DNA from: Phoronis australis | Taxonomy: Eukaryota > Animalia > Phoronida | Assembly: GCA_002633005.1 (NCBI GenBank) | Contig: NMRA01000113.1 | Location: 134,797-198,796 of the forward strand | Direction: 5' to 3' | Length of the DNA stretch: 64,000 bases | Part shown: one piece after another, positions 1-64,000 of the stretch | Numbering within the stretch: the stretch's first letter is position 1 | Layout: every line of letters starts with the position of its first letter | Made by a program: the position numbers and the translations under genes | Notes under the pieces: model-generated | Database searches by the model: none | What the model was told of the DNA's origin: nothing | What the model saw: only the letters and a program-made list of their open reading frames with translations

Positions 1-290
<290 letters not shown>

Positions 291-394
291 TTACACTGTG
301 AGCATCGCAATTGGAAATCAACTTAAAATATCGTTCACAGGATGGCTTGCTAGTTATGAGAAAATAGTCAAATGCAATCCAGTTAATAGATATT

Positions 395-600
395 AAGATT
401 GCATCCAAAAATAAAATGACCACTAGGGGCGCTGCAATAGTTGGATCCATCCAATACAGGATGCCAGTCCTGCTCACCTTAATAGAAACCCATTTGCCAC
501 GATCATTCTTCAACGGGTTTATAAGACAGAAGCGGATACCCAAAGTAAACCATAAACTTAAAAAAAATTTCCACTAGGGGACAGAACAGAAGTATGAAAA
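395..600 (-). repeat. Old HINE-family subunit remnants (also ~1320-1530 and ~48020-48330)
   Basis: CCACTAGGGGCGCTG at 420 and CCACTAGGGGACAG at 571, ~150 bp apart, each preceded by an A-tract as in the intact subunits. Confidence 0.5.
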
Positions 601-2387
601 TGGGTAAGTGCTGCTCTGTCCAGGGTAGAGTTCAGTAATGATAGGACGTCGGAAAATCTAGCCAAAATCACGTGTTCTCATTTAAAGTACATGGCAATAT
701 CTAACGTAATCTCGGGAAGTCTTGCTTTTAGCAAGGTCCTAACGTTACTGAACTATACTCTCAATAAAATCTTCTGTGCCAAAGTTTAAGAAGGTTCTTC
801 ATTAAACATGGTAAGAATTGAGGCAAATGCAAACATTAAAACTGTCACTAGGATGCATAGAAACAGATGAAGCTGACCGAAAATTTATCCAACAACAGAA
901 ACACCATCGTTAAATTTCGTAACGAATCTTCAAACCGTTGGGCAGAAAAAGACTGATGAGTGATGTCAAAAACTGAGCCAGAACACTGAAATTGCCAATA
1001 AGGGGCGCACGGCATATAGGAGCTGTGTGTATATATATTGAGAGATAGGCACAAAAAACTAAAGCTGTCATAAGAGGTACAGCAGGATTTGAGAAGCAAT
1101 ATCAACCCTTCTCATGTCAGTTAGAACCCATCACTCAAATTTCATAATGATCTTTCACTGAACTTGACAGTGCAAAAAAAATAACTGCTACCAGGAAGCA
1201 TAGAGGTATTTTGAACTTGTTTGAAAGTAAATGAGTCGTATTAATAGGAATCCCTCAAATTTCATAATGATCATTCAAACAATTTGACAGATAGAAGAGT
1301 GGTTGCCAAAAATGAAACCGAAAAATAAAACTTCCACTAGTAGGTGCAACAGTAGTGACTCAAACATCTCTGGAACACATAATGCCAAATTACGTAAGAG
1401 TGACTTGGTACACTAGAGGCAGATGTAAAAACTTATAATTGCCACTAGGTTGCTCATCAGTAGTGGGATCTGTTGCAGAGTCATCACCAACTGTTGTCAC
1501 ACATGCCAAACTACATGAAACTACGTCTTGAATAAGCGCTAGTCTTTAATTAGCATTGGGGATATAAGTTCAGTACAAAATTAACACCAGGTCTTGAATA
1601 ATACCTAGGATTTCATTACGACATCACAAGTAGCTTGAAAGCTTTCCGACAGTCTTTTAGCCAACAGCAGAATGAGCTCAATGTGTTGTAATAAATATGG
1701 GGAAGGGTCCTCAGCTCATTGTGAAATAAGTGCCCGGGGCACTTAATCCAGTGGGTAGACATCATTATACATGGTATTAATTAACTGGACTCAGGTCATG
1801 AATGATTCCAAAGTGGGCACACCCACTGCCTGGTCTGGGAGACCATTCCAGAGAAAGGAAGAAGGAAGGTCTCGGTGTGGATCCTGTGATAAATACGATT
1901 ACGGGAAAGAAGAAATGTAGAGTCTGAAGGGGAGAAAATTTGAAACTGAAGATGGCAAACTACATCTATACTGTATATTACCATAAAATCTCGTCAATTT
2001 AGGACACAGAATAGCAGACAGGTGAAATTTTTAAATGATACACAGTACCAAAGTGATGCTCTGTTATGTCCAAGTTGTGTACCATAGCTACCAACAGACA
2101 ATATTTCTGAAAAATGAAGAAAGCACTTTTTTGGCAGTTTTTTGGTCCAAAATTTGTGTGATTTTACCATAAGACAGGTGTGACTGGCATGTATTTAGCT
2201 ACGAAGGTACAAAAACGGACAGATTTAAACATAGATGTAACAGAAAACTGTAAAAGTGCTGCAAGCAGCCCACAGAGGACTCTTGAAGATAGGATTCCAA
2301 TATCACCAATTAAATTTGGCTGGGAACATGAGGTACCACATCTGAAACAAACAGTTATATTAAAAGCTGAAGAGAACATGTACTCAC

Positions 2388-2439
2388 TGAAGAATCCTTG
2401 CTTTTTTATTAATCTTTTCTTGGATAAAATTTTCATAGC
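2388..2439 (-). CDS. CAMKK2: CaMKK exon containing the catalytic lysine (AMK)
   Basis: 52 nt, bounded by tttgcag| and |gtgagt. Encodes AMKILSKKRLIKKQGFF, comparable to AMKVLSKKKLIRQAGF in vertebrate CaMKK2. Confidence 0.95.
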
Positions 2440-2866
2440 CTGCAAAATAACAAAACATAGACATTAATCCATATACATTAGAAATTAATGCATGGATACA
2501 GATTCTGTTGTCTGAAGAAAAGATACAATTATAGAACTTGATAAAAAATCTAACAAGAATGAAATTCACAAGGTCGCATTTGAGGAATAGCCCTACCTGC
2601 AAAAATGCACACATTAAGGTCACGTGCCAACAAACGCACACAATACTGGTGAACAGGATTTCCAATCTTTTCAAATCATAAAAAGACAGTCATTTCTGCA
2701 TTAGCATCACCTAGTGACTATTGGGGTGAATGGTTTTTGAGCAAATTTATGGTGTTACCGAGTACACAAATATTATTGGAATCTTTGAACTTAAAAATGG
2801 AAAATGCAAGTCATTCATAAGTCAATTCTAATGTGCGCTACCAGATGACAAACCAGTAAACTAATA

Positions 2867-4690
2867 CCGTATTCGCCGTAATAACCGCCCATGCCCCAAC
2901 AAGCGCCCCCCCAAGCGTTTTCAGACTTGGCTGAAATAAGCGCCCAGTTTATGAACGTGTACATGCGAACAATGACGTACCTACAGTCCTAAAACTCGGC
3001 TACAGTAACGTCTTCAATTTATCAAAAATTTTTTACATGGGTCTTCCAGACCACCAGCGGCACTGCTACGTTTGTATTTAGCCGTGACTATACACTTCAA
3101 AGTAACGCAGCGCTTCAAAAAGAACGCAACGGCGTTGCTACTCTCGCGACAACCGTGTCCCACTATGGTCTGACCTTTCAGTACAGAAACATCAACTGTC
3201 TCAGGAATAAAAATAACTCGGTGTTAAACGCACGTGGCCAGGAAGCGTGCGCTACATATATGAACCCATCATCAAAGACATTAGTCAGGAACTATCCATT
3301 CATGAAACAGGTAGCATAGCATCGGTAAGAAATGAATATTGGGACTAATTTCCGGCAATTTCTGATACTACAAAACATGTTTGAGTCATTTTTTAGATGG
3401 ATTGTTTGATTAACCATAATTGGTGTTTTTAAGCCGAATATCCGACAAAATGACAACTGACAGTGACTGCTTACACACCCTTACACCGAAAAAAAACTGT
3501 CAGATAGTTACGTACCCATCCAGCTACACGGCGACTAATATGGGCCTTACCGAGACAAATGTCGAACGTTTTAGCACATGAGACTGGCAAGTGCTGAATG
3601 AAACACGCACTGGTTTAGGCCAACTGCTTGTGCAAATTTCTTTAGACACAATGCACATCTAGCTCGTTAGATTGCATGGCTCTGGCCAAAAGACGGTCTC
3701 TGCTTTGGCAAATGAACTCTGGTGACACGCACGCGCTCGCTTACTCACAAATGCAGACGAACTTCAAAACAAACGTCACGTGACAACAACATGTGTGTTG
3801 TCCAGACATTTTTCTCATCACGTTGCCGATCACACATGTAGACGGCACGATGTTACACAGATTTGTACTTAAACCTGCCGTTAATCCAGACTCCATGGGA
3901 ACTTAAAAAAAATCTTAGGGATGCTCCTTAGAAAACTTAATGAGGATTTCAGGTAATTTGCTCGAGTCGAAACTATTTTTATTCAAGCATTGAAGTCGCC
4001 ATATCGAAGACAGCGATTTCAAGACAGTCAGTCGGCGAGTTTTCGACCTGGGATTTCAGCACAATTTTCTGTAAAATGATCGTAATTTAGCAGCAATGTT
4101 TGATAGCAATGCACCACAGTTTTGTTGAAAGTCTTTCATAGATTACAGATACGTCACAGAGTGTAAATTTGATGAATCTTAGCTTCCGATNCGGCGATAG
4201 TTGGGCATTTGCAAAGGCCAGGACGTTTTAAAATAAAAACATTTCGTAAACACGCAAGTTGATGTCAGGCGTGCATGTTCAATGTCACAGTCAGGAGTCG
4301 AACAGCACGGCCTATTTAAACCAGAGCACATGTTACGCTACAACGAAAAGTTGCAACCTTCGGTGTATTTCCTATTTGTATTTTCATCCGAAATTTTAGT
4401 TATGCGGAACTCGGTGATTCTTTTCATAGCTAAAGCGCCAAACACAAGCTAAACGCAAGACAATCGAGTAACGGTCGTGACATCGTCAAGACAAGGTAAA
4501 AATTACAAACCCGTTATACCGATTCTCGGACTCAAGCCTTATACAGTAGTAATCATCCGTTGAATGCTTTAGTGACACGGGAATATGTGTCGATCCCAAA
4601 TTACCGTTTCTAAAATTTTCCTTGTCCGAAAGTCGTGGGACAAAATTCCGATGTTTATGACAATGTCCGAAATTCGAGGATCTTTGAAAA
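2867..4690. mobile_element. CpG-rich non-autonomous DNA transposon fragment with a pogo/Tigger-like left end
   Basis: Starts TA|CCGTATTCGCCGTAATAACCGCCC with repeated AAGCGCCC subterminal motifs. Related ends occur at 51056 and 54909. No right TIR was found. Confidence 0.45.
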
Positions 4691-4699
4691 ACAGTTTTT

Positions 4700-6603
4700 G
4701 GACCTTGTACGAATTTTGTGGTCTATGAAAAACTCCTAAAGTCGTCATCGTCCATTGTCAACATCACATAAATACACTTGCTAAATTTAGTAAAGATCCT
4801 ACAAACGGTTTGGGAGATACAGCCATGGGCGCAAAAAAAAACTGCCACTACGAGGCGCCACAGTAATCAAAGTCATGGAAATTCAGCGTCAACCGTCCTC
4901 TTCATAGTAAGAACATACATGCCAATTTTCACAATCATACTTATAGCGGTTTGGTTGATAGAGGGGTGGACGCCAAAAACAGACTAAAAAACAGTAAAAA
5001 TGGCCACTGGGTGTCGCAAACTAGGTCAAGTCCATCCGAAAATGGGAAGATAGCGTCATCGCACTAATAGGTGCCTACATACCAAATTTCATGAAAATCC
5101 GTTAAGGACTTGTGAAGATACAGAGGTAAACGTAAAAAAATAAAATTGCCACTGGGGGGCACACTGGTAAGCGGATCCGTCCAAAAGTCGTCATCGTCTT
5201 TTGTTAACATAATATAAATACACTTATTAAATTTCGTAAAGATCCTGCGAACGGTTTAGGAGATATAGCCATAGGCGCAAAAAACAAAACTGCCACTAGG
5301 AGGCGCCACAGTAGTCCAAATCGTCTGAAAATCATTGTCAACCGTCCTCTTCATAGTAAGAACATACATGCCAATTTTCACAATCATACTTATAGCGGTT
5401 TGGTTGATAGAGGGGTGGACGCCAAAAACAGACTCAAAAACAGTAAAAATGGCCACTGGGTGTCGCAAACTAGGTCGAGTCCATCCGAAAATGGGAAGAT
5501 AGCGTCATCGCACTAATAGGTGCCTATATACCAAATTTCATGAAAATCCGCTAAGGACTTGTGAACATACAGAGGTAAACGTAAAAAAATAAAATTGCCA
5601 CAAGGGGGCACACTGGTAAGCGGATCCGTCCAAAAGTCGTCATCGTCTGTTGTTAACATAACATAAATACACTTATTAAATTTCGTTAAGATCCTGCAAA
5701 CGGTTTAGGAGATATAGCCATAGGCGCAAAAAAACAAAACTGCCACTAGGAGGCGCCACAGTAGTCCAAATCGTCTGAAAATCATCGTCAACCGTCCTCT
5801 ACTTAGTAAGCATATACATGCCAATTTTCACAATCATCCTTCGAGCGGTTTGGTTGATAGAGGGGTGGACGCACAAAAACAGACTCGAAAACACTAAAAA
5901 TGGCCACTAGGTGGCGCAAACTATGTCGAATCCATCTAAAAACGGGAGGATAGCGTCATCTCACTAATAGGTGCCTACATACCAAATTTCATGAAAATCC
6001 GTTCAGGACTTTTGAAGATACAAAGGTAAGCGTAAAAAACTAAAATTGCCACTAGGGGGCACACCAGTAGTCGGATCCGTCCAAAAGTTACCACATGCCG
6101 TCCCATTCATGAATGGAACATATGTGCCAAATTTCATGAACGTATGTCAAAGGGTTTTGGAGATAAAGCAGCGGACGCCAGACGCCGGACGGACGCCGCC
6201 CGGACAGACGGAGATGACGGCATAATGCGCCCACATATAAATATGTGGGCACATAAAAATGGCAACTAGATGGCACAAAATGCTTCAAATCCATCCAAAG
6301 ACGAGAGGATAGCGTCAGCTCATTAACAGATGCCTAAGTGTCAAATTAAATGAAAATCGGTCAAGGACTGAAGATACAGAAGGTAAACTTAAAAAACTAA
6401 AATTGCCACTAGGGGGCACAGCGGAATTCCGGTCACTCCAAAACCCATCACCCACTGTCATCAACTCCATAGGAACACACCTGCCAAATTTCAGTAAGAT
6501 ACTGCGAGGGGTTTAGGAGATATAGCCATGGACGCGGACGCCCAGACAGAGATGACAGCAATATGCACCCACATCATGACACAAATATGTGGGCGCATAA
6601 AAA
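4700..6603 (-). mobile_element. Non-autonomous Helentron-type element(s) (HINE/DINE-1-like) with an internal ~450-bp higher-order tandem repeat carrying CTCF-type motifs
   Basis: About three units of 448-451 bp, each made of three ~150-bp subunits. These are followed by a (GGAC/AGAC)n microsatellite, a palindrome ATGCGCCCACATATAAATATGTGGGCACAT and an A-run at ~6225-6259. A second shorter copy ends at ~6603. The left boundary is approximate. Confidence 0.8.
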
Positions 6604-7586
6604 ATGACCACATAATGGGAGCTCCACAGCAGGATACAAATGTCACAACAAAGCAAGATCTGAATAAATGAACATTTGTCAAATGTCAAATTTTGATTTA
6701 GATGTCCGCTTGTTTACACATCTGAGAGAATGATTTGTTAAACAAAAATTTGAAACTGATGTTCATTCATTCCTGGACTTCTCAAGTTATACACAGGGCT
6801 CTACCAAGCTCATGTGCGTTTTACACATTCACTGATCTAATGAGGTATAGCTTCTTTAATGAAGCAGACTTTCATGACTGCAGTGATCAATCCTTTGACA
6901 TCTGCGGTAAGCCACAGGCTAAGCCCTGAAGCAATAACTGATCAACCATTTGCAGTTCTAATGAAAACACCCATTCAAGCATTAAATTATTAAATTTCTG
7001 TCAGCTACAAAATCTTCAGACATTTATTTCAGGCTGAGAATGTAAAATACTTTGATCTTGACTTCATCGCTTTCCATCAGAGCTAGTTTATGTAAGATCA
7101 TCAATAGTCAACCCTAAATTAGTGTCAGTGTTAATTAGTTGTTTAATACATAAGGAAAGGTTTAAATGGTTGATGAGACTACCCGACTGTTAATTTGATC
7201 AAAATGCCAATGAACATTATATTCATCTGTACAGCAGTACAAATTACACTACGACCTAATTTTGCTCTGAGTAAATACAGGTACTAACATCACCACAACT
7301 TTACACAACTATGGACAAAGGCAATATATGTATGTGTTTGTGCATGTGTGTGTACATGAGTAGGTATATCAAATCTTAAAACACTCAATTTTGAATACAA
7401 CAAAAGAAGTCTTCCTTCCAGAAAGCCAGGGCTGCACTCCATAGACCCAAGACAAATCACAAGAAGATCTACACAGTGTTCATGTGGCTGGCTCGTAATA
7501 CAAGGCGATATCTTACAGAGACTTCCATGATCCTATGTAACACAGCTCAGCTGGGCAATGACAAAAATTTAAAAAGCATTACTTAC

Positions 7587-7640
7587 GTAATGTGTGTCAT
7601 CCTCTTCACTATAGGCCAACTTTACTATACCATATGAACC
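7587..7640 (-). CDS. CAMKK2: CaMKK exon with the glycine-rich loop
   Basis: 54 nt, bounded by ttttctag| and |gtaagt. Encodes GSYGIVKLAYSEEDDTHY, phase 0 on both sides. Confidence 0.95.
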
Positions 7641-8124
7641 CTAGAAAAGCAACAAGTATGGTGGCGTAGTTCTAATAGAGGGATAAAACTCATATGACGT
7701 ATGTCCACTGCTTACGAAACAATGCAAAAATAGAATGAGTTCGCAACAAGTTAAAACGATTCTAAATGTTGTTGAAAAGACTTGTATGCAACAAACACTC
7801 CCAAATAATCAAAAAGTTTTACTGAAATGCCAGTTCTGGGCTTAACGCCCACTGCCTGATTTCTGATGTAGCGAGAAACAGATGCACACTTCCTGTAACT
7901 TTTGACCAGACACATCAATACTAAGTTCCAGAAAAGACAGACAAATGGTGCCGGGCGACTTACAGCACAAGAAATAGATCCATGAAAGAGTAGAAATCAG
8001 AAAATTCCGAATCCCTTGAGAAAGGTAAGCCGTAGTGGGAAATGGAAGACATGCCAAATAGCCAGTGATGAGACACATCCACATACCAAATTTCATTTTG
8101 TAAAGTAACAAACAACAAACCTAC

Positions 8125-8770
8125 CTTTCCAATCTCATCTTTCAACCTGTACTGATTCAGTGTTTTGTAGCCATCTGTCTCTGATATAGAAACACGTTGG
8201 GATTCTATCGTTGGCTTCCGTTGTAACCTTGGTGAATCCGATGGTGAGTTGTATGGAGAATATGGCAGTTTAGGAAATATTGGCCTCATTGGGTGAGCGC
8301 TAAGGTCCTCTGACTGGCTACAAACGATACGCGGAGCATGATTCATGCCTGTAATGTCACTGGATGTTGTCCGTATTGAGTTGCTAGGTGACGGACTCCG
8401 CCGACCAGCACTACTCATTGTGTTGTAGTTTGAACTCGGAGTCCTTACAGAAGATTCAACGTTTGTCGAGCCATCACTATTACCTGTGGGGCCAGGTACA
8501 AACAAGTGTCCCGAGGCATCAACCACAGAGACACGACTTTTACTCAAGTCTTCCTCTTCAATCTGAATGTGTCCATTTTGGTCCTCCGTGGGCACTGACG
8601 AGCGTCCGGAATCGTTGGTTAAATTAGATGATTTTCTGTTAAGTTTCTTGGAAACAGGCTCCTGTCGGCCAACCGAGTCTATCAACATTGTGGCAACAGG
8701 TGGCGTGGTGTGATCTCGCATATTCGGTCCTTCGTCGGACTGTTCTTTACTGGAGTCAAAGTGGCTCTGT
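8125..8770 (-). CDS. CAMKK2: CaMKK large N-terminal exon: Ser/Pro-rich regulatory region and start of kinase domain
   Basis: Part of ORF 7960..8721. Ends LPYSPYNSPSDSPRLQRKPTIESQRVSISETDGYKTLNQYRLKDEIGK|gtaggt. The frame is open from the acceptor ttttgttgcag| (8771) with an in-frame ATG at 8721. The 5' boundary is less certain than the 3' boundary. Confidence 0.9.
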
Positions 8771-10539
8771 CTGCAACAAAATGAAAATCATTGTTTAAGC
8801 ATATTGTTTGCCTGCCAGCACTATGAACGGTTAGAGGTGAAACTCCGGAACTAGCTCCGCCAACCACACCCTCCGGGTTAGCACCACGTACGACGGTAAC
8901 ATAACAATTAGCAACTGGTGGACAAGTAAACTGCAATGCAGTGTTTCAACATTCTGTTCAAGAAAAAGCTCTACTTGAGATATCAGGATTGTTTGCTGAG
9001 TCGATTACACCATCACCATTACAACTAAAATCTTTCTTTTGTTAATTACCAGGCTCAGTATTTTGTCCCCGGAACACCAATTATCTACCACCCTGAATGA
9101 ATACATTAATGTAAATACCAACCACTCAAAACTGTTGTCAACAAATAAGACTCATTACAGTGTTTTGACCATTTTTCATCATATCTTCTGTGAAAGAAGG
9201 ATTTTAGACTAACTTTTCACGAAGAATTCAATTTCAGAAGCCAAACACGTTAAAAAATACCAGTTTCTGTCTGGAACATTTCAATTTATTTCAGCCAGTA
9301 TTTTAATGCTGTGAACACATCACTAATGCAATAACTGCCATGTACAACTCATTAGGAGCTTAGATCAACTTTGGTGATATCAAGTGTGGACAGCAACACC
9401 GCAATGCTTCAGTTGATGTAGAGAAGCATTGTCCAACTACAAGATACCACTGAACGGCCCGGTTTCCAAATGCACTCGCACAATATCAAAACCTGTGGTG
9501 CAGTCCGAAGACACAAGGCACTCATGAAGCACTCGTGGTAAGAAATCTTTACTATGCCACGGACACACAGAAGTTTATCCTACAATTCAACATTCCAACC
9601 TCACCACCCAACCACTTCAGCAGCCATCATTTTGCTAGCAAGGTCCAAGTTATACCCATGAAACACTCAGCTTTCACTCGAGTAATTTTACATGCTTTTA
9701 CGAGAGTATCTCATGTCTACGAATCGCACCTCTGATATACGGCTTGTCCCTGTCACAAATACAGAATTAACAGAGCGAGTAATTAATAGCAGAATAAAAT
9801 CGGTTGTTTTACAAGAACTGTAATTAATAAGCACCATGTTTCGCTTCATGAAAACAACAACTGCAGTATAGATCCTTAGAGCTGGAGACTCAGCAGTAAG
9901 GCCAATCGATAGCAGTAAAAAAAACAAGGGCAATGTAGATGAGGCAAGGATACAGCAGAAATGCACCAATGCACATAACACGCACTATACCAGTCCTGAG
10001 TGGCACCTTCCAATTTTATTACTATAGTTAAAACATCAAGGTTGATGTCACTAAAATTTAGAGTTTAGAAAGCCTTAACATATTGGCTCGTTTTACCTTC
10101 TGTTTTACCGCAATGTATGTGCAAAATTTAAGAATTCAAACACCCCACTAATCTTAATAGCTTCCTAGCTGAGCACGCCTGAACATTGATAGAATTTGTC
10201 TACTAAGAAACATGAGAAAACTAAATGGAAAAAATTAGATTTAGTGCTCTAGAAAAAAGACCTTTGCACAATTCAGTCATGGTTAGGCCATAACAAGTCT
10301 TTCACCCACCTATGTGTTAGCACATTACTACAGTGCCTGTCCATCCTGGTGAATTAGAACATGATGGTGATGGTATCTACCTTATATCAGGTGATACTGT
10401 GAGCCCCCGCATAAGGAAATTAGTGTGAAAGGACACGGGCAATAACAAAATGATGTCTCAATTCTGAAGATACAAAACTTCAGGTGTTAAGCTAATTTAC
10501 AGAATGCAGCAGCAACATTAAACAATGTTGTGCAAGAAC

Positions 10540-11277
10540 GTCCCTTTAACATCACCGTATCCCACGCACGTTGAATCTGTCGAGGGAAATACGGCCATGT
10601 AATAAAATTTTCCGTATTCACCTCCCGCACTACTTCAACTCTGACACGCAAAGTTCAAAAGGTAGGTCAATGTCGACTCGACGTCGTTAGCCAGTTCGAC
10701 CACCAAACTTTCAGAAAATAGTTTAAATAATACAATTATAGCAGTGTAAATAACGCTCAACATACAATCAGGTCTCAATCGTAACATCTGGAACAAGACT
10801 GTTAGTTATATGACAGTTCTGTCTCATTTTTCATTTGTTAAATATTTTATCATCTGAAACTCAGGCGCCATTTCTCGGTGACTACACTATCAAATATTGT
10901 TGTTATTACTTTTTTAACTATTTTCAGGAAATATTACAAGTTCAAGGAAACGTTACCCTTGTTTTCATCTTTGTAATCTCTTCTCAAGTAATAAATCATC
11001 ACATTTAAAACTGTTTCCTTTACTAGAGAAAACTTGCAGCCTTACGCGCGAGTACACACATATAGGATGTGATCCACCACGTGAACAGTCTGAGTGAAGT
11101 ATTTAATAATCTGCGGAAAAAATGAAAGAAACTTAGGAATTCGAAGCGTATGGGATAAATACATAACGTACCTCGATTGGCGTACATGAAGTCAGTAATA
11201 TCCTACTCGACATTATTCCGCGTATCGTGGGATATTACTTCATGTATGCCACTCTCGGTATGTTTTGTGTATATATC
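10540..11277. mobile_element. Inverted-repeat element ending in a ~120-bp imperfect hairpin (11157-11277)
   Basis: ACATAACGTACCTCGATTGGCGTACATGAAGT..AATATCC pairs with GGATATTACTTCATGTATGCCACTCTCGGTATGTTTTGT. The loop is the reverse complement of ~10559-10587. Confidence 0.5.
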
Positions 11278-14200
11278 GCTACATCTAATTTTGTTAACAT
11301 TCTTATTCTTTGTAGTGTGATCAATTCTGAGAAGAGCAGAAATATGGCACTAAAAGGCAAACCTCACCTGTAACGTTGAGGATGAGTGTGCATGAGTGAG
11401 TGACAAGTGATGTCATGTATTGAATTGACATACTGCGTATATAATGCAAAATTCATCAGTTTCCAAGTAATCACTGATTTGAGTTTTTAATTAAGACTGA
11501 AGCAAAGTTTGCAACAACAGTAGAAGAGAAATGCATGAAATATTTATATGTATGAATATATATATGAAATGTCACACATATACATAAATGTATATGAACT
11601 GTTACACATATACATAAATACATAAATTCTTGGGACTTAATCTTTGAAACAGAAACACTGAGTAAATGGACACAAATGAGTCCAAATTAAATTATTCTAT
11701 CCTCGATTCAAATCGAGTTACTCCAACCACTCGAGGTTCTGAACAAGAAATTACCCAATCACATCAGTATAATACTTCTAACTGCAACCACCAACACGCC
11801 TTTCTCTGTAATTTCCAGTTTTCTCCAAAGAATAACAAGCATCAAACCTCACCTCAAAATCAGGACCCTTGTAAATGCCCTTTCACCTCATCAGTATGCA
11901 AGTTTCTTTGTACTTTATCTTAACAGTCAACATTTATGATCTAGGGCTGCTTATAACATTTACCTTGGTTTCAATGGGCATTCCATGGCTGATTCCAAAT
12001 TCACTGACATAACAAGAGAATGCAATACTCCAGAACTGTGCAACATCAAAGCTATAAACCTACTGGGGTAGCCTTCTGTTCTCACTGAAGCTGACCACCC
12101 AACAGATCCTAAGACTCCAGTCAAGTGAAAGCCGACTCCATGGTGTAAACATGACTTAGATTTAACATAATCTAATCACTATATTCCAGCTCAGCTGTTT
12201 TTAGTCTAGGTTATAATATACTGACCTTATCACTAACTAGACTAAACTTTCCTTGCTGAGTAACTAAGTTTGCCTAAAGAGCCAAGAAAAACTAAAGACA
12301 TGTGTCATCTCTGGTACCTTTTACAGAAAAATAAAATTTCACCACACAATTATAGCGGGCAAGAGAAATATGATTCTTTCATGGAAGATAAGTAAGTGAT
12401 CATTTTTGCCTGTAACTGGGGAGAAATTACCACGGTATATTTAATAACATAACATTATTGCTACCATTCAATTATTAACCTACCCACCTTGGCATTGTTG
12501 ACACGCCATCATTTACTTGCATCATTTCATTTAATTTACAATCAGTTAAGGCATAAATTCATGTTAAAAGGATTAAACTGGATTAAAAGTTAATTTATAA
12601 TAATAATATTAATAATATGTTATTAATATTATTAATAATAATAATATTATTATTATCTTTCCTTTATTTGTACACATGGTCATCGGCCCAAAGTATTAAT
12701 ATAATGGACTTGAAAATTGCAAAGCCCTTAAAGAATCACAGTACATGTAACTTGTAAACTAGAAGAACTTGTAAACCACTCAAGTCCAGCTTCTATAAAA
12801 TATCACTTCCTTGACCTTAATCAAAATATACTGTTTTAAGCAATCCAGGAAAAAAGAAACACTATAGGCTCTTTCATACTGACTTTTTAAAGTCCGGTCT
12901 GAGCAGAATGTCGAAGTAAACTACCAAGTTAACTGAACTGTTCATACCGGCTTCGGTAATTAACAGACATCACAGTAAACGGCAGATGATGTTGTTGTCA
13001 TGGAAGTAATCGCAAGGTGGCGCTGCATGCATCACATGCACGCTAAGATTTTTTAAAAGTGACAATGAGACGTTTACATGTGCTAATTGACATACAACTT
13101 ATAAATCGATTGGTGATTATTTGAGCAAAATATAAGCAGCTAATAGTGACAACAATGCCCTTCAATTGTTGATGATAACAGCGGCTCCAGTGGCGATAAC
13201 TTCGATGGGACTGAAGTTGACTGTTCATACTGCACCACAGCGTCTACGCTCTGCCCTAAAATCCAGCTGTTTATTTATTGTGAAGTGAATTGGCACTGTT
13301 AACTTCGATCCAGGACTCGTTCATACTGACTGCAACTCCCCAAAACATCGACATATCGTCATTTAGTATGAAAGGGCCTTTAGGGAGTGAAATGTGGTGC
13401 AACAGTGTACTTCAATATAGAAGCAATCTACAATAATGAATTCTACAATGACTTACATCAATATCGGTCATATTATTAGCATTTTATACACAGGGGGATG
13501 CAATTAAGCAACAAGTTCCTGAATCAAACAATTATCTGTGACCATCAATTGCCAGGGTAGGATTTCTCATGTTTCAACAGTGCTTGTATGTTTTATCCCT
13601 TATCAGCATTTAATGGTATCATTTACACTAACTGTGTAAATATGGAGAAAATGTAGAAGACAAACACATAGTTAATGCCTATTGAAAGAACAATGAAATA
13701 TTAGTGTGTTATGACTGTAGGCAAAGATATGTTTCTCTATTCTGGTATTACTAAAGTCATGTCCCGACTCCCTTACCCTTGAATAACCTGCAAAAAGCCC
13801 CCCCTCCCGTTCAGACAGCCAAGTGTCCACATTACACACCAAGCACTCGACAAATACAGCGTAGGAAGGATTAGACACCCCCATGTATGTATCTGAGCAA
13901 GTAATTGCTCCTAACACCTCTGCAGGTTTGCATCCAAACCATGCTTGTGCTGGGCAAAATTACCCTATAACAAGTTACCCTACCTTGCTAAGGTGTGGTA
14001 AGTAGTCACACATGTGTCAAGTTTCCCAAAGACAAATAGCATCCACTTAACTTAGCAACAACCTTTTCTAGAAGCAACTTGTTCTATAATGACTTGTGCA
14101 CACTTCTAAGTCTGAATGCATTCTTGCGGCAATAAGTGTCAATTTTACTGAGGCGGTCGACATGCACACAGAACACACATCTAGTGGGCATAGTGCCCTC

Positions 14201-17159
14201 CAGTTCTCGAAAGTAGAAAAATAAGCCTCCCCCAACTTATTTCTGAGGAAATACGTCTCCAAATTTAACTTGGAAGTCGCACATTTTGTCGTCCTGATTG
14301 GACCTTGAGCACACGATTTTCTCAACCAAATTTGAACTCAGAGAACTGATTTTGACATCGTAAAGGAACCCTAAAAAATGGCGACCTCTAAGCTAAGAAG
14401 TGAAATGTCTGCCAATTATGAACTTTAGGTATTTTGTTAACAAGATCATGAATTGCTCTCAACTTAATGTCATTTTATGGTATATTACGTAAACAAACAT
14501 GGACTGACCTCAAGGACAATATCATGTTATTTATGGACTGAGCGTCACAAGCAACATTGCTTTCCTGAGGTTCATACAACCTGATAATGCCCGAGGATCG
14601 GTCTTGTTTCATTCCATGACCACTGCTTAGGTAAACTGATTTTGTCACTTTCCCATAAGGTAACTCCAGTCCATCACGACTGGATTAAACACCAGATGGC
14701 GTATTTGAACCATACTCTCAGTCTAATAGATTCTAGAATAATAAACATATTCCACCATTTATGATGAATGTCAGACTGATCAGTTTTATTCTGTCAGATA
14801 TCTGTTCTCTTAGTCCTTGACTTGCAGCTATTGAGAGCAGGAATGACAAATGTCTCGTTGGGTCTTACCGTGATTTATGTCGCAACCTTTAGCAATTACT
14901 ACAGCCAAATTGGAGTTAACGTTTCCCACTGCAGCGGAGTTGCTCAACTCCAACTCCAAACTTTTATCCACTTATTTTTGGAGAAGTTGCGATGACTCAT
15001 TGAGACTCTGGGAGTATTAAAGCTTTCCCTCAGAGCAAAACTCCTCAAAACAAGGGAGTTGTGATGTTGGTGGGAGAGGGACACGAGTTGGTATGTCTTC
15101 GTGCTTTGATATATGGCCAATGTCTACACAATCAGAGGTTTCTATTCTCTACAGTTTTTGGTCATTTCATGAATAATGACTTCTGTCATGTGGATGACTT
15201 GAATAAAAAGTGATACACGGATGGCTCAAGCCAGTGAACGTAACCTCATAACGGAAGCCATTGTATTGTGTTTTAGCCAATCAAATCAGAAAAGTATCAG
15301 TGATCGAGTAACAATAACCATTAATTCACACTCACTGGCTAGAGTTCAATAAGAAGTTAGTTAATTTGGTCAGCTTTTGCAAGCCCACTAATGTTTCGCA
15401 GGAAATCTGACCTGGCCTTAACTACAGTCAGTAAACACAATCAAATAGTGACCACTGAAAATTATTGGATGAACTATGGAAAGATGAATAATGGATGTTG
15501 ACGGGAGAAGGGAAACAACCACAACAGTGTTCACTATTTCATAAGCCAATGTCCTTGATACAGTCTCACACTTTAGTAGTATTAATTACCATCCTAATAC
15601 TAGGTTCACACAAGAGGCAAAAACTTAGCAGTCTCCCAAGACTTTGAAAAAATAGGAAAGTAGGACATTTTCTGTAAAAATATAAGAAAATAGGTTAAAC
15701 TCTTGATAAAATAGAAGTTCCTTCGCATTGTTTCTATGCACAAAACCCACAAATAAAATTAGCTTCCAAACATTATTCCATGTATCAGTCCACAGACAGG
15801 GCAATTCAATTGACTGTCAGTTACAATCAACAACTTAACTAGATCCCCAACTGTACATTTGAAGCTCAAAGACATCAGTTCACCTAACCTAACAGCATAT
15901 TACTTTTTAACACAACGTAGCTAACTATCATCTAAGAGAAACAGCAGTTTGCATTTGCCTTTTACTTGGACTAACAACAAAGACTGAAAAACAGGAAAAA
16001 GGAATTTACAGAAAAGTAGGAGACAACGGGAGTCTCCCAAAAAATAAGAAAAGTAAGGAACTTGACAACTTGGCTACTACTGAAAGTGCTAGCAAAAACA
16101 CTAAATGTTTTAGTCAGTTTGTGAAAGGAGATACAAGATTCACTTTACATATGCATATGTACGTGTATGCATCTAGCCTTCAGGGGTCATCAAACATTCA
16201 TTATTGTGGCATGACTGGAGTGTCAGATCAATGTATTGCCATTAACAAAACATCAAAAGTAGCACAGCAACATCAGATCACTGCATCACATAATGAACAT
16301 TGAAGGGGACCAGCATCAGCTGACACCATAATGACCTCACTTATCACATATACAACTGATTCACAATATATTCACACAATACATTACACACAACATTCAG
16401 ATGAAAAGGACCCTATCCCTTCTGATCACACAATATTATTGACATTTATACCTCGCATAAAACATCCTTGGATTTACTATTTAGTATGAATTTCTCCTTG
16501 CAAAGAAAAATTTTTATTTAAATCGCATTTATACAATTATCTCTGGCCAAAAGTGTTCCCATAAGAGCTACTCATTAATTCCCAGTGCTACTACCATGAT
16601 ACTAATTCAGCTGAATGCCCACCACTTGACTTTTGAGTTTGCCACATTACCTGGATGAGAACAAAATACCAAATTGTTTCTAAATGCTGGTATAGTGAAA
16701 CACTCATTAAGCACGTAAAATCTTCACATTACAAGTCATTATTTTGAGAGTGAATACTTGTACAAAAGTTTCCAACATTTTTAGAAAGTTTAAATTTGAA
16801 ATGAAAGATGTTGTGGAACACCACAAAACAACAATTTACAATTTTGAATCGAGTTTAACTAAAAACGTAACTTTACGAAAAAACCCAGGTCATCACATCC
16901 ATGTTTTTAGGCTCTTGGTGTCAGCATGGTTGATTTCTTCCCAAGTTACCTCGGCTCAGTAAATCTCGATATCTCGTTGTAATTCCAGATCCATGCCAAT
17001 GTTATACGCCTGAGTTCTCAACATGACTAAATGCAATGAACTCCTTTTCCCATTTTCTAAATCCAATCCAATTCTTCACAATATTCGTCTCTGGAATTTA
17101 GCTCTTGACATCTTAACATGATTTCCAAAGCACATGACAGCCCACAATGCAAAGCCAAG

Positions 17160-17360
17160 CATGACTTTTTATTATTATAATGGATGACGGCACACGGATA
17201 ACAATGACCCTTAGATATTATACAGATGACACCTCCATAATAATAACTTTTTGTTATTATACAGACAATGACACAAATTGCATAATAATGACATTTCATT
17301 ATTATGCAGATGATGACACATGCACAATGACTTTTCATCATTATACAGACAATGACACAT
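17160..17360. repeat. Minisatellite, ~42-45-bp unit, 4-5 copies
   Basis: Recurrent ATTATACAGA(C/T)(A/G)ATGACAC..ATAATGACTTT. Confidence 0.8.
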
Positions 17361-19339
17361 GAAAAATGAATGTCAAGCATTCAGTCCCTACCTTATTCAC
17401 AGCTTCAGAGTCCCTGACCAAGCCATAAATGATGTTTAATGAATGCTTGGAGAGTATGGATGTTCAAACTTGCAATAGTGGGAATACCCCCTTAATGGGT
17501 TGGGGTTGAGGTTCATACAACCAATTACAACAACAATACCATTAATCAACTAGTCAACTTGTCTTTCACAAACAGAGACTGTAAACAGATGACTAAAGGT
17601 TGATTGTCAATTGGAATGAGAAACACCTTAGCAACCATCAATAAGCTTAACTACTGCCCATTAGGGGTGTCTGTTCCTGCTGTGAAAAACAGATAATGGA
17701 ACACAATGCACATTCAACAACACAATCAGATGTTATCACCTTAATATGTGCTCACAGCACAATTGATAACCTTAAAAATGGTTGCAATATTACAAACTTC
17801 AAAATATTAGTTCAAATACACGACAAATCAAGAAGTCTCAGATACGAACAATTCATATTCTACAGCACTACACTACACAAAAAGAATGTCTCACCTAATT
17901 AATGTAACTTATAAATTGGTAATTTGAAAAACTTTACTTTGTGTGCCGCTTTGTAGTATTTGTATAAATTTCAAAGAGTTGTGTTGAGATATGGTCCAAG
18001 AGTCGTAGAAAAATGATTGGTAAGTCAGCAAATGTTAGAAAAATGTTTTAACTCTATGCAGAATTTATTCAAACAGTTCAAGTACAGGTAAACACAAAAT
18101 AGACAGTTTACATATTTTGGCTTTTCAAAAAAGATATTGGCATCTATCAAGCGACCAACAAAAGATGTAATTTTTAAATTGCAGTTCATGGCCAAAATGG
18201 TGGGCCATCAATTAGGAGATACGACTACAGTACACGATGAACACAACAGGCAATTTTAATTTCAAAATCGAAAATAAAGGACTTTTCATCAATTTACATC
18301 AACCATTACTATGAACTCAATGCAAATGATATGGTGTAAATAATTGATACACATTAACTGTTGACACAAGTTTTCATGCAAGGTTCGTCATTAATTGTGA
18401 TAATTTATATGATTTCTCATCCTTGAGCAATGATAAATGATTATAAGAGGTTTTCCATAAATGATGTTATGAATGACGGATCATTTATTATCAGCCTAAT
18501 ACAAATTCACATCAACCAAAATGGGGCTGATAACAGTAAGAGACGATTAACAAAACAAGATAGCCAACAGTTTAGTATTCAAGTACACCCAAGCAATCTA
18601 CAGAAACATCAAACCATACCTCCTATAGGTTGACCTGATATACTGCATACTGGCATCCCACTGATTTCACAAGACAGATGATGACCAAAGGTGACAAAAA
18701 TTGCACATCAGCTAAACCATGCTAACTGCTGGCATTCAGTATCAGCCAATCAGAACGATGAGAGTGATCAATGATTTGCCACCCAATAACTAGACATTAA
18801 GAATGATTTCGTTGCTAACTGTGCAAGAAATATCCGCCTCTGAGGACATTGGCTGACGATAGAATTGGATGGTTGAGTCAATACGCCAGTGACTAGCTCA
18901 GATGCACACTTCCCTAATCAGACTAAAGGCACGATTAATTGGTGTAGAATGCATACAAAAGGGGTAGCAACAAGACGAACAGTTCCCAAGGGAATGTGAC
19001 ACGGTCAACCAGGTAATTTACCCAACATATTCATGGTGATGCCAATAGGCACACAGATACATCAAGGTTTGTAAACATACAATCATTGGAAAGTATGTTA
19101 CTGTTAAGACTCTTCTTCTTTTAATATGTTTCGATTATAGTTGCAAGCCATTCAAGATGCAATGATCTAACAAAAATTATGCTTCATGAAAAATCAACCC
19201 TCGAGAATGACAAGTAGTGTAAATCTGATAAGCAATAACAATGATGATGACAAGATTGACAATTAGTATGATGTATACAAAAACTTAACGAAACTGAATG
19301 AAATATGATGATGACGATAGTGATGATGAATAATGATAA

Positions 19340-19690
19340 GAACTAGAGCTACACAAAGCCTTGAAATGCTGAGACTGCTCCCCAAATGGTATGCTTCTAG
19401 GGGTGTTTGTTAGTATCAAAACAATGGCCATCCGGTGGCGCAGAATGTGTCCGAACAGTCTCCAAATGGAAAGGCATCATTTCTCTAATATAAAACTATT
19501 TGCCATGAAAATCCATCAAGGAACTCAGAGTAGAGAACAAAAAATTGCCATTAGGGGGCACAGCAGTAGTCGGATTAGTCTGAAACTTGTCATCATCTGT
19601 TGCCAGATCCATAGGAACACATCTGCCAAATTTAAAAAAGTTCCCACAAGGGGTTCAGGAGATGTAGGTACCGATGCAAAAAAAACAAAA
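19340..19690 (-). mobile_element. Degraded HINE-family copy
   Basis: AACTAGAG...TTGAAATGC end, and subunits with CCATCCGGTGGCGC and CCATTAGGGGGCAC. Confidence 0.65.
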
Positions 19691-20029
19691 TCACAATAAT
19701 TGGAAGGTTTCTCGAACAATGCTGCAAAAATTTACATACTGACGACATACATTTATTTCTAAGCACTGTTTTCCCCATTTGTGCGCTATCTGCATTTAAT
19801 GGTAGAGTCCCCAGAGATCGCAACAGAAAAATCGACCTGGAGTGTCTAATCTTGTATCGCACAAAAATTTTCGAAAACACTGAACAGAACAAAAACATCT
19901 GGCCTCAGAATCACAAATGACTAAATTTGATGTTTCGGTATAAAAACATTTATTCATACTCCAGGCCATCAGCCCACAGTACTTACCTATCAAACACAAC
20001 AATAAAAAAACAGCAAATACGCATACGCG

Positions 20030-20305
20030 TGAGTAGTAGTTTCATATATACAAATTTCGTTTAGTTTTTAAGCACACTGGGATCAGAAATTTTCATTTAT
20101 CTTAGAAATCCACGATTAGTCGGATTGGTCCAATATATTCTCGGTAACATTCTAACACTCAGATCATCATAAAATGGCCATATACAAATAAAGTGATATT
20201 CATCGTCAATAAAAATATAGCCAAAGTTATGTTTACATAAAGAAAATATTCGGAGGTCTTCATCGATTGAGAAGTATCGTCCTACCTCGATCATCAGTCT
20301 GTGGA
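20030..20305 (-). mobile_element. 3' remnant of a non-LTR retrotransposon (ORF2 C-terminus)
   Basis: HRLMIEVGRY...LCK...IDDEYHFICIW.FYDDL matches the degenerate CCHC-type C-terminal motif (LxIExGRY..C..C..EDExHF...C..Y..LR) of LINE ORF2. Confidence 0.75.
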
Positions 20306-20410
20306 TGTTTCATTATCCCTCCAACCTTGTCCACAGATCCAAGCCATTTTAATACATAAGATATTATTCAAAGATCCAAGAAATAACATCCATATGTCAA
20401 TACTACGACT

Positions 20411-20509
20411 TAATCTCCAGCACTGCTAAGCCTTAAAACACAATGACCATTGAGTACTGTAATCTCCAGCACTGCTAAGCCTTAAAACACAATGACCATT
20501 GAGTACTGT
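20411..20509. repeat. Tandem duplication, 49 bp x2
   Basis: TAATCTCCAGCACTGCTAAGCCTTAAAACACAATGACCATTGAGTACTG occurs twice. Confidence 0.9.
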
Positions 20510-23500
20510 ATCTCTCCACTTATTTCACACTAACATAATAACCAAAATTGACATTTTCCCATACTTCACAGGCTGATTACCTTGCCACAAATACTGACAA
20601 TGTTACCAACTGTCCAAATATAACATCTACACAATACAACCCATCCTAGTGATTAACTAACATTTTTAACCTTTATTTCTGTGGACAAATTTGACAGTGT
20701 AAAATTTTACTTGTCACCATACTGTGCATTAAATAACAGGCCCATTGCAACAGGCACTGTGCTTTAACTTCACACCTCATATTCCCCTGCCAGCCTGCTT
20801 GAGGAATTTTGTGAGTGTTTTAATGTTTTTGTTATCTATGACAGTTTTCACTGAAACTGGTTTACATCAAAAGAATTCATTTCTAGTGTTTTGGTAAATG
20901 AAAAACAGACCGATAAGGTAAGCAGCAGGATTGTTGCTCTACCCGTTTGTTTCTTGTGTTTCTGCAGATTATCTGTTATCACATGTATTACCATTTGCAG
21001 ATGGGACCTGGTCAGACTCAAAAGCTTGATTAATAAGACTGGGAGTTTACCATATGCTTTGTTCCTCTACAGTTAATTCTGCTAGTCCCAAGATGTGTTG
21101 GATGATTTTAATTAACGACCAGTCAGTCCTTTATGCCTAAAATGGAGGAGGCATCCAGGGACAGGCATTATCGTTCAGGTCCTTGAAATACAAGTTCTGA
21201 ACCAAGTTTGACTAATTGATCAGCTGCCTCATCACCCTGGATACCAATGTGTCCAGTTACTCTGGATACCAATGTGTCCAGGAGTTCAGGTAACTGTGAT
21301 ATGATTATATTTACCTTCAATTATTTAGCTTAGTGATACATTGCTGAATAATATGGGATTTCACATGTGCATTAAATAGGTGAAGAAATAAGCATGTACA
21401 AATCTGAAAGAACGATCCAGTAGAGGTCAACGCACAAGTATGGAAAAACTATGAACCGCCAAAGGGTTCTTAAAGGAGTACCTTTCTGCGCATTGAAATG
21501 TGCTTATTCAATGGGCACAGTTGCTCAATCGATGTGCGCAGATTAATTTGTTATTCAATATGCAGAATTGGTCATTTGTCGAAGAATAAGATTTGAAATT
21601 CAAAGTTTATGGTTGCCGTAGTTGTTATAAAGCAAGCCATGTTAATGAGGGTATTATTGACTTTGTGAGGAACAAATTAGTTTTAAATTATAATATGCAT
21701 AAAAGTGAAAAACGAAAGAAAAGTAATTTTGTCAATTATTTTTGTCAAAAATAAACGAGACTTCACTGTTGGCACACCCGAGCAAAGCTAGTTGTTTAAG
21801 AACTCTTCGACACTTCACAAAAATTTTACCTCAGCACATACTCAACTGATAACAAGCAGCTAACTAGTATCCTTTGTCTAACTAATTAGCACTGTTTTTA
21901 TGTAATTATTAGTCATTTAACACAATTAGTGGCACCTGATATTGAACAGCAAATCAACTCCAATGTTAGATTAGTTTTTAACAGAATCACCATAACTGGT
22001 CTCATACTGACACAATGCAAGCAGCTTTTGCATAAGGAATAGTTTATGGGAGCTGGAAAATAGCAGCAAATTTTAAGAAAAAATGGTAGTCAAGAAAATA
22101 TAAATTGAATTTTCTTAATGCAGCATGTGTCCTGTTGTCAGCAATATCTGCCAACAACTTTTATGACATCAAACTTCTCACAACAGCTATGCATTGAAGC
22201 TCCACTGGAGTCTTGCAGTTAAATCTCCTTGTTTACTGCTGAGTGAACTTTCACTATTAATTCCCATCCAAGACAGAATTTAAGTGCGCCCACTGCCTGA
22301 CGATGCTCTAAACACTGAATTGAAGCATCAATGTTAGTTGGAAAGAGGTGAAAAAACTGGAGGTGAAAAAATGGAGACTTGAGATTATCAGCTACCAACT
22401 GTGAATACACATATGACCAGAATTCTGCAGCTATGAATAAGGACTTGACCTAAAATCAATGTGATAAAAAGTCACCAAGTCATAAATGTGCAATGTATAG
22501 ACATGAAGCATGAATATCAGACCATAATTTACATCATGTCAGATACAAGTGATTTGGTTGTAACTACAAGAGACATGACAGTAAATTGTTGGCAATAAAA
22601 ACCCAACAGCACAAACAACATTAACAAGGTTGCATATTTTCGATAGACGTAGAAAGGCAGGAAGCAGCCATGTGTCCGATCAATAGCTGCACAATCGGCA
22701 AACATACAGTTTTCACCACCTCAGTACAAGTTCAATTAAGCTGGAATAATTTGTTAAAATCTCCATTAATCGTTGACATCATATATGAAAAGACGGAAGG
22801 CTTTGGGCGAGAAATAATAACAGCTTATCATTCTTCTGTGCTTGCATGATGTATTGGATAAGGATAGAAATATACCCAGGTATATTTATGGTCATTTTGT
22901 TACATTTCAGGCTATAAATCTGTGGATTAATTACAAACAATCACAGTAGCAGGATGTAGAGATAAACCAAGAGACTTACACAGGACTAGTTGAGACAGCA
23001 GTTTTACATATTAAACAAACAACAGTTCCCCTATAATCAGCAAACTGTTGTTAATTAATCTCCTAAAGCAGTCAGGCAACAAGAACAGGCCATACAGGGT
23101 CTGACAATGGAGAGACTGACAGGGCACTTTACCTTCTGCCATTAGAAGAATACAACAGCCTATGGGCATCTTCCCTCCCTCTGGCTCTGCAACTGTCTAA
23201 GTTGAAACAAAAATAAGCAAAAGGAAGTTTAGAATTTCCCACAATTGTGGAGACTATGCTCAATGTCTTGGTTTTGAAAACTAAGCTATCAAATCAAATC
23301 CGTGGACTGCAATCTTAAAAATAAAAAATAGTATGTTCACTTCTTGAGAATCACATATGGACAATTGTCAATTGTGACAACACAGGAAATCTCCAATACT
23401 GCAAACAAACTGATGAACATCTGTCTTTGGTAAAGAATTTCAAAAATGGCATAACGCGGAAAGGGTCGTACACTTGATCTTCCCTCAAAAATAAGCGCTG

Positions 23501-23654
23501 TATCAATATTGTTGATATTCTACAGAAGTTTCAACCAAAACAAGGCAAAGCACCAACAGTTTCTACAAACTGTACATTCAGTTTTGACAGCAGCATTCTA
23601 TCAAGATGCTAATAACCTGAATTAACGACTACCATTTTAGACTTCGTACACAGG

Positions 23655-24765
23655 AGTTACAAACAACATGACCGCTAGATCCAAAACAAGACCGCTGGTC
23701 CTCCAAACCGGACTGCCTCAACACAAACAGGACCTAGAGTTACACCTCTGAAACACCAGTTTGGAGTTGCACTAAAGATACAAACCCTACATATAAATAT
23801 AGTAATGAACTATGGAGCTAAGACCACTGGAAGCATAGCCAGCAGTGGAAGAAACTTTGACAACCAAAGGTGCTAATGCTTGAAAGGTGTTGTGGATACT
23901 CAATGCTATCAACCAAGTGTGAACATAGCAACATTGTATATACTTTGTATATACATTGTACATTTCTTCTTTGAAAAAAGAGCCACCACTGTGAGCTCAC
24001 TTCTTCCTTCAGTTATGTGCCAAGGCTTCCTAGTAATCATTTTGAGTGTCCAAACTTGAAAGGTTCATTGACTAAGTGAGCCCAAACCATACATTGGGCT
24101 GGGTGTCCTTGCCAGGGCATCCAGATTAGTGGTAGGGCATCCATTTGGACGCCCAGGATGTACGCTACATAAAGGCCTGCCTCGGGGGATCAAATGAGAC
24201 TTACAGACAAGATAATGGGACCGACACACCTAAACACATGACCACCCTACCACAAACCAGGCAAAATGTTGTCGCAGCCTTTATGTGATACTGGTTATGA
24301 TATACTTTACCCAAGAACCAGTTATCCTCAAACACATTTTTTGACTGGAGTAAAAAGTGAAATTGAAGAAATTGTGTACAGTAGTTATTTTGTTCTAGAA
24401 CTAAGTGAACATAGTGGATAAAATTAGAATTATTTAGCTCATAAATTGTTTAGGTTTGATTCGGATTGAAAGTAATGGCAAACAATGGAAAGAGCAGAAT
24501 GCTTATACTTGGTTGGACCTTCTTTCAATTGTTTATATGTCATCACAATTGAGTGGTGTGGCGGTCATGTTTCAATACCCGGCGGTAATGTTCAGTCCCT
24601 GGCGGTCACGTTTTGTGGTAGGACAGTCATGTTTTAGGTGTGTCCGTCCCATTATCTGATCCGAAAAACCCATTTGATCCCTAGGTCCTGTTTTGCGGTC
24701 ATTCAGTTCAATTTGGAAGACTGATGGTCCTGTTTTGGGTCCAGCGGTCATGTTGTTTCTCACCC
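23655..24765. mobile_element. Foldback element with long diverged inverted arms; the left arm is interrupted
   Basis: 23661-23737 plus 24186-24256 together form the reverse complement of 24611-24759. About 440 bp ending in ...CTACATAAAGGCCTG interrupts the left arm. Confidence 0.65.
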
Positions 24766-27700
24766 ATGTTACAGATCCAGAAGTTATTTCCGCAACTACA
24801 TCTGTGATGAGGGTGGTTAACATTTCTGCTCACCAAAATAAGTGTATTTAACAGAGAACAATGCTACGTACTACGGAACATTAAATCTTCAGCGAGTCTA
24901 CAACTCTGAACAAAATAGAAGTCATTAAAAGCTCAGTATTTTTAAAGACTTTTAACCTTGCTACAGATTATTTAGCTGTTTTACATCAGTGCAAGACAAG
25001 CAACGTAACATTTATATACTATGAGCCTTCTCAATAGTTTATTTCTCATGTGGGTGAATAAAAGATTGGATGGGGCTTGTTACTTGGTTTAAAAAGTGAC
25101 CAACTGAACAGACTTCTGATAGAAATTTCAACATCTGAAGGATGAATAGGTGTTTGTCAGTCAGGGCAATTGTCATTTAGCAGTCCAGTAACTAGCTATG
25201 TCTCCTACCCTAAGAAGATGTACTTGCCTCTTAAAGAAGGCACAGTTCCCATTCTATATTGACAACTGAGAAAAATAGCCAAAAGTGACCAATTTATAGT
25301 AGTAGAGCTAATCATGGGTGAGCAGTACCCTGAACCAGCTGGTGCGTCAACTGAAATTTGTCTGATGTTGTCACTAACCTAATTTTTTTAATCCGGGATG
25401 ATTGTATTTTCACTACATGCAAGCGCCATTGAGATGATTGCTTCCGCCTTGACACAACACGGGATGATTGCACGCAAGTTGCTTGCTAAGAAACTGGGGG
25501 CACTGCGATGTCAGCGTCCACACATCATTGCACCATGTCACATCGTTATGTGTCAGCTAATGTCCTATAAACGCAGCTACAATCTTGGGTGGGTTTGTCA
25601 TCATATTAATATTGTTTCAGGTAATAACCAAACATGTTTGACAAGGTTACGTTGGTCTGGATTTTGAATGGGCCACAACATCCCCTCTCCCAATATGGGG
25701 AAGAGGAGAACCCTTCGGGGGGAAGAGAACCCTTGGGTTGCAGCATTCAAATGGTTAAAACACTTTAGGCGAATTAATAATTAGCTAGTGTCTTTACCAA
25801 TGAGTATAGTAAGTGCCCTCAGTCAACGGGTAAGTGTGAGTGGAGGACGCCTGTCAGATATATCCTCAAACGAGCACACCTTCTGACAAATTTTGGCAAC
25901 TTTGTTGATGTTGCTTTTTAAAAATGTTAGCACAGCCCAAGATCACTTTCCTTGCATTCAGCTCAGAGCCGCAAGAGACACTTCCGGGCAATGTTTGATG
26001 CATTTTGCCCACCAATATATTAGTCAGCATTTGACCTGGTGTCGCTTCAATTTTATCCATGAATTTATTAATTTGTTCACAAGAAATGGATTTATGCAGA
26101 AAACGAAACATGTATTTGATTTTCACACAATCTCATCCAGAAATTTATCAATTCATCAAAAATTGATTCATGCAGAAAGCATCACTTACCTTCATTTCAC
26201 TTCTCCAAGTTTGCAAAGGTGGGAGTGCATTTACTAAATTGCTGTCTGTAGTTGAGCTATGTCAGGATTGCCAAGTGCTGTAGTCATCCTTTTAGCATAT
26301 TTATCAAGTTTGCTATTAGCCAACAACTGCTTGTTCAGTGTTGACAACCTTGGGTGTGACAAAATTATACCAAGGCAGTCTCACTGTGCAGAGAACAGGA
26401 CATTTGGGGACTTACCTATTCTTGTGGCAAAGTAAGAAGGCAAAAGCTTGATGAAAACAATCGGCGCCACAAATAAGTCTTGGCAAATTGCTCATACTGT
26501 TCTATCCATTCACTGTTATACGAACACTCTTAGCTTGAAGACAGCTCTCCTTAGATATTCAGTTCACTAGTGAACAGATGTCCAGACATATTACAGTATG
26601 ATAGCTGCCCTACCCTTGCATTGCTCAGTTTCAATATCAAAATGTGCAGACATGGTTTCACCAGTCACCACTACAATGGTTTCATGGTAAGCCTGGTAAA
26701 GGTTTAATAAAGTCTGAGTGAGATAAGCCAATCACCAGTATAGAACAAACCCTGTTAAATAGTCAATAACCTCTTTGTTATATTAACACATTGAGACTTA
26801 CAGTAAAAAGGTAGATGGTGAAGAAAATTGAGAGAAACTAAAGTGTCTCACACTTGACTTCACTGACCAAGCGACAATTAATTGCAATCCCTTTTAATAC
26901 CAAGTCCACTGATGAGGTAGTGATAGATTCTAAGGTAAAATCACAGTTTTAGAAACAAAATGGCCACAATTGATATTTCTTATTCTTCAAAGGCTTCTAA
27001 CATTTTTATGAATGTGCACAATTTCTCAAAAATATTGTATGATATTATATTACTACTATTGGGATAAAGTGAATACTTGATGTGAGTAATGTTTTATGAC
27101 AAGATGATAAAATAAAAGTTTCCGTGACGACCATATTGAGTCCTACAGTAGTGATATTTTCACAGTTATTTAGAAGCCAACCAATGCACCATGATGGTAT
27201 ACCATGTAAGTGTAAATAGTGATACAAGAACACAGATGGTGTGAGGTAGGAAATTGAACAAACATTGACTTGGACAGAAACAAACAAGTTATTCAAATTA
27301 GAATTCTGAGCATTGTGTAACACATCAAATTCAGGTATCGATTGTCAGTCATAAGGGAAATTTGAACTATGCTGCAATTACAGTGGAAACGAACCCCGGT
27401 AATACAGCAAGAGTATAGATTTTGAAATGTGCCCACAACTGCACTGTGAAAAGTATACTTCTAGAGAGGTTAGTTTCATGCAATACCACAACACTAACTT
27501 GAACACAATGATATCAAATCTGAAAATGACTGGCATTGGTGTTTACGGAGGTATATAAAAAATCTGTCGAGCCATTTTGATAATAACCAACGCACAAGCG
27601 TTATCTTGTCAATAACAAAAATGGCCAACACTAGTCCATCAGATGACAAGCTGAATTTACAACTTGGATGGACCAGTTAGTTAAATCTTTATTTCTGTTG

Positions 27701-29649
27701 GTAAGTATTACAAAATGAATTCCTATTGTCGGCCGTATTGTATGATAAAAAGATGAGGAATTAGTCATATGGCAAATGAAGTAAACTTAGATCAGTTTTA
27801 TTAATAAACATGCTGATCAGCTGTTGAAACATTTATATCAAACTGGCACAAATACTGAAAAAATGACCATTCTTGAAAAGTGAAAGTAATGCAAATCTCA
27901 ATTACCACATGCAAAATTAGCAGACATCAATTTTTCATGCACCAATCAATACTTGGGGTAAGTTACAGAATGCACAACCCACAACTAGAGTAGAGACACC
28001 TGGGGGCCTGGAATCAAACATCAGATCAAATGCTTTTTTGTGATTGGTTGACCACATCCTCAACACTGAGTGTAAACCAATGTTACTACGGTCATCATAG
28101 GAAGTCAATCACCTGAGCCAGGTTATAAACTAGCAAACAATAAGAAACAAAACTAGATTATAAACAGTTTTAATGAATACAGTAAAATATCAGACACAAA
28201 TCCTGACTAAAAATAATTGCCAACATTGCCCTTTCTTGATTTCCAAGGGGTGGTAATATTTGCGAATGTCATCAATATTTCAAAATGCAGTCAGATGGTA
28301 TCTATGGAAAATGCACAGGGATATCCGTTAACTATTGTGATCAGTCAACAGTAACTGTTTTCATGACATTATCATAATTTAGCTCTATGTGCAATGAAAA
28401 GAAAAAAGGCCAGGTTAATTGCAATTAAATAGCCACTTCTATGAAGCTATTGGCCATTAACCATTTGACTGAGTTTAAACCAGTGTAATAAGCCTTTTAA
28501 AACATATAAAAATCTTTTGATGTAACAAGAGTTTTGATCAAAATAAAAGTTTATTACACCCTCCAACTCCACCAAGCACTACGCCATCAACCTCGAATTC
28601 AGCAAAACAGATTTTACAAAATAAATGACAGTTGATATCATTTAAAGTGTGTGCATATCAAACAAATGCAATGCCCCTTCACAAAATGACTCAGAACTTT
28701 CCAACCTATGGCCATACACAACACACTTAGAACTACTTTCATTATTCTTGTAAACCTCATCACGCATCAGTAGCACTTGCATAAAACATTGAAGTAAAAC
28801 AGATGCATCAACTGGCAGTGTCAATAATGAGACTCCTAAAAAGTCAAAACATAACATTCGACACAATATGAAGGTACGGTAGATTACACATTACTTCATA
28901 AACCAACACTGGCGCACTATCTTACCTAGATCCGGTCGGATTATCTCCACATGTAACAGGATGTTCTGCATTTTCACGTGAAAAAAGCATGACATTGCTT
29001 TGTAACGTAGGTCATCAAAAGCCGTGCAAAGTGACCATATCTACTTTGATAACTTTAATCTGCTTCCGTCTCGTAAATTGTATCTTTGCCGGACATGAAC
29101 TTTTAAGTGCAATAGAGAAATGTCGTTGATTTACACGACATGTTATTTGGCAATTTACAACTATATTGGGAATATTTTTAAAGTCGGCAATAAAGCTCTA
29201 TATTTAATGACTCGCCAGATTTGCATAGTAGAACCAACAACATACCGATACACGCATCATCCTGAATTCAGACACCCGATTTTCCACATGACAACTCCTA
29301 CATTAACATTAGGGGTTTTGTTACCTCAACACCTAAGCGAGCCTGTAAACCGGACTTTGACTAACCCATCTTAATCGATTCAGAAATTAATGCTCGCCGC
29401 TTTTAATAAGACTTGATGCTGAAGAAAATCTATTTGCTAATTTCTTTTGTAATGCCTCAATTTTAGAAATTCAAAGACAGCTAAATATTTACTTTCCAAT
29501 TTTAAAAACAGTCACGTTGGTCTTAGTTCGGTTTTTGACTTTGAAATTTGTATGCTAAACAGGTGTGTTGGTTTTTTACCGTAATTATCTCATCCAGCAC
29601 CTTCAGCCAAGCCAATGAATAGCGACTAACTCAATTTAATTCATGATGG

Positions 29650-30122
29650 CACTTTTACACAAGAGACAGTTGTCACCAGGTCAGTTGTCACCAGGTCAGT
29701 TGTCACCAGGTCAGTTGTCACTGTGACAGTGTCACTGTGTCAGTTGTCACGGCGCAACTTGCTCTGCTTTAGTTGCATTTACACGACATAGATCGCATAC
29801 TGGATCAGCACAAGTCACTTACACGAAGACTGTATGCTCACATAAATGTTACCTCCAAACCCTATGGAATGGCAGTGGATCACCTGTATATACGCTATTT
29901 CGCAACCCCATTAAAAGATGATCCCTTTTTGCCCTGCCCCAGTTGTGTTTAGATGTGTAGTTGATACTGGAGCAAATGATCGAGTGTAGCTCACTCTACC
30001 TATCCAGTGGCCGCCATGGTGTCAACTTGCTCCGTGTCAGTCATGTTTGCACACACACCTGCACCCAACCAGCGTTCCGTGTTAGTTGCCTCGTGACAGC
30101 TGTCTCTCGTATAAATGCAACT
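29650..30122. mobile_element. MITE, possibly PIF/Harbinger-like, with an internal 15-bp tandem repeat
   Basis: TIRs TTTACACAAGAGACAGTTGTCAC / GTGACAGCTGTCTCTCGTATAAA and (CAGTTGTCACCAGGT)n at ~29667-29750. A homologous copy lies at 46617-47030. Confidence 0.75.
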
Positions 30123-33100
30123 TAAGACGTGCCAAAGTCTTCGCTGGATACTTCAGGGTAAATGGTGCACGCTTTCTTGTTCACATGCATGCAAATCTTG
30201 TAAGCATACGATTTGTCTAATGCTCAAACCAGTACTGTATACGTACGCGTACTAATAGGCCATGCACCTAATATCCTCCATAATAAGTTTTTCAATTTTT
30301 CAAAATTCAGGCACCTGCAAACTGTGTGTTACTCTTGTTTTTTCAACCATTCCTAATACTTTTCATTCACAGCTGCATTTCGCCTTGCCTAAAAGGCTAA
30401 AAACAAAAATCAAATTAAGCATTTTACTCACATCAAATCAGTCTATTCCTTACCATATGATTGTGTTTCCGAAAATGTTTCACAGTTTATTGGGGTTGGC
30501 CAACTCTAAAACTGCAAATTCGAAAACGACACTTGTATGCAACTTCTGGTCTTCTAACAAGCTCATTTGGAATCAATTCCAGATTAGATGAGGATGGTAA
30601 TGTTTTTAACCCCCAAAGCGCGTTGGTTAAGAATTCAATATCGACAACTACACAGCAGTGAAATGCCTCTTCGAAAGAGCATTACACATTAATATCTACC
30701 ACTTTTCAACATATATCTAAATCACCTTTACACAATTTTACTCAAGTGATTCACACATAGGCACCTGATATGCAGCAAAATCTCACCAATTTTTGGACAA
30801 AACTAATTGTCAAAATTGGCCTCCTTTCATTTTTCCAAGGCTTCTAACACTGTTATAACTGACCACAATTTCTCAATGAAAATCACTGTCTGGTGATAGC
30901 TACAGTATAGATCTCAAAAATGATTTAGCATGGGAGCTACAATCTATTTAGGCAATGATTACCTATTAAGAAAAAAAATTCACTAGTCAACTACCGTAGT
31001 CAGCCATATTGTGTCCTAAATTGGTGACATTTTACCATAGGAACAGCCAGCCTCACACACAGGGGCATGTGAGCCTAAATATGCACTTCTATGGCATATG
31101 CCTTGCTGTGCACTGGAAGCTGAATTTAGGGAAACTCAAAACATGTTACTTAGCATGACAAACATCACACTCAAAAATTCTATTATATCTGTGCATATTA
31201 TATGCCCACCTGTTCATGGTCAACTGGAACCAATGTGAATGGCCTAACAACACCAGAGCTGACCCAGTTATTAACAGCAAGCAGCAGTTTCTTTCACCTG
31301 GTTTCCATTGACCAAGAAAATAAGCTTGTGGTCCCACACATGCATGAATAGACAACCATAATCAAGGCTGTCAACATTAGCTTCTGGCATAAGCAAGACA
31401 TGTACACTTGCCCAGGAGTTAGACAGGTTGATGTTCATGATATTAGTCGAAGCTGATTTCACTTTATAGCTCAAATGAAGGACACCCAACAGTCATAATG
31501 GACTTTCCAATCAAGCATATCAATCCAAATTGACATTAGGAAACACTATACCTCACAAACAGTAACGATTTTACAATGCACTATACCATTACAGGTAAGC
31601 TGTATAAAAATCCATGACAAATACAATGGTTTTCCACTGCTCCTTTATGGTGACAACTTTTCAACACTGTGTATTAAGGGGGTTTGCACTGCTTGCCAAA
31701 AAGCCATAGCAGTCATTGTTTTTGAAGAAATTTTACAAAAAAACTACTATATTGACACACAGAATACCTGCATTTATATACTGACATTGGCAGGGCTGTT
31801 GTTTTACTAGTGATACTAAGTACGGTTGAGCTTCGCGGCAGAAAAATGCAACTTCGTCAAAAAACACATTAGCTTCTTTTAAATAAAACAATAGCGATAT
31901 TTCCAATATAACACTCATAATCAAACCGAAACTTCATTTTATGAAAGCATTTGTGACCACCTGAGACCAACAATACCAGCCAAAGGGATGAGTAATCGGT
32001 TTTTTGTTAAATGTTCATACCTTGCCAATCTGTTATCAAATCTTTTGCCCAGTATGCTTCATCAACAGACAACGCCTGCGGTTATAAAGGAGGTCACACA
32101 ATAATATTTACTATTCAGGGTCACACTTCTTTGAATGCGCAGTCACGTACCAAGAAACAAACAATGGGCACAAAAAGGTCAAACACAGGTAACATTATGG
32201 GGTGATCATAACTAGATTTTGACTGCTGCCCAGCCTTAGAGAATGTCCAGATGAGTGTTAATGCAAAATTGCAAATAGCAAAGTGATAATGCCACCAGCT
32301 GTTTGTTGCAAACAACCGAATAACAACAATAAGTTATGAAAAAAACTGTTTTGGCACACTAACTTAGGTGCCAAGAACATGTTTTTAAGACATTAAAAAA
32401 TTATTTTCCAATTATTACTTTTTGTGTGGAAACAATACCGTAAAATTTCTTTAAAATTAAAACGCAATATGGTGGAACATTATTTTTTGTCAAAATTTTA
32501 AGCAAAAGTAAAAATCTGACAGGTTTTCAGGATTATTTGAAAGCTTTATATAGTAAGGCTGTCATCAACACACAATGAAATTTTGAAATTTTTGGCTGTA
32601 CTGTGAGCATTTGAAAAAAAGAAATTTTGGCTCTTATTTTCTCAAAATTGGGTAATTTTTACCATAAGCTGCATTTTAATCTACTTCATGTGCACAACTT
32701 TTAAGGAATTATCCTCAATTATCGATATTTTCAAAAGCATTTCGTACACTGCGGAGAGTTTGTAGATGGGCGATGTATGGTTCTGTATATACGGAAAATG
32801 TTGGTGAGAAACATCTATAGGGAGACGAAACCGAAGACCTTGAGATTTTCAAGTCTCGCAACTTAATCGACTTTTTCTCGGCTTCGGCAAATTGACGTCA
32901 TTTGAAATTAGAAACATGAATTTTGCTGAAACTTTCCGAACTTCTTCAATTCATCAATCTCAAAAATGCTATTAGGATTTTCGATACAGGGAAGGTCTAG
33001 TTTTTAGTAATGTCACAAAGACTGGTATTTTTTAGAAAAATACCTCATGTTTTACGGGCTGATTTGTCATAGAAACTAAACTAAAAGACTAACCGAAAAT

Positions 33101-33420
33101 TAATAAAAGCGTTTTTGAGGTAAAAATGTTTTCATTAGAATCAGCAGAGGGTTTATTTTGCTATGAATGCACCTTTCTTAAAAATGAAATTTTTACTTAA
33201 AAAATGTATTAATGTAACGATGACGGAACATAAATATAAAATATATTTTCATAATCCCTGATCCTTTTTCGTTCAGAAAATACGTACTTTTAATTGTTGA
33301 CAAAGCTTGGCTTTTTAGATACACGAGTTAGAATGGAGGCCACTAAATAATTTCAAACGGCGCATTCGTAACGGAACTATGGCTAAGTATAGGCTCTCCC
33401 GCGATATCCCAGGCGACCAG

Positions 33421-34147
33421 CAGTGGCGCTGCGCACTACAACTCTGTTTCCGTCGTCTGCTCCACTGTGCAATGAAGAAAATTTAATTCATTTTTTAAAG
33501 AAAATGGAACCTGAGGGACGATGAAAAAACAGAAGCTGCTGGCAAGATGTGAATTTTAATCGAAGCCTTAGTGAATCACTCAGAAACTCGCAATACTCTC
33601 TTTGTCAAACCTCATCTTAAGACGATTTCCAAAGCAATCCCGTCATTATTGCCAACACGAAAAATGGATTTGGTCTTTCGGGCATTTGAAGACTATTTCA
33701 AATATGACAAATTTGTTAAGAATTGATGGCACAAAATATAAAACGTGTAATAAGCATTACAAAAAGAAGTAGGCTTCGCTCGCAAACGCTGTGGACCATC
33801 AACAAGTAGGTCTTTTAGTATCAGATTAGAAGTTAAGTCGTGGTGGTGTAGTGGTAACGCACGCGCGCTCTATACGCCAGGTCGTGAGTTCGAGTCTTTG
33901 GTACTTGTAGTTTTTCCTGTTTGACACGTTCTTTTTTTGCCTTTTTTTCTTGGATAATACTTCAGGAATCAAAGAAAATGCTTGATTTTTAGAGGTAAAA
34001 ACAGAAAAATTTCGGGAGGGGGTAAACCCCCCTCCCGACCTCCCCTCATTCGGTGCTATGCGCATCTACAATCGTTCAGTTTGCGCAAATGTTTGCAGCC
34101 GGACAAAATGTTGGGCTCCCCCTTGTGATATCCTAGATCCGCCACTG
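33421..34147 (+). mobile_element. Dispersed repeat containing a tRNA-derived segment; second copy at 51370-51963
   Basis: 33562-34147 is highly similar to 51370-51963 and both end CTAGATCCGCCACTG. There is a CAGTGGCG at 33421, and the element may extend left to ~31810. Confidence 0.7.
33837..33900 (+). pseudogene. tRNA-derived Pol III A/B-box segment, not a functional tRNA; also at ~51639-51700
   Basis: A box TGGTGTAGTGG and B box GAGTTCGAGTC at tRNA spacing. The acceptor and anticodon stems do not pair. Confidence 0.6.
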
Positions 34148-37100
34148 GTACAATACTAGACAATCAAAGACTGTTTCATCTGTATTAGAGACTATCAGAT
34201 AGATGCCCATGGTGCTTACATTAAGGGAAACTAAAAACAAGGAGGTAAATGTTAAGCCTAGCAAGGAAACTAAAATAAAAATTTGCAAATTTGGGATCGA
34301 GATTTACAGGCCTCACATTGGAAAGACGCGCTGGACTCAACTGCCAGTCACATAGAACATTGTATTAATCTACATGTATTTTCAAGCCCAAAAAATGCAA
34401 GGTGTTTAAATTCTGACAGTTTGTTACTCAAAGGTGAATGAGTTTTGAACGTTTGGGAGCTAACATTTGTAGGATGGAGGTTCACATACACAGGAGCTTT
34501 CAAGTCTAAATTTTATAAATTGGAGCATGGACGATTGCTAGTGGAAATTTGCAAATTTTGTCTGTGGGCGTTGAGCTAAACATGATGAAAATGGTATACT
34601 ATTACGCCTACATGTATAATGAAATTAAATTAAATGCCAATAACTACGAGATGTTGTCATTATTTGCCATGTCAAAAGAAAAGAGAATCATTACTACAAA
34701 ACCAGTGAACAAATATTTATCCACGACTGGACAGCCTTCCCTAGTAAAAATTCAAGTATTTACATTTGATAACGTTCCAAGTTGAATTTGTACATGTATA
34801 TTTCATGTGTTTATAAGGAGTGATTCTGTGGAAACATAAATGATTTATAAGTTTAAACAAATAAGCTGATAAATCGCTGATCATGGCAAGTACATAAAGT
34901 GCTGCGCTGCAGATGTCTGGTTGGTTAAGGGTATTCTCATGAACTCTGCTATTTACCTACCAGATATCCAAACCCGGTACACACTTCAGAATACATAGTG
35001 CTTGTTGCGCACACTCTTAAAAATGCACAAGCTGAATACTAAGCTAAGGAGAACATGTCTGTGCGACACTGAGTTCTCATCATAAGAGCCGAGAATAAAT
35101 AGTCGAGAGTACACAACTGGAATGATGGGAGGGGGTGAATTGTCAATCTTTCAAACTGTGAAGCGCACTGTCGTAAAATCGACCTCTGGTTAGCTGCATT
35201 TTTGGAAAATCAACCTGTAGTTAGCTGCAGTGTTGCAAAATCTGCCTTTGGTTGGTTGTAGTTTTGCAAAATCCGCCCGTCGTTGGTTGCAGCCTTCTCT
35301 CGCATGAGCTTGAGCTTTTAAGTGATTGGCAATGTTGTCGATTCCTATAACTCATTATATGCAAGTACCAGTGGCTTGTACAGGTTCAATTCCCAGTCGG
35401 GGATTTGCAATTTTTACAGTACATTTTACCACAAAGACACACCGTCACCAAGCCTAAATAGGGAAGGCTAACAAAACGAGCAAATCATTGAGACAACAGC
35501 AGTGCATTAGGCTATCGTTGCAGGATTTCTCACCTGAATAGCTTATCTCACTAGCAAACAACAGTAGACACTGCACGGACAATCTTGCCAAGTGTCACTA
35601 CAGGGGTACTGAAACACCTCACTCACTAAATTGCTGGGGAAATGAGAAACCATGGACTTTTAGGCGGTTACAAGTCAGGTATCTTAGCATTCATCAAATT
35701 TTATGTAATCAGGATTGAAGCATAGCGCAGAACTGGGAAGCACGGGTCCCTAGAAAAACTGAACATAAAGGAATTCTTCACATCAAGGAGTTGCTGCTAA
35801 TTGTTTTGTTCACACCTTGTGCTCACCTGAGTAGCTTGGCGTACATGGTTAACACAGCTTCGTGATGGACACTGATGAGAGGATGCAAGACAAACAAACT
35901 CCAGCAGGCAAACTGTCATGAATTATAGATGCCCGAACTCCACAGCAGCCACAACAGAGAAAGTCAGGTGGTGACAAACAACCTGCTTTACTGACAATTA
36001 ACACCACACATGACTAATATTGCTTCTAATGTGAAAGCTATGTTGTGAGACCACAAACCAAATCAGAATATTCCGCTAGCAGCATTTCAAGTCAAATTAT
36101 CATCCAGTAAAGTCTGCAAACTGACAATGCTGCACTGGTAAGCAGCCAAAAATTATTCCCAAGAAGAGGAAGAATCATGCAAGTCTTTACTTTTCAAGTA
36201 GATGTTTGCAAGATGACAAGTCTTAGTCTTGTACGACTCTCCTTCTGCAACTCTTCTTCCGAAGATTCATTTGACTTGGTCCACGTGTTGAACATTCATG
36301 GCCAGGCAAAATGGTGCAAACAAGTCTCCACTAGTCCATACAGAAACACCTACTGCTATAATAGCCAAAGGAATTGCAACATATAAACACTGCTTGTGAA
36401 CAAGGCAAACAGCTCAGGTGTTCTATGCTCTATTCACTGTGTTGAAAGGAGCTCATGGGTACCCTATAATGAAATGACACACCATGCAGACTAGTGAGCA
36501 AACAAAAGGCTTCAAAGGAGGCGTCAACAGCACTCAATAGTTTATAGGGAACAGCTTTAAGACAATTCACTAAATGATTATCAGCGGGTGGTGCAACTGA
36601 TTCGATAATTCATTGATCACAATAATTCATTGATTGTTGTGACTCCCAAGGTAATAGGGACATATATTCAACAGGAGGGATTCAGTAACCAAAACAAAAA
36701 ACATTGTTACATAGCCAGGATCACACGGACCTGTAGATGATAAGGCAGCAATTTCAGAATCCGCTAAAATGATTCCAACTAGAAATTTTTGAATAATTGA
36801 AAGCTTAATCTTTTAGTATCTGTCAAAAATGTACCCATTCTTCAGTACAAAAAATAATTAAAAGCCACAAACAAGAAAGCATTTTTCTGGTGCAGTGTTG
36901 CCTTAGCAGCCATTTGGCTCACAAAAGCGCCTTGTTGCTTTACTTGAGTCAACAAAGTGGGATGCATTACACCACTCTAAGGTGTTATTGATTACAGTAC
37001 AACCAGGCCAACGTTTCATAGATCTGAGAAACACAATATCATGCCAGACTTCACGAGATATCACCATGCATTACAAGCAAAGCACGTAATCACTAGCTTG

Positions 37101-39064
37101 AAATAGTTGCATCTACAGAACACAGACCAGTACAGTGGCACAAAAAAAAAACTCACAAATTGGCACCTCGTGAGCAAGTTCAGTTTACTCAAACAGCAAG
37201 TCTTCAGAATTGGATAACCAAAATAATGACAAAAATTATAGTGTGGAAAATTTGAGTGCTACTCATGTTTACATGCTTAATGATCTTGTGTAATAGAATT
37301 AGGTCAATGCATTACCACCAACTTCTTAACAAGGATAAACCCAGCTAGAGTTTGTACATGAGGAGCTCGGTCTTTCCTAGTGCCCTCTGTTAGTTCACTT
37401 TTGTATAATTATTTTAGAAACAGAACAGCCTCAGCTTACTCACTTACATGAAAATGAATCTTTTTTAAAATTGCAGTTTGAATAACATACTGCTTTGTTT
37501 GCGCATTGTAGTACGATAAGAAGTCACAAATATATGACAAAATGCGGTGGACATGTGATATTTTATTCATATGTAGACGATATTTTCCAAAATTGTAAGC
37601 ATTCACAACAATGTTAAAATTACTTGAAAAATGGAAAAAGGCAATTTCAACAATTATTTTATCTAAAATTGGTGAGAATTTTCTATAACTATGCAATTTG
37701 AAAATAAAAAATAGCATTCAAGTTGTATGGCAACGCTATTGCTTAATGATAATGCTTTTACTAGTTTTTGCATCACAATCTCAACGTACAAGGTTTTAAG
37801 GCATTGGAGATCTGCCACACATTACCAAGAGCAAAACCTCCAGCAGCAGTGCCCTCTATTGTAAGGTATTCGAATTGAGTCAGTTTATGCTGGTTACCTC
37901 CAGACACACAATAGCATTCACTAAAAAATTAAAGAATGTTACAACAAGGTATCACCATTTATTGAAAACTAACAAAACTTCTCTTTTCTCTAATATTGGA
38001 GTGAATTTGCACTATTTTTCAAAATATTGTTTGATGGCAGTGATGGTACAGAACTTGAAAAAAACATTGAATCAACAGTATTAATATTTTATGAAAAAGT
38101 GAGAAGAAATTAAAGTGTCTGCCATATTGGGTTCTCAGTTGGATGAGATATTACAGTAACCTGAAGTGCTCAGTGAGACAATGGGTTCAATTATCACTTG
38201 ACCCACGACTGACCTTTGTAATTTCCTACACCTCAGCTTTGGATTAGCATGAAAGTAACATTAGTGAGAAAAGTAATTTTCTGAGATGAAACCTAATGCA
38301 GAGCAATGCTCTCATGGCCCAGCTAAGCCCACTTGATATCTGGCAAAGTATTTGACTGCTCAATAGGTTTGATTTTAGCCAATGACTGATAGACAATGGT
38401 TAGAATTGGTGTCTTGTAAAAAATCATAGAGATTTTGTTGTTTCATAGCTCTGACCAAAGGTAATAACTAAAAGAAGTCTATCACATCCGACAATAATCC
38501 TACAATTCATTTTCCATCAGCAAAACCAACAATATCCCTTTAAAATCAAATCAGTCCGACTTATGCAAGATCTTGCTATCTATTGAAAAAGAGATAAAAA
38601 ACGAAACACTGGTTTGTATTAGTATCTTTACCTTAAAAACCCGTGCATTGACCAGAGACACATGTGGCACTGTAACCACGGTAACAATAACAGAATACTC
38701 ATTACAGCTGCTGTGGTCCCATGGTGACGCCATGTGACAATGGTCAATCAATATCAAATCACGCAAGCAAACATTGTGGCCATAGATTGAAGCTGTGGAC
38801 AAAAACAGGCGGATTGACAGAACAAACCGACATGAAAACAATGATTCAAACGCAGGAGACGACCAGTTGTGGAACAGTTTTGCACACCACTAACATAGTT
38901 CACCTAGTTCAGTTAGTTCGATAAGGACTAGACTCCTACACGTAATAATGCTCGTAACTGTTTGTAATCTCCTGGTTTCTCTGTTATCTATAGGTGTGGC
39001 CTCATAAACGTTCAACTAATAATGTAATGTGATTACTTTCCATTTCCATCCTTAACATTTCATT

Positions 39065-39348
39065 AAAACTGCGTTTCCACAAGATTTTGGAGCTAAAAAC
39101 AAAAAATGAGTTAAATCGCCAACAAGCGGTGTTTCCCTTGCGTGTAAAAATCTGGGCGGACAGCCACGCTCCTTTTTGGCCCCCCACACCTAATCTTGCC
39201 CAAATTGACTACCACACACCTTATCCCGAGGACAAAACACTGTGCAAAAATTGTTAGTAAAAATAAATACACTATACACAAGTTACATCGCTACTGTTTA
39301 AGATTTTTGGATCACACGCACTGCACGCTTGGAGGGGGGGGCAATAAA
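39065..39348 (-). mobile_element. Short dispersed repeat of a second HINE-like family; related sequence at ~42150-42290
   Basis: Shared GCGTGTAA..TCTGGGCGG...GCCACGCTC.TTTTTGGCCCCCC...GCAAAAAT.GTTAGTAAAAAT. It ends GGGGGGGCAATAAA. Confidence 0.5.
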
Positions 39349-41466
39349 TCAATTATTCGACAATGTACAGCAATTGAATACAGCTTTGAAGACAAAGTAA
39401 TGACCTTGACATTGTCTTTATAAAATGGCCAACTGCCTGTGAACACTGATTAAATCAGTGGAGAAACGGCAAATTTTATTCATTTTATTACTTTCACATT
39501 AACAAAAGGGGTCATTCAACAATGTGAATTATATTGCACAAAATGCAGTTATTAGTTTAATGAACCACAGGCCAGTCTAGATATCTGGGTAGTTGTCTAG
39601 CGTGCATGTGCATGAAATGGATGACTAATGTTGAGCAAGAATGCAGTAAAGGTATTGCCTGAAGTTTCATTATGCAAGGTAGTTAATCAGGTCCAAACAG
39701 GTTCAAATATATTTTTGTTCTGTGTATGTGCCTACAGACAGAGAATACTCAGTTTTAACTAGTAGTCTGAAGCCTTGTCCTGGCTTGTAAGCTTCACTTT
39801 AATTGGTGATTGAATTCCGTTAGAACGGTACAAGAAAACTTCATATACTGAGATGACACAATGACGCCGGGCTCTGCATCCGCTGCGACTATTCACCACC
39901 ATGTTCCCTTTGAAGCAATGGTCGTACTCGTGTGCGGTAACGGGCTTTGCATTCCACGGACCATTCACCACCACTCTTGAAACACAGGGGAAACAATGTC
40001 CAAGGATACTAAAGCCTGTTCAAGTGATTCTGTCCCCTGCTAATATAGTGCACATCACAGAATCAATGGCTATTATTGTTCTTGGTGGATGATCTTTCAC
40101 TACAGTTGCCCAGTGTAACTGGCCTAAACACACTTGCCCCCCAAACGTTTAAAGATTAACAAGATTAACACAGCATTAATTTGTTTCAGGCAGCTGGATG
40201 GGAAAAGTAGGTAACTGTTAAAAAGGCCAAAACTGATGCAGAATATAAAGCTCATAAAACTCATCTCGTAATATTCCTCATGTTACCAACAAGAACACTA
40301 AAACCATCAGAGATTCAAGAAAATGCTTAAGAGCTTATTTGCGATGGCTAGCCCTAAAACTTGCAAATTCGAAAATGTTTTTTCGTGACTTAAGACAGAA
40401 ATTTGGTATTACAGTCTACATGACAGAAAAATAATTAAATCTCACTTGAGCAAAAGTGCGGTCCCTGAAAATGTATACCCAACTACTAGTTACTGAGATA
40501 ATTTCTACAAATTATTTTTGGACTGTGACACAATTACATGGCAATTGTGAAGTTGGACCATTAGACCAAATTACTGTCTTGAGTTTCAAGTCAGTTTTTA
40601 TGAAACAGGACTTAGAAGTTAACGTTTTCAAGCGTGTTATTATCTAATTTTTTCAGGTCGTTGCCAAGCAAAGTACTTGTGATTCCTAATTTCATTTATC
40701 AAGGTTTGAGAGATCTTTCATAATTAAATACAACAGTGATGATTTTATCGTCTGTCGCCAGTATATTTTTAACTTCTTACCCTTTTAAAGTTAAAGCTGA
40801 AGCCTCGTGGAATATGTCACACTTGTTAATTGTCCTGCGGCTTTTTGAAATTTTGTCCCGCGTCCCGCCACATCCCCAGAATGTCCCACTGCCTGTTTGA
40901 CATACTCGATAATACTTACATACTGACTTAATGTGATGAGTATCTGATGCCTACAGTCTACTTAAGTCAGAAAATGAGGTAGTGTCGCCAAAAGTGATAG
41001 GTACCCACTTTCTTTACTCAAGGACGAATCCCACTGGACCACACTGCTAAACCCTTGAGTCAGGTTTGTAGGTCCTCTGACATATATTTAATAAAGAACA
41101 AAAAGGTTCCAGGTGATTATTGCAATGGGCCCACATGCACAGAATCCACACATCTGGTACAGCGTGTACCTGAAGCCTCCTGCAATGATTATTTTATGTC
41201 AGAAATACCGTCTTGTGCTCCACACGAGTTTTGAAAGATAATTTTATCACACCTCAGCAAAAGTAAAAGGTATCTGAAAATATTTTATATAATAAATAAT
41301 ACCTCAATTAAGTTTCATAAACTACTTCTTACCTGTTATGTCATAACAGTTGCATGACAAAAACTTTGAGAAGTGGAAGCGCAAGTCAAAATTTCTTTTT
41401 TATGTCTTAAGCTATTTCTCATGACCACAGACTTGTTATATGACTTGTGTATGGGATTGTCTTCAG

Positions 41467-41680
41467 TAACAAGAGCAACGCAGAGCGTTGAAATGCACCC
41501 ACGAATGCATTGTAAATGGTGTACTTTTAGGGTTAGTTATTTCATTGTATCATAAAAATGGCCACTAGATGGCGCAAAACATACAATCCATCCAAAAACA
41601 GGAACACGCCATATTTCCTAAAAATCTGTCAAGGAACTTCAGAGAAACTAAGGAAAACAGAATAAATGGTATTTCACTCG
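41467..41680 (-). mobile_element. 3' terminal part of the HINE family (subterminal inverted repeat plus stem-loop)
   Basis: The minus strand reads GTGGGTGCAT-TT-CAACGC-TCT-GCGTTG-CTCTTGTT. The motif CCACTAGATGGCGC is at 41562. Confidence 0.7.
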
Positions 41681-42549
41681 TTAAATATATTTATGTGAGC
41701 ATATGGTCTCGTCTTACTCCTTTTCCCCCTCATCTCGGTCTACACCATTAATCCTTTGTGTAGGACTACACTTCCCGGCCTTTGCAGTGGTCGAGTTTGG
41801 TCAGCTCTTGGCTCTTATAGGCTGACGATTGTCACGTGTCTTTAGGGGCGTTTTTCTTTGTTATTGTAACCTCTCTTTCAGTTCACCTTATTCCGGCCAC
41901 ATTGTCGTACGTCAAAACTTATTCAATTTTACGTCTATCACTTACTCACTTTCAACTACTTACTCAACTTTTCCCGCTTCCTTTCTCCTACACCATCCAG
42001 CACCTCACGGTAAGCTCGTTTTTCCTGTTCTCTACGATGCCTATTCATTGTCCTTGTCTTGGTTCCTCATCCGTCCTGTGGCTGGGCCACTTTGCCCAGT
42101 TTCACCCTCCACATTTTAATCTTGGGTTCGATCCCCTTCATGTACAGCAGGGTTTCCCCTGCGTGTAACCTTCTGGGCGGCCCGCCACGCTCGTTTTTGG
42201 CCCCCCCCCCACTCGTAACTCTTGACCGCCACCCACCTACTCGTGACGGGGAAACTTCACCGCCACGCAAAAATCGTTAGTAAAAATGATCTCTCCTATA
42301 ATGATCGCTAGTAAATGAATCCAAGTCCAAATGATCACTAGTAAGAATAATCGCTAGTAATGCATAAGTACAAGTCACACGGCACCTTTCGCCATTTGTG
42401 GATTGAAAGGGAAAAATGATAATTTTACACTGGGATCTTGAATTGTGCCCCGTTAAACACAAACATTCAATCCCCAACCCCTTTTCGTGCCTCGTTTCTA
42501 CCTGGTATCTGACAATGCATCTACATTTAATACAGCCGGGGCCCAGGTA

Positions 42550-44318
42550 CCGACTTGCATTGAAATTTGCACTCTGTAGACAAAGACAAGCTCAGAATCG
42601 GTAAGAAACTGTTATGTTCATTTTTTCATCCGGTATGAGTTTAGAAATACATTCGAAGTTTGAAAAAAGTCGGATTCTATACAGTTTTATTCCGATTTCG
42701 TCTGTGATCAGGAGTCGATACTATATTTCTCTTCAAAATGTTGTTCCGTTTTTTGTATCCACAGTATGTTGTCCTTTGTCTTAATTCAATACTGTTACTT
42801 AGGAGTGGATTTCGCACACAAATTTGTATTGGCAAACATCTGAATATTACTAAAAAGCGCTTTGGCAGCCCGCTTACGCCAATGCAAGCACACGCGGCTG
42901 GCTGGCGTTCAGTTCACTTTTGTTTTGGTTATGTGTACAAGTTAACAGAGAGCTGTGACCCCCAATGACCCAGCTAGCACTGTCCAACTCCAGAAATTTG
43001 TAACATGTACTACTGCGCATGCGCTAAATCTTGCCATCAGCCCTCCATAAGAAATACACAAGAACAGGCTATAATCAGCAATTTGCAAGTGAGGGGAGAT
43101 AGCTACACAATTTGCCGATAGCCAGTGGCATAGAGTGTATGTTAAGACTTGTTACTGCCAAATATCAGCGTCACTGGTGAAAATTTTTCCACGTCTCTTG
43201 AAGTTTGAAGTTTGCCCCGTTGAGGCCTATGCTAACGATCGTTCGGAAGCCAATATTTGAGCGCATAGCTCATTTTGAAGTCAAGTTTGTGGCTGAATTC
43301 ATTTTGCCATCGGATTTGCCGATAGCCTAGGTGACTACCAGGAGTACTCAGAGGTTGCTAATCCAAATTTCATGCTGTTTTTCGAAAATTTTTCCACGTC
43401 TCTTGTGTTCAGAAAATAGATCAATATACAGTGCTGTGAGATGAAATATTGCAGATCGCCTGGTTGTCTTGCATTGAAATTTGCACTCTGTAGATGAAAG
43501 ACTAGCTCAGAATTGGTAAGAAACTGTTATGTTCATTTTTTCATCCAGTATGAGTTTAGAAATACATCCGAAGTTTGAAAAAAGTAGGATTTTATACAGT
43601 TTTATTCCGGATATTTCGTTTGTGATCAGTAGTTGATAGGCCTACTATAGTTATCTTCAAAATGTTGTTCCGTTTTTTGTGATCCACAGTACGTTCGTCT
43701 ATTAATTCAATACTGTTACTTAGGATTGGATTCCGAACACAAATTTGTATTGGCAAACATCTGAAGATTAATAAAAAGCGCTTTGGCAGCCCGCTTAAGC
43801 CAATGCAAGCACACGCGGCTGGCTGGCGTTCAGTTCACTTTTGTTTTGGTTATGTGTACAAGTTAACAGTGAGTTGTGACCCTCAATGACCCAGCTAGAA
43901 CTGTCGTGCTGTAGACTGTGGAATTCCAGAAATTCCAAATACTGTTATTGTAAACTTGACTTTGCTCTGCAGACTACATACAGACTTCGGGCTCACGGTA
44001 CTAGCGCCCAAGCTTCCTGACCTTTAACCTAACTATGCGTTGTTATGATTGGTTAGGGACATGGCGCTAAGCGTCACCTAGTGGATCAAGAATGTTACAA
44101 ATTTCTGGCGTTGCGTACTGTAGACTGTGGAATTCCAGAAATTCCAAATACTGTTATTGTAAACTTGACTTTGCTCTGCAGACTACTGACTTCAGGCTCA
44201 CGGTACTAGCGCCCACGCTTCCTGATCTTTAACCTAACTATGCGTTGTTATGATTGGTTAGGGACATGGCGCTAAGCGTCACGTAGCGGATCAAGAATGT
44301 TACAAATTTCTGGCGTTG
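42550..44318. mobile_element. TIR element with internal duplications
   Basis: CAACTCCAGAAATTTGTAACAT at ~42985 is inverted at ~44091-44112 and ~44297-44318. 42554-42978 is duplicated at 43468-43898, and a ~205-bp tandem duplication covers 43909-44318. Confidence 0.7.
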
Positions 44319-45060
44319 TCCTCAGGGCGTGCCATCCACCTGTTTAATCAACCATAACCCTGCACCAAAATGACGAGTTGATTGTTAACCAGTCTCATAT
44401 TTGTCTGCATGGTCTGGATTGTACATCGTCTGCTACGCCGTCGCCGGCCAACGCCATTCCACTATCACTGATAGCAAGACGATATCAACGGAAGTTTCGT
44501 TACACAAATTGGTTTATTACGTCTACATAGTTCACATTTTTTTGTTCTATGGTTTTCACTTCGTGTATAATTGAATTTTCACACTGTTTTTAGTTCTCAA
44601 GTGCGACAGCGATCACACTATGCCGGACAGTTCATTCCCAATTTGTCTTGTGAAGTGTCCTTTACCCAGACACTTCCACTACATGATGTTCGGGTTAAGG
44701 TCTTGTTTATAACGAGCAAGCTTCAACCACTTGCATCTAATTTTTAAATTTTGCTTGGGGAGGTCCCAACACCCCCCCTCCTGATGGGAGGATCTCACAT
44801 CCCAGGCTCGCATGTGGCGCCGGGTTCCACATCCGCGTCGAGCATTCACCACCACCTTCTTTTGAGACCCAGACGATAGGGGGACCCCACCTCTCATATT
44901 CGCGTGCGGCACCGGACTTTGCACCCCGTTTTGGCCATTTACCACCACCTCCTTCTCCTTTGTGCCCTCTTGTCTGATCCGCTTTGGCACTGTGTGCCTG
45001 ACTCGCACGGTGTGCTTTCTCCCCCCAACCTTCCTTCCTTTCACACATTTTGCTCCCTCC

Positions 45061-45411
45061 NNNNNNNNNNNNNNNNNNNNNNNNNNNNNNNNNNNNNNNN
45101 NNNNNNNNNNNNNNNNNNNNNNNNNNNNNNNNNNNNNNNNNNNNNNNNNNNNNNNNNNNNNNNNNNNNNNNNNNNNNNNNNNNNNNNNNNNNNNNNNNNN
45201 NNNNNNNNNNNNNNNNNNNNNNNNNNNNNNNNNNNNNNNNNNNNNNNNNNNNNNNNNNNNNNNNNNNNNNNNNNNNNNNNNNNNNNNNNNNNNNNNNNNN
45301 NNNNNNNNNNNNNNNNNNNNNNNNNNNNNNNNNNNNNNNNNNNNNNNNNNNNNNNNNNNNNNNNNNNNNNNNNNNNNNNNNNNNNNNNNNNNNNNNNNNN
45401 NNNNNNNNNNN
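45061..45411. other. Assembly gap
   Basis: Run of N. Confidence 1.
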
Positions 45412-45479
45412 CCCCCCACCCTTCCTCGCCTTCCCACATTGTGCCCCCACCCCGTTTTGTGCCCTCTTTGTCAGTCACC

Positions 45480-45773
45480 ATCATCAAAGGTCGTCTTCAC
45501 ACTGAGAACATACATGCCAATTTTCAAATGATTCGGTTGATACGGGGGTGGACACCAAAAACAAGATTTGAAAACAGCAAAAATGACGGTAGTTGGATCC
45601 GTTCGAAAGTTCGCTCATGCCATCCCATCCATGAAAGGAACACATGTGCAAAATTTCATGAACATACCTCAATCGGTTTTGGAGATAGAGCAGTGGACGC
45701 CGGACGGATGCCGCCCAGACGGACGCAGATGACGGCATAATGCGTCCACATATAAATATGTGGGCGCATAAAA
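45480..45773 (-). mobile_element. 5' terminal part of the HINE family
   Basis: Subunit sequence, GGAC microsatellite and the palindrome ATGCGTCCACATATAAATATGTGGGCGCATAAAAA. Confidence 0.75.
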
Positions 45774-46172
45774 ATTCTTCTTTGAGTCAAAAATAATTGC
45801 TAAAACTGACATATTTCTTTTTTTTTCAGAGGCATGCCACAACCACTCAAAATACTACCAAACGTTGTACCATATAAACCATGCTAAAAGCAAATTTTCC
45901 TGAAAAGTTTTTATTGTTGAAAATTTTGACAAAGTGAAATGTCACCTGCTTGCCACATTATCTCTCAAACTGAACAATTTTTACCAATGAAAGTCTGTGT
46001 ATGGTGTTTTGAGAGGCTTGATCAATATTAGCGTACTGCTGTGACCAGAAGAATGGGGAGTTGGTGCGAGTGCATTTCTGATCGGACAATGCGGTGATTT
46101 CAATCAACTTTGCATTCACAGGTGACTATAAATTCAAACAAATTTCAAGCACAAGAAGTTAAGTATACTTAC

Positions 46173-46287
46173 TTCGGGATGTCTCCTATCTTGGGAGCAC
46201 GTCCCGACGTCTTACGTGACTCCAAGATTGGCAGACTTGACTCGATGATCATTGTAGAGCTGTGACCAGTGCACATACCACTAGAGC
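46173..46287 (-). CDS. CAMKK2: Probable upstream CaMKK coding exon (SSGMCTGHSSTMIIESSLPILESRKTSGRAPKIGDIP)
   Basis: Strong acceptor ttcctctttgcag| and donor |gtaagt. The 115-nt exon has an open frame that is phase 1 at its 5' end and phase 2 at its 3' end, which fits both flanking exons (AA|A CAG AGC). No homology support. Confidence 0.6.
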
Positions 46288-46616
46288 CTGCAAAGAGGAA
46301 AGGTGGTGACATATCAGGGCTTCATCCAGGTGAACAGGGTGTCAAAGGAAAACTAAGTTTATTTATTATTTATTATTGTGATATTTAAAATGAGGGTGGC
46401 CTCTTCAGTGATAGCACTGCTTTCCAAGAGGGCCCTCAAGTTAAAGGACACCTCGCTCAGTAGTTGGCCACCAAAGTGTAGCAAGCAAGAAAGCATGCTT
46501 GTCAACAGCTCTGGGAGCTCATTCGCTAGTCCACAATAAAAAACTGGTTTAGAACTGACGTGCGATATAAAAAGCTTTAGCATAAAACCATGTCTACACA
46601 GTAACGTAGCATACTA

Positions 46617-47030
46617 TAACTGCCTTTACACGAGAGACACCGTGCCAGTAGTGTCATGGTGCCACTTGCTCCACTTTAGTCGCATTTACGCAAACTGGAT
46701 CAGCATGAGTCACTTAAATGAAGACTGTCTGTACATTCCCGCATACACAAACCACGTGGAATGCCAGCTGATCACCCGAATATACGCTATTGCACAAGCA
46801 CATCGAACGATGATCCCAGCTCCGCCCTGCCCCAGTTGTGTTTAGATGACTGTGTAGTTGAAACTAGACCAACTGATCGAGAGCAACTCGTTCTACCTAT
46901 CAAACCGGTGTCAAAAACTGGCTGTGGCAATGTCATTTGCTCTTAGTCGTGTTTACACACACATTTGCACCCAATCAGCTGTTCTGTGGTACCTGAGCCT
47001 TGTCAGCTGTCTCTCGTGTAAATGAGGTTT
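46617..47030. mobile_element. Second copy of the same MITE family
   Basis: TIRs TTTACACGAGAGACA / TGTCTCTCGTGTAAA. The interior is colinear with 29650-30122. Confidence 0.75.
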
Positions 47031-48559
47031 ATAACAGCAATTTGGCTTAAAAACACTGTTCATGCAATTGGTCGTGGATACCATGAGAAATTGGGATTTT
47101 GGACGACCTACATATTGCTAAAATCCTGGATGAACCTTTGGTTCACATACGTGTAGCATGTTTCACATACTGTAGAAATTGATCGCTTTTGTGACAAAAT
47201 GTTTCTGCGTTATTACACACTCAAATGACTTTGATTAGGGCGTAGGACTCTTCACTTCAACATGTTTCACAAACGAATACACTTCAAGCACACCATCAAC
47301 TGCAGGTCATTTCAGATAAAACTCTTCACAAGTAAATTACTGGTAAACAGTCTTAAATGTAGGATGCCTTGATCAGTATAGAGTCGGAAAATTTCACAAC
47401 TGTTTCTTGACAAGTGCGTTTTTCATTGAGTGCACTTCCATAATTGAAGACCATATTAATCTACATTCATTATTGGTCGACTACCCGATTTGTTTCAAAA
47501 GTTAAACAACGTCAAGTAAATGTTAGTATAGTGATCACTTTTACAGATTCTGACTCTAGAGTTTCACAAACGTTTCATGTGACCAAGAGTCTTCATCAAA
47601 GCAAATTGCCAACAATGCCAGTCTTAAATTACTGTTATGGGCAATCTTATTGGCAAGTTGTGAATTTACCAAATATCTACAAAACTATACAATGACTGAA
47701 TTAAAACTATTCATTTTACAAAAGCAAAAAGCTTGCAGAACTTAATATCAATAACAAGATATAAATAACTAAGAATCTTTTAAAAATGCTATCACTGGGT
47801 TTCAGTTTGCTTATCACTTTCATTTTATAGAACTTTTGATGGTTTCATAAAAATCCTAGAAGTCCCATGGCAAAATCTCTCCAATTTTGGAAAAAAACAA
47901 TAGCCAAAAATCTGTTTTCACTTTCCAAAGACTTACAAGCACTGCTGTAAATGCATGTCCCAAATTCTTAAACATAGCCTGATGATACAGCACTTATTTG
48001 GTATAACTTATTTCTTACAAAACAAGAGCATAGCAAACTGTTGAAATGCGTCACAGTATGATTCTAAGAATGTTATTATGACAATATAATACATAATATA
48101 AAATCAAAACGGCCACCAGGGTTTGTACCACAAGTCAAGTCTGCCATCTTCTTGAAATATGCATATTTTGCCAAATTTTGTGAACATCCATAAAAGAAAG
48201 AACTTTGTAGATAAAGAACCACAGATAAAGAAAATCTACCACAGTTGTCAGGCTTGTCCCGAAATCAATATCAGGTGCTCTCTTCTCATTAAGAACACTT
48301 TTTCCAAATGTCATGAATAGTTTCCCTGGCGAATACGGTAACACACCCAACGTATGATGTCATAATTTTAAACCATCACAAAACAATATTGAGTAAAGAT
48401 CTCTTTTGGAACCAAGAACCGTACCTTGACGTGGTAAGTGTACAGCCGTTTCGTTCATATCTCACGGACTGGATTCACCACCGGGTGTGCCCTCTGTTGT
48501 TGTAGAATAAAACGATAAGAAATAGTAACGGGGGTTCCCTAATGTCAGGGGAAATCCCG

Positions 48560-49800
48560 CAACAGATCTAAATACACCGTAGGTAGATCAAATCTTGGAT
48601 CTCTGTTAAGACTAGGTTTGTGGACTTGGATCTCAATTTCTTCTCGTACCCTGCGCTTCCACTTTTTTGGGTGTAGACTTAATATACTGAAGTCCTCATC
48701 AGAGATCTGATGATGTAGATCTCTGGCATGCTCTTAGACAGCACTAGTAGGTCTAAGGTTGAGGTTACAGTGATCCTTAACCCTGGTCGATAACTGGCAA
48801 ACCGTCTCACCGATTAGTTGTCAATACACTCACCACACTAATTTTGTATTCGTACAGCACACCACACCTCTCAAGGGGGTTGACACATCTTTCACTGATG
48901 GGGGGATGGACCGAATAGTGTTAAACAGTTTGTGGATGATCGTAGGATCAGGGAGGTCACTCTGTAGTGGTTGTTCCTCGTTACGTACATCAAACATCCA
49001 GTTGCGATATGCTATCGTTTGTGAGACAGGTGATTGGAGGCGAAGCCGAGATACTGATCAGTGTGTGTAGGCTTGGGGTAAACGGAAATGGAGATGGAAC
49101 CATCATCGTGCAGTCGGACTGGAGTGTCGAGGATTTAGGAGAGAATGCCATATTGTTCCAGGTAAATTGGATGGATGGATCTAGGCTGCTGAGGTGTTAG
49201 TGAATTCATCAATTAGCAGTTTCATGGATGAAAACAAATGCGTCGTCAACATAACGACTCCACTGTAATGGGGGAGTAATGGAGCTGTTGCAATAGCACA
49301 AGACTCGAAATCTTCCAAGAGGATGTTAGCAACGATGGGTGAGATGGGAGACCCCATGGGCGCTCCTTGGATCTGATAGTAGAACTGGCTGTCATAGACA
49401 AAATAAGTAGTGTTCAAACAAAAGTCCAAGAGTTGTATGACATGATTAACCAATAGATGGGTGTGATTACTGAGATCACCACCGTTCCCTAACCGAGACT
49501 TGATAACCGTGACGGCTTTGCCCGAGGGAGCACTAATGAACAGAGCGGATACATCGTAGGATAGCATCTAACGTCCTGGTGGTACTGTATCTCAATTTCA
49601 CTGATTCTGTCCATGAAGTCTTCACTGTTGTGGATGTGATGGGGAGACAAACCCACCAATGATGCAAGAATGTTTGCCAAAACTCTATCTGAGTTGTAAG
49701 TGATACTGCCAATGTGTGCCAATGCACGAGACGATAGGTCTTAGGGGAGCACCTCGTTTATGAATCTTAGGTTAACCACACAGTTTAGGCCCTTCATAGG
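48560..49800 (-). mobile_element. Decayed Penelope-like retroelement (RT plus GIY-YIG endonuclease)
   Basis: [53 protein letters not shown] and C-terminal EEIEIQVHKPSLNRD motifs, broken by frameshifts and stops. Confidence 0.9.
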
Positions 49801-50149
49801 ACATGGGGTAAAACTGGTTAGGCTCTTGGTTCCAAAAAAGGGATCTTTACTCAATATTTTTCATCACTTAAATGGAACCCAGTAATATACATAGTCTCAT
49901 CATCGAACAATGTGTGTGCAACTTGCCCAGACAGTTTCATACAACAAATGAAGTTATAGCATTTTTCATGACTGCAAGTATCCTAAAAATTTATTTGGCT
50001 CTGGGAAATGACATTCCTAAAAGCTTGGCAGTGCAAGAGTAAAGGGACATTCTCAGCAAGAAAAGTAATTTTACTGAAAATAGCAGTAGCTCGAGACAGC
50101 GTAGTGAAAAACGGAAAACATCCTCTAAAAGCCCGTTCAAATTTCTATA

Positions 50150-50848
50150 AAAATCCATCAGGGAACTTCAGAGAAACAGAGGAATAATGGAAAAAATGAA
50201 ATTGCCACTAGGGGCACTGCGTTTATTGGATCTGTCTGAAAGTCGTCCTCATACTCGTCCGTTGTGAACTTCATTATGATAAATACACTTGCTAAATTTA
50301 ATAAACATCCTGCAATGGGTGTAGGAGATACAGCTATGGGTAAAAATATGCCACTAGGAGGCGCCACAGTAGTCAAAGTCATCGGAAAATCATTGTCAAC
50401 CGTTCTCTTCACACTAAGAACATATATGCCAATTTTCTACATCATTCTTAGAGTGGTTTGGTCGATAGTGGGGCAGATGCCACAAAACAGACTCAAAAAC
50501 AGTATAAGTGGCCACTAGGTAGCGTAAAATATCTATCCATACGAAAATAGGAGGAAAGCGTCATCTCATTAACAGATGACAATGCGCTACATTCCATGAA
50601 AATCCGTTGAGGATATTCGAAGCTACAGAGGTAAATGTAAAAAACTAAAATTACCACTAAGGGGCACACTGGTAGTCGGATCTGTCCGAAATTCCTGTTC
50701 ATGTGTCGTCAGCTTCATAGGAACACATCTGCCAAATCTCATCAAGATTCTGTGAGAGGATTAGGAGATACAGCTATGACGCCTGGACATTGGACAAACA
50801 GAGATGACAGCAATATGCACCCACATACAAATATGCGGGTGCATAAAA
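50150..50848 (-). mobile_element. Copy of the same HINE family
   Basis: Subunit motifs at 50205, 50351, 50512 and 50654, and the terminal palindrome ATGCACCCACATACAAATATGCGGGTGCATAAAA. Confidence 0.8.
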
Positions 50849-51055
50849 TGTTTTTCAGCAATAAAACAAATAATGTCCCTTTAAGAACTATGCCACAAGC
50901 GATTCGGAAGGTAAACTGAGAAGAAAATAATTAATGCCATTAGAAAGAGTAGGCCTTGTAGACTTTTGTCCAAAGAATGTGATCAGATTCTCTGTTTCAT
51001 GACTTACAATAACAGCAACATTATGCAATGAAAATGATGAATTCAATGACAACTA

Positions 51056-51303
51056 CCGTAATCGTTCGGGTTAACGACCTGGGCGGTTAAATTGGCGAAC
51101 CCAAAAAATTGGGGGAGGGCGGTTAACCGAGCAGTGGGCGGTTGAATCGAAAATCCACCTAAAGTAGGGGATGGGCGGTTAACCGAACATGGGCGCTTAT
51201 TACGACAGTCAACCGCCCTGGGCGGTTAATCTTACCTGGCGATCTAAATCCCGACACGACACTCATACTCGGAACGCGTAGCCCTTTTCAAAGAGCTTTA
51301 TCG
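51056..51303. mobile_element. Left end of a related pogo-like MITE running into the gap
   Basis: TA|CCGTAATCGTTCGGGTTAACG followed by several GGGCGGTTAA repeats. Confidence 0.6.
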
Positions 51304-51369
51304 NNNNNNNNNNNNNNNNNNNNNNNNNNNNNNNNNNNNNNNNNNNNNNNNNNNNNNNNNNNNNNNNNN
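51304..51369. other. Assembly gap
   Basis: Run of N. Confidence 1.
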
Positions 51370-52623
51370 GAAGCCTTAGTGAATCACTCAGAAACTCGCA
51401 ATACTCTCTTTGTCAAACCTTATGTTAAGACGATTTCCAAAGCAATCCCGTCATTATTGCCAATACGAAAAACGGATTTGGTCTTTTGGGCATTTGAAGA
51501 CTATTTTAAATACGACAAATTTGTTAAGAATCGATGGCACAAAACGTGTAATCAGCATTACAAAAAGAAGTAGGTTTCGCGCGCAAACGCTGTGGACCAT
51601 AAACAAGTAGGTCTCTTAGTATGGGATTTGTAGTTAAATCGTGGTGGTGTAGTGGTAACGCACGCGCGCTCTATGCGCAAGGTTGTGAGTTCGAGTCTTT
51701 GGTACTTGCAGTTTTTCCTATTTGACACGTTCTCCGTGTTTTTTTTGCCTTTTTTTCTTGAATACTTCAGGAATCAAGGAAAATACTTGATTTTTAGAGG
51801 TAAACACAGAAAAATTTCCTGGGCGGGAAGGGGGGCAAACCCCCCTCCCGACCTCCCCCCATTCGGTGCTATGCGCATCTACAATCGTGGGTCAGTTTGC
51901 GCACATGTTTACAGCCGGACAAAATGTTGGGCCCCCCCTTGTGATATCCTAGATCCGCCACTGTATAATACAAAGTTTAGATTGCTGACAACATCAACAG
52001 ATCGTTTTTAAATCTTATTCAAGAAAATGAATGTCTTTGTAATGTCTGCCTGGTATTAGGCTTAGCTGAAACATTTTAAGCAAAAATGTCATAAATGTTT
52101 ATGGTTTGAAAGCAAAGCATTTTAGCAGAAAGGTTTTAACAAAAGGCACACACAGGCATGGCACTGCTTCTTTCCTGACAGGAAATACCACACACAGGCA
52201 TACATGTGTCAACAATGAAATGTTGCCACATTACGTAAATAATTCATGCAAAAACGGCTGCTTCCGCTCAACAGCAATAACAAGTTTGTTGTGTTTTTAA
52301 GCTAAAATGTTTTGGGCTACCAAATACAAAATAACAAACTTCACCCAACATGGAATTATAAAGTTACACATAACTATTGCCATAAGACACAGAATCACAA
52401 TCTTTGACGGGGTACACAAAATCCCCAAAGACAAATATTCTTAGGTTTCCAACAATAATCACAGAAACTGGTATCCCCCGAAATTTAGCCACAGTTGAAA
52501 CACTGCTAACTTTTGTCAAAGTTTACTGATTTCGTAGGATAAAACCAGATGTTTGTTTAAAATAATTGTGAAAACTCATGAAATCTTGTCTAGTTTCATT
52601 CCAAACAATTCAAAACTGAACAT

Positions 52624-53100
52624 TCGCAGCACAAATAAAAAAGTTCACGTTCAACGTTTCGTCTATTCATTAGACATCATCAGGATAATTATTTACTAAG
52701 GACAGCAAGTGCCAACATAGAGCTCAGGTAACATCCATACTTCACTTCCTTTGTAAATAATTACCCTGATGATGTCTAATGAATAGACTAAACGTTGATT
52801 GAACATGAACTTTTTTATTTGTGCGGCGATCGTCCAGTTTTTAATCTTACTTCGGCCAAAAACGGATTCAATAAACAATTCAAAACCAATCAAAACGGTA
52901 AAGAAGGATTCGGCAACTTTGACATCAAAATTGCAGGTGTAAAACTGAATGTTTTCGTGAAACGGGAATGGTTTCTGTTTCACAAACAGTTCAATCAATC
53001 ATTTCGAATCCAGCAGTTGCACATCTCCATTACCTTTATGCCATCCTCGTAACTTTCTAGAACGGTTCACCCAAAATTGCTTTCTAAACTTTAGACACAT
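52624..53100. mobile_element. Penelope-like element fragment with an inverted terminal repeat
   Basis: ~75-bp inverted arms at 52624-52696 and 52753-52829 contain CTGATGA..GAAAC. They are followed by a broken + strand ORF starting MNFFICAAIVQFLILLRP. Confidence 0.55.
52652..52686 (-). ncRNA. Minimal type I hammerhead ribozyme-like motif
   Basis: The minus strand reads ATC-CTGATGA-T-GTCTA-ATGAA-TAGAC-GAAAC-GTT-GA: both core boxes, a 5-bp stem II, a loopless palindromic stem III and a very short stem I. Confidence 0.55.
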
Positions 53101-54908
53101 GTTCATTCACCAAGAGCACAAGCTGAGCAGGGTCTGTCTCCACCAAGCTAATCTACATGCAGACTAATCATCCCACGGTGTGAGTTACAGTATTTATGAC
53201 ATGCTCACAATCACAGCCATATAAGCTTCAACATGAACCAAACAGAAAGAAATATTGATAGTAATTACTGTCATAACTTGACTGCTAATTGATACTTGTT
53301 TTTCACTGCCTCGGTCTCTTGATTATGCAATAAAAGTCACCAGGTTTTTTACTCCATCTCCTTTATCCCCGAAACTACTTGTCAATTTCCACAATGTCAA
53401 AAATTAAATGAAAATGTGAAAATGTGTCCTGTTTACCATGGTAACTTAATATTGGTCCTCACTGGCACAATTAATCATCACAACAGCCACATCACCACTT
53501 TAACATTCCTCAAATTTAACTGAAAACTATTAATTCCTAACTACTGCTTGACTGAAGGTATTGCACCCTAACCTGCAATTTCATAACAAGGATACGGCAA
53601 AACTGTCTTCAAATCAGAACACAATATGGCACAACACGAGAAAAATATAAGACAATTTTACTTGATTATCTGAAAACCTTATACAATAAAGATGTCATCA
53701 ACAAACACACAATGAAATTTTGACAAATTTTGGCAATACAGTGAGTGAAAACTGAAAAATTTTGATAATTTTGGCCATTATTTTTGCTTGAATTTGATTA
53801 AACTTTACAAAATATTTAATGATATGTGCTGGAAAAGCCCAACACAGTAATGAGTGAGAAAAGCAATGAAGTCATCTTCACTATTTTATCGAAACTAAAA
53901 TACCATTTTGTTTTTATGTAATACAACTTTAGAATTTCTTCGCAAAAATCATAAAATTAATATAGCATTGCATGCTGCAGTGGAACTTTCAAACACAATG
54001 CCTCACAGTGTTATGGAGAACAGCAAATAGAAGCATGGTGCGTGAAAGTTTCATATTCTGAGATGTCACGTTCAGAAGTTACACATATAAGGTCATTTTT
54101 CTAGGATCCTACAAAACTTAATTGAAGGTTGAGAAGTCCGCCTTCCCTAGGTGGAATGTCTGCAGTGAGGCACTAATTGAGCTACAGCAGGCCATAGAAC
54201 CAGTTTTGAGTGATATCAGTGAATCATGTTTTAGTAACTATGAACTACGGCTGCTCTTAATTCACTCCGCTAGTTTACCAGGGTCCACCAATTTAAATGA
54301 TTTCCAGCGTACAATCCAATCAAATATCTCAGCCAGTTGACCAACCGGAACCAGTGCAGTGAATCAAAGAAGCTAATATATCAATGTGTACCTTCTGTTA
54401 CGAAGAGCATACATGTCCATTAACACAACAAGGAAGAGAATTAACCAGAAACACTTAGGTGTTGTGAAACAAAATAATTCATTACTGACAAAATTAGAGC
54501 AAACTGCAGTAAATCATGTTGGGAGGCAGAGCCATCTATTGAAAAAGTAACCATCAACAATAACAGAAAAATCATGCACTGTAAGGTGCATGCAATCTTA
54601 AACATCTATGCTGAAGTGCCCAGGTAACAACCATTTAGCCCAGGAGAAACTGCCACTCTGGAAGTATATTAGGTAAGATGTTAAAAACAGGGCCTCTATC
54701 TGAGAGAAACAAACCCATCATTACCAATACAAAAAAACAAATTGGGGGCATGTTACCAAGAAATATGATAGGGTATAAAGCTTTCAAAGTTTAAATGGCT
54801 TATTGAAGACGACTGTTTGGAGCAGAATTTGGCTGGAGAAAATATCCAAAACGAGGTGTAAATTATGACTGATCTCGTTTTCCCTTGTACTGTTAACTGT
54901 AATAATTA

Positions 54909-55122
54909 CCGTAAACTCATGGGTTAACGGCCATGCCCGGGTAATCACCCATCCCCGACTATTGGTCAATTTTCGATTTAAGCTCCCATTGCTTGGGTAG
55001 TCGCCCATCCCCTACTTTGTGCTAATTTCCACGTAAGTGCCCACCTCTCGGGTAATCGCCCATCCCCTTGTCTCAGAGTTTCCCAATTTAAGCGCCCGGG
55101 GCGTTAACCCGCGAGTTTATGG
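54909..55122. mobile_element. pogo/Tc1-mariner-type MITE
   Basis: TA target duplication and 21-bp imperfect TIRs (CCGTAAACTCATGGGTTAACG / CGTTAACCCGCGAGTTTATGG), with internal CGCCCATCCCC repeats. Confidence 0.8.
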
Positions 55123-55315
55123 TATATGTGCAAGACTCAAAAGGGTGGCCTAATACAAAAGCCCTACATTGCCCCAATCGCACAAAATTGAATCATGACT
55201 TGACCACAGGTCATAGATTACTCTTGATAATATTGCCACAGTAGTACCACTCACTTCTTAAAAAAGTATATTTGTAAAAAATCTAAAATTGTTATCATTT
55301 ACAAACACTACAAAT

Positions 55316-56168
55316 AAACAAGAACATTGAGATGCGCCTACCAATGCACAGGGGATGGTGCGCTTCTAAGGTTGTTTATTTGTATCATAAAAGTGGCCAC
55401 TATATGGTGTAGAAATGTCCAATCCATCCGAAAATGGGAACTTGCCATCACTTCTTTAATAGAGGGCTATTTACCAAATTGCATAAAAACCTGTCAACGA
55501 ACTTCAGAAAATTAACAAAGGAAAACGGAAAAAATGAAATTGCCACTAGGGGGCACAGCGTTGATTGGATCCACCTGAAAGTTGTCGTCGTCTGTTGTTA
55601 GCTTCATATAAATACACTTACTAAATTTAATAAAAATCCTGCAGTGGGTTTAGGAGATACAGCTATGGGCACAAAACAAAACTATTAATAGGAGGCACCA
55701 CAGTAGTCAAAGTCGTCATAGTCAAATGTTCTCTTAACACTGAGAACATATACGCCAATTTTCAAAATCATCCTTAGAATGGTTTGGTTGATAGAAAAAA
55801 AGACTTGAAAACAGCAAAAAAATGGCCACTAGGTGGCGCAAAATACCTCGATTCCATCCGAAAATGGGAGGATAGCGTCATCTCACCAATAGATGCCTGT
55901 ATTCCAAATTTTATGAAAATCCGTTGAGGACCTTTGAAGATACAGAGGTAAACGAAAAAATTAAATTGCCACTAGGGGGCACATCGGTAGTCGAATCTAT
56001 CTGAAAGTTCCCTCATGCCGTCCCATCCATGAAAGGAACAAATTTCATGAACATATGTCAAAGGATTTTGGAGATAGAGCAGCGGATGCTGGACGGATGC
56101 CAGACAGACGCCAGACGGACAGACAAACGGCATAATGCGTTCACATATAAATATGTGGGAGCATAAAA
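55316..56168 (-). mobile_element. Near-complete copy of the same HINE family
   Basis: Has the AAACAAGA...ATGCGCC end, five ~145-bp subunits, the GGAC/AGAC microsatellite and the terminal palindrome plus AAAAA. Confidence 0.8.
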
Positions 56169-56763
56169 ATTGGCCTTTCTACGCAACTGAAACAAGACTA
56201 ACCGTCTTGATATGGATTGTGGATCACGGGATATTGTTTTGTACAGTAATGAGTAGTTCTAAGATACGATGAATGTTTCTATCAGTAGTTATTGATTTTA
56301 ACAATTTGATAGCAAACATCTTATATACATTTTATCATAGCGAAAGCGCAATACCTTGAGTTAATCTGAAACTCTGAGAAAATTGGCCGAGCTGACAAAG
56401 ACAAAACACGACTTCTTTAATTTACGAATATTTTGCAACACTGCCTTCCTAGCAAAACTGCTCATTTCAAGTTGTCACTTTCAAGAACAACATTGTGAAA
56501 TTATGTTATAAAACATATACTTGTTGGCCAGATATAACTTTAATCCCATCCAAGAGCAGTTATGTTACCATTTTATGAATTTAAATTGAAATAAATTAAA
56601 GAAATTAAGTAGCGTATAAGAAATTTCCAAGTTTATACGTTTCCAGCAACATTCATAGTTAAGGCAATCAGGTTGCAAATCGCTAAGACACAAATCTAGG
56701 AGACCATTACTCATTACAGAAAGCTTATTAAATAACTCAACATTGATTAAAGAAACTACTTAC

Positions 56764-56773
56764 CTGACCCCAT
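56764..56773 (-). CDS. CAMKK2: Probable CaMKK start: coding end (ATG GGG TCA G) of a mostly untranslated exon 56764-56855
   Basis: Acceptor ttgtttcacag| at 56856 and consensus donor CAG|gtaagt. The ATG is in good context (ACAATGG) with an in-frame TAG upstream. It joins 46287 in frame to give MGSGSSGMC. Confidence 0.55.
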
Positions 56774-59700
56774 TGTGTAGTGTCGTTGACTGGACTTGAC
56801 GCAGAGATGTTTTCTCTGTCTTGTCTTCTAATTACATATTATCATGTGTGCGTATCTGTGAAACAACACGGCTTAGATCAATTACAAGAAAACCTATCAT
56901 GTGGTGATGACATAGTATTTCAACCATTGGTTACTTAAGCCGTTGATGTTCATCAAACACGGAGTTTGACATTTTTTACTTGCAACAACTTCAAATCGAA
57001 AACAACACGATCAACTATAAAGATTATGGTCAGGATGTGACAATAATGAGACTCTGCGTGTGTTTTACTGGAATTGGTATGGGAAATTATTTACAATCTG
57101 TTTACCAGGATTAAAAAGAATTCTTTGAAACTGTAGGATAAATTACATGTTAATTGATACCGGTAAATCAAATAGATGATGGAATGCCGTGCAGTTACCA
57201 ACGGATAAGAATGTACAATAGCAAAACTAGCAAAAATAAAAAGAGCATTGGTACTAAAATATATTAAAATATTCCCCACGTTTTGAGCGATGTGCTTTGT
57301 CAAGGGTGCGATTTTATTTATATGCATCTATTCAGCAGTCTGCATCATACCCTTAACAAAGAGCGCATCGCTTGAAAGGTGGGGAATATCTATTAGATAA
57401 AATGCATCGTACGCGCAAACTCCGTGTTCCCCGCTCCAGTCTACAGACCTTCGTTGCACCCGTTTCGGCACCGCCTTCGGGTCCCGGGTAGTACACCGGC
57501 CCTCTATTCACATTCCAGGTATTCTATTTTTTTCTAGCAGGCCGTTTTTTCACGGGTGCGGAGGGAGGGTGGCTAGTTTAGTAGCCTTGGTGACGTCAGT
57601 CCGTCGGCTCTGATCAACAGCCTGGGAGATGTCAGTCCGTCGGCTTAATTTCACTCCCTCTGGCTTCCGTCTCGTAAATATTCTTTTTTGGGTCTGTCGC
57701 CAACAAAATTAATGTCACTAAAAACTAAACTTTTCTTTGAGTAAAATTAATTACCGGTAGTTACCGATATTGGAAAAATTGGCATTCTACCGTTTTTGCT
57801 TCTAAAATGGTGGTGGGCTCTTTTGGGTCGGCTTTCGGCGCCACTGCATCACCTATTTTCCCCGATTCTTCAAACAATTGTTCTTCTCTTCCGGCCACGA
57901 GGTTGCGCACATGTCATAACAATCGGAACTGCATTTCAGTACCAGCAAACACAGTTTTCTGCGAAGCTATCATCATCTCCTGAGAGATATCGCAAAATTT
58001 CAGAAGGAAATGGCGCGTGCGTGTGTCATAAGCCCATTGTTTTCAAAATGACAACAGACTCTTTGTTACAAAAGGCGGAGAATTACGCAAAAATAATGTT
58101 TATTACATTTTTTTCACTTAAATGGCTGAAATGGGCCAGCTGAGTGTCGGTTGATTCCCAAAGATTCTGCGTACACCCCCGCCGGTTGTTCGCACTACAT
58201 GTTGACTGATACAAGTTTCACGACGAGGTGACGAGCTGAGCTACTGACCCGGATTGTGTGAAGTTTCAGTATCTATCGGAGCTCAAGACATAGCTACCTT
58301 AGCTGTACTATAGTCTTCATACCACTAGCTGGCTTTCAACCTTTATTGTACATTTATGATGGGACTTTGTAAATACATTGTATACTTTGTGTACAATGGC
58401 AGCATGTTTTAATGCTTCCTTAGTTTTCACTTTAAAGGCTGATTACCGTACATTATACGTTACGGCAAGGTCAAATGTTTGGTGAGAAAAATATTTTTAC
58501 AGCCTGGGGAAAGAATCCCGCAGCCCCACACCCTGCCTAGCTGACAGAAATTCTGGTTGAAGCTTTAAAATATTACAATCTCTTCAAGAAAGATCCGTCT
58601 CTTGCAATGAATGCTAATGTTCACTGGAAGGTGTAACTATTTCTCCTCGATCTGCATTTCCCATATACTACCTGCTACTATAAATATGTGGGCGCATAAA
58701 AATTGAGCTAGATCAATCCAAGAGGTAACCACATGAAACCAGTTGCAAAATATTCACCGCGAGCCCAAACCACGAATGAACACTGCCTGACAAATCTAGT
58801 GGTGGGTTAGCCACGCCAGACACGCCCAAGTACCTAGGTTGAGCTAGATCAACCCACCAGGTAACCGTTTGAAATCAATTTCAAGAAGTTCAGCACTTGG
58901 CACAACGGTAAGGTGCCAAACAATTTCAGCGGTGTGGTGCTCCCGTCAGACAAATTATAAAGAGTTGAAACAAAATTGGTTATAAGCCCATTCACGCTCA
59001 GCCTGAATAAGCATCACATTGAGGAACCAGGCACTGAGCCAGTGAGTCCGTACGACATAAGTCACCACACAAGGTGAGATTTTTGTCCGCAAGTTTACGT
59101 CAGGGCAGAAACATCGAGCCTGTGGTTGGAGCAACCTCACAAGCCAATGCGAAAACAGTGGAATACTCCGTATGATTAACTATTAAAAGCAAAAACCGAA
59201 AATCCGTCCGTGACGGATGGCACGTTGTGTTTGCACGAATTTTGATTTTTCGTTGTCCTATTTTACTAGCCTAAACAGCGTCCCCTGTCTTTGGACGAAT
59301 CATTTGATGCAACTGCTAAGACGAGGAATAATCCAAGTGCCGTCTTTTGCTGTCGTCTGCGTTGTGTATGCGTGCCAGCTTCCTTCATTTCACACAGTGA
59401 TTAATGTCAAATTTTGGAAAACTGATCAGTTTTGGACAATCTACATCTTTCTCATAACCCGAGCCCACAAAGAACTCCAGAGATGCGTCAAGACCAATGA
59501 CGTCAGTAGCTATATCAACAGTTTCCCCAACAATGCTAGATGTATTCTTTGCCCTGAACCGCCCAAACTACGCCAGATGTGGAACATTGTAGGAATAATC
59601 AGTCACTTTATTTAGATTGGCGATCATTTCATTTGCACGACACAGATATGCGGACAATGGAACTGCTCGCTTTTTCTCTTCATAATGAATATAAAACACG

Positions 59701-60109
59701 TTCAAATTAATTATTCATAGATGTTGTATATGGTGATCAGACATTGTGGCGAAAGCCCCGGGCATCCACATTGGGAGGTATCCAACCACTATGTATAATC
59801 CTGACTGATTTGCAGTTGAATCAAATAATGATTCTAGTTTATGTTTCACCTTTTTACTTATATTATTAATAGTTACAGCCAGGGGGATTCAGGGGTTCGA
59901 TCGAACCCCTCCTCCGCTGAAAAGGTCCAGCCCCAGCATATTCGTTAACATGTGGAGAATTTCTCGTTTACACTGGTGATGGTTCTGATTCCCTAAGCCC
60001 CAGACAACTTTTACCATGCCAATAGCGGATTTGCAGCGCAAACGAACTACGCATTGCGCATGTGCGAGTTACTTCCTGCGCGAAGGCTCATGGGATAGCT
60101 TGCGGTCAG

Positions 60110-61412
60110 TCATGTCTTGAGCAGGCTGGAAAGTGTGTGCATTTGGAGTGATTTGCAAACTAAAAACCATGTTTCATTTTTTGGCTTTATAATACCAAGC
60201 AAGTCCTCTCTCTCGTGTGTAAACACAGCGTAGCTATGATCGGTGACCGTGTGACCGAGGGCACGACTGTCGTCATGTTCAGTATTAGGGCTATCGGCGT
60301 TGATTTCGAAATCTCCTCCGGTTTCAGACAAGTTGAGAGTTCTTGGGTTGCTTAACTTTTGTAGCTTTCACCACTGTGGATATGCTAGAGACGTTAATTT
60401 TAAGAGGACACTCCGTCGGAATGTTGTTCTCATACGTCTTTCTTCCACCAAGAAAATGTTCGCTGCACACACAATGGCCCCTAGGCAATTACATCGCACT
60501 GGATACCGCAGGCATTCAGGGGTGATAGTACATCCTCACAAAAAGTTACTCGTTTCAAAATACAGCAAATAAAATCAAATGAACATACATATAGGAACAT
60601 GGAGTTATAATTAACACATACCACAACTCTGGATACAATTTAGTCAACAAAACTTGAACAAATCGATGAAAATCTGTCGCGGTTTGCTTGAGTTTCTCTC
60701 AGTTACCGGGTGCCATTTTGAGGAAGTTACGTGAAATTACGCATGTTGACGAATAAAAAGTCCAAGGGACACGAATCTTACAAGTTTCACCCGATACCTT
60801 CTCATGCTATTTTACAAGTGTCGCACGCTAGCGTCAAGCGCTTCGCTCAGTCTCGCACTAACCTTTGCCTAACTCACGTGATTCAGTTGACATGCTTTGT
60901 GGTTATCGCGCACGCGGTGATAAAATTAACGGCAACCAAAAAAGTGGAGTTGTAATTCTTCGCCAAAGTCAACTTAATTCTCACAACTAAGCTTCATCAA
61001 AGAAATGTATAGAAGTAGAAAGGACCAATGAGGAAAGTAAGCGTTTGTTTAAATGAGTTTTAAGTGTAGAATGTATTTTTGACGAGGTGAAAACTCGAAA
61101 TCGGTAACCCAAATCCGGTCACGTTTCAAATACATTAAAGTAACGAAATGAGTACAGAAAGCGAATAGAAGTATTGTAGCCCCTACATGGCCAACCGAGG
61201 GGCTACGTGTTGCCTACTAGATGGCCCCACGTTGGTTTGACTGCGCTAAATCTCCCCTTGCTCCCAGCTCTTCTAATGTTGTTTATCCATTTTTCACGAA
61301 GTTCTTGGTTTGCAGGGAACACATAAAAACTCAGATTTTTATCTCTCTTGTTGTTTTTGAAGCAGCCAGGAACACAACAAGTGTATCCGCCGTAAGTTTT
61401 CTTCGCGCTCAT
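60110..61412 (-). pseudogene. THAP zinc-finger ORF split by an insertion
   Basis: 61221-61412 encodes MSAKKTYGGYTCCVPGC...LSFYVFP...REKWINNIRR...PTWGH. From 60473 downward it continues CVCSEHFLGGRKTYENNIPT in the same frame once the insertion is removed. A DHSY motif follows after a frameshift. Confidence 0.85.
60482..61220. mobile_element. Non-coding insertion with an 8-bp target-site duplication
   Basis: ATGGCCCC at 60474-60481 and 61221-61228. Ends are TAGGCAA... and ...TTGCCTACTAG. Confidence 0.8.
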
Positions 61413-62269
61413 ACCGCGTATTATGCTTGTTACTATGGCCGCTTTCGGAATCCTGACCACAGCACCCACGATGCACCATTTTAACCTAATTTCAATATGG
61501 CGTGGCTGCAAATCCGCTATTCAGCACGCCCTTTGTATTGAAGTAGATCAGCGCTAATGAAGTGGAAAGGTAATTTCTAGCATTACTGTCTCAACAATGT
61601 TTGTTATTAGTACCACCAATTTGGTTTTCTCTGACATTTGCAGAGTTATAGCCTGCAACTCTGGAGAGCAGTTTTAACTTGGTACATTATAAATATTACA
61701 AAATGACTAAAAAGGTTAACTTGAACGTGTTTATCTTCACAAAGGGCCACTTCCCAAAGGAACGAAAAGTTTCGTATTGCTTTTCTTTATTTAATTTTTA
61801 ATGCTTCTGCATACTTGTTTTTTTTACTAGGAACGGGTTGATAAATTTTTGAACTTGAAGTACCAAAGCAGTGGTAGATTTTGATCGCCAGCTAAACTTA
61901 ATTAGTTAAGTTCATTGTGAGCATCTTCCTTCTGGTATTACAAATTCCGTCTCATCTCATGAACATAGAGCTGATAGTCATCGTTGTGCATACAGGTTTC
62001 CTTTCCCCCTAATTGAGCTGCATCAAAGGCCAAAAAGTCTACAGTGTCGACGTTTTCAAAATATCAAAGGTCCACCGTTCTTAAAATTCGAACCACCCCC
62101 TGCTCAATGCTGGCTACGGGCCTGAATAGAATATATGCATTTGAGTTGAGAGATTGAGAGAGGCGTCCAATAAGAAGTCGCCCCTGCATCGACCAAATCT
62201 CTGCATGCTACTGCCCCACGGCTGAAAATGTCTGTTAAGTACCTTTTGTTGCATGCAGAATGTTGCTCG

Positions 62270-63105
62270 ACATTATGCAAACTGTTTCAAACGGTTACCT
62301 GGCTGATAAATGTGGCCCCACTCAGATATTCATTCGTGTGTGACTGGGCTAACCCACCTCTAGACGAGTCTCGCATTGTTTATTCGTAGAATATTTTCCA
62401 ACTGGTTTCATGCAGTTACCTCTTGGGTTGATTTACCTCAAATTTTAGCCCTTTCTTTAGTCATCTAGCAGGGGCACCAAGTTATGCCATGTGCAGTGCT
62501 GCTGAGCATCATAAAATTGGTTTCAAGCAGTTACCTAGTGGGTTGATCTAGCTCAACTCAGGTATTTGGGCGTGTCTGGTGGGGCTAACCCACCACTAGA
62601 TTTGTCTGGCAGTGTTTATATTCGTGATACCTGGGCTTAGGCTGAATATTTTGCAACTGGTTGATCTAGCTCAATTTTTAACCCTTTTTGATAATCGTCT
62701 GGTAACGACACCCCACCACTGAAATTGTCTGGCATCTAACTGTTGTGCCATGTACTGTGATGCTGAACATCGTGCAATTAGGTTTCAAACAGTTACCTGG
62801 TGGGTTCATCTAGCTCAACTCAGGCTTTTGGGTGTGTCTGGCGGGGCTAACCCACCACTAGATTTGTCTGGCAGTGTTCATTCGTGATACCCTTGCTCAC
62901 AGTGAATATTTCGCAACTGGTTTCATGTGGTTACCTCTTGAATTGATCTAGCTCAATTTTTTTACCTTGTTTATAACTGTCTGGCTGATACTCCCCACCA
63001 CTAAAATTGTCTGGCAGTGACCAATTTTGATACAGTGGATTAGGTAGTAGGTATCGAAGGCAGTTTGAAGTGGTTACCAGAAAAGTTGATCTAGCTCAAT
63101 TTTTG
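62270..63105. repeat. Diverged tandem repeat (~135-bp subunits) with an inverted copy at 58702-58955
   Basis: Recurrent GTTACCT..TGGGTTGATCTAGCTCAA and CCCACCACTAGATTTGTCTGGCAGTG. 58702-58875 is the reverse complement of ~62780-62960. Confidence 0.75.
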
Positions 63106-63469
63106 AGTGCCATTCTTTTGGCTCCCCTGACCACATCCACCAGAGCAAACCTGCCAGACGGCCATGTCCAAGCATGAGGATACCCATAGACCACTGTGGT
63201 ACCAAAGGAAATTGGTTACCTTTTCATGCCCAAAAAAGCTCTGGGATCCCGGTCTAATTGCTTAGTAAAGTAATGTATTTGATTGGCATGGATGCTGGGT
63301 ACACCTCTGTGTTGAAATTGAAGAGAACTCCTTGAAAAACGTAGGAGAAATAACATTTTGAACCTTAGATGACCTTTGCACTGATTGACCCTATTCAGTG
63401 CATTAGCATAACTATTGAAAAGTCTGAGAAAAGTGTGTTTAATGCTCAGAATCACAGTTGTCTAACTGT

Positions 63470-63978
63470 TGACACATCAGAATGATTGGTGAGTGAAAAG
63501 GTCAAAATTTCAGAAAAAAAATGCATGACCCATGGTTACACCAAATGGCCTGAAACTTTGGATTTGGAATTTAACTACATGTACCAACCAGATTTGTGAA
63601 TTTGAAGTGTCTAGCTCAAAATCTTAGTTTGCACCCCATGACTCTTGACCTGTTCAATCTGATTGGATGACCCCATAACTTAGAAAAGTAATTGTCTTGT
63701 TGACTTACACCTGTTCACCGAATTTGAAACTGAAGGAGTAGCATTTTGAAAATTATATGACCTTTGCACCAAATAACCTCTTCCGGTCCATCATGGAACA
63801 TGATTATATAATGAATCAAAATTTATATACTGCTAAATATCATAAATTAAATGTAAAGAACATACCTGTATTCATTTTGGACTTATTAAGCATGAAAGTT
63901 GGTCGAAGAATAAGAATAAGAATAAAATTGAAAACCCAGGAACAACAGTACTCTGCGCTAATACATGCGCAGAGTAAT
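63470..63978 (-). mobile_element. Further HINE-like element
   Basis: Degenerate TGACC/AAATTTG subunits, an (AAGAAT)n microsatellite and the terminal palindrome TACTCTGCGC-TAATACAT-GCGCAGAGTA. Confidence 0.5.
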
Positions 63979-64000
63979 GAATTATTTTCTTTCAAGATGT

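Follow-up and report, generated by a model that had tools for sequence, protein, structure and literature searches.

A stretch of Phoronis australis DNA (64,000 nucleotides, referred to below as the window) contains a regular array of CTCF-type motifs that all face the same way within a tandem repeat. The array raises the question of whether a Helentron-type transposon carries a set of CTCF sites that selection has maintained, and what such a set would serve. The original prediction placed the motifs at 4845, 5004, 5149, 5293, 5453, 5598, 5743, 5904, 6049, 6263 and 6406. A scan with the pattern CCASYAGRKGGCRS taken from it, an IUPAC consensus without a weight matrix and with up to two mismatches allowed, recovers 11 of these 11 starts, all on the plus strand. 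The spacings are likewise as claimed (159, 145, 144, 160, 145, 145, 161 and 145), and continue with 214 and 143 to the last two motifs. Comparison with shuffled sequence confirms the excess: the window contains 34 matches against a shuffled mean of 4.81, and 0 of 100 shuffles reach 34. The plus strand holds 28 of the 34. Scored on the IUPAC consensus, three of the 11 array motifs are perfect, five have one mismatch and three have two, with a non-degenerate column altered in five of the 11.

The repeat has a period of 449 bp at 4734–6088 (3.0 copies, 92% matches by TRF). The run of nine motifs arose by local triplication of a block of three subunits, so these nine do not count as independent; a second, older copy, separate from this run, holds the motifs at 6263 and 6406. 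An assembly artefact was ruled out as the source of the triplication, since neighboring units are only 88–92% identical and thus differ by 8–12%. The run is composed of the following features:

4734–6088, no strand assigned: 449-bp unit (subunits C-A-B), 3.0 copies, 88–92% identical (TRF, BLAST)
4845–4858, plus strand: CTCF-type motif of subunit A, two mismatches (pattern scan)
5004–5017, plus strand: CTCF-type motif of subunit B, two mismatches, both in core columns (pattern scan)
5149–5162, plus strand: CTCF-type motif of subunit C, one mismatch, in a core column (pattern scan)
5293–5306, plus strand: CTCF-type motif of subunit A, one mismatch, the A at column 9 that is typical of type A
5453–5466, plus strand: CTCF-type motif of subunit B, two core mismatches identical to those at 5004
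5598–5611, plus strand: CTCF-type motif of subunit C, one mismatch; the family majority has the consensus letter at 5602
5743–5756, plus strand: CTCF-type motif of subunit A, one mismatch (pattern scan)
5904–5917, plus strand: CTCF-type motif of subunit B, perfect (pattern scan)
6049–6062, plus strand: CTCF-type motif of subunit D, perfect (pattern scan)

Elsewhere in the window, a two-copy tandem repeat of 205 bp (43905–44318) spans an isolated CTCF-like word on the minus strand (44071–44084).

The array belongs to a non-autonomous Helentron (HINE) on the minus strand, as a copy that is truncated and has part of its interior triplicated. Read on that strand, members of the family begin with a T run, a subterminal repeat and its inverted copy, followed by a GTCY microsatellite and the subunits; beyond these come a 3' subterminal repeat, a short palindrome and an end rich in T. 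The array region resolves into two copies:

4734–6259, minus strand: HINE copy without its 3' end; in plus-strand order, a partial C, two rounds of A, B and C, then A, B, D, the microsatellite and the 5' terminus
6172–6218, minus strand: degenerate GTCY microsatellite, limits approximate
6225–6259, minus strand: 5' terminus with a T run, the subterminal repeat (6254–6243) and its inverted copy (6236–6225), which form a 13-bp hairpin (z −5.9)
6260–6604, minus strand: part of an older copy from a related subfamily; it has a 5' terminus of its own and carries motifs at 6263 (one mismatch) and 6406 (perfect)

The 5' subterminal inverted repeat (subTIR) is present at 6254, 6598, 45769, 50844 and 56164, with the complementary inverted repeat (IR) that closes the hairpin. 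GTCY runs occur at five of the six 5' ends inspected, the sixth being a bare terminus. Sister copies in the window supply the other end. A 3' subTIR matching the 5' one occurs at 41493 and 55332 with one mismatch in 10 letters, and the 3' palindrome has a 6-bp stem at 41476–41490 that is eroded in the copies at 55325 and 19350. Junctions are T-rich, with four to six T at 6/6 5' ends and CTTGTT at two 3' ends; the younger copy (4734–6259) and its older relative (6260–6604) also meet at a T run. Subterminal inverted repeats of 11–15 bp near both ends are part of the HINE/DINE-1 anatomy (PMC4067079, in excerpt), and the anatomy of oyster Cg_HINE includes the GTCY microsatellite (PMC7492417, in excerpt). 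The 5' subTIR, the IR and the microsatellite, together with the 3' subTIR and palindrome of the sister copies, support the proposed Helentron-type identity, and the HINE class is established. The array contains no ORF of at least 120 aa, positions 4500–6700 gave 0 Rfam matches, and neither Rep nor helicase was found among the 293 ORFs scanned with Pfam out of 443 beyond 9 kb.

The array lies inside a 5.1-kb intron of a minus-strand CaMKK gene, of which three exons are used here:

8125–8787, minus strand: large coding exon of CaMKK, upstream limit open-ended, used to calibrate the RNA strand
7587–7640, minus strand: CaMKK exon upstream of the array-bearing intron
2389–2439, minus strand: CaMKK exon downstream of the array-bearing intron

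The closest proteins to the N-terminal exon of this gene are from gastropods and brachiopods (44–49% identity), which marks the gene as spiralian, and one homologue search with the same exon returned no match. The kinase exon has 2002 matches, with no identical protein among them. From 9 to 61 kb, the Pfam scan of 293 ORFs revealed no other gene of the host. The interval 9000–61000 thus comprises about 50 kb without a recognizable host coding exon, and possibly corresponds to long 5' introns of CaMKK. Other sequences of possibly mobile origin also occur in the window. A THAP domain at 61206–61520 on the minus strand is the sole match above the Pfam cut-off among the 293 of 443 ORFs beyond 9 kb; it lies near inverted repeats (58700–58900 and 62380–63100) and is possibly the remnant of a P-like transposon. 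A reverse-transcriptase fragment at 49181–49567 (minus strand) has a weak Pfam match, and a long nested inverted repeat at 52608–52845, with arms of 47–52 bases, is MITE-like.

Sister copies were identified in the window by BLAST and with a profile built without the motif. They lie at about 400–1530, 19350–19690, 41470–41680, 45480–45780, 48040–48330, 50140–50850 and 55325–56170, and the motifs of the oldest (400–1530 and 48040–48330) are degenerate. Five of the sister copies are as follows:

55325–56170, minus strand: complete sister copy whose five subunits run F, C, A, B, D on the plus strand; both subTIRs are present, and the copy serves as the reference for the anatomy
41468–41680, minus strand: 3' end of a sister copy, with 3' subTIR (41493–41502) and palindrome (41476–41490)
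50138–50850, minus strand: sister copy with four subunits and the 5' terminus
19350–19690, minus strand: short, old sister copy with two subunits
45480–45777, minus strand: sister copy in which an internal deletion took the B body and its motif

The family is abundant. In the DNA run X1, 27,469 contigs fall on 676 bases of the element. The depth of a unique flank is 46.8, and the summed depth reaches 1.0–1.2 million at the 5' terminus and 1.8–2.7 million at the A and B motifs. The ratio of summed to unique depth gives roughly 2 × 10^4 elements and 4–6 × 10^4 copies per subunit type, figures retained as an order of magnitude alone, since subunit types cross-map and summed depth is not copy number. 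The family likely carries about 10^5 predicted CTCF sites genome-wide. Two runs with other organism labels (X7 and X9) contain the family at low depth, possibly by carry-over, and were left out.

RNA from the family comes almost entirely from one strand. Three stranded runs, all from one study, were calibrated on the minus-strand CaMKK exon (8136–8699), where the values for first mates on the plus versus the minus strand are 52.5 vs 1.2, 32.6 vs 0 and 41.6 vs 0. At 5880–6067, family reads lie on the same strand as CaMKK with ratios of 57:1, 45:1 and 250:1 in the three runs, at or beyond the limit of the library itself, which is about 43:1 in X10. A control repeat (10392–11331) is almost balanced, at 1.4–1.7:1. 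At 80% likeness in X10, 24,005 of 12.75 million records fall on the element, at about 30:1. The family RNA corresponds to the 5'-to-3', T-rich strand of the element, and the CTCF motifs point against transcription. Priming of oligo-dT on the A-tracts was ruled out as a source of the bias, since the RNA strand is the T-rich one.

Reads that cross the 5' terminus come from heterogeneous flanks (agreement 0.37–0.46), the RNA data list no sites at which many molecules start or end within the element, and the variant letters in RNA are mostly those in DNA. Together, these observations fit read-through of many copies. They argue against the alternative that the asymmetry is due to a promoter of the element itself, or to a few abundant transcripts, with genomic copies unoriented to genes. 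The arrangement of the copies argues against it as well: 33 of the 33 subunits found in the window without use of the motif lie on one strand, and they represent about 9–11 insertions over 56 kb (400–56170). A promoter would account for an RNA yield per unit of DNA depth about twice that of the control repeat and for the increase in depth near the D motif, 5-fold in RNA compared with 3-fold in DNA, and the three runs do stem from a single study; we nonetheless consider this alternative rather unlikely. A location in CaMKK introns is demonstrated for copies below 8.8 kb alone; for much of the remaining window, base skews hint that the minus strand is the one transcribed. Per full copy, the avoided strand has seven A-runs and 23 near-AATAAA words, compared with 0 and six on the other strand, which makes purging of that orientation plausible. 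Oriented insertion, an element promoter or an effect of CTCF on the polymerase may each cause the strand asymmetry. A literature search for an orientation rule in Helentron insertion or survival returned nothing on point.

As to what has kept the motif, the patterns of sequence conservation leave the odds about even that the element, selected as a replicator, keeps a CTCF site, and that CTCF is the binder selected for. Between types A, B and C, subunit identity is 42–61%. The expectations that such diverged subunits would each keep the motif, and that the motif would be more conserved than its flanks, both held up: between types, motif identity is 0.78 against 0.52 elsewhere (P 0.0037; one copy per insertion, no consensus building, column shuffling, 18/19 subunits), and the majority sequences of six types agree at 11 of the 14 motif columns, although the six types share ancestry and are hence not six independent origins. 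A re-phased alignment of 12 subunits gives 0.82 vs 0.51 (P 0.0067), and adding the subunit with the deleted motif gives 0.72 vs 0.51 (P 0.051). The conservation counts leave out the oldest copies, 400–1530 and 48040–48330. Columns 8 (G/A), 9 (T/G/A) and 13 (G/A) vary across the six types, where the consensus has R, K and R; the three varying columns all fall among the six degenerate ones, with a probability by chance of about 0.055 (calculated by hand). Type A has an off-consensus A at column 9 in all copies. Column 14 is C in 6/6 subunit types, and presumably corresponds to the 3'-terminal C that invertebrate CTCF orthologues are reported to need (10.64898/2026.10.19.759930, in excerpt). An exact match to the consensus is expected by chance in a 150-bp monomer with a probability of 1.4e-5.

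At least two blocks of the subunit are constrained, and among them the motif ranks first. A second conserved block, CCAAATTTCATGAA at +78, has a between-type identity of 0.72, near the 0.78 of the motif, and the A-tract directly upstream of the motif is conserved equally to it. The monomer is therefore under other constraints as well, which CTCF does not explain. On this basis, the conserved block could instead be a cis-acting signal for transposition (an iteron for Rep/helicase, or a signal for nicking or folding), or be bound by a zinc-finger protein other than CTCF; in either case the likeness to CTCF would be incidental. The constraint seems to act on the element lineage and not on the locus, the A-tract and the CCAAATTTCA block are conserved along with the motif, and the B-type motif can form a 5-bp hairpin, all of which such a signal would accommodate. 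It would not, however, explain why motif variation is restricted to three degenerate CTCF columns, nor the low probability of an exact match (about 1e-5 per monomer). The B-type hairpin is broken by the letters that types A, C, D and E have at column 9, complete subunits show no folding advantage over their shuffles (z about −1), and the mobilization signals of HINEs are ascribed to the termini (PMC4067079, in excerpt). We consider a cis-acting signal, or the site of another zinc-finger protein, unlikely to be what is conserved.

Within subunit types, the constraint is weaker. Same-type copies from independent insertions differ at 44 of 265 motif letters against 512 of 2182 flank letters (16.6% vs 23.5%), with a P of 0.013 that is nominal, as pairs are not independent. 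An estimate based on type majorities (7.9% vs 18.6%) was set aside because triplicated units bias the majorities. The gap between motif and flanks in same-type copies is modest, as it would be if selection acted on source elements and the copies then decayed. The units of the array itself show neutral drift, with motif differences of 8/98 against 67/839 in the flanks, a comparison of low power. Function at the CaMKK-intron locus, which had been suggested, is not supported by motifs that drift like their flanks. Constraint on the long between-type branches, with little after insertion, is what selection on source elements predicts.

The same drift would also suit a purely neutral history, in which an ancestral CTCF-like word was preserved as a GC-rich patch by subunit exchange or uneven mutation and its binding was never selected. 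The motif is only slightly more conserved than the second block (0.78 vs 0.72), its P value hinges on one subunit, and old copies are degenerate. Against such a history, the CpG in the motif of types A, B and F should speed decay rather than slow it, and the invariant run contains type-specific letters at columns 8, 9 and 13 that patchwise homogenization would erase. We therefore regard a neutral origin of the conservation as distinctly unlikely.

The original prediction also described the array as phased at roughly nucleosome-core spacing and proposed that it may act as a directional loop anchor; the readings as loop anchor and as nucleosome phasing are both weak. The site spacing of 145–161 bp corresponds to 131–147 bp between cores and, with the footprint of CTCF added to the core, leaves less than one nucleosome between neighboring sites. 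With such a gap, joint binding of CTCF would exclude nucleosomes, not phase them. Monomers of 140–180 bp, always in one orientation within an element, are the norm in oyster HINE arrays (PMC7492417, in excerpt), and the phase and co-orientation of the motifs are accordingly explained by tandem origin. In excerpts of a preprint (10.64898/2026.10.19.760054) and of an echinoderm study (PMC13317027), oriented CTCF loops are reported absent from protostomes and echinoderms; a second preprint (10.64898/2026.10.19.759930, in excerpt) likewise describes CTCF outside vertebrates without oriented loop anchoring. Nucleosome phasing at CTCF sites is also reported absent from both groups (10.64898/2026.10.19.760054 and PMC13317027, in excerpt). 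Orthologues of CTCF occur in molluscs, annelids and rotifers, and flatworms lack CTCF (PMC10658182); in the open chromatin of an annelid, the CTCF motif ranks first (PMC7854359).

In favor of a role as an insulator or loop anchor, every copy in the window has the same direction. Helitrons reportedly mark supersized loops in the sperm of Xenopus tropicalis, a link between Helitrons and chromatin architecture that bears on novelty and on any insulating role. Even so, and although transposons are the source of many mammalian CTCF sites (PMC7786948, in excerpt) and C. elegans barrier elements derive from Helitron minisatellites by a protein-free route (10.64898/2026.08.08.743475, in excerpt), a mobile insulator or directional loop anchor that is of use to the host, the array being a boundary in the CaMKK gene, is very improbable, given the core mismatches in five of the 11 array motifs, no constraint within the array, a density of one element per 8–20 kb that would be too high for domain boundaries, and the reported absence of oriented loops and phasing in protostomes and echinoderms.

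Under the preferred reading, that of a CTCF site kept by a selected replicator, an ancestral monomer with one site would have been duplicated into five subunits. Elements binding the CTCF of the host would have been copied more often, and the motif would in this way have been kept in diverged subunits of 150 bases. If jointly occupied, sites 145–161 bp apart could exclude nucleosomes over about 0.7 kb, which might keep the donor open and free of methylation, accessible to a Rep/helicase supplied in trans by an autonomous element. On this view, selection would fall on the few source elements and not on each insertion. The open-chromatin step is weakened by fly CTCF sites, at which nucleosome depletion is absent away from promoters (10.64898/2026.10.19.760054, in excerpt). 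The family-wide orientation of the RNA most probably means that copies lie in the sense of host transcription, set either at insertion or by loss; the lost copies would be those putting the A-tract strand into pre-mRNA, and CTCF would not necessarily be involved. The reading in its full extent, with a five-site cassette selected for CTCF binding and about 10^5 sites in a spiralian genome, nearly all against host transcription, is doubtful.

If this cassette reading is true, most of the CTCF landscape of the animal would be transposon-borne and polarized by transcription, without loop anchoring, and would show of what use CTCF is to a selfish element, and perhaps its pre-vertebrate role. The object worth following is the family, not the decaying copy at 4734–6259. 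With copies graded in age and motif quality, the family lends itself as a natural experiment in which binding, methylation, accessibility and insulation could be compared for the role of CTCF outside vertebrates. One repeat family can also dominate in silico censuses of CTCF motifs and orientation statistics in invertebrate genomes, and the near-complete strand asymmetry of the RNA suggests that Helentron insertion or survival follows a rule linked to transcription.

A database scan that demanded motif plus box, and that shows occurrence rather than enrichment, returned 14 loci in metagenomes, two in 596 Gb of prokaryote genomes and none in viral contigs. Likeness to the Phoronis family beyond the motif was found in 0 of the 14 metagenome loci. 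CTCF-type cores thus occur in other animal-like repeats. Seven of the 14 loci represent one unrelated repeat family, two of them with terminal inverted repeats of about 70 bp; the others comprise two of a microsatellite-bearing family, one tandem repeat beside an inverted motif, two that are the same GC-rich locus, and a singleton. One member of the seven-locus family (L006, 1700–2130) consists of three tandem units of 125–128 bp, each with a CTCF-type core and a CTGATTGG word, which we take to be a look-alike of the CCAAT box; single-unit copies akin to this repeat occur in L004, L007, L008, L010, L012 and L014. The remaining locus of the 14 (L002, 386–490) is a short minisatellite of CTCF-like words, CCACCAGGTGG, in three copies about 37–41 bases apart. 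The literature search, with most subscription journals, supplements and Repbase/Dfam outside its scope, found no description of CTCF-site arrays in Helentron/HINE monomers.

Mammalian CTCF-bearing retroelements typically have one site per element, compared with about five per element in Phoronis, a protostome, and mammalian CTCF anchors oriented loops. In Drosophila, a rolling-circle element is said to have spread ISX dosage-compensation sites. Amplification of mammalian B2 SINEs, HERV and MER20 likewise seeds CTCF motifs genome-wide (PMC7786948, in excerpt), and Caenorhabditis Helitrons have likewise spread many, often clustered, sites (heat-shock elements) for one host factor (PMC6927752, in excerpt). 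The Helitron site clusters of Caenorhabditis and Drosophila come with binding data and host effects, whereas the factor in Phoronis is predicted to be CTCF and the constraint seems to be on the element lineage. The PATC insulators of C. elegans are similar in that internal repeats of Helitrons are tied to transcription, with a proposed anti-silencing role (10.64898/2026.08.08.743475, in excerpt). PATCs, however, involve DNA curvature and 35-bp units in an animal without CTCF, whereas the Phoronis family has a predicted protein-binding motif in 150-bp units. The closest structural parallels are oyster Cg_HINE, Pearl, DTC84, MgE and Drosophila DINE-1, which likewise have a 5' subTIR with IR and a GTCY microsatellite (PMC7492417 and PMC4067079, in excerpt). 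Elements of the oyster Cg_HINE type, as described in the same excerpts, also have a short, fixed-orientation array of 140–180-bp monomers, a 3' subTIR, a palindrome and T-rich junctions, and conserved boxes common to otherwise dissimilar monomers. By contrast with these, the Phoronis array consists of five ordered subunits that are 40–60% diverged, each with a CTCF-type core. HINEs whose monomers share conserved boxes are known, and so, separately, are transposons (Helitrons among them) that spread sites for host factors; what is new in Phoronis is the combination of the two, together with the strand rule.
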